DNA of 61,901 bases, counting the filler, from Hausera hauseri (lineage: Eukaryota): NCBI GenBank assembly GCA_046269625.1. It is 13 parts of 13 records of this genome, joined end to end, with 100 filler letters (N's around TTAATTAATTAA, not from the genome) between each part and the next. Parts side by side here need not be neighbours in the genome. Positions count along the whole stretch, not along the records: positions 17,982 to 22,571 come from JBJURY010514904.1; 12 more parts are not named here. One strand, given 5' to 3'. Below are positions 1-61,901 of this stretch, one piece after another. How positions within the stretch are numbered: the first letter of the stretch is position 1; every line of letters begins with the position of its first letter. The notes beneath the pieces were generated by a model. The model did no database searches. It was not told the origin of the DNA and saw nothing but the letters and a program-made list of their open reading frames with translations. Made by a program: the position numbers and the translations under genes.

Positions 1-156
1 TTGCATTATATTATATTACACAAAATTATTCATCACGTTAGGTGACCAATATACCCTTAAAGTATTTAACTGTTATTAGCCTTATATAAATGATACTATA
101 TTAATAGATAATACATACATAACGTGAATTATTTTGTGTAATATAATATAATGCAA
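1..156. mobile_element. MITE-like element with ~37-40 bp terminal inverted repeats
   Basis: TTGCATTATATTATATTACACAAAATTATTCATCACGTTA (1-40) is nearly the reverse complement of TAACGTGAATTATTTTGTGTAATATAATATAATGCAA (120-156). The interior is non-coding and AT-rich. The left end may lie outside the window. Confidence 0.6.
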
Positions 157-861
157 AACTAATGAAAATATTTGGAAGAGTGTAAATATATAAGGCGTTT
201 CTGAATGAATAAGGAAACCTTTGATTTTTATAACTATTGATTAATTTAATTTGAAAGGTACAAATAGCATAGACTATTGAAACATAATGAACATTTGGTA
301 AATAGAACAGGCTTAATTAAGTCTTTACAATCCATAATCCAGCTATGCTATACGTAAAATTATACTCTAATAAAAACTTATCGGAAAAGGGCGATGCATA
401 TTTCATTTAAATTGACTGCTATTTTATAAACAAGAATCCAAAAGTCATAAAAAACAAATATGTAAAATTAAATAATAGTAAATTGTAACTTATCCATACT
501 AGGTATAAACAGCTTTGTATACATATTGTGAGTTCGACTTTTACTTTATGCTTAAAACAAGTTATTTTTAATGTAAAGAGAACTATCATAAATGCATAGT
601 TATTATTTATTGTCATTTTATACGGCGTGCTTTATACTTTGTTGTTATTTATTTAATAAATACACACACAAACACACGCACAGATGATTATTTATAAATT
701 TACATATGCATAATTAATTTTATTTGGTGTCATTTCAATCGTTAATCATGTGTTTTTTAATCGAATCTTGATTATAATTTTAGAACAATTCATCAGATTT
801 ATTAATGTTTTGTTTCGATTTTTCTCCTGCCATTTAAATTGAAATAAAGGATTATTTTACA

Positions 862-2811
862 ATGAGTTCCAAAGAAAAATTGTCCACTGATTTCAAAAAG
901 ATATCCGAAGGTCTAACATTTTCTTTAAATGATTCGATTTTTGACAGTGAAGTGCTAAATTTAATACCGATATCTCTGGAAAGTCCCAATGAAAATTTAT
1001 CGGACAGTTCAGTCTTCTTGCCTACTATCGAAGCTATGCTTGAAGCGGATGAAGTCAAATTTAGCCCATGCGATCGTGGTGATAATAAAGAATTAAGTCA
1101 GATTACTCCAGATATACAGAACGTACAGATTTCCGACAGTCAGCCTCGTCTTTCACAGGAATATAACTTTGGTTTTAATTCAACATTTAGTCAAAGCCAA
1201 ATATCATCTGTCGAAGTTCCCAGTGAAAATCTGCATCACTATCAATCCGTATTGTTTCATTGGTTTTATTGTGTAATCATCAACGGTCTTGCTGAATGGA
1301 AAGCCTTCTCCATTACTGATTCCAATAAATTAGAGTGGAAATATTCCGAATTATTTCAACAGTCTCCGATTGAAACCGATCAGAAAGACGATTGGATTCC
1401 AACCTATGGTGGAAATTACGACGTCAGTATTTCCAAACGACAGAAAATTTCCGTTTATTGGGATGAACCACCGATGGAAATTCGTCGTGTTTCTTGGTTC
1501 TATCGTCCGGAAGATGACAGTCGAATTTTGCCATATTCCGAAACGGAATGTGATTTTCTGGAGAACACGTTCAAGCAAGTAACAGAGAACAATTGGTGGC
1601 ATAAATCGTTCGTATTACACGTCAAACCGGACGGTTGCTTGGAGGACAAATTCGTGTTCCATTCACCGAATACCATCGTCCAATATCGACGATATCCATA
1701 CGGGATCAGTTCGTCGACAAATCTCGATGATATTATCAAAGGAAGAGTTGTTTATCGCAGTATTGATTCCATTCGACACTTACTAGAAACCGACGAAATG
1801 GATCAAATTAATCACGTGATATTCGTCGTCCACGGTATCGGTCCGGTCTGTGATATGAAAGGTCGAGGAATTGTCGACTGTATCAAACAAATGAAACGTC
1901 TAGCGACAACTCTCCAGCCGACACATTTCCCCAATTACAACGGACGAATTCAATTTCTGCCCGTGTCGTGGTACGATCGATTCCATTGCCAAGAGACGAA
2001 TGTCGACAAAATCCTATCGACAATCACTCTAAGAAGTGTACCGAAATTGCGGGGATTTACCAACAGTACGTTGGTCGATGTGCTGAGTTACAGCAGTCCG
2101 AAATATTGCCAGATAATTCTGTCGACAGTTGCTAACGAAATGAATCGACTGCGGCATTTGTTCATGTCGAGAAATCCATCGTACGATGGCTGTTTCTCCA
2201 TTGTCGGTCACAGTCTCGGTTCGGTTATTGCATTTGATTTGATTCGGCTTCAGAATCCGATTGGAGACGATTTGACATTTTTGGTCGACCGGGGATCCAT
2301 ACCGCAATTGGAATTCGATGTTGGGTATTTATTTGCGTTGGGATCGCCGATATCGCTCTTCTTAACATCCCGTGGACAGTCGTCATTGGGTGAGGAATTC
2401 CATTTGCCGTCGTGCAAGGGATTCTTCAATATTTTCCATCCGTTTGACCCGGTTGCTTATCGGATTGAACCGATGATCATTTCGGATTTCAATGGGAAAC
2501 CGGTGATTATTCCCCATCACAAAGGCCGTAAACGATTGCATTTGGAATTGAAAGATAACTTCGTACGAGTGAGCAATGACATCAAGAGTAAACTGTTTCA
2601 AACGCTGAAAACGACGTGGAATTCTCTGCAGGAATTTGCCAGTTCCCATAGGTTACCGGCGGATGGGGAATGGGAAGATGATTTGGCAAACGTTCTGTCG
2701 AAAATGGACAATAGCATCGGTGATCGGGATGATAATGGACCGGATTCGGTGGGGTTGAATGTTGATATGGGACGGATAAATAACGGTCGACGTGTGGATT
2801 ACGTGTTGCAG
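862..2811 (+). CDS. DDHD-domain intracellular phospholipase A1 (DDHD2/SEC23IP-like); large coding exon, final exon(s) not in contig
   Basis: WWE-like region (VYWDEPPMEIRRVSWFY), FVVHGIG, lipase motif GHSLG and DDHD domain (FFNIFHPFDPVAYRIEP...GRKRLHLELK...RVDYVLQ). A splice donor CAG|GTGTGC at 2811/2812 falls where homology stops. Confidence 0.9.
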
Positions 2812-3249
2812 GTGTGCAGTAGTTTTTTGTTGTTTGGATTTGGATTGGATACACACATACACACACACACACCGATTAGAAACTAAACAACATAACTTTT
2901 TTATTGTCCGTTTTGACAATTTCATAAGAATTTTCCATCAATAAAAATTCAAGAAAACCGAAAAATGTAAACAAAAATCAATGAGTAACGTTCACAGAAT
3001 TTATCCAATTGTTATTGCGTAATCATACAGGCTTCTTGCATACGTGATTCCCAATATAACATTTTCTTTTTGTAAATGTTACTAAACAATCCACGGGAAA
3101 TGGGGAATTTAAACTCTATATCCCCCCCCCTTCGGCACACCAATGTTAACAAAATTAAAGTTCATTTCAACCGCCAATGCTATGACGTAATAGTTCTTTA
3201 TACGGCCGAACCCCTGAGATTCTACAAAATTAAAACTCCATTTTATCGA

Positions 3250-4143
3250 AATTAACGCAAACTCGCAACATTCTATTTTGGCAAGAAGATCGAATTGATT
3301 TCGCGATACGGAGGAGAATCACCTAACAACGGCTGTCTCTGGAGAGAGTCCTATCCACGTGGTTTACCCAGCAGCGCACCTTGAATGTGTCAACTAGTAA
3401 ACCTCTACTGGCCGATAAAGAACGGCAAATCGCTCTGGATCTCGGCGTGGAGAAATCCAAGGCCAGCAACGGCTTCATCCACCGCTTCAAAAAAAGGCAT
3501 GGTATAGTTTTTAAAACTTCACAAGGAGAAACAGTCGCCGTTAATGAAGATACCGCCTATCGATGGAAAATCAGTATTCTTTCTTCTTTAATGCTATTCT
3601 TCTGTCGGTGTACAATGTCGACAAGTCTGCACTTCTTTATGAATGCATGCCGCTCAAGACATTGGATTTCCAAAGAGACTGGTATGAAAGTTGCAAGAAA
3701 AACAAAGTTAGCGTGACTTTGTTGTTCTCTGCCAACATGGATGGGAACGACAAAAGAAAGCTTCTTTTATTGGCAGCCATGTCAAACCATGATGCTTTAA
3801 AGGAATTGATGCAGCGAGACTTCCAGTGGAGTATGCCAGCAGCAAAAAACTTGAATGAATCGCTCTCTATGGAGTGAGTGGCTCACTAAATTCAACCATC
3901 AAATAAGAAGAAATCATCGAAAGATTCTGCTGATTGTCGACAATGTCTCCAGCCACTGTATGCCGCTGCGGCTTTCGTCCATTGGATTGGTTTTTTGACC
4001 ACCAAATACGACGTCACGTATTCAGCCCTGTGATCATTATCGCGGCTTTCAAGGTGCACTATAGAAGAGCCTTTGTGAAGCGTCTTTTGCTTCAGATTGA
4101 CTCAAAAAAAATCATTGGCAGAATTCCGGCGACTGGTATATAA
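3250..4143 (+). mobile_element. Degenerate pogo/Tigger (CENP-B HTH + DDE_1) transposase
   Basis: Fragments ASNGFIHRFKKRHGI, VYNVDKSAL, VTLLFSANMDG, KILLIVDN, PNTTSRIQPCD and IIAAFKVHYRR are spread across frameshifted frames. Confidence 0.85.
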
Positions 4144-4433
4144 GAATGAAGGAGATAGAGAGCCTGATGTGGAGGGAAGATATTGCAAAAATCGCGGGAA
4201 GAAGTCCAACGAATTGTATATAAGACAGAAAGACATGGTTTCCTTTGCATGTCTTTACTGATTGTAGAGCTAAGAGGTGATGATTGTCAACCTCATTTCA
4301 CATTCTGTTGCATGTCTTTCACCCATGTATATTACAGTGACAATAACCCTTTTTGTGGCAAGCAATAATCTATAGTGAATTTCAGCAGGATATCGTTTTA
4401 ACCTCCATTGAGTTTCTGCGTTCACGACCGGCA

Positions 4434-4533
4434 NNNNNNNNNNNNNNNNNNNNNNNNNNNNNNNNNNNNNNNNNNNNTTAATTAATTAANNNNNNNNNNN
4501 NNNNNNNNNNNNNNNNNNNNNNNNNNNNNNNNN
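4434..4533. other. Artificial contig linker N44-TTAATTAATTAA-N44 (first of 12; others at 9200, 13651, 17882, 22572, 26681, 34529, 38651, 43351, 47417, 53683, 57730)
   Basis: An identical 100-nt spacer with stops in all six frames. The sequence on either side is unrelated. Confidence 0.99.
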
Positions 4534-4551
4534 CCTCGTGTCTCACTGCAG

Positions 4552-4631
4552 GGAGAGTTCTGAACAGGTTCTCTAAGGACATCGGTCAGCTGGACTCCAA
4601 CCTGCCCTGGACGTTCACAGACTTCATTCAG
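4552..4631 (+). CDS. ABCC4: Single 80-bp internal exon of vertebrate (teleost-like) ABCC4/MRP4 transporter; probable host-fish DNA
   Basis: ctgcag|GG AGA GTT CTG AAC AGG...TTC ATT CAG|gtgagg encodes [27 protein letters not shown]. Codon third positions are GC-rich, unlike the rest of the window. Confidence 0.8.
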
Positions 4632-5214
4632 GTGAGGACAGATCTGAAGCTCAGGAGGGACACTGCTTCCTCTGACTACTTGGTGGTAAAACCCTGAAAC
4701 CTGGGCCTTGTAACATGATTTTATAGGTTTTCTGCTACTTTCCACTCGACTTGAAACAGCGTCTCAGAGAAGGCCTAACTTTCTCGTTAGAGCGATTTAA
4801 ATGGACCCTGTGATGTGATGTATCATTTAATCGATTGGAACAGATTTTAATCTAGTAAACCATTATTTGACAATTAATCGTAAGTCGATTAATTGTTTTC
4901 ATCCCTATTTATTATTATTAATATTAATGTGTCTCATTGATGTTGGCAGGTTTCATGTAGGCTTCTGACATTCTAATTTTAAACTTTATAAATAGTCGTT
5001 AACTGTTTTATTTGGTCAATTTTTTTCATAAGTGAATAGACGTCAAAGTTTGAGCTGTTTCAGCTTTGTTTAACACAAATAAAAATAAAGTTTTTTCCAA
5101 GATACCTGTTGATGAACGCCAAGCTTCAACAAATCTATCTAAAGATGACTCTATTGTAAAATTTTGTTTCTTTCAAGAGATTTACCAAGAGGGGTTTTTC
5201 TTAAAGAACTTTTA

Positions 5215-5280
5215 TGATACAATGAAATAGTTGTAAGTGATTTCAAGAAAAGTAATTTTTTTAAAAAGTCTTTAGGAGGT
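5215..5280 (+). promoter_or_regulatory. Bacterial extended -10 (TGnTACAAT, 5215-5223) and Shine-Dalgarno (AGGAGGT, 5274-5280) for accA
   Basis: The SD lies 6 nt upstream of ATG 5287. There is no convincing -35. Confidence 0.55.
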
Positions 5281-5286
5281 GGTGAT

Positions 5287-6234
5287 ATGGTTTTATTGGA
5301 ATTTGAAAAATCTCTAGAACCTCTGGTGAAAAAATTAGAGAACCTTAAAGAAGGGAAGAAAAAAGAAGTAGAAGAGGAAATTCGTAAGAATTTGGAAAAG
5401 ATTTATAAAGATTTAACCCCTTGGCAAAAAACTCTTATCTCTCGCCACCCGAACAGACCTTATGCTATGGACTATGTGGATAACTTATTTAAAGACGTCG
5501 TGTATCTCAGTGGAGATAGACTTGGGTATGATGATGGTTGTACGATAGGAGGTCTTGCAACGTTTCAAGGAACTCCTCTTGTTTTTGTCGGTCAACAAAA
5601 AGGAAGAAATTTAGAAGAGAATATGAAATACAATTTTGGGATGCCGAAACCAGAAGGCTATAGAAAAGCCCTGAGACTTTTTGAAATGGCAAATAACTTT
5701 GGAAAACCTATTGTTACCCTTATTGATACACCGGGAGCCTATCCGGGACTAGAGGGGGAAGAGCGATCTCAAGCAGAGGCAATAGCTAGAAATTTACGGG
5801 AGATGGCACGACTTAAGGTCCCTGTTGTTGCTATAGTTATAGGGGAAGGTGGTAGCGGAGGAGCTTTGGGAATTGCTGTAGCTAACCAAGTTTTTATGCT
5901 AGAAAACTCTATTTATTCGGTTATCTCTCCGGAGTCCTGTGCTTCTATCTTGTGGAAAGATGCAAGCAAGAAGGAAGAAGCTGCAAGACTTTTGAAAAAT
6001 GATTCTCAGACAGCTAAAAAATGGGGAATTGTAGATAAAATTATAGAAGAGGGAGTTGGTGGGGCTCACCGCAACTGGAACCTTGTGATGGATAACGTGA
6101 GTGCAGCTTTAAGTGAGTTTTTAAAAACTTTTGGAAAGCTTTCTTCTCATGAGTTGGTGGAAAATCGTATGAAAAAGTTTGCAAATATTGGTTTTGTGCA
6201 AGTAGATAAAAAAGCCCCTTCCAAGAAGATTTAG
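5287..6234 (+). CDS. accA: Bacterial acetyl-CoA carboxylase carboxyltransferase alpha subunit
   Basis: Motifs LEFEK, LTPWQ...RHPNRPY, NFGMPKPEGYRKALR, IDTPGAYPG, GEGGSGGALGI and YSVISPESCASILWKD. Full length (315 aa), intronless, with an SD. Confidence 0.97.
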   Translation: MVLLEFEKSLEPLVKKLENLKEGKKKEVEEEIRKNLEKIYKDLTPWQKTLISRHPNRPYAMDYVDNLFKDVVYLSGDRLGYDDGCTIGGLATFQGTPLVFVGQQKGRNLEENMKYNFGMPKPEGYRKALRLFEMANNFGKPIVTLIDTPGAYPGLEGEERSQAEAIARNLREMARLKVPVVAIVIGEGGSGGALGIAVANQVFMLENSIYSVISPESCASILWKDASKKEEAARLLKNDSQTAKKWGIVDKIIEEGVGGAHRNWNLVMDNVSAALSEFLKTFGKLSSHELVENRMKKFANIGFVQVDKKAPSKKI

Positions 6235-6274
6235 GATATTTATAAGTAAGTATAACAAGTAAAATGAGATACCG

Positions 6275-7210
6275 ATGAGTGAAAAAAAAGGTGAAATAAA
6301 AGAAACAGAAAAAAATGTTGCTGGAACTTTTGAGGAAGTAGTTTTTCGTTTAAAAAGCTTTTGGCGTCAAAAAGGTTGCCTTACCATAGAGCCTTATGAT
6401 ATGCCTATGGGTGCTGCAACCTTTCATCCAGAGACTTTTTTTCGTTCCTTAGGTCCTGAACCTTACCGAATGTCTTGTATACAACCTTGTCGTAGACCTA
6501 CCGACGGGCGCTATGGGGAAAATCCAAACCGCCTTCAACGTTATTACCAGTTTCAAGTTATTATCAAACCCTCTTTTGACACCATCCAACAAGATTATCT
6601 TGAAAGCCTCAAAGCTTTGGGTCTCGATATTTATAAACATGATTTACGCTTTGTTCATGATGACTGGAAGTCACCTACTTTAGGAGCATGGGGTCTTGGT
6701 TGGGAAGTGTGGTTAGACGGCATGGAAGTTAGCCAGTTCACCTATTTTCAGCAAATGGGAGGGCAGAAGTTAAGCCCCATCACCGTAGAGCTCACCTACG
6801 GACTAGAAAGACTTAGTCTTTATTTACAGAATAAAACTAGTGTGTATGAGTTGGCATATAACGAAGAACTGAGCTACGGAGACCTTTTTTTAGAAAATGA
6901 AAGGGAGCAGTCTGCCTTTAACTTTGAGCTTGCCGAGGTGGATCTCCTTTTAGAAGGCTACAAAAACGCCAAGAAACAGTTACAACTTCTTAGTGAGAAG
7001 AGACTGTATTTACCGGCTTATGATAGCCTGACGAGCTGTTCTCACTACTTTAACCTCCTCGATGCAAGAGGAATGTTATCTGTAACGGCAAGGGCTTCCT
7101 ATATACAAGACATTAATGCCCTGAGTACAGGACTTGCAAAACTTTATGTACAAGATAGAGAAAAAAAAGGCTATCCTCTCCTGAAAAAGTGGCAGGGAGC
7201 TTCCCTATGA
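6275..7210 (+). CDS. glyQ: Bacterial glycine--tRNA ligase alpha subunit
   Basis: Motifs QPCRRPTDGRYGENPNRLQRYYQFQV, SPTLGAWGLGWEVWLDGMEVSQFTYFQQ, ELTYGLERL and SHYFNLLDARG. Confidence 0.97.
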   Translation: MSEKKGEIKETEKNVAGTFEEVVFRLKSFWRQKGCLTIEPYDMPMGAATFHPETFFRSLGPEPYRMSCIQPCRRPTDGRYGENPNRLQRYYQFQVIIKPSFDTIQQDYLESLKALGLDIYKHDLRFVHDDWKSPTLGAWGLGWEVWLDGMEVSQFTYFQQMGGQKLSPITVELTYGLERLSLYLQNKTSVYELAYNEELSYGDLFLENEREQSAFNFELAEVDLLLEGYKNAKKQLQLLSEKRLYLPAYDSLTSCSHYFNLLDARGMLSVTARASYIQDINALSTGLAKLYVQDREKKGYPLLKKWQGASL

Positions 7211-7353
7211 CAGAGAACAAGGGTAAAAACTTTATCTTTGAACTGGGCTTTGAAGAGATCCCCCATGGAATCTTGGATAAACTATATGATGATTTTTCTG
7301 ATTGTATTTTGAGGAATTTACAATCTGTTGGGTTAAATGTGGTGTCTTGCTAA
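7207..7353 (+). pseudogene. glyS: 5' fragment (48 codons) of glycine--tRNA ligase beta subunit, truncated at junction with retrotransposon DNA
   Basis: The start overlaps the glyQ stop (ATGA). MTENKGKNFIFELGFEEIP matches the GlyS N-terminal (L/F)xExGxEExP motif. Confidence 0.85.
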
Positions 7354-8270
7354 AAGAAACTCGGAGAAAGAAAAGTAGTAGCTGGTAAGGAGACAATAGG
7401 AGAAAATGGAGGAATGGTAGGAGTAGGAACAGTAGGTGTAGTAGATGTGTGAACAGAAACAGGAACCGAAGAAAATGTAGTGGGAGTAGAATCGGAGGCA
7501 GAAACAGAAGGAAATATAGGAGTCAAAAAATTTGTTGAAGTTTCAATTGGAATGGTGTCATCCACGAAAAAGGCAGGTTTCACATTATTTATATAGACTG
7601 TTAGTTCTTTTCCATCTTTAAGAATTATCGCATTGTGAGAAAGTAGTTGAACTAGCTTATAAGGCCCGAGATACTGCGGTTGAAAACCACACGGTGTTTG
7701 ATTACGTAGCCAAACGAACTTAGCAGAACACAAGTCGTCAGGTAAATATGTTTTATTGTTGTGTAGTATTCTACAGAATAAGTCTTTACTGACTTCAGTG
7801 AAATGGTCCTGTGCTGCTTTGATCTTTTCGTCTGTAGGCATATTATCTAGTGCGGTTAACTCCAACAAGGAGCGAACAGGTGTTCCATATACTGCTTCGG
7901 TAGGTGAGAATCCTATGGAAGTGGAAAACGTGTTTCGCCAACTGAGCAGGACCAAAGGAAGAAGAACAGTCCAGCTACTGTTGGATTCAGAGAGAATTTT
8001 TAGCGACGTTTTCATGGTTCTGTGGAATCTCTCAATAAGACCGTTTGATTGTGAATGATAAGGATTCCCAATCTATTGACGAGTGATTTGAATAGGTTGG
8101 ACTCGAATTGAGGGCCTTGGTCCGAAATGATAAATTTAGGAGACCCGAACCTGCTGATCCAAGTGCGGTTGAAAATGTCGGCTATTGTGTCTGTGTTAGT
8201 GCTCCGTAGAGGGACAGCTTCTGGCCAACGTGAGATGCGATCCATCATTGGCAAAATGAATTGATGACTG
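7350..8270 (-). mobile_element. Ty3/gypsy integrase (core + GPY/F + Ser/Thr/Pro-rich tail), frameshifted
   Basis: Motifs MDRISRWPEAVPL, WISRFGSPKFIISDQGPQFES, SPTEAVYG and YLGPYKLV. Same family as 43451-44466. Confidence 0.9.
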
Positions 8271-8650
8271 ATTGTCAAAGTCTCGTCGAAATACACACGC
8301 AAATCTATCTTTTCCATCCGGAATCCGTTCCAAAACGTACGCTGCAGATGAACACACAACGTATCCGGTAATGGTTGTATTAACCTTGCCATTCGAACTG
8401 CTTTTTTGCTTTGGCAGTCTTTGTTATCACATTCATACCCATCAATACCATCCATTTCAAAAAACTTAGCGATAAGTGTTTGTAAATCAAGTTTTGCTAA
8501 ACAAAATTTAAACCGAAACGAAATAAAAAGCTGCATACTTCGAGATCTCCCTGAAGGAATTGGAACATGAAGTGCTAAATCACACTGCAAAGGGGACATT
8601 GTACTGCAAATATCTGAACACCGTATTTCGTACTGAATCAAAATTCTCAT
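8270..8650 (-). pseudogene. Fragment of ubiquitin-specific protease (peptidase C19, USP30-like) joined in frame to integrase
   Basis: CSDIC...CDLALHVP, IDGYECDNKDC and LPDTLCVHLQRTFW...KIDLRVYFDETL. Candidate 42-nt GT..AG intron at 8497-8538. The His box is missing. Confidence 0.7.
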
Positions 8651-9299
8651 AGGTATAGGGAATTTAAGCCATTCTTGAATGTCCTTTTTCTGAAAAAGTT
8701 ATTCACGGAATCTTTGAAATTTCACAGTTAGAGAATTAATTAAATATACTGAAAATAAAGTATATTCGCTTCAGTCACTACAAAGGAGATCTACAAGATG
8801 ACATTATTTTTTATCGGTTTATTTCAATAAACGTTAGCCATGTTTAGCAACAACGAAAGAGGTTCCATGGTATCATAGAAAACATTGGCATTTCATAATT
8901 TACTTATTTAATCAGTTTGCAAAGCTTTTATACGTTTTAAATGTTTACCTGGTGACAAGTTCATTAGTAAAAATAAGCATAGGAAAAACAACCTATATTC
9001 ATCGCCTAGTTCAATGACTTGTTGCCAACGTGTCAGAACTTCTGACTCAGAAGTGAGTGGATACCACATCTAAAAAACTCTGTATGCCATAAAGTAAAGA
9101 AAACCAAAGAGCACAGATGCACTTCACCTTCATTTCTAATTGTTTTGACGAAATTTCAAATTTCCAGAATTTCAATTCAGTCTGAAGCCAGGAAAAATCN
9201 NNNNNNNNNNNNNNNNNNNNNNNNNNNNNNNNNNNNNNNNNNNTTAATTAATTAANNNNNNNNNNNNNNNNNNNNNNNNNNNNNNNNNNNNNNNNNNNN

Positions 9300-9902
9300 A
9301 CTCTTTTACGACAACCATCTTCAATACCACACCCACGCTATCATCCAGAACAAATTACTAGACCATTACCTGAATTACCAGTACCTATACCTACAATAAT
9401 ACCCACACCAACTATTTCTTATAGTCCATCACTACCAATATCTTTACAAGAAGATTGGTTTCCTGTCTACAGCAAGTGTCCAATTGATCTTATATCTGAT
9501 CTAGCCCCTCCTGATTTATGGGCAACATTACAATCTCACTACTATGACCAGTTTCCTACCTACGAATGCACTATATGCCTTACCGAAAGAATAACAGTAG
9601 TTCAATTCCAATGTAATCACAAACTATGTGCAACCTGTTTCAATAAACTACGATCCCAATCTCTCAAATCAATCAACCCAGAAGACGCTTCCCAAATGTC
9701 CTTTCAAAACGGCATTTCATGCCCATACTGTCGACAGCCGTCAGTCTACTACCATTTCTCCTACACCTACGACAACCGAACCCAACGATTATGTCATTGG
9801 ATGAACCCGATAAATGATGCAACATTAACAATCAAACCTAGAAACCTCAGTTTCATTGATGCCAGCACTCAGAGTGATCCGGAGGACCGAATCCTTCTTT
9901 AA
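9300..9902 (+). CDS. 5'-truncated ORF: Pro-rich linker + C3HC4 RING finger, terminal ORF of an LTR retrotransposon
   Basis: The frame is open from the contig start to TAA 9902 (200 codons; the ORF track shows only the last 68). RING motif CTIC-x11-CNH-x2-CATC-x25-CPYC at 9567-9731. Confidence 0.8.
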   Translation, partial: TLLRQPSSIPHPRYHPEQITRPLPELPVPIPTIIPTPTISYSPSLPISLQEDWFPVYSKCPIDLISDLAPPDLWATLQSHYYDQFPTYECTICLTERITVVQFQCNHKLCATCFNKLRSQSLKSINPEDASQMSFQNGISCPYCRQPSVYYHFSYTYDNRTQRLCHWMNPINDATLTIKPRNLSFIDASTQSDPEDRILL

Positions 9903-9913
9903 AGGGGGAGAAA
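9901..9913 (+). promoter_or_regulatory. Polypurine tract preceding an LTR
   Basis: AAAGGGGGAGAAA is followed directly by TGTTAAGG. The ORF end (gaggaccgaatccttctttaaaggggg) is typical of gypsy elements. Confidence 0.75.
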
Positions 9914-12900
9914 TGTTAAGGATTATTAACTAAGTATAGTGTGATCAACCCTGACACCATTTGAACAGTATTGTATGATCAACTGTGTGACACCATTTGA
10001 ACATCTATGTGATCACTTATGAACATTTGAACAATACATCATTCAAACTATGTTTTGTAAAAACTAAGTTGTGTAAACAGTAAATATATATTTTATGGTA
10101 TGCCTTCCTTCTTTTTCTTGTGAAGCCCCTTGATGGGCGGCTCGATTGTTATTATGCTGACACCGTGTACATATGATTGTTATCCAAGTTAAAATTTAAA
10201 ATGGCGAGGAACAGACGTTGGTGTGGAGGCAAAGAATATAAAATTGAAATTTAAAATAAACACAAAAATCGAAATTAATTTGAACATAATCAAATTTCTA
10301 AATAGTTATTGTGAATATGTCAATCATGAACAATGGAACTCGAAAGCAGTGAGTTTAACCCTGTGTCTCAAGAACAGCTGTTATAGATTGACAGAATAGC
10401 CATATGTCGATAATGGGTATGGAATAGAAATTTGAAAATAGAAAATACCAGTCATATGTGTACGTCAATCAATTTCGAGAATTCCAAGGAACATTTAAAA
10501 TGATCAATTTCGAGAATCCCAAGGAACAAAATGATTGACAGAAAAAACAAACGTGAATTTAAAAAATAGAATTCTAAAATTGATCGACAAGCAATGGAAA
10601 CAATAAGGGACGATTGACAGACGAATTCAAATAATCCATAAGCAAATTTAAATATTCTAGAAACATAATTTCAGAATGATTGACACAGAGAGTTGGTATA
10701 AAAACCAACGACATTCGAAACAACCAACCATTATTCACAATTAATTTGTATTCGTCAAAATATTAGTTAGACTGTTGTTCAACTTATTGCAGTAAGCTGT
10801 AAGGTATTACATTTAGATTATACCTTAATGATTAGTTGCAGCTGAAGAATAATCCACAATCTGTTCGAGGAACTTCAAGAAAACTTCAAAACTTTAAACA
10901 GTTACATTTCTTCATTAAAGAATTATACAACCATTCGATGGCCGAAGCACGCGATACCAATGTGAATGAAGAACCAACAACGAGTAAGAGATTGTAATTG
11001 ATTGCCTTTACATCATTGTTGTTCTAACGCCATTGAAGTACGATTTTATCATGTGTAAATTTTGTCAATTAATAAAATTTTTTATTTAATAAATTTGGAA
11101 TGTTGTGAAATGAGAATGGTGGATTAGCAAAACAATTGCGTTTGAAATTAATGAAAAGGCTAGCGGGTTGCTCTGACGACGACGTATGAAACGGCCATCT
11201 AAGTCCGGAAACAGATGATTTGGTTAATCAATTCCTTTGGTAGAATGTCCAAAAGCTGTTATGATTTCAAATGACAGAAATTAATTCAGTTCTGGCGAAG
11301 CGGAATTCACTTTCTCAAAATGGTATTGTTGATGACAGTTATGCTCCATTAATGGAAGTTCATCTGTATTGTCAAACAGAGTTTTATTTAATCATAATAC
11401 TGCTTGTAATTAACAATTATGTTAATATTGATAGGGTGATGAACCTCGCCGCGATTGACATCGTCAGAATTTTGTTATTATCCAAGACAAATAAAATGTA
11501 TAATGCTTTCATTAGTCACAGTATTACTTGTATAATATAACCATGTTGATATTGATGTTTGATAAAACGTGCAATGCCTTTCCCAGTCATGTCATTATTT
11601 GTGTTTTATAGTCCTGCTAATATGGACGTTTGAGAAGTTATGGCGAAATTGCTGTCATTGGGAATTTGTCATTATCAAGAATAGATGGAATGAATAGAGA
11701 TCGTAACTGGAGGTATCAAGGGTTGAATGTCAGAGGTCTCATGGTCATTTGGGTAAATATTGCGCGTATATCATCGAATTACCAAAATGGTGCTGGATTT
11801 CTACTGTCAGAGTTTGATAATGAGAGTTTTCGTATGGTTTATAGTTATTGTTTATACATTCGATAAATTAGGCTCATGATTGATGATATGATTGGTAAAA
11901 AGAAAGAACGTAATTGTAGATATACTCATGATTGGTGGTATGATTGGTGAAAACAAAAAATATGATTATGGACATATTCTTTAATCATTATCATAGGATA
12001 TTTTCTATAATGATAAATTATGATAAATTTGTGGATTACACCATCTGAATGGAAACAAAATGTATGACAATGATCCCTTCATATATATTTTGCATTTTTG
12101 TACCGTCTATTTGTTAATGAAAGTTTATGTGCAAATTATAGGAGTTTGTTTTTATTGTTGAAATAGGTTTCTTACTTGATCTTAATATTATTTCCCAATT
12201 ATATTAATAATGAATCATATCGTCGGATATTTGTCCTTACCCAAAGTAACAAAACATACAGGATCTCCTAGTCACAGTGCCGTTTACATTTATATAGTGA
12301 TATTTCGAGGAAATATAATGAGATCATAGCCATTGGGAATTTGCCATTATTGAGGATAAACGAATCAACTGGGTATTGTGAATAGAGGTCTCAGTGTTTG
12401 ATGTTGGAAATTTTGTGGTCATTTGGGTAGTTATTGAATACGTGTCACGAAATTGTTAAAATAACGATGAATACCTACCTTCGGTTATTGAGTTGGAGAT
12501 CTTGTATATGTTTTTGTGGGTTAGATTTGGGGTTACCATTTATACGTTTGACAAAGTATAATCATGTTTGGGATTACTATTGATAAAAAGCAAAGATAAA
12601 TTTATAGATATATTTTTTAACCATCTCTATACGTGCGATTGTTTTATATAACGATAGATATCCAATGGATACGTGAATTATGAACAGAGATGAAAACATA
12701 CTATGACAATCTCTCAAAATAAGTTTAAAAAATTTTCCTCATAAGTATTAAATACGTTTTTATACAATAAAGAAAGGACAATCATTATAGGATTTATAAG
12801 AAATAAGTATCAAAATTTTTATTGAAACCTGACCAACATGGTATAGACAAATGGTGAATGAGAAGACCATAAACATTGTGAGGAACTTCGGTAATAAATA

Positions 12901-13460
12901 ACGTGAAGTTAATAATAATTAATAAACTGTACTCGAACATGGGAACATTAATGATAACCATGATAATGGTTTTGGATATTCAAATTTAATCTAGAATCAG
13001 GATGAAAGATTTGACAAATTGTATAGATATCCTGAAGAAGACAGAATTATCTGAGATTGAAATCTTGGAATTTCATTATTTATTAATAGATTCAATTGTG
13101 GACAAAACAAATTCGATATTGACCAAAGTTATATCAATTGTATAATATAACAAAACATTACAAGAAGAATATACTGACCAGTACATATGTCAGACTTGCG
13201 GATTTGCCAGATTTATAATTTGCCAGATTTATAATTTAATGAGCATGACCATAGATTTGTAAATTTATGAAGACTTTACCAATTCAAATCATTGAGGTTC
13301 GCTAGAGATACTCACACCCACTTCAGACAATGAGACAAGGTTATAGAATAAACAACATTAAGATAAAAATGAGTTCAGAAATGATCATAAACCTCAATTA
13401 CAAGAATAACTTTATATGTTAGGTACCATTTAAGGTTAAGTAACCCCTGTACCACCAACA
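9914..13460 (+). repeat. Candidate ~3.5-kb LTR (TGTT...AACA) between PPT and PBS
   Basis: Starts TGTT right after the PPT and ends CAACA 7 nt before a PBS. It has internal short repeats and no long ORF. It could instead be two LTR pieces with intervening DNA. Confidence 0.45.
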
Positions 13461-13467
13461 TATAAAC

Positions 13468-13484
13468 TGGTGCCCCGAGTGAGG
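13468..13484 (+). promoter_or_regulatory. Primer-binding site complementary to elongator tRNA-Met 3' end
   Basis: TGGTGCCCCGAGTGAGG versus TGGTGCCCCGTGTGAGG, the complement expected from metazoan elongator tRNA-Met (1 mismatch). Confidence 0.7.
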
Positions 13485-13750
13485 AGCACATAATGGTTAT
13501 AAGGAATTGGATGTAAGAAATGGAGCATCAAGATAAATGAATTGATATCCTATTGTAAAATGCATTTAGCACTATAGTAAACTTTAGTCTTGGTAATTTT
13601 AGGAACTACACCTTGCGACATATGCTTTGGACCCCTCGGGAGAAAATACGNNNNNNNNNNNNNNNNNNNNNNNNNNNNNNNNNNNNNNNNNNNNTTAATT
13701 AATTAANNNNNNNNNNNNNNNNNNNNNNNNNNNNNNNNNNNNNNNNNNNN

Positions 13751-16700
13751 ATTCATTTAATTCTTCGTTATCCGTACTGAAAGTGGGAATTGACATTTGG
13801 CTCAATTCTCTAATCAATTCCCTGTTATAGTCCGCTTCTTCTTGGGCTTTTCTAGGTCTGCCGACAGGGCGTTTCGGCCTTGGAGCATTGGTTACCATTT
13901 CGCTTAGTGGCACTAGATTATTGTCATATTGTTCCTTGTCTTCATCCGCCTGTAAATACTCGAAATACATCACAGCATCACGTACTCACATTGTTCCGTT
14001 TTTGCCTATTGCGTGGCTTCTTTTGTCTGTTCATTGGCTATTATTACTAATATCCGATTCGTTTCGTCGGGGATAATTCCGACGTCTATTAATTGTTCTA
14101 AATCCTCTAGTATTTTTCCTCTAAAGTAAAATCTGTAATTTAGCTCGTTTGTTCCGCCATTATTTAATTACCATTCTCTTACGTCCTTTACATAGGAATA
14201 AGTAGTTAACTCACATTCTTTCTCGTCCATCCATTCGGACGATATCATTATTTTCATCGTTACTTCCAGTTTAGCCTTCAAGATTTTCGCATATTTATCA
14301 AAAGTTTCGGTACCGCGTTGTAAATTATGTTTTCACTGTATAATTTTGTCAAAGTTGGAATGAGTTGTCTGAGCTTATTTTCAATAATATTCACATTAGC
14401 TGAGTCCAAGAGCATCTCCACATTGAATTTCCTGTTCTGTTGGTACATTTCTATTTTATTTAGGTGTACCGGAGTGACGTGATTTTATGCCGTTATTGCT
14501 TCTAAATAAGCATCCCATTCTGGTTCATTCCTATATCGGGAAATGCATAGTCTACTAGGGCTGTATTCGTTCTTTGTACATTTTCTCATATTTCTTTCAG
14601 TTTTGGTTGTATTTCTTTCATCTGTGTAGTTCGGAAACCTATTCCGTTTCCACAGGCATATTGAATCATTTTCAGTAGTTCGCCTAATTCGTTAGAATTG
14701 ATAAATCCCTTTTGGTGATAATCGGTTAGTTCAATAATTACATCTCTTTGCCATCTCTGCACAAATTCTCCTTTATTTTTAATTTCTAATTCTGTAAAAG
14801 CGTATTTGTTCCGGTAACCTTCAAACTCTTACTAGTTCATCTAGCCTCGTTGCTCTTTGTTTCGTTCTGATGCATGGCTCTTCAACTTGTATTTTGGGTA
14901 TTAATTGCTTCATCCTTTCATCATTAATCTCCGCAATTACTACAAGTAAATAGGCTAGCCCATCTCATTTATAATTTTCGAGTCGGTGTCCATTGCATCC
15001 AGCAATTTCTTTACGAAATTAGATTCTTCGACACTAAGACGTTGGTCGTTTCTTACTCTCGTCAATTCGGTGTGATAATTCTGATCCGTACCGGCTATCC
15101 ATTCTTGTGGTTTATGCAAAAATCTTACTGCTTCTGTCAGAGCTACTCTATGTCCCGGACAAATATCCAAGGTTTCGATATTCTGGATTGAAATCTCGTT
15201 GATAGATTTATCTCTTAAGTGTTGGATTCCTTCTCTTCGAAGACTTCTTAACCTTGAGTACAAATTTCAAGTCATGTTTCGCTTTTCTGTAAAGTTTGTC
15301 TCTTCAATCATTTTATATATTTCTTCTAAGATTGTCTCTTCTTGCTTCTTTATAAATTTTAACCGTCGAAGTGCTTCGAACCGTGTCCGGATATCTATTT
15401 CTGCTTGTATGGTGGTTAAGTTACGTGCACCTTCTTCTAGTTGCTTTTTACCGATGGTTCGCTTTCCGGAAATTCTTTCTTACGGTCTTCTACTAATTTA
15501 CTTAATCTGGTTATTAGTTCAGACTATTCTGATAATTGGTTGGCGATTATTGGCTTGGCTAATATTACTTTGTCTAGTATCTTAGGCATCTTTCAACTCG
15601 TCGTCTGGGCCTTTTATGAAGTTCATAAATTGACTAACATAATTGAGCTCATCCTTATATTTGTCGAGTTCTATGATACAAGCCTTTATTATATATTCGG
15701 TTTCTTTGTTATTTATGAACATAATTCGGTTTTTCAAACTATTGATCTGCGATCTTTTCTCATTCTCCATCTTAATGCGACTCTTTAAGTCCGCCCATCG
15801 TCTAGGTTCGGCAAAGGCAATTTTTTATCATCTCCGTTAAGGACGGCATATCTATCGGGTTTACACCAAATATTTCTAAATCAGTATCACTTTGATTGCT
15901 AACCGGCTTTTCTCTAAGCCGATTGATCATTACACAACGAATTTAATTCATCATACGTTCTAAATTACGGCCTACTCTCTTCAGTTTTGGGTTTGTTTCT
16001 AAAGTAGACAGTAGCGTCTGAGCTTTAGTAACCTTCACATCAATACTATCCTCGTTTTTACTCCATCCTTCCGAAAACTCGACTCCACTTTTAATCCATG
16101 ACTCTAATTCATGGTTCCACTTCATCAACGTATCTCGTGGCACCTCTTCGGGTTGTCTTAGTTCGATTGCTTCCTCGAGCTTTCCTTCACTACATAATTT
16201 TAAACTTTTGTATAATTTCTCTGTAAATTGTTGTTCCTTACCAGATGTCTTTTTCTTTACTGGTCTATTTAAGCCTTTCTAGAGTGCGTCGTAGTATCTC
16301 TGGGTCGTGACATCTAATTCTCATTCTCTTTAATTTGTTGGCGTTCTTCCATGAACGTCGGACTTCCCATTTTTTTACGTCAAGGTCATTATCATGTTCC
16401 GTTTCTTCCTCACTAGCGGGAAGCGGACAAATTTCATTGACTTCGTCCTTAATATTCATTATCTGTGGAGTTTCTAACACTTGGAATCCCTATAGGCGTA
16501 ATCGAAATATCCGAGGGCGAGTCATCTCTTAGGATAGCAGTATAGAAATCTCCTTTTTCTTTTGTATCCCTTTTAATTGGAGATCTTAAGAGTCTTGAAT
16601 TTTCTCTTGGGTGATGGGTTTCTACCTCTATTCTTGGTTATCTTAAGAACTAAAAGCTCAATAAATTCATTTTCGATCTCATCTGTTGTTTCGTCTGGTT

Positions 16701-17881
16701 TGTGTTTCTTGGATTCTGCGTCTAAATCTACATTCTGAGATGTCGTTAGTTTCTCCGATTGTGCTATTACTTGCGGAATATACTTCTTACGCGCCATATT
16801 AGTATGATTTGGTGCCAAAGCCCATTCTTCTTCGGTTTGTGGTTCTCTTCATCCATGATAAACTTCCATTAGTCGTAATTTCTTTTCATAGTCTTTTCCA
16901 GCGTTCATTACTTGAGGGTTTGTAGTTTCGCCTAGATTCCTTACATATCTGCGTAAATCTTGCATTTCAATAATTAGGCTTATATCTCCTCGTTTACCAT
17001 AGATGGCTTCTAAGTTATTTTTGATCATACTTGTTTTATTCGATACGGTAAATGTGACGCTTCTAGGATTTGGACATGATCTAGCGATGTGTCCTTCTTT
17101 TTCACATGTAAAGCATGTTAAATTCCCATTCCGGCCAACTCTTTGTCGGCCATCTTCATTTACAGGCGATTTCGCGCTGTTTGTATTCTTATTCTGGCTC
17201 TGTAGCATTTGTCTATTCTCTACGTCGTATTTATTATCCGTATATTTATTATTAGGTCGGTACCCCCTTGGTTCCTATCTGAATTGTAACTCGATTTATC
17301 ATACGAGTTATTTCGATTATTACTAAAATTTATGTCATTCTTTTGATTCCTATTGTGAACGTTTTGGTTTCTGTTATTAAAACCTCGGTTCCGGTTATAA
17401 TCGTTAAATTGTCTGTTATCTTGATTTTCATTTCTATTTTGATTATTGCGGTTATTATTCTTTTCATATTTATCACCTTGCTGGACATATCTCTCTAATG
17501 TTATTTCTAGATCTTGGGCTAATTGTAAAGTCCGTTCAAAATTATCGGTTCTAGCCAGAATTAACTGTATAACTAAATCTCTTTACCATATGCCATTTAT
17601 TAACTGAATCGTCATCATGACGTCTAAATTTGGTGGCGTTGCTTTTTCCGCAGCATCACACTCTGCATCTGTTTTAGCTTTTGCTACATTAACTATTCTT
17701 AAGGTGCTCACATAACTATTATCGATATTTTTAATGCAAACGCAAACTGGGTAAGCGATTCACCCTTTTGTTGCACTCTGTTCTAAAATGTTATAAGTTT
17801 CTGCTGTGACGTTACTGTTTGCAATATTTACGGTTTAATGCTCTTACCAGGGTGGATCAAGATTTCTTTTCGTCACTGGTA
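13751..17881 (-). mobile_element. Degenerate Ty3/gypsy gag with CCHC knuckle and very long C-terminal extension
   Basis: Capsid C-terminal motif QKGES, knuckle CFTCEKEGHIARSC and many stops. Colinear homology with 50200-53400. Confidence 0.8.
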
Positions 17882-18183
17882 NNNNNNNNNNNNNNNNNNN
17901 NNNNNNNNNNNNNNNNNNNNNNNNNTTAATTAATTAANNNNNNNNNNNNNNNNNNNNNNNNNNNNNNNNNNNNNNNNNNNNTCCCTACGCACCGGTGACA
18001 TTGAAAGGTAGTATGAAAATAACGTACAACAAGACTGTTACTAAAACCAAAACACATTCTTGTTCTCTGACACTTACTGACAATAAAATAACAGTTGGAA
18101 AATCGGGCTTTTGCACGACCAAATCAAATTAATGCATATTCAATAAGATTGGCGTTTTTATTTTAGGGGAATACTTACATTTT

Positions 18184-18934
18184 ATGGCATATTTTGAATT
18201 TACTGTTATCTTTAAGTCCTCTGAGATGGCGCAGACATTTAGATTCAAAAATACAGAGTATAAAGGTAAACATATTAAAAGTGAATATGTGGTTGGTCCA
18301 AGATTAAATCCCGTATATTACCAGACAACGGTGAAATTTACTTATACAACAGAAAGGGTGTCAACGTCATACATATTGATTGGAGACAATGTCTATTGCA
18401 AATCTGTAGCACAGCTCTGTCAACACTTTTCTTCTTCGAATCAAAAGTACAAGGCGATATTTAAAATTTTTGGGTCAGATGCAAATGGGTACATTAAATT
18501 TGAACTGACTAAGGATATTGTTGACATTTCATTGAACAAAGCTTTGGCCATGGTATTGGGTTTTGAAAAACAGCAGTTTGAGGCATCGAATAAGAAGACG
18601 GCGGCAATACATGTTAAATACACTTAAAACCAAACTAAAAACTGGTCTAAGTCAAATGTGCATTTACGTGAACGTCACCGAACCAATTTTAATCCGTGGA
18701 GTACGTGCACCGCTACTCTGTGCAATTTATCCGGAAAGCAGCAAATATACTGCTGGCAACAATGTCACTCTCAAGCTCGATAATCCAATGTACCTTCCTG
18801 TGGCATCTACATCTATAAACAATGTTGAAGTAAATATCCGATGTGACGCGAGCTACCTTATTGAATTTCCGTACGGTACCACAACCAGTCTAACTCTTAA
18901 TTTCCGTCAAATCCAACAACAACAACATGATTGA
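18184..18934 (+). pseudogene. Polinton minor capsid (penton) protein, frameshifted
   Basis: The C-terminus MCIYVNVTEPILIRGVRAPLLCAI...NPMYLPV...INNVEVNIRCD...FPYGTTTSLTLNFR matches the Maverick mCP pattern. Confidence 0.75.
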
Positions 18935-19301
18935 TTCCGAAATCGTTTCCATTTACATTACACCCCAGCAAGGCTGTGAACTGCCGTATTTCGTTGGTAA
19001 ACAGTATGACTCTGGATAGTTGCGTACATTGGCACGTTTAGCATTTCCGTCGTTGAAGCGTATCGGTGCCGTGGCAGCAAAAACAGTACAGGACGCACTA
19101 TAAGAAAACAAATTGATTTTACCATCATTTATGAAATACGCCTTGTCAGAAATAAAAAACGCTGAACCGGGACTCGTTGAATCGGTCAAAAAACAATTCG
19201 CTGGCAGTGGCTTGGGGAAACACCATAGAGCATCATCGAGCTTATTAACTATAAACAAACGTTGTCATCGTACGATTTTCGATCGATTGATTGACAAATA
19301 G
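18927..19301 (+). pseudogene. Polinton small virion core protein (QxGxG type), with stops
   Basis: MIDSEIVSIY...QQGCELPYFVGKQYDSG*LRTLARLAFP...FAGSGLGK with a basic tail. Copy 2 reads QYGFGWLRTLARLAFP. Confidence 0.6.
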
Positions 19302-19305
19302 ACAA

Positions 19306-20542
19306 ATGGTATCTGCAAAATCTGAATTGTATATATTTGTAAAAGCGGCACCACAAGTTGTTATTGACAATGCGGAATTTGAAAAAATCTGCCCGTTGAT
19401 TCGGCTTCAATGTATGATAACCTTGACACTCAATTCAACATTATGGCATCGGACAATGAATACCTGGATTTGAACGATACGCAACTCTATGTAAAAGTCA
19501 TTGTCAAAAAAGATACATTAACTGTACCCGTTGCAACAGACACTGTCTCACCGGCCAACTACTTTTTCCTCACACTGTTCCAGGAGGCTTCACTGACTCT
19601 GAACACCTTCAAAATCGAAGGCAACACCAGTTTATACATTATCAAAGCACTCACTGAAACGGCTCTGAATTACAGGATAGACAAGAAAACGACTCATTTG
19701 ACGAAAACCGTCGGATATGACGTCACTGCTGCAAACAGTCAGGCATGGGTGGCAGAATCAAAAGCACTTACAATGTATGGACCGCTGTATTTTGACTTTT
19801 TCGATCAGCCGAAATACCTACTATCCGGTGTTAAAGCCATGATTCAGCTCAAACGCAGCAACAATGTTTTTTATTTGAAAACCGCTGTTGCACAGCTTAA
19901 ACCCATATTGAAAATTACCGAGGCACGATTATACGTACGTCGAGTAAAGGTTGAACCATCTGTGCTCATGGAACTTCAATTGGGCTTGGAAACACAAAAT
20001 GCCTGTTACCCAATACAACGCACAGAACTCGTCTTTTACATCATACCAAAAGATTCAGCTACGTTTTGCAAAGATGCACTGTTTGGCGACATGCGATTGC
20101 CGAAATTTGTGCTCATTACATTTCAAGCGTCTGTTCAACAAACAGGCAGTTATATCACCGATTCGGAAACCTTTACCCATAGCAATGTAAATGACATCAG
20201 TTTGGGTAGGAATGCGGATTTCGTTGAGACATACGAGCATAATTTCAAGACCGGCGATTACGTTTACACATATATGCAATCTATCGTGCGCAACATGGGT
20301 TTGCTGAACAAAAAAGCATCAACAATGGCATATCAATGGATTTTTTCAAGTCCACCTATTTATTCTTCACATTTGTCCTGGCTCCGGACTATGACATTGA
20401 GAAGGCTTAACTACCTCAGCAGGGAAACCTGAGACTGGAAGTTCACTTTGCTAAAGCGTTGGAGAAATCAACCATCATGTACATTTACGGTGTATTTGAT
20501 GTCGAGGTTGAAATAACGAAAAAGAAAACCATCATTTTATAA
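19306..20542 (+). pseudogene. Polinton major capsid protein (double jelly-roll), frameshifted near 19400 and 20315
   Basis: Motifs AKSEL, EYLDLNDTQLYVK, PANYFFLTLF, FFDQPKYLLSGV..IQLKRS, ARLYVRRVKVEPSV, YPIQR and GNLRLEVHFAKAL. Confidence 0.85.
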
Positions 20543-20609
20543 ATAAAACTTTCTTCTTCTTCTTCTTCTTCCTCTTTGTACCATAAAGTAATTTATTACC
20601 ATTATTACT

Positions 20610-21000
20610 ATTATGATTAAATCATGTTTTAGGTTTAGCTTAACTGACCTCACTCACTATGGAAAACTCTATTGGGTGTGAAATTCCGCTCTGTACTTCC
20701 ACAGGACCGTGTGCCGCGTGACTTACGAAAAAATGGTGGTGGCGGAGGTTTCATCGTCAATACACGCAGTTCATCATTACGGGGCGAACATTAGATTACG
20801 GCGTACGTACATCCAACTGGCATCGAGGTATTCGATCCGCTAGGGTTTTATTATCCGTTATCGTTAATTTCTCAAATTTAACGGCAATAACATCATTAGC
20901 GTGTTGTATATAATCGACTTCATTATCAACATCCACTTACCGTATTGCATGGACATTACTGTCTATTGTTGCTTACATTACACACATTTTTGCGAACGTA
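20610..21000 (+). pseudogene. Adenain-family (adenovirus-type) cysteine protease, disrupted
   Basis: FRSVLPQDRVP...FIVNT...GEH*ITAY...EVFDPLG...YQHP..GHYC. Confidence 0.75.
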
Positions 21001-21333
21001 TTCCGCAATTTTGAATGGACAGACAAACAAACAGATAGACTTTTTTGTGCGGATGGACAGAGAGTGCTTGTGATGTATTGTTGTATCGTTTTATTACCTT
21101 TGTTACATTTGTGCTACACTGTCTCAGGCGTCACCTTTACTACTGATACTACTACTACTACTACTGGCATGGCAGTTTTGATTATAATCATTCTTCTTAT
21201 GAGTATTACCCAATTATGAGCTCATACTCATAGTGTGATTGAAATTTATTATTAATCGCCGTTCGGTTTTAATGGTCGTCGTCGTCGTACAAAATAAAAT
21301 TCACGACAGATTTTTACTACAAAACAAACGCAT

Positions 21334-21822
21334 TTACAAAAAACACAAAGCGAAAATAACGATTTTGACGTTTTTAACAAAATGTGTGCGTTTTTCACCC
21401 CGATCCATTGGTCTGATCGTAAGGCGGTTATAATATGAAATTTTTCCCAGCTTATCGGCAATATACCGGACCCATTTCCATCGCCGGCAGACTTGAATAG
21501 GGGGAAATTTTACCCGACGGAAATTTTCCCAACCGGTTTTCCGAATGTTCCCTTGGTCGGACGACGACGAAACCGTGTTCATTCTACTTGCCAACATCAA
21601 TACTACCTCTGTACAAAACTTCTGTATACCAACTACATGCGTTGCGTTGCCAGTTGCACATTGCCCATTTTTCTTCTTCCGCCTCCTGTGCTGCCAGGTT
21701 ACATTTTCGGCTTTTTGCCGCTGTTTACTTTTGTTCGACTTGTGCGGCTTTGCTGACCGATCTCGGACCCAAGTACATTGCTCCACTTTTTTCTTTCCCT
21801 GAGGATAGGTCTTCGACCACAA
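21334..21822 (-). CDS. Unknown small basic protein encoded in the Polinton terminal region
   Basis: 162-aa ORF. Its C-terminal half is conserved in two more copies (about 41390-41600 and 41980-42200), with several synonymous changes in this frame. Confidence 0.5.
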   Translation of the reverse strand: MWSKTYPQGKKKVEQCTWVRDRSAKPHKSNKSKQRQKAENVTWQHRRRKKKNGQCATGNATHVVGIQKFCTEVVLMLASRMNTVSSSSDQGNIRKTGWENFRRVKFPPIQVCRRWKWVRYIADKLGKISYYNRLTIRPMDRGEKRTHFVKNVKIVIFALCFL

Positions 21823-21927
21823 AATATGAAATGCTCAGAATTGCGAATAGGTGGAGAAAACTATGTTTCAGGTCCATCTGAGCACTTTTTGGAATCGGGG
21901 GTGGAGCGGACACTTCTACCTAATAAT

Positions 21928-22240
21928 CTGTTTTTGTTACATCTCTGAGGAAGCTTACGGCTTCTGTATGTGCAAGGTTTTTTGCGAATGTATTCAAAAT
22001 TTAATTCGATAGAGAAGTCTTTGATTTTTTTAAAATAACCTGTACGCATTGTTCCGATAGATAGCAGCAGTAGGCAATTATTTCTGGATCCAATCCGCAA
22101 TTGTACATTCTTTTTAGTTCATCAAAAATTTCTTTCGTAACGAATTTCCTGCTCTTTCTATGGATAATACTCTTTATGAAATTACTGGAAATAAATATAT
22201 TTTTCCTTGTTTCATACTTGGATTTCGTTATGTTCCGCAT
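21928..22240 (-). mobile_element. N-terminal HTH fragment of a probable Tc1/IS630-like transposase, interrupted by the Polinton terminus
   Basis: An HTH-like segment, RKFVTKEIFDELKRMYNCGLDPEIIAYCCYLSEQCVQVILKK, ends abruptly at 21927/21928. Confidence 0.4.
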
Positions 22241-22671
22241 TTTATAAAATTTATAAATTCGTTATTCGTTTGTGTAAAATTGCAATCTCCACATGTCCTA
22301 CTGACAAAGTTATTATTAATACAGTTTTATATATAGTTTGAATCGCCATCAATTCCTAGAATTTCTCTAAACTTTAGATGCTAACTATGGCGATCTTATT
22401 TAGTCGGGACCAAATGACAAAAATATATTATGATGTACTGATCTTAGATTGAGAGAAATATTCTCAAATGAGAATGCAACAATTTTATTCCAAAATGAAC
22501 AGGAAAGTAATATTAAATTAATTTCCTGGATATTTTATATAAATCCAATTCAGTTGTGAATGTTATCAATANNNNNNNNNNNNNNNNNNNNNNNNNNNNN
22601 NNNNNNNNNNNNNNNTTAATTAATTAANNNNNNNNNNNNNNNNNNNNNNNNNNNNNNNNNNNNNNNNNNNN

Positions 22672-25600
22672 TGTGGACCCTATTACCCGAAAACTATTAC
22701 TACCTACTGAATTTGGCTTTGCATCATGCTGCAAAAATTTCTATCCAGCCTTTAAACTTAACGACGGAAGATGGATTAAAACACACCAACCAACCACGAT
22801 GAACATACCACAGACGATTGGATTACTACCATTGGATAAAGGCATGAAGTTTAAAGTAAATAGAGAACTTCCCACCAGCGGATTATATTCATTAACATAC
22901 CTCGAAGCAGTAAGAAAACATGTATTATTTCAGAATATCCGAGAAAAAGTCATCACAGAATTTGTGTATACTGTTATAAAAGGATTACAACAGTGTATCT
23001 AATTGTGGAATGTTACTGCCAATTGATCATTTAGAGAGAACAGCTAAAAGTTCCTTTATGACTTCCGGAATAAATTCCTTAATTTTGGTCAAGTTATATC
23101 TGGAGTTTTCGGAATAATGTTATAATTACCACCATAATGGTCATATTAAGACAAATATGAGCTGCAAGAAATATAAAGAAAGTACGCGGTTGCACATGGC
23201 AAATTATGTTAGGATGTTTCGCTTCAGTGGCTCATTTAGTATTAATGTATTGGCATGCAAAGGAACTCGATAAATTAAGGAAAGAACTTTATCTAGCGCC
23301 AGAACTAGAAAAACAGTTACAAGCCTTTATTAAATTAACGGTGGAAGAATACTTGGATAATATAAATTATTGAGAATGAAATCTCGACAACACTTCGAAC
23401 CAGAAGTACAAACATTAGAAACCCGAACCTATAGATGAATTTCCGGAATACCCCGAATGCAGAGAAATGAAGGTCACATCCATGCATGATCTTCCTATGG
23501 CAAGAGATCTAGACGAATACACCTGTTTACCAAGCATTGCATACCCACCGAACGTATTCCGACAACATAATACCACAGATACTCGACGGAATAATACAAA
23601 ATTTATTTTTATGACCCAAACCACTGTTGCAACAGGAAATAGCCCTTGTGTCCGTGTACGATTTAACGGATTAAATATTATAACACTGCTAGATACCGGT
23701 GCATCAGTGTCAATGATACGACATTCATACCTAATTGACAATCAAAAAGAAGCAATCATGCCAAGTGATATAGTAATAGCAGCAGCAAATTCCACTCAAC
23801 TACAATTCCTAGGAAAAATAGACATCAAAATTAGAATCGACAGTAACTTAAACACCATAACCTTGTTTGTAGTGGATGGCAAACTATTACCAGTGCTTGT
23901 AGGAATAGTTATGGATATATTGTCTCAAAGTTCATGACTCTCGACGGATTTATCAACAAAGGCGCTTAGGTATGCACTAACTAATCTACCAATTGAAGAT
24001 ATTAGTATGACGTTAACTCATGATGTTATTATAAGACCACAACGACAAGTGATGGTGATGTTGACAATACCACCACAATACCACAAGCAACCTTGCATTT
24101 TTGAATCGAACTTATACAATAACGAAAAATATAAAATCATGCAATACCCCCTATTCATACCAAAAGGAGTACAGTGTTTATAATTTCCAATAGAAAGTTT
24201 GAACAAAAAGACAATCACATTGCGGCAAAACCTCAATTTAGGACAATTACAACCAATTAAAGTATGTGCGGCAACATTCATGATAGAAGATAAAAATATC
24301 CAATTCAAGGACGTGACTTAAGTCAATACCAAATAAAAAAATTATTACAATTATTCCGCAAATATTGAGATATTATAGTAATGAATGATAATGACATCGG
24401 TAGAACTAACGTTGTTCAACATCACATAATCACGGAAAACACCTACTCCGGATTAAACGAAATCCGTATATAATAGCTGAAGTTAAGAAGAAAGAATGTG
24501 ATAGACAAATAGCACAAATGGTTGAACACGGTATTATTAGACCAAGTTTCTCGCCATGGACATCCCCAGTAGTATTAGTGCAGAAGATAGACGGATCACA
24601 ACGATTTTGTGTAAATTGTAGAGCAGTAAATAATGTTACTAAGAGGGACAATTACCCATTACCAAAGATAGAGGAAATGCTCACAGCCTTAAGAAATTCC
24701 GCAATGTTCACCACCATAGATTTACAATGCGGATTTTGGTAAGTCGAAGTTGCTGAAGAAGATAAGCAGAAAACAGCCTTCTCTACCGGAACTGGATTAT
24801 GGGAATTTAGCGTTATGCCCTTTGGCTAGACAGGAGGACCTGCCACATTTCAAAGATGTATGAACTTTGTCTTGCAAGGAGTAACCTGTGGTATGGGGTA
24901 CATAGACGATGTAATAATATTTTCTGAAAATCTCGAACAACACTTAAAAGATTAAAACAGGCTCATTTTAAAAATCAAGTTGAAAAAATGTGAATTTGCT
25001 AAAATCACCGTCACCTTTCTCGGACACAGTTTCAAGTAAATGAATTCAACCTGATCCACGAAACGTGGAGAAAGTTAAGAAATTAAAATTATCCAAATGT
25101 CTTAAGGAATTAAAAAGACTACTAGGAATAGCTAATTACTATAGGAAATTTGTATATTACTTTGCAATTATAGTTAAATAACTAGTAGCATTAACCAAGA
25201 AAGGAACAACGTGGAACTGGGTAAAATCACACCAATGAGCATTTGAGGTACTAAAACAAGTCTTAACTTCACCACCAATACTACAATTTTGTGATCCTAA
25301 ATATCTATATATAATAATGACAGATGCCAGCGGTTATGCAATAGTAGCAGTTCAAGGACAATCTGTCCCCGACAGGCCACGTGAAGGAATAATAGCATGT
25401 CTCAGTAAAACACTGAGCGAAACGCAACACATATGGTCCATAATCGAGCCCGAATGCTATGCAATAGTATATGCATTACAATATTTTAGATACTACATAA
25501 CTAAACGAGAAATAATCCAATACACTGATCAAAACCACTGCAATAGCTAATGAAACAACGAGACACCAGTCGAAAGTTAATATAATGGGCTGTGGAAATC

Positions 25601-26680
25601 CAAGACTTAAAAATCTCAATAAAATACAGACAAGGAAAAGCAAGTGCGAATGCAGATTTCTTATCAAGACTCCAAGAGAATGATATCGATCAAGGCAATA
25701 ACGATTATATTAATCCTGATAACGATGATATGCAGGACCTAAAAGATTATTACTCACAGAAAATTTACCCAGATGTACCCAAAATAACACGACGAAAATG
25801 CACCAAGGATGCATACCAACTAATAAGTATGATTATTCAAACACTGAACAAAGATAACCAGCGAAATGCAAAACAAAATGACTATAAAGACCCGTTTGTT
25901 GAAGACATCCTATGTGAATATTACAAAATGATTGAGCTAATCCAAACCATGATAGACGAAGTAGGTAATGCAGAAGTCAACAAAGAGTTGCACATATTTC
26001 TGACCATACCATTTACGCACAAAGCCATAGGCAAATAACAAGCGAAGGACGAAGAAATTTGGAAAATTCGTAATAGCCTAAACAAAGAAAGGAGAAAAAA
26101 TAAATATAAAATGGATAGAGGAAATATCAACTATCAAGAGAGCAAAGACTTACTCATGGTTGTACGAAAACACATGCGCGCAAAACTCTTACTACACTAC
26201 CATGACGGACACCAAGGATATAAAGCCATCCTAGGCAGACTCAAGCAAAAATATTATGGGCCAAAGATGACGTGAAAGATTGATGTACAAATTGTCAAGT
26301 ATGTTCAAAAAGAAGAGGAAATTTCCAAGCGAGAAAAACACCACTAAAATCGGTATCAATTTTAGCATCACCATTTGATTGCATAGGCGCAGATGCAGCA
26401 GGACCGCTACCAACCACCGCCAGAGGAAATTCATGCGTACTTACAGCAATAGACTACCACTCAAAATTTCCAACTGCGATGCCAATGATAAATCAAACTA
26501 CGGATGTTATGGCTAGAAGACTAGTAGATGATGTAATATTTGAATACGGAGTGCAAATGACAATGATATCCGATAGAGGAAGCAATTTTTGCAGCGAACT
26601 TATGAAAAAGGTATTAGCAATATTAGGAGTTAATTACAAATTTATCTCACCTTATCATCTTTAAGTCAATGGCGTGGTGG
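22672..26680 (+). mobile_element. Degenerate Ty3/gypsy pol (PR-RT-RH-IN)
   Basis: LLDTGASVS (PR), PSFSPWTSPVVLV / DLQCGFW / YIDD (RT), TDASGYAI / ECYAIV (RNase H), SDRGSNF (IN). Many stops. Confidence 0.92.
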
Positions 26681-28078
26681 NNNNNNNNNNNNNNNNNNNN
26701 NNNNNNNNNNNNNNNNNNNNNNNNTTAATTAATTAANNNNNNNNNNNNNNNNNNNNNNNNNNNNNNNNNNNNNNNNNNNNTAGAAAATACAGACATGATG
26801 TTGAAAATGTCAAAATAAAGTATAATGTGAGAGAACAAAAACTATGATTCAACATGACTCCAAAATAAGCAACTGGAAGCCTGGCCCTGCCAATAAAGCC
26901 TTGAGACAACTGCTTTGTCAGGTTCAACTAATCATGTCTTTGTGTCAATGTATTTGAAAAGAGGGAATTGTTGTCAATGACATGAGCCATTATTGTCTTG
27001 ACCCCGAGCCCTCTTTAATTAACCCATACATTAGCTTTAATGCCAGCAGAACAGTCTTATCCTATTTTTGACCTAAACAAGACACACACTGGAAAGATTA
27101 GAAAACTAAAATCTAAGTTTTATGGTAAATAGTCTTAAATACTTTGATACAAATCACAGCCTCAGATCAGTTTTAGCATCAAAGAAGTGAACACATGTTT
27201 TGCGGAAAAAAAGGGCATTCTTTTTTTATTTTCTTAACATAATACTTTACTTTAAATGTAACAATTCGTACTTGTTCAAATCCCCCCACTAAGTTTACAA
27301 ATTTTGAACTTTGATAACATTTTCGTTCATTTTCTCGAGCTTATTTTTTAATATTCGATTTATAGTGTCAATTTAAAATGCATTCGTCTAATTATCATGT
27401 GTAATTTTTGGCTATGAGCATGACTGACTATTATGGTAATACAAAAAACCAAACTTTCAGTTACAGACTATCCCACTCCCTATTTTTCCTTTTTGCTAAA
27501 AAGTAACTGCTGCAGAATTTCAGCTCCGTGGACCAACCAGAAAATGGTGCTCAATAGACCTCTTTGTTAAGATTATAGCTAAAACCAGTTTTATTCCCAT
27601 TTTCTTATTGTTGTACTTTTAGCTGGCTGTTATTTTTACTAATGCAATGAAAAAAGATGAGTATTATAGCAACATGTGATTGTATTCTTGAGGGTCAGTG
27701 ACATTTGAATTCAGCTGATAGCTTTTTACTGTCATAAATTATGATAACTTAAATGACTCACATTCATCATTTAAACCTTGTAGAAAACTGTTTAAATTAA
27801 CGCAAAAGTTCTCCCAAATCTCACAGGTATGTAACCATCTAGGGTTTATATTTTGCAACTAAATTAGGAGTTTTAAACCTAAATACTAATTAGGCTGTAA
27901 CGGATGAACTAATGATGATTAGTTTTATCTAACTGTTCCGGTAGCCACAGTCCATAGATCAGATCAGGTATAATGCACTAATTTCTGTGCTTGAAATAAG
28001 TTAATATACCACAGCTACATGAAGTTGTATTTTGTATGCTGTAAATTATTGATTCCTTGATACGTTATTTCAACTGAG

Positions 28079-31000
28079 ATGGCACGTACAAATGTCATAT
28101 CTGACAAGGACATTTATCTGATCGGACGTTGCAGCTTAGACGAACTTGATATATTGCTTCAGTTGCCTACAATTTAAACAGTGCTTCAGAGATTTCACTT
28201 ACATCTCATAGGTATGAATTCTGTTAGAAATGCCAGTTATTATACAGTAGACGACCTGTTGCTACAGTAGTTTAAGGCAGCCATTTCGATGATACGAAAG
28301 AATCATATAATAGAAAAACTATAAAACTTTCACGAGCGATAACGTCTACTGAAAAGAAAAAAGTGTTCTTCAGAGTCGTATAAAACGGCAAAGGTGCCTT
28401 CCAGACAGAGAAGTAGCTTTATTGTTTGACACTGCTGTGGTGCCGATAGGCACTACGGCACTCTGGCATTTCGGCAGGCACAATCAGCTGCGTTAGCTCT
28501 GCCCCTGTCATACCATGTGCTAGTGTTCGGTCTCTCTCCTCAGAGAATGTTTACTTCAATTCTAAAAACGTTCCCAAATTAAACCTATTCCGACTCAGTG
28601 GAATTTAAACTGTCAGTTAATGAAAATCAGCCGAGAAAATTAAAGTCAACAACAAAACCTTCAATCTTCCCCTCAAAAAATTGATGGCGAATATCAATCA
28701 GATACTGAGTTATTGAAACTCGAAGAACCCATCATTGTAAATGGAATACTGACATTTAAAAAGATATTAAATTTAATGAAAGAATTTCAAAATGTCCTTA
28801 GGATTCAACCAAATATATTATTCGTTAGTCGAATTCAAACATCAAGGACAGAATGTCAAAATATCACGTTTTTGGATACCATTGAATTGTCTAGGCAATT
28901 AATAACTGACTTTTCTGCTGTGGTTTTGAGTAACATGCATGAAGAAAACTGTTTATCGGGAATTTTATTCTTTTTTTTTAAATTATAATTCAGTTAAAAG
29001 ATGCACAAAAGAGTTTGAATTTACCAAAATTAAAAGCTATTATTTTTATCAAATCAGCACCGGAGGAAAAGTTAATTCCATTATCTACGAAAAGCGTAAT
29101 TTACATACAAGACAATGAATTTCTCTCTCAACCAATAAACATTCAAATAAGTATGAACACAAGTAAATATTCAGAATAATATTTGCCAGATTCTCTATGC
29201 AATTAATAACAAGGAATGCATCGTTAAAAGACCAGCATTAATATGATCACGAAAAATAAATTTTTTTCCGAATATTTAGTACAAACAAGTCCTTCGAAAA
29301 AGAATTGTCAATATTTACAATTGTATTCCGTCAGAGATTCTCAAACGAAGCTAGACAATAGTAACTATGATACAGAGAAAATATTTTTTGATTTGAAGGA
29401 GTTCATCGCGATTTCGTCGCATTTTTTTTTCAACGGAGCTACGGGAGATTTGTTCATTATTGCCGAGTTCACCCGGCTATTTAATTTTAATTTTAATTTT
29501 TGAATGCAAAAAAGAAAGTTGTTTAAATATTCAAAGAAATCTCGGCCATAATTTTTTTCGATTCCAGTATAACTTTTGAATCAATTTTGTACAGCTTGAT
29601 CAATATCAACTATTTTTTAAATTCATCATTTTGATTTGACTCAGTTTTTCAAACCTTTTCTTGAATTATTGTTAATCTGTGATTTGATCAAATACAATTT
29701 TATTACGATTCGTCTGAAGAAAATTTTCTATTCATTCCTCGTCAAAATTCAATTATGAATCCAATCATTTCGATCGAAAGTAAATTGCCCGGCCAAATTT
29801 GTTACTGCACAGAAACTGGGGTGTTTGAACCTTATTATTTCCGGGGTAGGTACGAGCGCCCCGAAATATCGTCCAAATTTTATTGTAATCAGTGTTTTCA
29901 ATTTGCTGAGGAAAAATCATCACGCTCAATAAATTTACAATTTCACACAGATGCATTTCTGTCGATAAAAATTCAAGAGGACAAAGATTTCCTTATTGAT
30001 CAGCGTGGTGAAAGGAAGATTTATGTCAACAGTAGACAAAAATTTACAGAAAAAGAAACAGAGGTCGCATGAAAGGAAATTAAAAGAGAAAGAGAGAATG
30101 TGCTGGGGTTTACGACAAGAATCTGGGGTTTATCAGCAACACACTCGGTGATCCAACAAAAACCAGAGGAAATGTTGGAAAGTTCAAGTACTGACACAAC
30201 TGCAGATTCTAGTGATGACTATACTCGAAACATCTGTTCACTGATCATGTTGTGAGTGTATTAGACGAAATAAGATCTCCAACCGTGGTGCTGTTAGACT
30301 AATTGCTGCAATTGCAGAAGCACTTGATCATGAACCAGCGGCTCTCACAATATCTAGAGATACAGTATGGAGAAAAGTAATTAACAAATTAGTCATTGAA
30401 AGTTTTAATCCAACGCATTCCCTGGTCGTACACTGAGACAGCAAGTTACTGTCAGAAATACTATGGACTGGAGAGACTTTTAGGCTTTAGTTATAGTATC
30501 TGGCAATGGCAACGAGAAGCTGCTTGGAGTTCCAAAGTTGACTGCTGGAACTGGTGAGAATACTGCTAATGCTGTGTACAGTTTAATACAACACTAGAAT
30601 GTATCGGGGAAGATTAAATGCATGAGTTTTGACACAACCGCAGTGAACACAGGTCACATAAATGAAGCATGTATTCTATTAAAATCTATACTGGAGAGAA
30701 AGCTATTGTAGCTTGCCTGCTGTCATCATGGTATGGAAATAATTTTGTCAAAGGTCTTCACGTTTTACTTCGGATCATCAAACTTGCCAGAAATTCAGAT
30801 GTTTAAACGTTTCAAGACAGCGTGGCAAGTAATCGTGAAGGATGACTTTAAATGTCCGATTGTTACGCAGATGAGTTCCGTGAAACTACAACACAATTTC
30901 TTCAAGCAGAGTGCAGCAAGCATCAGTGCAGAGAATATTACATGGAATTAATGGAACTAACATTTATTGCTTTTGATTCTCCACCAGGTTCCATACTGGA

Positions 31001-31729
31001 GATGTCCAGGAGCTGTGCATCGAGCACACTGGATGGCAAAGCTGCTGTACTCTATGAAAATATTTCTCTTTCGAGAACATACTGACGTTTTTAGTGTCAG
31101 CAGGAAAGAAGCAGGACAAATTCAACGGTTTATTCAGTTTGGATCCATCCTCTATGAAAGGTGTAAGCATCAGATGCAGCTGATGTCCCAGTAAATCATT
31201 TGCAGCTTTGGTTGAATCTTGACAAATTTGTTGCTACTAATCCAGAGATTATCAGACTTGCAAAGTCGGTTATGCAAAATCGTCTGGTTGGATTGACATT
31301 ATTTTCTAAGTGAATTGCGGAAGTTGAAAAGAGAGGAATAATTGAAAGATTCTCCAGTCAGTTCATGACACGCAATGTCAGAGGAGATTCAGGGTTTTGT
31401 TAGAATCGGATCGTAACTTGGAGGCTTTCTCAACCAGTCAGAATAAGGCACTATTTCAATGTCTAGATATCAACACAAAGTTCCTTGACAGACATCCAGA
31501 TACTTGGAATACGAGAAGAGATTATATAGAAAGACAGTGTCGTATTCGAAATCTGTGTGTTGTAAATGACACAATAGAGAGAGGGATAAAGTTGTTCCAA
31601 GATTTTAACTTGGACCTGACGAATGATGAACAAGGGAAGCAGCTGATCACGCAGGTTGTTGAAAAGAACAGAAAACCTCTACCGATTCAAAAAATCAAAA
31701 AACCACCTGTTAATGCATTAGCAAACTAA
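28079..31729 (+). mobile_element. Degenerate hAT-superfamily (hATm-like) transposase split by a ~1.7-kb insertion (about 28430-30170)
   Basis: N-terminal QLPT..VLQRF, then VVH*DSKL, KLLGVPKL, FDTTAVNTG, LACCHH, HRAHWMAK and VVNDTIERGIKL (CxxH, W and catalytic E motifs). Confidence 0.8.
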
Positions 31730-31933
31730 ATCGTTGGTTACTACGAGTAACTAGAAAGGCTTCAAAGATTTTTGCCGTGTTACATATCTGCATAATTAGA
31801 TTGTGTTTCAAGTACATAATTTTGTTAAGAACTACAGTCTCATTTGTAACACTGTTCTGCTTGCATAATATAAAACAATCAACACTTGAAAAACCAGAAA
31901 AATGTTTTCTCGACCAGTAGACCTCTATAGGTA

Positions 31934-32030
31934 TGTGGTGCCCACAGCGACAGGTGCCGTTTGGCCCATTTGATTGGACACGGCCAGGCATCCATTGCCG
32001 CCGCGTCGGGCCCATAGTCAAGTCCGATCT
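31934..32030 (+). repeat. 5' fragment of a gypsy LTR (same family as 44679)
   Basis: TGTGGTGCCCAC...GGCCCATT...ACGGCC...CGCGTCGGGC.CATA aligns with 44679-44775. Confidence 0.7.
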
Positions 32031-32051
32031 CCCGCCTCAAAACGGCACAAT

Positions 32052-32918
32052 ATGATCGCGGTGTTTTATTTCGATATTGAGACAGGCAAGAAAATGATGA
32101 CTATCCTATGGTATTATCGATCGGAGCATACTGAAATTGGTCGACTACCCTAGCATACAGAAGCCAATTTGTATGTATCTCTACATCATAACGTAAATTC
32201 TGTCGATTGTATCGAAGACAAAGCCTATCTTTTAACCGTTGAACTGTACAGTCGTTTAATTGCATTTCAAAAGCGCCGGAACATTATTACGCGGCCGACA
32301 TTGGCTGGTCGTTCAGTTCCCTTTAACTGTGAAGATCTAAACATTCCAGAACCGGAGGAGAGTAAAGTGATTCTTCCAAACAAAGATATTTCATTAGATT
32401 TATTCGTCAGTAATTATTATTATAATCCGAATTTCCACACAACATTCCCATCGGATATGACAATGTCCAATGTGGTTGTTTGTCGTGGACTGTATAACAT
32501 TCGAGAAGAGAAAAACACTAGAGATATAATTGAGGATATAAGCCAGCAGCAGCGAGATCAACCATTACGATGTAGTTCAGTCAATAGTGCCATGTCTATA
32601 TCTTCTGCTGAGTCAGATCAAAATCCACTCTTCACGTTAGAAAATTCGATTCGAACAATTATCGATACTAACAATGATGCACTATGTAACGAATGTTTAT
32701 CTCCAAAAGCCATTCGTCTACCTCCGGTACTATCGCCTGCTGCGGTGTCCGACGACGAAACCTCACCCGAACCGTTGATATTATCCAAACCTTTACTTCC
32801 TCTACCTGATATTCCCGTTCATGATTTTCTCAAACTAACGTCGATTTCGCTTGTCACTTCAGTTCCTGTTTGTGATTTACCACTGCTTTCGACTGTTCAT
32901 AAGAACGGTTACAAATGA
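32052..32918 (+). pseudogene. BAHD1-like BAH-domain fragment, intronless, one in-frame stop (32151)
   Basis: ETGKKMMTILWYYRSEHT...LYVSLHHNVNSVDCIEDKAYLLT...FPSDMTMSNVVVCRGLYNIR parallels BAHD1 (MMSLLWYYRPEH...NSVACIEEKCYVLT...VFLCRHVYDFR). Confidence 0.75.
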
Positions 32919-33779
32919 GCGGTAACTCGCACTAACGTCAATTCCTCCTATTTGTGTCTGTTTGTTGTAATGTCAGTAGAATGTGATCGTGTCTCTCATT
33001 TCCTGTATTTGTTTTATTTTAATGTCAACAACTGCAGTGCAAAAATTGCTATCCTTTTATTATCACTTACGATTTTGTTCTGTCGACATTTTCTACTTAT
33101 ATTATTGCCCATCATTCTTTTGCCATTGAAATGTTTGTTTTTTTTTGTCGAAACACTTTTTTTTCTTTTTCAAACTTTATGCATTTATTGTTTTTGTTTT
33201 GCTTTTTGAATTTCGGGGTTTTCATTATTCTTGTGTTTGAGATGCGTTCCGGTACAGATTCTCTATATTATATTTATTCAGGTTTGTCATGTTTCTTTTA
33301 ATGATTCTTGTTGGAATTTTTTGATGGAACATTCGCACCGTGATTTGAGTTGAATGTCACTTAATGCTAGTGTAAATTGAATTTGTCTGCATATAACTTG
33401 TCACCGAATTATACAAAGATGTTTCAAAAAAAGTTTGTTTTAATGTGGTAAAAAATAAATACTTTTGAAGTTTGCGATTTGAAATTTTGTTGGGCCATTT
33501 TATTTCTGAATTTGTTATTTAATTGCAGTTCAACATTTCCAGTTTCAACGTGAATTTGTAACATCGTGAAATTTTTTACTGGTAGAATTTCCTGCACACG
33601 TCTCGACAACCATTAGTAACGATATACGAGTTAACAATTGGTGTCAGAAAAAGGTAAAGTTTCTTTACATTGTAAATATACGACCTATACAAAACTATTG
33701 TTCTATAAGTGCATGGTTATTGCCTTTATAAAACTTGTTTTATAATTGCATGATTTTTTAACTCAAATATAAATACAAT

Positions 33780-34528
33780 ATGTCAGACCACAACCAAACT
33801 TTTGCAGAAGTCCATCATTTAAACGAAACAAATCGTTACTTGAAAGAACAGAGTTTCTTTGGTATTCATTATAATTATTCGACGGATGAAGTTGATGATT
33901 GGAATCATCGTCGTTTGAAATTCTGTGAATAAATTTGGAAACATCAATCATAAAAAAACTTTCAACGGACACGCATGATTTGTCTCAATCCTTACTAGTC
34001 GGTGATTGTTTGAATAGCAGTTATATATCATCGAAAATTCAACAAATTCCTATTCTGGACAGATCGTTTCTTTCATTAAGTTCGCAAGGTTATTTGATCC
34101 GATCTATCATTTCTCCACAATCATCGGTGGTTGTATCGGTGCCCACCGTTAAGAAGTCTCATGCGTTTAAAGCACAGGCAACATCAGTGGCACAAACGTT
34201 AGCTAGACATAAAAAGGCTCAAGAAAATATTCAACTTCGGATGCTTCTTCACTTACTGGATATGCATGGTTCAGCTCATAGTATTTATAGCTTCTTTATC
34301 CGTGTTTGGAATGACACCTTTAAAAATGGAATTTCTTGCAAGAGATATGCAGCCTCTCATTATGCCAAGTGCTTCTATTGAACAAGTTTGCCGAGAAGAA
34401 TATGTTAATCTTTTCGTCGGACTTCGTCAAGCAGATCTCATTCGACTTGGGGCTCGTTACTCCCCTTGTATGAGACAAGATAAAAATTTGCGCGAAACAA
34501 TAATCGATGAACAGAAAGATTGGGATAG
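33780..34528 (+). pseudogene. Inactive rhomboid (iRhom/RHBDF) 5' part with about 3 frameshifts; truncated by contig end
   Basis: N-terminal FFGI...W..RRLKFC..KFGNI, then FFTYWICMVQ...NLFVGLRQADLIRLGARYSPCMRQD. Confidence 0.75.
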
Positions 34529-35048
34529 NNNNNNNNNNNNNNNNNNNNNNNNNNNNNNNNNNNNNNNNNNNNTTAATTAATTAANNNNNNNNNNNNNNNN
34601 NNNNNNNNNNNNNNNNNNNNNNNNNNNNGAACATGTAAGACAGTTTCATTGAGCCCACAATTCTTTGAGAATGATCTCCTGTAATTTATAAAATAAAATA
34701 GCAAAAATGATGTTTGGACAAAGAGATTCATGAAATGAAATACAAGGAAAGAAAGAAATACACTGACCTATGATTACATATGAAAGTTTGCAGGATGGAC
34801 TTGGGTTATGCATATGTTATTATATTTTTATTTGTCTATGTGAATTCTGAAGTTGATTAAAACCTCTTTCATATTGACTCAATATAATAAAATACAAGAA
34901 ATAAAATCTCAGACACTGTGCGCAAATTCCACAATGTGATGCATACGAAAATTACCGTTTCGTTTTTGCTAATCACTATTAATGTTAACTATATAGACAA
35001 AATTTATAGTTATTTTGTTTAAATACTGCGAATTTTTTTGAAAAACTG

Positions 35049-38000
35049 ATGACTTTAGAAGTGGATGAATACGAATATGATTCTTCGGACGAAGAGGTAA
35101 AACATTGTCAATTGTTTAAATTCCATATGTTAATACATTTTAGGGTTTAATTAATACCATTGGTAACATTCCACAAGAATGGTATTGTGATTCTGAACAC
35201 ATTGGCTACGATGTAACCGGTCGAAAAATTTTAAAACTATCTTCATCTCAAAAAGGCGAAATTGAAAAGTTCATTGAGAATGTTGAGAATGGTGACCGAG
35301 GACGAGTTATTGTCCATCCAATTACTGGACAAAAAGTAGTTATTACCGACGAAGATATCAAAACTGTCCGCGGTATTTTATCCAGTCGAACATTTTCTGT
35401 TTCGTCGTTTGATGATGATTTGGTCAAAGATTGGTTTACACGGATACCAATGGAGACACCGATTAGTGCTGTACCACCACAGAAGAGCAGTTTTGTTCCA
35501 CCGAAGTACGAAAAAGACATCGTCAGCAAATACGTGTACGCTATTAAAATGGGCCGAATGCAAAAGGCTGACAAAGAACCGAACCGATTGCCGGATTATG
35601 ACAATGATGATGAAGTGTGGGGCATGGATATTCCCGACCACTGGAATCCAAATAATAAATCGATAGTAAATGAAAAACTCGGAGCACTTCGAGAATTTCT
35701 CCCGAAAGAGTTGCAAATCGCTGAAGACAACACCAAGACGACAATTCGACCCCTGCTCCCACCTCCACCAATGCCGTTGCCGACTCACGCTGACTCATAC
35801 CGACCTCCACCTGAATATTTATATTCCGATGAAGAGAGAAAGAAATACATTCGATGGTTTTTCGATCCATCATACAATCCTTCTCGATTGGCTGACGAAA
35901 AACCAAATATACCGAAAATATATCCGAATTTACGTTCGGTTGGCTACAGTGATCAGTTAATCGTTGAAACGGAAAAACGTCAACGTGAGAAATTATACGG
36001 TGCTCGCATGGTTGTGAACAAAGTCGACACAACATCCGAGAAAATTTTGGAAATGTTTGCACCACCAAAGATTGATATGCGACCGTATCCGGAATCGGTT
36101 ACAAATAAGCAGTATGTTTTTTTAATTATTTTTTTGAAATTACGCAATAAGATACACACAAACGAATGTTGTTGTGAACATGTCATTTATGACATTAATA
36201 TTTTTGCAAATTGTTATTTGATTCTATTTCATTTATATTCCTGTAAAATTCATATAAATCGGTTAAGGGGATATTCTGTTTATTCCTTAATTTATTATTG
36301 TGTCAGGGATTTGAAAAATAAACTTTGGGAAGAGTAACATGATAAAGTATGGCAAAAATGTATGCTTGTCATTTACGACTCTACTACGTTTCAAGCGATA
36401 CGGCATTGCTGTTTATCAATCTCAAAGTGAGGTGTAGGATTTCATGGTTTGTGAAAACATATTCAAAACGAATTTAAACTATAGTAATATGGCATTTTAC
36501 TGTTGAAATTTGACACTTGTACACCATTCACCACAATCCTTTATAAGGATTTTGACTTCTGATAACGTTGTCATACCCGTTTTTCAAGGATTATTCGACT
36601 TATAGTTTGCAAACGATGATCCGTTATGTAATTTGCAAATGATGGTCTACTGTACTAAATAGTCATTACAGTTATCCATCGCTTATGGTTCCTGGTCTGT
36701 GTATACAGTGTGGCTTCACAGAACGGCGATACAATAACGCTCGCTCATTGGACTGATGTTTTAAGTTTGAAGACACACACACAATAACATGTCGAAAGAA
36801 ATAGAATGTCAGTTGGGGAAACGTACAGAAATTTTATCGGAATACAAAATTTCAATGTATTTGTGGGGATAGTGAACAAGTGCCTAAATTTGTATATTTC
36901 AATTTCTATTGAATTATGTGCTCATTCAGTTGTAAAACAAATTTCACATTATTAATCATCATTAAACTCTGAATTTGTACAACTAATTTCGTAAAGTTTT
37001 GTTTGGATATTTTCGATTGCATTCTGTGATTTCTAACAAACGGTAGTTTGGTATGCATATTGCGTTTTGAACTGTCCCGAATCCGCTGTACACTTTTTTT
37101 TTGTCGAACAATCGATAAGTCGTTTCTTGTCTGAATAAAGGCTGTCTAGTGGGTCATTTTTGGTAAGCAGAACTCGTGCTCATGAGATATTCGAAACAAT
37201 CTGCTACTCTTACGTATGACCAGTAGGGCACACACACACACACCCGTTTCTTATTGAGCAAGAAGAAACGCTATGTCTTGTTGAATTTTTGCCATATTAA
37301 TTGCACTGGTGTGAGCGATAACGAATAGATCTTCAAAACAATCTGTGAATGCTGCTTCATTTTTCTGTCGTTTTTCTGTATGTCCATAGACATTTTTCAG
37401 TGGCTTCCATCGTTCAAACAGCAAATCAAGCTTCTTAATAGAATCCTAACCGAATGGCATTTATTGTTGTACTAGTATAATATTCTCCGCATCTACCGCA
37501 TTGTCGACTCAATTTCTGTTCTATGTATTCGCCGTTGTGCCATTGAAATTCAGCACAACTAAACGGGTTATTGGAAGAGAGTCGTCGCTGAAGTGCGAAG
37601 ACTATATTTGGACAAAACTTGGAGTCCTCCGAATGACCTGTAAATATGATTTTGTTCGAGTGGAATTTTGCACTCCAAAGTTTTAAACGAAAAAGGAACA
37701 AAATTATGGGGTCATAAGGAACATTTCCGATTTTCATTTTTAAGAGACATCCTAATATACACCCTAATTCTTCAGTGGCTTCCATCGTTCAAACAGCAAA
37801 TCAAGCTTCTTATTAGAATTCCATAAAAACCATCATTCTAAAGCACTATTTCACAATACTTCTCACAAATCAAAAAACGTTGTATTAAATGTTTCATTCT
37901 TTCCAGACCCACCCATGACACCATCTTGTCAATGAGCGTAACGTCAGACAGCCGTTATTTGGCAATTGTTGGCTACAAACTCATTCAAATTTTCGCAACC

Positions 38001-38339
38001 GCTCATTTGCGTCAAAGTCTGCGTCAGTATCCGATAAAAATTAACAATGAAAACGATGTCAGTATCAGAAATCCATGTTTGAAATGGAATCCAACTCGCA
38101 CGTTACTTTTAGCTGCTTACGACAATAAAATTGTCATTATAAATCCGGATTTGGAATTGGGAGATGAATGTGAGGACCAGGTGCAGACATGGTACAAATC
38201 ATCACAGTCAAAGATGGAAATTGATGACGAACCGAGCTCTAAGAAACAGAAACTCTTGACGAACTGGTCTTTGGTTCGTGCGAAACATTCAAATCAATTG
38301 GAGAAACAATTGTCTCGAATTGAAATTACATTAACGGAG
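35049..38339 (+). CDS. BOP1: Ribosome biogenesis protein BOP1/Erb1, exons 35049-35096, 35144-36111, 37907-38339 (3' incomplete)
   Basis: YDSSDEE|GLINTIGNIPQEWY...HIGYDVTGRKI, LPTHADSYRPPPEYL, YPNLRSV and DMRPYP, followed by a WD40 region. GT-AG introns have matching phases (0 and 2). Confidence 0.88.
37170..37440 (-). mobile_element. hAT(m)-like transposase N-terminal remnant inside BOP1 intron 2
   Basis: The minus strand reads KKLDLLFERWKPLK...EAAFTDCFEDLFVIAH...DIAFLLAQ, a pattern typical of this family's N-terminus. Confidence 0.5.
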
Positions 38340-38750
38340 GTTGATTTCTATTTTGGAGAGTGATTCAATAAGATTTCGAATAATAATTATTATTTAATAA
38401 TTTAAAACAATTTACAGAGTATCAATCGTTGAAATTTGGAGTAGCATGACTGGCAGATAATCTACGTTTTATGCTTTCATGATTCGTCTAAGTTGTGTAA
38501 AAATAACGCATTTGGAGCCTTCAAAAATACAACAGCATTTCTCACTTGTTCAAATCTCCTTTGCTACTTTCTGAAATTTGGAATTACTTTTCTCCAGCTA
38601 ATATTCGATTTATAGCGTTTCCTTGATGTTCTGCCATAATGAAAAATATCNNNNNNNNNNNNNNNNNNNNNNNNNNNNNNNNNNNNNNNNNNNNTTAATT
38701 AATTAANNNNNNNNNNNNNNNNNNNNNNNNNNNNNNNNNNNNNNNNNNNN

Positions 38751-41700
38751 ATTTAAAGTTTTCGAGTCAGATGCAAATGGGTACATTAAATTTGAACTGG
38801 CTAAGGATATTGTTGACATTTCATTGGCCAAAGCTTTGGCTATGATATTGAGTTTTGAAAAACAGCGGTTTGAGACATCGACGTATACGAAGACGGCGGC
38901 GGTACATGTTGAAACACTCAAACCCAAACTGAAAACTGGACTAAGTCAAATGTACATTTACGTGAATGTCACAGAACCGATTTTGTCGGTGGAGTACGTG
39001 TACCGCTACTCCGTGCAAATTATCCAGAAAGTAGCAAGTATACTGCCGGTGATAATGTCACTGTCAAGCTCGATAATCCAATGTACCTACCTGTGGCATC
39101 TAGGTCTATAAACAATGTTGAAATGAATATCCGATGTGACGCGGGCTACATTATTGAATTGCCGTACGGTACCACAACCAGTTTAACTCTTCATTTCCGT
39201 CGAATCCAACAACAACAACAACAGCATGATTGATTCTGAAATCGTTTCCATTTAAAGTAAACCCCAGCAGGGCTGGGAACTGCCGTATTTCGTTGGTAAA
39301 CAGTATGGCTTTGGATGGTTGCGTACATTGGCACGTTTAGCATTTCCGGTGTTCAAACGTATTGGAGCCGTGGCAGCAAAAACAGCACAGGATGTACTAC
39401 ATGAAAACAAATCGATTTTACCATTATTGAAGGAACATGCCTTGCCAAAAAAAGAAGCGCTGCACCGGTAGTCGTTGAATCAGTCAGAAAATAATTCGCT
39501 GGTAGTGGCTTGAGAAAACGTGGTAGAACAGCTAGATTTTTAACTATAAACAAACGTCGTCGTCATACGATTTTCGACTACTTGACAGACAAATAGCATA
39601 TGCAAAATCTAAGTTGTCTATATTTGACAAAGCCGAGCTAAAAGGTGTCATTGACAATGCAAAATTTGAAGAAATCTACCCCGTTAATTATGTTTCAACG
39701 GACGATAATATTGACATTCATTTTAACATTATGGCGTCAGACAATGAGTATTTCAATTTGAATGACTCGCTACAGTATGTAAAAATCATTGTTAAAAGGA
39801 TTCACCAACGGTTCTTGCTGCAACAGACAGTGTCACACAGAGTCAAAGTTGAAGGCAATACCAACATGTATAGTATCAAAGCTGTCATTGAAACGGATCT
39901 GAATTACAGTGCAGATACGAAAACGACTCATGTGACGAAAACCATCGGATATGACACAGCAAATCGTCAAGCATGGGTGACAGAATACAAAGTGTTTAAA
40001 TGTGTGGACCGCTGTACATTGAATTTTTCGATCAGCCGAAATACCTACTCTCCGGTGTTAAAGCTCAGATTCGACTCAAACGCAGCGAAAATGTCTTTTG
40101 CCTGAAAACTGCAGTTGCAAGTCTTAAATCCATACTGAAAATTACCGAGGCACCTTTGTTCGTACGTCGTGTAAAGGTAGAACAATCTGTGCTCATGAGA
40201 CATCGATTGGGTTTGGAAACACAAAATGCCTGTTACCCATTACAACACAGAGAACTCGTATTTTACACGATACCCAAAGGTTCAACTGCGTTTTACAAAG
40301 GTGCACTGTTCAGCGACATGCGATTGCCGAAATTTGTGCTTGTTACATTTCAAATGACTGTTCAACAAACGGGCAGTTATACCCATAGCAATGTGAATTA
40401 CATAAGTTTGGATAATAATGCGGATTTCGTTGAGATATACCAGCAAGATTTCAAGACTGGCGATTATGTTTGCACGTATATTCAATCTATCGTGCGTAAC
40501 ATGAGTTTTCTGAACAAAAATGTCAACAATGGCATATGGATAGATTTGTTCAAGTGAACCTGTCCATTTCTCACCTTTGTCCTGGCTCCGGAAAATGATG
40601 TTGAATAGACTCAAATATCTCAGCAAGGAGGCCTAAGACTGGAGGTTCACTGTGCTAAAGCGTTGGAGCAGTCTACCATGAAGTACATTTACGGTGTATT
40701 TGATGCCGAGGTTGAAATAACGAAAAACGGAACCGTCATTGTATAAATAAAATCCGCTGTGTCTCACCGTCGTACTATGAAGTAATTTATTACTATTACT
40801 ATTATACTTCAATCACATTTTTCACATTTGGCTCCACCGAGCTCAGTCACTACCGAAAATTTCTCTTGGGCGTAAAATTTCGTGGCGTGTTTCCACTGGA
40901 CCGTGTGCCGCATTATTTACGACAAACTGGCGGCTTTATTGTGAATACATAAACTTCGTCGTTTCCGGGTGAACACTGGATTGCTGTTTACGACCAACAT
41001 CGTGAGTGTATTTTACTATACGTCATCGTTCGTTTCTCAAATTGAACGGCAATCATCATCATACCGTGTTGAATATAATCAAGTTCATTATCAACATCCA
41101 ATGATTATACTATGTGGACATTACTGCTTATTGTGGCTAACATTAAAATCACTTATGAAATATGCATCATTTTATTGCTGTTGTTTTGTGTACCAAAGAG
41201 CGAACAAATCATGAGAAATAATATAATATGACACAATCATTCTTCTTGTGAGTTGTAGTACTCAATTATGAGTTCGTCGTACAAAATAAAATTCACACGA
41301 CTTTTTACAAAACAAACGAACGAACGCATTTACAACGATGACGACGATGATGATGATGATTTTGATTTTTTAACAATGTGTTTTTTCGTTGAAATTTTCA
41401 CTGGGATCCATTGATCTGATCGTGAGGCGGCTATAATAGGAAATGCTCAATTACGTGCTCAACCCATTTCCACAACCAGCAGACTTAAACAATGTGAAAT
41501 TTTTAGATTTTGAAATTTCCCATCAATTTTTCACCATGTTACTATGGTCAGACAACGTTGAAATTGTGCGCATTCGATTTCCCGACATTGATTTGACATT
41601 TGCACCAAACATTGCGCAATTCGTAACTCGTCTCGTTTCTCATAAAACATTTACTGTTTTGCTTCTTTTGTTTCTATCGCCGCCAGTAATATTTTCGACT

Positions 41701-42484
41701 CTCGCTGCGCTAGAAAATTTTTCTCGCCTTGTCCAGCTCTACCAATTTCCGCCGGTGACATGTGCGACATGTGACAAGTGCTTCCGGCTGGGTGGATCTC
41801 CGACCACAAAACACGAAATGCTTAGAATTGCGAGATAGGTGGAGAAAACTGGTTTCAAGCTCGATGTGAGCACTTTTTGGGAAGTGGTTAGGAGAAGACA
41901 CTTTTACCTACTATGATGGTTTTGACTTTTACATAGCGCTTTTTTGTTTCGTTCGTTCGTTCGTTTGTTTGATTGCATTTTTCATCCCGATCCATTGGTC
42001 TGATTGTGAGGCGGCTATAATATGAATTTTTCCCAAGCTTATGAGCAATATATTAGGCCCATTTCCATCACCGGCAGACTTGAACATTGGGAAATTTTAC
42101 CCATTTGAAATTTTCCTATAGATTTTTCCTCATGTTCCCATTGTCTGACCGACTTGCAACAGTGTCCATTGCAATCGCCAATATCGATTTACCCCTTATA
42201 CACATTTTCTCAGTGCTAGCAACATGTTTTGTATTACACGTGGAATATTTCCTGTTTTGCTTCTTCCTCTTTTAGCACCTCTACCTTACATTTCTGTAAG
42301 CCGCACCTCCGTTTACTTTTGCTCACCTCATCACACGCTATCGATATCACCTGGTCCGAACCTCTTTACTCGACCTCATTTTCTAGGAGGGGGTCGTGAG
42401 AAAATTTTAGTGAAATAGGTGGGGAAAACTGGTCGGCGGACCAATCAGAGAAGTGCGGTGGAGAGCTCATTTCTACCTACTAAT
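38751..42484 (+). mobile_element. Polinton/Maverick-like element copy 2: penton 3' (38751-39230), core protein (39226-39596), MCP (39600-40746), adenain protease (about 40780-41150), two tandem terminal regions
   Basis: Nucleotide-level colinearity with copy 1. The protease keeps GEHWIAVY and QHP...CGHYC. Ends TTCTACCTACTAAT at 42484. Confidence 0.85.
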
Positions 42485-42558
42485 GACTGTACAACAATAT
42501 GCTAATAATGCGTTCCAATTGCGATATTACATTTTGTTTTAGACTTTTATAAATAATA

Positions 42559-42887
42559 TTCCCTCTGTCCCATAACAATAGTAGCAAATGAATATTTTAA
42601 AGGAAAACTATTGGCCATTGCAGTTTTAACGCAAAATGACGAAGTCTTCAATCAAAATCATTTGTTTTGAAACATGTCAATTTGTAGTTGACTAATAATC
42701 AGTACGAATTATAACGATTTTCAAATTTCACCCTAACCCGTCAAAATTATAACATTTATATTCCTCATGTGCTACTATTATTCTAATGTAAGATGATGTC
42801 TTTTTGAGGACAATAATGTTTCGAATTTTTGAAGCTGATATTAAGATCTTAGTCAGAGTACTATAACGAATTATGGGGCAGAGACAG
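42559..42887. mobile_element. Tc1/mariner-type MITE (Stowaway-like TIRs, TA target duplication)
   Basis: TA|TTCCCTCTGTCCCATAA ... TTATGGGGCAGAGACAG|TA. Confidence 0.7.
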
Positions 42888-42918
42888 TATTATATATTAA
42901 CATCATGAATTATTTCAG

Positions 42919-43350
42919 ATATGGCTACGAGTATTTGGGTAATACAGGACGTTTGGTCATAACTCCATTAACAGATCGATGCTATCGAACATTGTTCGGT
43001 GCACTTCATTTACATCTCGGAGGTGCTCCTGAAGGACCTGCTGGAACAGGTAAAACCGAAACAACAAAGGATCTTGCTAAAGCTGTTGCTAAACAGTGCG
43101 TTGTATTTAATTGTTCGGACGGTCTTGATTACATTGCTTTGGGAAAATTTTTTAAAGTACATTTTACCATGATGATAAAGCCTTTTAAACATATGTGGGT
43201 TGTAGGGTTTGGCTTCTTGTGGAGCTTGGTCTTGCTTTGATGAATTCAATCGAATTGATCTAGAAGTGTTATCTGTGGTAGCACAGCAAATATTGACTAT
43301 CCAAAGAGCTATTGGAGCTCAACAGGAAACGTTAGAATTCGAGGGAACAC
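42919..43350 (+). CDS. Axonemal dynein heavy chain (DNAH7-like) AAA1 exons 42919-43156 and 43206-43350
   Basis: [20 protein letters not shown]-loop [10 protein letters not shown] and [21 protein letters not shown] 49-nt GT-AG intron at 43157-43205 restores FFK|GLASCG. Confidence 0.93.
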
Positions 43351-43450
43351 NNNNNNNNNNNNNNNNNNNNNNNNNNNNNNNNNNNNNNNNNNNNTTAATT
43401 AATTAANNNNNNNNNNNNNNNNNNNNNNNNNNNNNNNNNNNNNNNNNNNN

Positions 43451-44775
43451 GTTTTCATTCGCACATGGATTAGCAGGTTTGGATCACCTCGCTTCATCAT
43501 CACGGACCAGGGTCCACAGTTTGAATCTAACATGTTCAAATCCCTCGTTAACCGATTGGGGATCCACCACATTCATACTACGTCTTATTACTCCAAATCG
43601 AATGGCCTTCTAGAATGTTTCCACCGTACATTGAAAACGTCACTAAGAATTCTTTCGGAGTCGAACAGTAGTTGGACGAATCTTCTTCCGTTTGTTCTGC
43701 TTGGCTGGCGGAACACTCCGTCCACTTCTACAGGATGCTCACCTACTGAAGCCTTATTCGGAGTTCCTGTCCGATCATTATTTGAATTAACCGCCTAGAT
43801 GACACTCCCACAGATAAGATGATACGGGCGGCGCAAAATCACTTCGTCGAGGTCAGCAAAGTTTCGTCCTGGAGATTACTTAACAAAGACAAAACCTACT
43901 TACCCGAAGATTTGTATAATGCTAAATTCGTATGGCTAAAGAATCAGGCTCCTTGCGGTTTCCAGCCACGCTACCTGGGGCCCTACAAACTGATACAGTT
44001 GCATTCGCATAACGCCATCATCTCCAAAGACGGCAAAGACTTCAGAGTACACATTATTAACCTAAAGCCCGCTTTCTTTGTCGACGACACCGTACCAACC
44101 GATACGTCAACTTCTTTTTTCACATCTCCACTCCCCGCTAACCCTACATCTATTGCTACACCATTTCTACCTTCCTCTTCCGCGTATAGCCTTGTTACAT
44201 CATTTCCTACACTTATTATCATCTCTACCACTACCTCTGTTTCATCTTCCTCTTCCACTCTTTCACTCAATACAATTTCAATCTCTACTCTAACCTTTTC
44301 TTCTCTTCCTTTATCCACCACTATACCTTTCATCACTCCCTCGTCTGTTAGCACTCTTTTCAATGCCTTTAACCCTGTCTTCAACAATCCCTCTTCCTTC
44401 GTTGTCTTCTTCTTATCTTTATTCTTACTCATCTTCGCACAACACAATACCTACATCAAAATCTAACAATTTTTTCCCAAAGCTCAGTATGTGCAAACAG
44501 ACACATTGCATAAACACACAACATGCAGAGTCACATTCAGCCAGTATAGTAGGGAAAAATGAGTCAAAGGTATTCAACGTCTAATACACACTAAGCTTAA
44601 CAAACACACACTTTTCGTTTTGCGCTTTTTCTCTCTATCTTTTATTCTTTATAGTTTCAACCTTGCCACGGGAGGTGATGTGGTGCCCACGTCGATCGTC
44701 GCCCTCCGGCCCATTCGGTTGAGAACGGCCGGGTTTTCCGCTACCGGCGCGTCGGGCGCATAAGCAGGTCCAATG
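43451..44775 (+). mobile_element. Ty3/gypsy 3' end: integrase with S/T/P tail, PPT (44670-44678) and start of 3' LTR (44679)
   Basis: Motifs TDQGPQFES, SNGLLECFHRTLK and YLGPYK, then GGGAGGTGA|TGTGGTGCCCAC. Confidence 0.88.
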
Positions 44776-45799
44776 TGCATTTATGGTAAACGAAATGATA
44801 AAACGTTCCCCATCATTTTGAGAAAAGGTTTATACGTAATGTATATCGCATCCGCATGTGTAATACCAACATTCTATTATACTCAATGCGACGTTTCAAC
44901 AACTTGGATATTTTGCTTTACCACTTGGTCGGCAATTTTTCTATCTATATACGTGGTAGCTTGTCTAATTGATATTTTTTGCAGTCATACATGCATTTAT
45001 GTTCATATGGACAGTTTTACACCTATCATAACCAACAGCCATATTTGGCCAAATGTCGTCTCGATTTTAAAAATCGGTTTCAGCAAATATTTACTGATTG
45101 AATCTTCATCAAATTTAGTATAACTCGAATTGTTAATTAGCAACATTACATCTTCATACCATATGTTGAAATTCTCCAGTTTGATAATTGATTTATTCTG
45201 ACAATCTTTCGGTGCAGAAACAAATGGTTTATAACGAAATGATTGTTTCTCGTTAACATCAATTTCTGTTGTTTTAATGATGAATAAGCAACGAAATGTC
45301 ATAACTTTAAATTTTTGAAGAAAATTGAAAATTCCGTCGTTAGTCAATAACTGCATAATTCCCATTGATCTAAAATCCATCGAATAAAATTTTCAAAATG
45401 GCAAAGAAAAATTTGGTATTTCAAAATTCAAACGCAAAATTGTTATTTATTTGGCACATTTAAACAATTTCATTTATTTTCATGTTCATAAAATTTACTG
45501 TGAAACGATACAAGTCAATCATATGCAACATTTGAAATAATCAGTCTACACACTTGAAAATAAATCAGAGATAGATTTCATTAAATTATTTGCATCGAAA
45601 TGAGTTGGAAATATACCCGGAGCCTTTCTGATAGACAAATAAGTGCTCTGGAGGTCACCCATTCGTTCGGCCAGCAAGCTAAAATTGTACTGATTCAAAC
45701 AAATTTGGATTTGTTGATTGAGCAGCTTGTAAAAACGTCCGGATTATTGTACGATTCAGCATGTTCATATTGTCTTCTTCTAAAATAAGTTTATGTCTT

Positions 45800-46690
45800 T
45801 GCATTTGTCCCTTTCATTAAGATCTTCATAAATACGAGCTTTAGCAATTAAAAGAGACACATCAAATGGGTATTTCTCTAAACCCGAATCACATTTCCAA
45901 TGTTTGCAACGGTTGATCAAGTTTTGTAAATATCTTACTTAGCCACAAATTTGCATCCAAAATCGGTTGATGTCTTAACGCAGATCGGATCTGTTGTTCA
46001 GAATCTCGATATAGACCAAGTCTAAAATGACATTTTTCCAATTGAAGTTTCCATCACCAGTCTTTAAATTCACATGCTTCCGTTGACAGAGCTGCTAATT
46101 CAATAGCATGCCGAATATCACTTTCATGATGTAGAATATATTCAAACAGCCGTTTAGCCAAAGCTGATCGTTTGATATACATTTGAAAGTTTGATCTCGA
46201 AAGATTAATAAAATCCCGTCTCGACTGGATAGCATGGATGTAGTTCCCAAGCTGCCGAATCGCCCAGATGATGCAGAAATCGGTGGTACTGTGTTTGCTG
46301 ATCTTGCAGTTTTAATAGATTGTTCCAAATTTTGACCTTTTTCCATGCTTTTGGAAGCTCGCACGTATCCCGAATTGTTCATTACTATTTGGGATGGAGA
46401 CCTTGTAGCCAACGAAAAACTATTTACCTATTGTTTGTTTGACTGAAACGATGTACCTAGTTTCAATACCGTTGTTATGGTATTATCATCTAAAACACTT
46501 TCAGAAATTCCACTTTGATCAACTTCGATATCGTCGACATAAATTGTTTCTGTCAGGGTTTCCATTTTTAACAACCAAGCCGCTTGATCCTAATCGTTTT
46601 TCGTAAAAATATTTTTTCACATGCTGAAATACTTTCGGTTAACTTTTTGCTTTTGAATAAGAGTAAAGCATGAAGCATAAAATCAATTTC
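45800..46690 (-). pseudogene. TTC8: BBSome subunit TTC8/BBS8 5' half, intronless, with stops and frameshifts
   Basis: LTETIYVDDIEVDQSGISESVLDDNTI, LEQSIKTARSANTVPPISASSGRFGSLGTTSML and GLEKYPFDVSLLIAKARIYE. Confidence 0.8.
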
Positions 46691-46899
46691 TTGTAATTTC
46701 TTTTTGTTTTTTGTTTTTTTGGTCGATGGTTCTTCGACGGCTTCTCTATAATCTTTCTGACCAGTGACAAATCCAATGGCAGGATCTTCCGAACGAAGGT
46801 ATCGGGCCCCGACTAAGTACACTGTCTGGATGAAACTGCGGTACCCGGTTGTACCCGGCCAAAAGGGGCCAGGGAGCCGCAATGCACGGAGGACACCAC

Positions 46900-47000
46900 A
46901 AGTATAATGCATTTTGTCTCTTTTTTCCATACGCATACCACAGGCGTGTTCCATTGATGACTACGTTGGCTTATTATACCATGCTGTAGATTTTGCAATT
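46900..47000 (-). mobile_element. Short gypsy RT N-terminal remnant
   Basis: LQHGIISQRSHQWNTPVVCVWKK. Confidence 0.5.
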
Positions 47001-47516
47001 TTATCGTGAAATAGAAAATACTTCTATCGTAATATAAATTTCCTGGACATTTATAACTAGCTCACCAAATAAATTTTCATTAATATCGAATGTTACATCG
47101 TATAAGGACTAGGATTCGCAGAGTTCGTTATTCTTATTTAATAATTTCACATCAATCAGCTTTGATTTATTCCGTGAAGTTATCATGAACGTTAAATTTT
47201 GCATCACCCGTGACCCTTATTTTCGGGGTGTCCCTCACCGAGGAGTCTCACTCACCGCTTATCGTTTTGGTTAAAACATACACAACTATTTATCAAACAT
47301 ATGAACAACGTACATTCCGATACAATTCCCATCGATAGCCGAAAGGCAACAGAATAACAACTATAATTAAATGTACTTTCACAAATACATAAATAGTCTC
47401 TTTTTAGTAGCCATCANNNNNNNNNNNNNNNNNNNNNNNNNNNNNNNNNNNNNNNNNNNNTTAATTAATTAANNNNNNNNNNNNNNNNNNNNNNNNNNNN
47501 NNNNNNNNNNNNNNNN

Positions 47517-50500
47517 ATTTTGGTCTTTATAAGATTCGTATGACAGTTGAATTCACTCGTTCAACCATTACGTTTCAGTGAGGATCATAAGCTGTCATAG
47601 TTAGTCGTTCAATCTCGAATATCTTGATAACTTTGTCAAATAATTCACTCGTAAAATTCCTTCCTCGATCCCTCAAGATTTGTCATGAGGTCCTTATCTA
47701 CAAATAATTTTTCTTACTGCGGCTTCTGCCAGTTTCCGCTCCTTGGTCACTTAGTGCTATTAACTCTACATATTGAGTTAAAAGGTCAATGCACGTCAAA
47801 ATGAATTTGTTACTCTTGTTAGTCGTAAGCAGTGGTCCTACAATATCCATAGAAATTGCTTGCGTGGGTCTATCCGGTACGTTTATGGGTTTTAGTTCGG
47901 CTTTGTGATGTCGCACTTTTCTTTGGTTTGTTATGCTCACTTCGCATGCATATATCTAATTCTTTACCTCAGTATAAACGCTTGGCCAATAATATTTGTT
48001 TAATATTCTTTCCTATTATTTTTTCCAGCTAAGTCTTAGTCATTTTTGGTCATAAGCACTTCCGTTTATAGTTCTTTTGGAATAACTACAAGTCTTCGTC
48101 CTTTATGTTCGTAATACAAAATGTTTTTATTATTCTTGTCATCCGGTACACAATATTTATGACTGAATCTTTGCAAATGATTTCGTAACTGGTGACGTTT
48201 CTGAAAATCCAATAATCTATTGGATAACTTTATCTTTCTGCTCGCTCAAAATCTTGATAGCTTTATTTAGCGTTAAGGCACGTGGTCTGTCCAAAAATTC
48301 TTCGAGTTGAGCTTTTCTCTTTACAGCAACCGCAGTCGATTTTTTTCAATCTCTATAGGGCATCAGAATCGATATGCTTACTGCGGGGTTTATACTGAAA
48401 TTCAATATTATACCGTGATATTTCCTCTATCCATCTGTCTAGTCTAAATGTTGGATTATTCGCTCGTTCTTTCAAAGTTGTAACAGCCGTATGATTGGTA
48501 ACAATTATAATTTTCTGTCCGTAGACGTAAACGTTAGTTTAGTAAGCCTTATTTTACCGTTAATGTTTCTAGTTCTGTGTCTAAGTAATTTGTTTTGACC
48601 TTCTTTAGTGATCGTTCTTCATACGCGATCGGATGTTCCAATTCTTCATCCCGTTTTTGGGCTAACTCATCCAATTCCTTTGCTAACGTCAGTTTTAATT
48701 ATAAATGGTTTTAATTATAAAAGTTTTAATTATAAAGTCAGGGTATCTCAAGACTAGTTTACTGGTAAAATTTTTCTCATTTCGTCGAAAGCTTTCTGTT
48801 TGGTCTTGTACATTTCCATTTAATTTCTTTTTCGCGTAAACAATACAAGGGTGCATTTATTTTCGAATTATCTGTTACGTAAGTGGCATAATATCCGCAT
48901 AAGCCTAACCAATGTCTCAGTTCCTTTGATTCTTTTGGTCCATACAATCTGATATCTTGTTTAATAATGATGTCTCATGTTTCGATCCTCCTCCAACGAT
49001 ATGTTCGAGATTGGATACAGTATTCAGAACTCATTTACATTTCTTAGTGTTAACCTTTAATCCAGCTTGTTGCAATATGATTTGTATCTAATATCTTTTG
49101 TGTTCTTCGTCCGTACTTGATGCGATCATTATGTCATCCAAATATGCAAATGCATGTTCCGGTTTCATTAGCATTTTATTCATCATCCAGGTGGAAATAG
49201 CTGGTCCGGTTGTAATATCAAATTACATGACATTAAATTCGTATACACCGCCAGAAGTTTTTAATGCCGTCTTATAACGGTCGTCGTCTTCTATCTCCAC
49301 TTGTCAGTATACAAATTGTAAATCCAAAGTGGTAAATTATTTTGCTCCAGAATGCCTATCTAGAGCTGCTTCCACAGAGGGCAGTTGGAAAGAGTTTCAC
49401 CATGAGAGTATCAGCTCTGTATAATCGATACAAAATCGGTGTTTGGTAGAACCTTTCTTTTTAATCATAAGTATAGGTGAATACCAAGATCTATATATAG
49501 CCCGGTCTAATGATGTCGGCTTTAAGCATTCGTTCAACTTCCTTTGTTATTTCGGGTATTAACGAATGTGGTGGAAGTATCATTGCATCTTTTGATCTTC
49601 GAGATCAATCTCATCGTTTGAGCCAAACTTTCTTGAGAGGAATCTCTACCAATATCTTCATCTCTGACGATAATTTATTCATAATAGCACATATAAAAAC
49701 GACAATACACTTCAAGCGAAAATTTAGTTTCGACCTAAGGTGGAAATTCAGCACATTTGTAATGTTTCTACTCATTGATTATTGACGATGCCTTATAAGT
49801 ATGATCCAACGTGCTGTTAGCGTAAAGTCTAATTGGAGTTTGCGCATTGTTAACTAATCTGATCGGCACACGGCCTGACGATACTCTTGTTAATACATCG
49901 CTGAGTACGATACTTGAAATTAGCGTTTCTTTTGGTGCGAAATACACTGATTGACCATCATCTTAATGCAACTGTGCATATATCAGCATCTCTGTTCTTG
50001 GTGGGATATTTTCATCTATCGTAATCCATACTTCTCCGGAATTTCTATCTTTGGTGGTTTTTACTCCTTTCATTAGTACAAGTTCTATCATCATTCTAGC
50101 TGCATCATATATAGTTCTCTCTTTTTCGTCTAATACGTCACTATGGAGACCAGAGTAATTTACTATACGGATTAATTTCTTCATAAGCTCCGTCAATTCT
50201 TCATTATCCGAGTTGAGCGTAAGTATCGACATTTGTCTTAATTATCTAATTAAATCTCTATTATAATCGGTATCTTCTCGCACTCTCTTCGGTCTTCCGA
50301 CAGGTCGTTTTTGTTTCGATGTAAGTGGAATAATTTCATTTGGCGGTGTTAAGTTTTTATCATATTGCTCTTCATCTTCGTCCGTTTGCAAGTACTCAAA
50401 TTCACTCGAATTCAACTGCAGCGTCTTGAATTCCCACTGTTCAGTTTTAGTCTCTCGTATGGCATCTTTGGTTCTTCATTAGTGATTGCGGCGCCTATAC

Positions 50501-53400
50501 GATTTGTTTCACCTCGGATAAATCCAACGTCTATTGAACACTTTTTCATCTCGTATCTTACCTCTAAAATAAAGTCGATAGTTTACTTTGCTCATAGCAC
50601 CGTTGTATATTAGCCATTGTTTTATATCTTTAACAGATGAAGCTGTTCTGTATTCATATTCCTTTTCATCAATCCACTCCGACGACACTTATCTTTAACG
50701 TTATATAAGGTGTATCCGTTAAGATTTTAGCGTAATTCTTTATTAAGAGTTTGGTGCAGCACTATAGATCGTGTTTTCGCTGGATAATTTAGTTAAAGTA
50801 TGAATGAGTGTTTTAGCTTATTCAAGGTGATGTTTACATTAATTAATTCGATTAAATCCTTCTCGGTTACCGCTGGATCCAGAAGCATTTCCACATTGAA
50901 TCTCCAATTTTGTCGATACATTCCCACTCCTACATCTCTGTTGCATTTCAGCCATTCGTGTCGTCCGGAATCCGACTCCATTTGTCATCTTTGTACAAAT
51001 TTTGATTTATTGGTTATTTCTGACTCGGTAAAAGCGTGTTTGTTTCTGTGGACTTCCTATTCCTTAGCCATTTCATCCATTTCTGTTTTTCTTTCGTCTG
51101 TATGAATTTGATTTTTCTGAGTGCGACGAATCTGATTTTGTAATTGTCTCATTCTTTCATCACTGATTTCGGCTGTTTCTACTAATAAGTGTTAGTTTGC
51201 TCATTTGTTAAGGTACTGGAGTCTGGGTTGATTCTTTCAATTAATCTCTTTATAAAGTTCGTTTCCTCAAAAGAGAGTTGGTGGTCATCCATTATTTTTA
51301 TTAGTTCGGTATGCCAATTTTGATCTGTTCCTGGCATCTACTTGGATTGATCACGCAAAATTTTTAATAGTCCTAATATAGAGTTTTCGTAGTCTGAACA
51401 TATATCCAATATTTTTAGCTCCTGCGTCGTTTTTTTTCTCTTTTATAGGTTCCATCGCTATACTGGATTCCTTCCAATCGAACAATTTTCAGTTTCAGCT
51501 TCTTGTGGCAGTCCTTTAATTTGTCGTCCAGACCTTCTATAAACCCCATAATCTGTTTTGCATAGTTGAACTGATTATTTTTGATCGTCGAACTTTTAGA
51601 CACAAGCTTTTATTATCGCCTTTGTCTCTTCATCATTTATGTTCATTATCCGTTTCCGCAAGATGAAGATTTCTGATCGTTTTTCATTGTCATTCTTAAT
51701 GCGAGCTTCGATGTTTTCGTACTGTTTAGGCTCGGTAGATGTAACTCTCATAATCTCAATCAGGGATGTTTGCTTGATTGATATCTAATATATCTAAGTC
51801 ATTTTCGTTTCGCGACTTAATTGGCTTTGCTCTCAGATTACTAACTATAATATATTTGATTCCGTTCATCAATCTTTCCAGATTGCGTTTTACCCGTTTT
51901 AATTTCAGACTTGCTTCTAACGTGGTTAATAATTCTCGAACTTCGATTATTTTTACTTCAAATCTATGTTTGTTTTTTGTCCACAATTCTGGGATGTTAA
52001 CTCTTCTTTTCATCCACAGGTTTATGTCGTATTTCCATTTTTCTAACGACTCTTGAGGTATTTTCTCGAGTTCATCTAAATCGAGTGATTCCCTCTATCT
52101 TCCTTCATTATAGCTCATTAATTTCGCATATATTCATTCTTCAAACTGTTATTTCTTGGTGGAAATGTCTACTTGTTAGGCTATCCGTTTAAGTTTTGCT
52201 GCGTTTTGACGTATCGTTAGTGAATTCATTGGAACGTTTCTAATTTCTCGCAATTCATCAGCGTTTTTCCATGACTTTCTGATTTTCCACAGCTTTCCGT
52301 CAAACTTTCCGTCTTGTTCCGACTCATTCACTTTAAGGTAACGGGCGTATGTCATTTATTTCGTTTCTTAATTCTGTTGCTTTTGCAACCGCAACCGGTG
52401 TATTTAGACTGGATTCTTCGTCAGTCTTTGCAATACTTTCAGTTTCCTTTGATTCCTCTGAATTCTCTTTGCTTAATGGAGATCGTGAACGGTCTTTACG
52501 CTTCCGTTTAATCGATGGATTTGGGCTTCTATTCTCCGTTATTTTAAGTACTCGTGGTTCCATGAAGCCTTTCAGCTTTATCAGGTGTAACAATTTTATC
52601 CACGTTTTCAATTATAGGTTCGGTTTCTGCATCAAAACCTGGATCAATAGAAGTTTTTGGTTCATCTGTTTTGTTAGCCGCTTATTTAACAACTGGCACA
52701 TTCTTCCTTCATGTCATGCCAATTCGTTTTTGAAAAGCCAATGAGTGTTTATGTTCGGTTTTCGGTTCTCTGAAACCGTTATAAACGTTTAATAATCGTA
52801 ACTTATAATCATTTATTTCTGGCCAAGTGAACTTTTGGATTATTCTTGTCGGCTTGACCTTTTATAAATCGTCGCAAATCATGTATTTCAATAACCATAC
52901 TTGTATCATCACGGATACCGTAGGTAGCTTCTAAATTCTTATTAATTTTAATTAATCTCGTTTTGTTAGGGTCAACAAATGAAACACTTAGTGGATTTGT
53001 ACGTTATCTTGTTACCATTTGCATCTCTATCACTACGATCATTTTATCGTCTGCATTTTTAACGTTTTTATATCTGTTCAGTGCCATTTTTAAGTCTTGA
53101 GCTAATTGCAAAGTTTTATCGAAGTTTTCTGGTCGAGCTAAAATCAATTCTTTCACCAAATCTCTAGAGCAAATACTGTTTATCAATTGAGTCGTCATCA
53201 TGGCGTCTAAATCTGGAGGGGACGCCTTTTCTGCAGCACCTCGTTCTGAATCATTTTTGGCTTTGGCTACATTAGCTATTCTTAGAGTATTCACGTAACT
53301 ATTCGCAAGTTTCTTCAATGAAAATACAAACTTGGTTACCGATTCACCCGTTTGTTTCAGTTTACTCTGAAAAACCTTAAGTTTTTGCCGCGGAGTTACA
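47517..53400 (-). mobile_element. Degenerate Ty3/gypsy element: gag + long extension + RT-RH-IN
   Basis: QTGESVTKFV (Gag), FAYLDDIMI (RT), HPIAYE (RH) and ISMDIVGPL..ILTCIDLLTQY (IN). Homologous to 13751-17881. Confidence 0.88.
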
Positions 53401-53879
53401 GTTGACAACAATTTACGATTTAAGTCTCCCACCAAAGAAGACCAAAGTAGTAGGAAAGGAGCACATGAGGCCAACCCCCTCGGGAAGAAAATGTTTTTCT
53501 GATTTGCGGATGAGTCATGGGGTAGAAAAAACGATACACACATACACAATTAATAGGGCGGAGATAGGAGACACACAGTCACAAAGTAGATACACACAGG
53601 CGGGCGAACTGTATGGTTTTTTAGGTACGTGTAAAAATTTGAATTTCGCGCGTAAAAATTTTTTTTAACAAAGCATTTTCTGNNNNNNNNNNNNNNNNNN
53701 NNNNNNNNNNNNNNNNNNNNNNNNNNTTAATTAATTAANNNNNNNNNNNNNNNNNNNNNNNNNNNNNNNNNNNNNNNNNNNNGTTATTTTACCGGACAAG
53801 CGTCCAAATATGTATATAAAGGATACAGAGTATAGTATCAAATCCATCTACAACATTTTATCACCCGAATGTCTCATGA

Positions 53880-54360
53880 TGAACCGTGAAAAGTGGAAAA
53901 GCAATATAATATTCACTGTGTTTCTTTGCCCCGAATCCGTATTTGGCATATTTTTCATTCTGAACATTGTTTTATGGGTCACTAAAAGTTCAGCTGCAGT
54001 ACCATCTGGTGCAATTGCTGGTCCATTGGGTGTGTTTTTCCATTAGCTTTCCACTGTGCATTGTCGGCGCATATATCGGATTCAAAAAGGCGCCAATTTC
54101 TCAACCAGTAGGAACTAATCAGATTCCACGACAAATACGATACCAGTCGCTTTACACGCGTGCTGCTCCCAGCATTCTTATAGTAGGAGTTTTAGCATTC
54201 AGTTGTATATTTATTCAGCTATTTTATACTCTCGACATCATATGTTCGACATACGTTTATTATATGTTTGGCCTCTCGTTTCTGGTTTTCAGCATTCTTG
54301 TGATTACCTGTTCGGAAACGACTAATTTTCCGCGCTATTTCCACCTGTGCGCCGAACATT
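53880..54360 (+). pseudogene. Transmembrane 9 superfamily (TM9SF2-like) internal fragment, frameshifted
   Basis: EKWKSN..T.FLCP, SSAAVP, PVGTNQIPRQI, CIFIQLF, YYMFG and ITCSET...YFHLCAE. Confidence 0.85.
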
Positions 54361-54999
54361 TTAACGATAAATTCACCAATTGCGAAACACTGAATTTTTC
54401 ACGAACAAAAACGGGGCTAATACGTTAGCAGCTCAATTCGGATCAGTGAAGCGTGCGTTGAAACGTTCGGCAAAGGACGCCTGTTTCAATAACAGTGATG
54501 ACACTTGGATATTGCGCGGTTCGAAGGAAAAATCGGGCATCCCACATTTTGTTGCCCGCCCTGTCGAGGCGGAGATCCCTACCGCCAACTCTGCGCCGAT
54601 CGGTCGGACGGCACCTTTGATGTTTTCCCCACATCACGCCCCCAGGCCCACCACTGCTCCCATTTCCGTTTTCTTTTTTTATAACAACATTCACATATAC
54701 CCTCCATACCATACACCCACACATTCCCTTTCTTCAGACCCGCATTTCTTTTTCCCTTGGTTCTTTAGACTTCTATCTCACTCTAAACGGCGCTATTATA
54801 CACCTCAATGAAACTTTACCTCCTTTTTCAAATCATGCTTGTTTCAACATACATCGCCGTATCCGTGGTGGAATGAACTCTACCAATTACTGACACAACG
54901 GATACAACCACCACAAAAAAGCCAATACCCATTTTCTACTACACCAGACCAAATCATCCACCTACCTTAACCGACTCAAATTCTTCAAACAAAAATCCT

Positions 55000-57729
55000 G
55001 TCCATACTTCTCCACATTGCACTGACTACTTCATAGATAAAGAAAAGTCCAGTAAAACGTGGCTTCATTTCCATCAACTCTGGCTACAATCTAATGGTAT
55101 AACAGACTCCTTATCTAAAGCCCACAGCTTACTCTATCTTCTTCCAAACTCCATAAAAGCCTCAATACATAACTTGCTAGACATCATTCAACACCCTGAC
55201 CCTTATACCCAATTATTCAACGCTGTATTAAAACAGACCAAACTTTCAATTCACTCCATAATGCAACGTTTCTTTAATGAAAATACAATGGTGACACAAA
55301 AACCCAGTGACTTCCTACGCACCTCGTTAGCACACTCACGTACTCTTGGCGTCACTAAGGAACATAACCCAGATCTTCCGCCATTATTTTCTAAATGCCG
55401 TACCTATCCAAATTCGAGCCCTTCTTACCGAGGTGGCTGACTCCACGCCGCTTGAAAAGTTGGCCGAATTGGCCGATAGGACACACGATATTCTAAACGC
55501 AAACTCTCAACCAGTAGTTTCAGTAGCAGTTGCCGCTGACGACATTCAAACAACTAACACGCCCATAGAACAACAGCTTAATCAGTTACATGCTAAAAAT
55601 ATTGCATTGCAGGCAACAATCAACAACATCAATAATAAATTAAATGTATTGCCCATGTCCCGATGGAGGGGTTTTGCCACTGACCGCGCCCGTTCCACGT
55701 CAAGAAACCGCTCACCATCTCCTGCGCGTGCGTCGATCTGCTATTACCACAGCAGATTTAACACTAATGCCCAGAAGTGCTGCCTAGGATGCAAGTTTTA
55801 TAACCAGAAATTTTCCTCGGACACCGTTGTCTACATCTACCACGCAAGATTCAAAAATCAAGCTCGTAGATGTATTCCAGGCTGCACTTTCAAATCCCAC
55901 ACGAATGACGGACGTACTGCTTAGTCGTCCTAATTCACCTTTTCAAAAAAACTAAGTTCGCCACCAGAAGTCACGGCAAACTTTGGCAACGGCACTACTT
56001 TACATTCCCAACGCCGACATGTCTCTTTCGCCGTTTTCACCTTAAAGGCCGCAATCACTGCTCCTACAACTCAATCTGTTGACTTTCTCATCGATACAGG
56101 TGCAGCGATTTCTCTACTACCGCAAACCTTTCCTGTTCAAAACCCTCCATTAAAACTTAAGCCCTTACACACTGCTTCAGGCCAACCGCTGCACATCTCT
56201 GGCATGGCTAAATTGTCTTTCACTCTTCCAAATTTTCCAACACCTTTCCGCTGGACGTTCATAGTCGCTAACGTCCAGTCGGCAATTCTAGGATCTGACT
56301 TTCTTTCACATTATAATCTACTGGTTGACTGCAGCTAACGATGTCTCAGGAACGGCACCACTGGCCGCATTTCTGAGCATGTAAATAGCATTTCGACTAC
56401 CGCGCAGTCGACCGGAATGCGGAAGCCTATCTTAAAAAAGTCTGCGAATAATTCGATATTTTATAACGATAATTCTATTCGTAAATTTTTAAATAATAAT
56501 ACTGACATTCGATCGAAGTTCAATGTCGATAATTGTGGTACTGCCACCAACGCTAACTCATTCGACGAAAATACCTCAGCCAACACCATTTTCAATTCTT
56601 CCATCTTACACCAAATACCACTTGACTGCACATCACCTAACAACTCACACATTGCATCCGCTACCACTGAAACCGTTCCATCACGTTCAACGAATCTCTC
56701 ATAGCTATCTACGACGTTACAGCAATTCATCAACACATCATGTCCACGTGTACTTAAAAAAGATCGTACTTTTACTCCCGCCAACAGCACTTTACACCAT
56801 ATAGTCACACAGCATCAACGTCCAATACGCCAAAAGGTACGGCTCCTGTCACCTCGCCGTAGACAGGCCGTAGAAGCCGAATTTCTTGAGCTAGAACGCC
56901 GTTCCAAATTTCTTGGTCATCACCGTTACACGTGGTACAAAAAAGGATGGTACTTTTCGACCATGCGGTGACTATCGACATGTAAACCACTTGACTATCA
57001 TGGATACATATCCTTTACCACTCATCAAAGATATCCTACATCGTCTTAATTCAACCACCATCTATTCTACCATTGACTTAGCTAAAGCCTACCATCAAAT
57101 ACCGGTAGCACCTGAAGACATAGAAATAACCGCAGTAACTACTCCTTTTGGCCTCTATGAATATCTATTCATGCCATTTGGTTTGCGGAATGCCGCACAA
57201 ACTTTTCAGCGGCACATTGATTCAGTTCTTGTAGATTTTCCGTTTGCACACCCTTATATCGACGAATCCTAGTCGTTTCATCTTCGGCCAAGCAACACGA
57301 AGAACACCTTCGTGCATATTCCAACGTCTTAACCATCATAATCTCCAAATCAATTTAGACAAATGCCATTTCTTCAAAAAGCGCATTAACTTTTTAGGCC
57401 ACGTTATCACACCAGATGGTCATTCTCCCCAATCAGACCGAGTCGAAGCTCTTAAAAACATCCAGTTGCCACGTACGACCACCGAAATGCGTAGCTTCCT
57501 TGGCACACTTCACTTTGTGCATAAATATGTGTCATATTGCTCGGAATTAACAGCTCCATTCGCACACCTAGGCGGCGGCAAAAAACATCAACCAATCCCA
57601 TGGACACCTGAATTGGTTGACAAATTCGACAAACTCCGAGACGGCATAAAATCTGTAGATATTCTTGCTTTTCCCAAGCCTGATGCAGAGCTCATCCTCA
57701 CCACTGACGCGTCAACCACTGCTGTAGGC
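55000..57729 (+). mobile_element. CsRN1/Kabuki-clade Ty3/gypsy gag-pol, degenerate
   Basis: Gag motifs QKPSDFL and LAELAD, CHCC motif CYYH..F...A.KC..C, AAAAAAC slippery site near 55945, FLIDTGA (PR), RPCGDYR / MPFGLRNAAQTFQR (RT) and TDASTTAVG (RH). Confidence 0.9.
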
Positions 57730-57829
57730 NNNNNNNNNNNNNNNNNNNNNNNNNNNNNNNNNNNNNNNNNNNNTTAATTAATTAANNNNNNNNNNNNNNN
57801 NNNNNNNNNNNNNNNNNNNNNNNNNNNNN

Positions 57830-58030
57830 GTGAAAGTAGATCCTCAGAAAAGAAGAAAAGATGCTTACCAGTTCGAAGGACCGTATGAAATAATTCGACA
57901 AATTTCGCCGCATCAGTGGGAGTTGAAAAACATGGAAGATGGTAGAATGATTCGTAGAAGAGTGAAATGGTTGAAAAGAGTGAACAAGGATCATAAAGGA
58001 GAGGGGAAAGTAATGGAGCAGCAAAAATAA
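57830..58030 (+). mobile_element. Gypsy integrase C-terminal (GPY/F) fragment
   Basis: KKDAYQFEGPYEII...RRVKWLKR, ending in a purine run (AAAGGAGAGGGGAAAG). Confidence 0.65.
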
Positions 58031-58281
58031 ATCTTTTTTTTTCATATTTATAATTAATAAATAACAATTCTAAATTCATATTTTGACAAAATGTACGATA
58101 AAATGTCAGGTGATACGCCGGATTTCGATCCGCCGATTTTGCCGAGCAAACCAATCGTAACTGTCGAATAAACAAAATTTCAGAAATTGCACGGAAATTC
58201 ATACGCCAACTTATGAAAAAAAAATTTTCAAACTCAAAACACAATCAAATATCAGTTTATTTTAATGTAAATAAATTGAGC

Positions 58282-61140
58282 TCAAATATTAACACCGATT
58301 GTTGCCAGCAGCTGTTTCAGAATATCTTTATTTCCATCTGGCAGATTGTTCCACAGCAAATCGAATTTGGCTTTGTTCGTGACGGCAATTTGTTTGATAC
58401 ATTCGGCCAAATGATTTCTCGGATCGGCAATGTCACGAGATGGATCGATGATTTTCTTACCGACGAACATCAGCTGATTCAGTGCCGTCGTGTTGGACAT
58501 GGAATCGTCGACGTCGACAAAATGTGAATCGTTTTCGACGCTCGTATTCGGATCGTACTGGACGACCAATTCAACGATTTTCGACAGCATTTCTACTTGG
58601 ACATTGATGAACGGTGTTTCCATTATAAATCGTAACAATCCAACGATGCAAATTTTGCGTTCGGTATTGTCAATCAGTCGACAGATGTTCGGAACAATTG
58701 CGTTCTGCAACGTCATTTGGACAATGTTTTCTTGGATCAACGACAGAACGGACAGGATTTCCGTAGGTGGATAAATCAGACAGAGACTGGAGAAGAACAG
58801 AACGAAACCCTTGAGATATTTGGTCGTTTTGTTTTTGGACAGTCGTTGAAAACAATTGACGAATATCGTTTTCAGAACGTTTTGCGTTTCTTTCGGCAGA
58901 TAGAAAAACACGGCCGTTATCAACATAAATCCGAACAAATCCAAACTGCGACTGTTGTTCAGCCTTTGGAAAATGACGATCATGTTGTTGAGTTGATCGG
59001 AAATAATCCAGCCCCCGGTGCGTTCGATGTACGATACGAGGAGACGCAATAGCGATGGGACATTTTCATTGGATTCCCAGAGTTTGAGATTCAGGAGAAA
59101 GGGGAATAATTCCGCATAGAATTGTTTGTTGGAATTCGGTGGATTGTAATCTAGAAGGAGACTCAGCAATTGAAATACGTACGGCAGGAATTGTTCGACT
59201 TCTTTCTGAAAGACCGTTTCGAATATCGGTGCCAGTGCAGTTTCAAATTCACTGACATAATTGGGATTGTTATTGCACACGATTTTTATGCTCAGCGCAA
59301 TAGATTCCATTAGGAAATGATTGAATCGTGGTTTCTTCGGATTTTTAACGGCTAAATCCAATTTTCGTAGTAAGAACGGCAGAACTTTATCCAACGGCAG
59401 CTGACTAGTTTTCAATAAACTCAAACAACGCATAATGGCCTGCATAGTATAGTCATTCTCTTCGGATCCTTCAATCTGCAATGCATCGCACAATCGAAAC
59501 AACATCGTTTCGCTAACATCTGCTGCAGTAATGACGGCATTGGGTGACGACGGATAACGAACCATCAATAATTTATTAACGGCAGCAGCTGTATACGTGT
59601 GGACTACGTGAGATTGATGACAGGCAAATTGAGATAGGAAATTTATCGATGATTTCAATTCGTCGTGGGAAATGATATTACGGAATGCCATAAGATACTT
59701 GATACAATCGGCTTTAACGACTGCATTATCGCCGATTTTACCAGATAATTCCGGCAACACGTGACTCTTATAGAACGCAGCAATGTCAACGAAGTTCGTA
59801 TTGGTAACACCGTATCTTTCGGTACCGCCACGTGATGCAATGGACGTAATTAAGAATAGTGCACAGTCCTTCTCTTTCCAATTTACTTGGGGATTTTGCG
59901 AATAACGATCTAATAAACTCTGGATATAGACAGTAAAATGTTCGACAATCCCTCCTTGGGTGAGATTACAAAGTGCTTTGATCAAATCACATGCCGATTT
60001 CCGACGAGTGTGTGTATTGGATCCTTCAATATCCCGACGAATATACTCTTCATAATTCTCTACAAATAAATCCAAATCTGATTGCCGAAATTCGATATTC
60101 GGTACAATAACTTGTACGCAGAGATTTTCCACATTTAGCGTTTGCGTGAATACTTCTCGATTGCGTTGTTTTTCTGCCACGAGTGAGAGAAAATCCAACG
60201 AACTACTGACCAGATTGTCAAATTTTGCTGAGATATTAGTACTGTATATTAATTGGAGGACATCTTCAATAAAACTCTTTAAGTGGCCGGCGAATTCTTC
60301 CTCATATCTACCGGCATACAGAGAAATATTTGCGCAAATTTGTGCCTTGATTTCTTCGAGAATTCCCGGTTCATCAGAATTATTAGACGAAAGAATGGAA
60401 TTATTATATCGTAGAATTTCGTGGAAATAACTCATCCACGTATCGAGATTATCTTCGAAATATTCCGGTAAATCTTGATGATTTAAACTCTGGAATATTT
60501 TGGCAATAAGCAACGCCGTATTAAAGAGAATCATCAATTCATTTTGACAATTTGGACGTTGGTTTATGTGTTTTAGAGTCTCACCAAATAGCCACGCAAA
60601 CGGACCAGCTAAATGCGTTATAACTTCTTTAATTTCTAACCAAAGTTTATCAGATTTTGTTTCTTCGCGATACCGTTTGAAAAGACTGTGACACGTCTTC
60701 AGGATCCCGTTGATTGTCAAAAAATTCCCTTCGCTGATTTTCTCAATGATTTTGCTCAATAGATCCGTCCATCTCTCTGGGAAATCACAACGAGCAACAA
60801 TCGTTACTGATTCCGATAGTTGATTTTGAATTGTCGATGCACTACTGAGCATGAGATCAATAATATGTTTTCGAACGTAAATTCGATCATTTTCGGAAAT
60901 AACATCATCATTATTGTCATCGACTTTCCAATTTCGTTTGACGAAATTTTTAAATGCAATTGCAGCGGAAATTTTCACGTTCTGATTACATTCACTGGCG
61001 ATAATTTGGAAAATAGCTTCGCTAAAACCGTTGACTTTTTCCATTTGAAGTAACAATTCTTCGGCTGGTTTTCGAATTTCATTTAACGGAGACATGGACG
61101 AGTCCAGGCATTGAGATAATTGGTTAATTGCATTCGCCAT
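58282..61140 (-). CDS. CSE1L: Exportin-2 / CSE1L (CAS), complete intronless 952-aa ORF
   Basis: IBN_N region (RKPAE...AIAFKNFVKRNW), DFPERW, LWLEIK, QDLPEYFEDN, EYIRRDIEGS..TRR, KNPKKPRFNHFLME and FLPYVFQ. Confidence 0.96.
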   Translation of the reverse strand: MANAINQLSQCLDSSMSPLNEIRKPAEELLLQMEKVNGFSEAIFQIIASECNQNVKISAAIAFKNFVKRNWKVDDNNDDVISENDRIYVRKHIIDLMLSSASTIQNQLSESVTIVARCDFPERWTDLLSKIIEKISEGNFLTINGILKTCHSLFKRYREETKSDKLWLEIKEVITHLAGPFAWLFGETLKHINQRPNCQNELMILFNTALLIAKIFQSLNHQDLPEYFEDNLDTWMSYFHEILRYNNSILSSNNSDEPGILEEIKAQICANISLYAGRYEEEFAGHLKSFIEDVLQLIYSTNISAKFDNLVSSSLDFLSLVAEKQRNREVFTQTLNVENLCVQVIVPNIEFRQSDLDLFVENYEEYIRRDIEGSNTHTRRKSACDLIKALCNLTQGGIVEHFTVYIQSLLDRYSQNPQVNWKEKDCALFLITSIASRGGTERYGVTNTNFVDIAAFYKSHVLPELSGKIGDNAVVKADCIKYLMAFRNIISHDELKSSINFLSQFACHQSHVVHTYTAAAVNKLLMVRYPSSPNAVITAADVSETMLFRLCDALQIEGSEENDYTMQAIMRCLSLLKTSQLPLDKVLPFLLRKLDLAVKNPKKPRFNHFLMESIALSIKIVCNNNPNYVSEFETALAPIFETVFQKEVEQFLPYVFQLLSLLLDYNPPNSNKQFYAELFPFLLNLKLWESNENVPSLLRLLVSYIERTGGWIISDQLNNMIVIFQRLNNSRSLDLFGFMLITAVFFYLPKETQNVLKTIFVNCFQRLSKNKTTKYLKGFVLFFSSLCLIYPPTEILSVLSLIQENIVQMTLQNAIVPNICRLIDNTERKICIVGLLRFIMETPFINVQVEMLSKIVELVVQYDPNTSVENDSHFVDVDDSMSNTTALNQLMFVGKKIIDPSRDIADPRNHLAECIKQIAVTNKAKFDLLWNNLPDGNKDILKQLLATIGVNI

Positions 61141-61504
61141 TCTTAATGACTAATCAGGTTAAATAGTATTAGTAATACAAAGGAATACCTGGATAAAACT
61201 CTTATTCAAAACTTCAAATGAATTCAATTTTAATTCAAATTGAAAATTAATTTAAACAAATATCCGTTTTCTTTCAGGTGTCCAGAATGCATAATTTATA
61301 TATAGTTAATTTATCTACATCTAAAAAGGTTGGTTAAAATTTTTATTATGCTACATAATTTTGATGCATTAAATAATTTACTTGATATTTTATTACAAAA
61401 TTATATTTTTAGGATTATTAAGTATCATAAATGATTTTTCTATTCATATTTTTTACCTTCTTTTGTTGAAGCAAATAAACAAGGCGAACTAACCAATTAT
61501 TAAT

Positions 61505-61579
61505 ATTCGTCTAGTAATTTCTTAGATAATTTTCCTTCCTTTTCGATACGGCAATTAGGGAAGAAATTACTAGACGAAT
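61505..61579. repeat. Perfect 19-bp inverted repeat with 37-nt spacer
   Basis: ATTCGTCTAGTAATTTCTT (61505-61523) and AAGAAATTACTAGACGAAT (61561-61579). Confidence 0.85.
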
Positions 61580-61901
61580 TATATGAATCCTGTTTGGCGT
61601 TATTTAAATTATTAATATAACTGTGCATTATAGTTATCTTAGAGATATTTTATAGATCATATAGTATATTAAATGTGTTAAGCTAAAAGTTAAATATAAT
61701 TATCGTTTCAATTTATTTTATTAATAATTGATATCTACTAAATCTACTAAAATTTGAGACCTTTAATTTTTTGATAAAAATAATAATTCCGTTGCTATGG
61801 TGTAATAGTATAAAATTTTCATTAGAGACAAATATTCTTTAGCTTAATGTTTATATATCGCTTAAAGCATAACAAATGCCAGTAGGTTTTAGTTATTACT
61901 G

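Follow-up and report, generated by a model that had tools for sequence, protein, structure and literature searches.

The window, by which we mean the whole stretch of 61,901 nucleotides analysed, consists of 13 unlinked contigs of the Hausera hauseri assembly with N linkers between them. Two of these contigs, at 17982-22571 (copy 1) and 38751-43350 (copy 2), carry broken right-hand ends of a Maverick/Polinton element (Table 1). Penton, core-type, major capsid protein (MCP) and protease genes lie in identical order in both copies, with tblastn E values of 1e-12 to 1e-96, far beyond chance, for the genes of two unbroken metagenome relatives (L179 and L174) and of a second family of the same assembly (L058). 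In blastn, 18459-20980 aligns with 38751-41145 at 78.3% over 2536 columns, and 21282-21936 with 41274-41924 as a second block at 66%. The breaks differ between the copies, neither of which can still make intact capsid proteins. A sequence-only reading of the window had already described the shared gene order, the DNA-level alignment with different lesions and the endogenous, decayed state, and was right on each. It had also called the module complete, which it is on neither window contig because the contig edge cuts both pentons and removes their starts. As it had said, none of the element's own protein-primed polymerase (pPolB), ATPase or integrase was found on the two contigs, and Pfam returned nothing on the window's 17 element frames except one sub-threshold DUF4978 match.

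Table 1. Features of the two element copies and their surroundings, in window coordinates.
Feature	Position	Strand	Remarks
Copy 1 penton (minor capsid, PX) gene	17982..18934	+	start lost at contig edge; two frames
Copy 1 small basic core-type gene, PZ-like	18927..19301	+	in-frame stops
Copy 1 MCP gene, predicted double jelly-roll	19306..20542	+	three frame pieces; longest open stretch 19383-20432
Copy 1 adenain-like cysteine protease gene, putative	20648..20980	+	in-frame stops
Copy 1 right terminal inverted repeat	21260..21924	+	ends CTACCTAAT; family end CTACCTACT
Copy 2 penton gene, last part only	38751..39233	+	two frames; tblastn E 2e-22
Copy 2 core-type (PZ-like) gene, broken	39226..39501	+	51% to L179 gene, E 4e-26
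Copy 2 MCP gene	39593..40746	+	two frame pieces, stops, internal gap
Copy 2 protease gene	40821..41139	+	two frame pieces; E 2e-19
Copy 2 right terminal inverted repeat	41274..41912	+	blastn to copy 1 repeat; shared family terminus
Tandem second, partial terminal repeat after copy 2	41913..42481	+	ends CTACCTACT
Host dynein heavy-chain exons flanking copy 2, outside element	42845..43350	+	AAA_6 E 2e-39; intron of ~50 bases

The capsid genes support the earlier assignment to a Polinton/Maverick-type virion module. AlphaFold predicts that the copy 1 MCP frame folds as a double jelly-roll (pLDDT 83.9, pTM 0.82), as expected of a Polinton/Maverick and as the sequence-only reading had anticipated; fold and placement were examined on natural frames. 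In Foldseek the model matches iridovirus, PBCV-1 and mavirus MCPs, and most closely R9XLG5 of Cotesia sesamiae Mombasa bracovirus (E 9.5e-21, with only 18% sequence identity), which we take to be a protein of a Maverick insertion. The MCP has no direct sequence match in Pfam or the PDB (0 for an MCP profile against the PDB). We found 60 MCP relatives, and in a quick-method tree of 73 rows, which holds no named references and for which the careful search is unfinished, the window rows fall inside a 55-row clade of unnamed proteins with support 100. In the ESM Atlas, clusters were seen at 0.96-0.97, one with PF21738 in 14% of its members, where recognition is low and the match a lead only; IMG/VR scans confirmed no relative. 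The copy 1 penton matches those of its relatives at E 6e-22 to 2e-17 (tblastn), and 404 penton relatives were found at E<=0.001. The fold was modelled on the penton of L174, which is 40-52% alike to the final part of the gene in the window, and this model matches the mavirus penton (E 1.6e-7) and the adenovirus penton base, which points to the single jelly-roll penton near the MCP that is characteristic of Polintons/Mavericks. The copy 1 core-type gene is 39% alike to the same-position gene of L179 (E 3e-20); position and motif presumably justify the name PZ-like. The copy 1 protease is 45% alike to that of the second family (E 1e-22). Sister-copy proteases match Peptidase_C5 weakly (E 0.024, missing the cut-off), and a PDB sequence search with a family protease gave 0 matches. 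They carry His, Asp, Gln and Cys motifs, a pattern that we take to be adenain-like, and the gene is probably the cysteine protease typical of Polintons/Mavericks.

Polintons and Mavericks end in the motif AG...CT. The sequence-only reading stopped copy 1 at 21927, which is the element's own terminus, placed here at 21924. The same terminus is common to 35 distinct ends, with unrelated flanks in 29, and six of the 35 are followed by a tandem partial second repeat like that after copy 2. The terminal inverted repeats, as predicted for a Polinton/Maverick, measure 0.67-0.88 kb and occur at both arms, the polymerase-arm end bearing a matching repeat (667 columns, 80.5%). Inward from the repeat, among 21 rows with enough sequence, two lead to the gene of the polymerase arm and one enters a polymerase.

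The two copies belong to a much larger family. Searches with four element parts gave 3423, 4123, 3899 and 1898 first-look candidates in the assembly; "thousands" here means candidate matches, of which only 40 were scored per part. The earlier count of two copies falls, and a rare two-copy endogenous virus is rejected. The capsid copies that were scored match copy 1 at 85-91%. The integrase, ATPase and polymerase that the sequence-only reading proposed to seek elsewhere in the assembly lie on sister contigs, together with a second penton, a dUTPase (E 5.7e-26) and a gene like that for TATA box binding protein (TBP; E 8.6e-11), which makes this a Maverick/Polinton of the ordinary, integrating sort. 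The rve integrase (E 1.6e-10 and 6.6e-10), a defining Polinton/Maverick gene, sits upstream of the pentons, on contigs in which the capsid module is present too. The candidate packaging ATPase, also a Polinton/Maverick trait, is a Walker A frame with a weak Pox_A32 match (E 0.007-0.01); the L179 ATPase, 54-61% alike to it, reaches E 4.8e-6, and all 24 of 24 ATPase loci match one common block. For the pPolB that marks such elements (PF03175), 91 of 7815 candidates were scored and yielded 93 matches; it is joined to the family, by overlap only, through shared dUTPase, ATPase and terminal-repeat stretches. Two long polymerase frames for which the Pfam run did not list PF03175 both match it in the assembly search. 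The dUTPase arm joins two polymerase types, ~53% alike and in opposite orientation, and there are deleted forms in which the polymerase adjoins the ATPase, the TBP-like gene or a terminus.

No contig spans an element, so that its length, any target-site duplication (about 6 bp in Polintons/Mavericks) and its link to the polymerase depend on overlapping contigs, and chimeric contigs in the assembly weaken one-off links. The overlaps sum to a provisional ~17-18 kb; Polintons/Mavericks measure 13-25 kb. Its probable layout is: left repeat, a gene of unknown kind, protein-primed polymerase, an accessory block on the opposite strand (exonuclease-like, dUTPase and TBP-like genes), ATPase, two small genes, integrase, two pentons, core, MCP, protease and right repeat. 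In run X1 the summed depth over the MCP was 2.2-4.8e5 (30,271 records), a figure that gives no copy number.

A stop or frame break interrupts 21 of 23 MCP copies, and the copies form a star tree with a mean branch of 0.068 for terminal against 0.006 for internal branches. dN/dS is 0.53 for MCP, 0.54 for ATPase, 0.54-0.59 for core, 0.66-0.69 for protease, 0.69 for integrase, 0.36 for pPolB and 0.88-0.92 for the TBP-like gene. The analysis took in those copies that match best at DNA level (for MCP, 23 of 3423 candidates), a biased sample to which the age and dN/dS estimates apply. The MCP ratio of second-position to fourfold-site change is 0.52 (95% CI 0.43-0.64), and outside CpG contexts the two values are 0.080 and 0.156; the TBP-like control is less clean there (0.108 vs 0.154). 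Signs of selection on the capsid genes suggest that the element likely spread as particles before it decayed; particles, RNA and free linear DNA of it were not seen. With reasonable confidence, we interpret the two copies as members of a Maverick/Polinton family with matches on thousands of contigs of what is likely a triclad, a family whose multiplication likely took place when it still depended on its capsid genes and whose copies have since decayed where they lie. By analogy with known members of the family, pPolB would replicate a linear copy from its ends, the ATPase would package it into a capsid of double jelly-roll proteins with pentons at the vertices, the protease would mature the capsid and the rve integrase would insert the element at a new site, after which each copy would mutate unconstrained.

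A dN/dS below 1 would also be seen if several lineages had invaded and had then been copied within cells. In a rival account, which is possible but which we regard as the poorer one, the element multiplied only inside cells, with capsid genes as passengers whose low dN/dS was inherited from diverse earlier founders. The star tree cannot tell founder diversity from ongoing selection, the deleted forms are in keeping with such copying, and values of 0.5-0.7 greatly exceed the ~0.001 that the accessible text of PMC8097293 gives for Mavericks of cyprinids. Against it, capsid, core and protease are constrained as much as integrase and ATPase, while the TBP-like gene, taken from the ATPase's own loci, is near neutral; moreover, many selected founders giving rise to thousands of copies would itself be a reinfection-like history.

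The host of this family, to which the element is linked only indirectly, is likely a free-living triclad planarian and not a parasite. The sequence-only reading had proposed a parasitic flatworm: COX1, exportin-2 and decayed mitogenome copies uphold the flatworm over a fish and argue against a fish Maverick, while the nearest COX1 belongs to a triclad and speaks against parasitism. That nearest named match is Bdellocephala punctata at 78%, and four of the best five named matches are triclads, presumably all free-living, the fifth being Vorticeros. The mitogenome in the assembly reads AAA as Asn and has five decayed copies at 78-89% among 11 matches, and fish exportin-2 matches in the assembly are vertebrate-like in only 1 of 49; an 18S search of the assembly also gave 11 matches. 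Run X1 holds the flatworm mitogenome in long pieces without differences and may be the source data, and is thus not independent. A parasitic flatworm of fish, or another divergent animal, seems unlikely to us. Such a host would suit the fish-like mitochondrial and nuclear DNA in the assembly, the window's exportin-2, only ~40% alike to any named animal, and a best COX1 match of just 78% in a database that may miss parasitic triclad relatives. But, besides the predominance of triclads, none of the names among the 120 COX1 matches listed is that of a fluke, tapeworm or monogenean. Further COX1 sequences, which we take to be snail-like and arthropod-like, fit a predator's gut contents, and the fish, snail and arthropod DNA is minor admixture. 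An origin from an active virus free in the sample, or from DNA of fish or other prey, is very improbable and for the two window copies already largely refuted, since, mixed as the sample is and very high as the summed X1 depth over the capsid gene is, nearly all capsid copies are broken, 29 flanks are unrelated, a piece identical to copy 1 has a depth of 7.5, like mitochondrial-like nuclear pieces (4.6-5.0), fish nuclear DNA is sparse, and the median copy number of vertebrate Mavericks is 8 in the part of PMC8097293 available.

This is a known kind of element, and planarian Maverick expansions are already in print. The available portions of three sources report Polintons in Schmidtea mediterranea (PMC8532177), Maverick expansions in Dugesia (10.64898/2025.12.11.693146) and Orthopolintovirales insertions in Rhabditophora (10.1101/2025.04.19.649669), so that calling the host group poorly sampled was an overstatement. 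The Schmidtea and Dugesia elements likewise concern planarian hosts and genome expansion; those portions treat them as classes of repeats and do not go into gene content or selection, and our comparison is by description only. Relative to the capsid-bearing Polintons/Mavericks, or "polintoviruses", of the accessible text of PMC4028283, the present family has two tandem pentons, a TBP-like gene, a dUTPase and thousands of decayed copies. Set beside adintoviruses (Beta, Terrapene-class, module, with hexon and penton that group with Terrapene cognates, and Alpha polymerase) as described in the available part of PMC8502044, a PF03175 polymerase is common to both. The module here likewise includes two small genes, one with a pX-like tail and one amphipathic and core-type; their resemblance to GasderminX and Cupiennin was judged from that description by motif only, unaligned. 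A further likeness is that no PLA2 gene was seen in our family. Of the OTU domain that marks the N-terminus of adintovirus polymerases, Pfam detected none on three long polymerase frames. In the same part of that paper the TBP label stands only in one figure legend, in a section on non-animal datasets, and flatworm terms were not found in the portion of its supplement available. Our literature searches found no paper linking Mavericks, TATA box binding protein, capsid and integrase, although the clade may already be described in Repbase or bioRxiv supplements; a search on transposable elements in Dendrocoelidae genomes gave telomerase work only.

Close relatives are the metagenome elements L174 and L179, with MCPs 46-50% identical and polymerases 42-49% alike to those of the family. 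They share its order of TBP-like gene, ATPase, pX-like gene, integrase, penton(s), core, MCP and protease, and differ in having mostly open frames, the TBP-like gene on the ATPase strand and the polymerase 3' of the protease, convergent. The two window copies themselves are ordinary fossils. The family is of wider interest: with thousands of copies and a capsid constrained like the integrase, it offers an invertebrate case for the reinfection argument made for fish, and it may account for some of the growth of planarian genomes. It also directs attention to a widespread clade, as yet unnamed, whose members carry a TBP-like gene. More tentatively, and with more doubt than belief, we suggest that this is an undescribed TBP-carrying Maverick clade, one lineage of which colonised the planarian genome thousands of times via virions, its TBP-like gene losing constraint and its polymerase being swapped. 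If so, planarians would be a tractable place to seek the animal Maverick particle, which, according to the accessible text of PMC8097293, has not yet been observed. The TBP-like gene occurs in 13 of 78 related metagenome loci, and the idea that it is unique to the planarian-assembly family is rejected.

The two copies are fossils of a common type, belonging to a Maverick/Polinton family of very high abundance. They share four genes, all on the plus strand, on two of the window's 13 contigs, which are unlinked to one another, and their DNA aligns at 78.3% over 2536 columns. Because Pfam names none of the four genes in the window frames, their identity was examined through structure prediction and homology. 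For the 349-residue open stretch of the copy 1 major capsid protein (MCP) there are 60 relatives at E<=0.001, the closest 78% identical and the majority 43–49%. Folded together with 51 relatives (pLDDT 83.9, pTM 0.82), the stretch is a structural match to the double jelly-roll capsid proteins of iridovirus, PBCV-1 and mavirus, and among predicted viral structures it comes closest to a Cotesia bracovirus protein (E 9.5e-21). Upstream lies the penton gene, truncated by the contig edge in both copies, whose final part has 404 relatives. The penton of L174, an unbroken metagenome relative 40–52% alike over that part, was folded at pLDDT 93.9 and matches the mavirus, Sputnik and adenovirus pentons. 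The protease is 44–45% alike to that of a second, related capsid family in the same assembly, and one sister copy's protease gives a weak match to Peptidase_C5. Between penton and MCP, a small basic gene is 39–51% alike to the gene at the equivalent position in L179, another metagenome element; its position and motifs suggest that it is the core (PZ) gene. All four genes of each copy are broken, at sites that differ between copies. The feature is real and of the type that the sequence-only reading had named, a Polinton-like virion module.

Both copies continue into a non-coding stretch with the end CTACCTA(C/A)T, which recurs with at most two mismatches in 37 of 38 rows reaching the end. Copy 1 accounts for three of the 38 rows and the distinct ends number 35, with unrelated flanks at 29 and a second partial repeat after six, including copy 2. 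Where inner sequence was sufficient (21 rows), most rows lead to the protease side, two to a polymerase-arm gene and one into a polymerase, and the two arms have 667–883 columns in common at 80–89%. The stretch is a terminal inverted repeat, sitting at many independent insertion sites. In the 869-Mb assembly, 1898–4123 first-look candidates for each of four element parts (40 scored for each), 7815 for PF03175 and 1995 for TBP point to family copies in the thousands, although candidate counts are not copy numbers.

On sister contigs, the ATPase, two small genes (one has a pX-like tail), the rve integrase and a first penton-like gene lie upstream of the window's penton on the same strand. The opposite strand carries a TBP-like gene and dUTPase, then a presumably exonuclease-like gene and the polymerase. 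All 24 ATPase loci match the same gene block. Two polymerase types, ~53% alike and oppositely oriented, are both joined to the dUTPase arm, and five polymerase frames compared are 30–56% alike; single gene links are weak because the assembly contains chimeric contigs. Exchange of polymerases among Polintons is reported in one study (10.1101/2023.08.22.554363). In the second capsid family (53% alike), MCP is followed by the protease, an exonuclease-like gene and the polymerase. In a related Maverick (L059:1227-2335), RING (E 2.8e-8) and MATH (E 3.4e-30) genes lie between dUTPase and polymerase. Another repeat family in the assembly (L164 and L169) has TBP-like genes 48–50% alike to that of L179, with no DNA similarity to the window family's TBP-like gene.

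MCP relatives are encoded at 78 metagenome loci. Among the 29 of at least 3.5 kb, penton, core, MCP and protease follow the window order in 15, and tandem pentons precede the core gene in three. A TBP-like gene occurs in 13 of the 78 (two of these score E 5e-18 and 2e-17 in Pfam); L179 also encodes a ubiquitin-conjugating enzyme at 222-719 (UQ_con, E 1.6e-12). The window MCPs fall within a 55-row clade of unnamed proteins in the MCP tree. The gene set is that of the capsid-encoding Polintons as outlined in PMC4028283, and the family resembles the Alpha-polymerase/Beta-virion hybrids as PMC8502044 describes them. No description of an animal Maverick clade with TBP was found in the literature searched, a scope exclusive of Repbase and bioRxiv supplements.

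The tree of 24 capsid copies is star-shaped (mean terminal branch 0.068, internal 0.006), and a stop or broken frame is present in 21 of 23 capsid copies. Neutral evolution throughout would give dN/dS close to 1. Under a codon model, dN/dS was 0.53 for MCP (23/23 loci), 0.54 for ATPase (24/24), 0.54–0.59 for core (21/23), 0.66–0.69 for protease (21/52), 0.69 for integrase (18/31), 0.36 for polymerase (6/7) and 0.88–0.92 for the TBP-like gene (20–22/24), in sets that leave out poorly covered loci and are skewed toward the best DNA matches, with first-pass values only for four genes. The second-position to fourfold-site ratio is 0.52 (0.43–0.64) for MCP and 0.85–0.97 for the TBP-like gene, with intervals spanning 1. 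With CpG contexts excluded, MCP stands at 0.080 vs 0.156 and the TBP-like gene moves to 0.108 vs 0.154, a shift that makes it an imperfect control. Diverse founders followed by intracellular copying would be compatible with the selection data. We infer that copy divergence comes in part from active progenitors with capsid genes under selection, the remainder having arisen after insertion; reinfection has been argued on like grounds for fish Mavericks (PMC8097293). Two aspects are worth following, selection on the capsid genes and the clade that carries TBP.

The assembly is mixed. Its 15 COX1 matches include full genes of probable fish (one), snail (two) and arthropod (three) type. In one 14-kb mitogenome, AAA is read as Asn. 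A decayed copy of this mitogenome, L042 (87% alike), has a COX1 nearest to that of Bdellocephala punctata (78%); the next named hits are Obama, Bipalium, Vorticeros and Arthurdendyus. Of 11 matches to a stretch of the mitogenome, five are decayed copies (78–89%). In sequencing run X1, which may be the assembly's source data and so not independent, 119 records match the mitogenome and 97 of them are <95% alike to it; the pieces listed stand at depth 4.6–5.0, near that of a piece identical to copy 1 (7.5). A fish exportin-2 query found one vertebrate-like exon among 49 matches, and the window's own gene is divergent but whole. Taken together, these results make the dominant nuclear genome likely a triclad's. 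The family's host is likely a free-living planarian, and the remaining mitochondria probably derive from prey. Published work describes Polintons as piRNA targets in Schmidtea (PMC8532177), expanded Mavericks in Dugesia (10.64898/2025.12.11.693146) and Orthopolintovirales insertions in flatworms (10.1101/2025.04.19.649669); PMC6431247 and PMC11071308 yielded nothing more specific.

A near-complete flatworm mitogenome (L054 and L055, G000:C722101) has cob between nad5 and cox3, unlike the usual triclad order. An 18S rRNA match (L047, G000:C2) spans 3297 bases, much above the usual length. A bacterial genome is likely present in the sample, from a bacterial-looking SSU rRNA match on a contig of >100 kb (L049, G000:C12). 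AT-rich contigs L043 and L044 also contain bacterial COX1 pieces. The contig at 4534-9199 is likely chimeric; its start holds an ABC-transporter exon, presumably vertebrate-like. Elsewhere in the assembly, pieces of the window's exportin-2 draw another 110 Cse1 matches, and the four examined are ~90% alike to 59138-60049; the fragment is a host gene piece amplified by some carrier.

Features located in the window
Feature	Positions	Detail
Copy 1 MCP open stretch	19383-20432	
accA	5218-6234	bacterial
glyQ	6263-7210	bacterial
rve retroelement	7350-8698	same contig as accA and glyQ
Exportin-2 (CSE1)	58282-61149	intronless; ~40% alike to named animals
DDHD/WWE phospholipase	838-2886	divergent host gene
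BOP1	35144-36337	divergent host gene
WD40 piece	37842-38363	divergent host gene
LTR-retrotransposon pieces	14955-17849, 22672-26680, 43451-44466, 53004-57729	decayed; gag-like, protease, reverse transcriptase, integrase-like
Matching LTR-retrotransposon segments	17487-17849, 53070-53434	72% match
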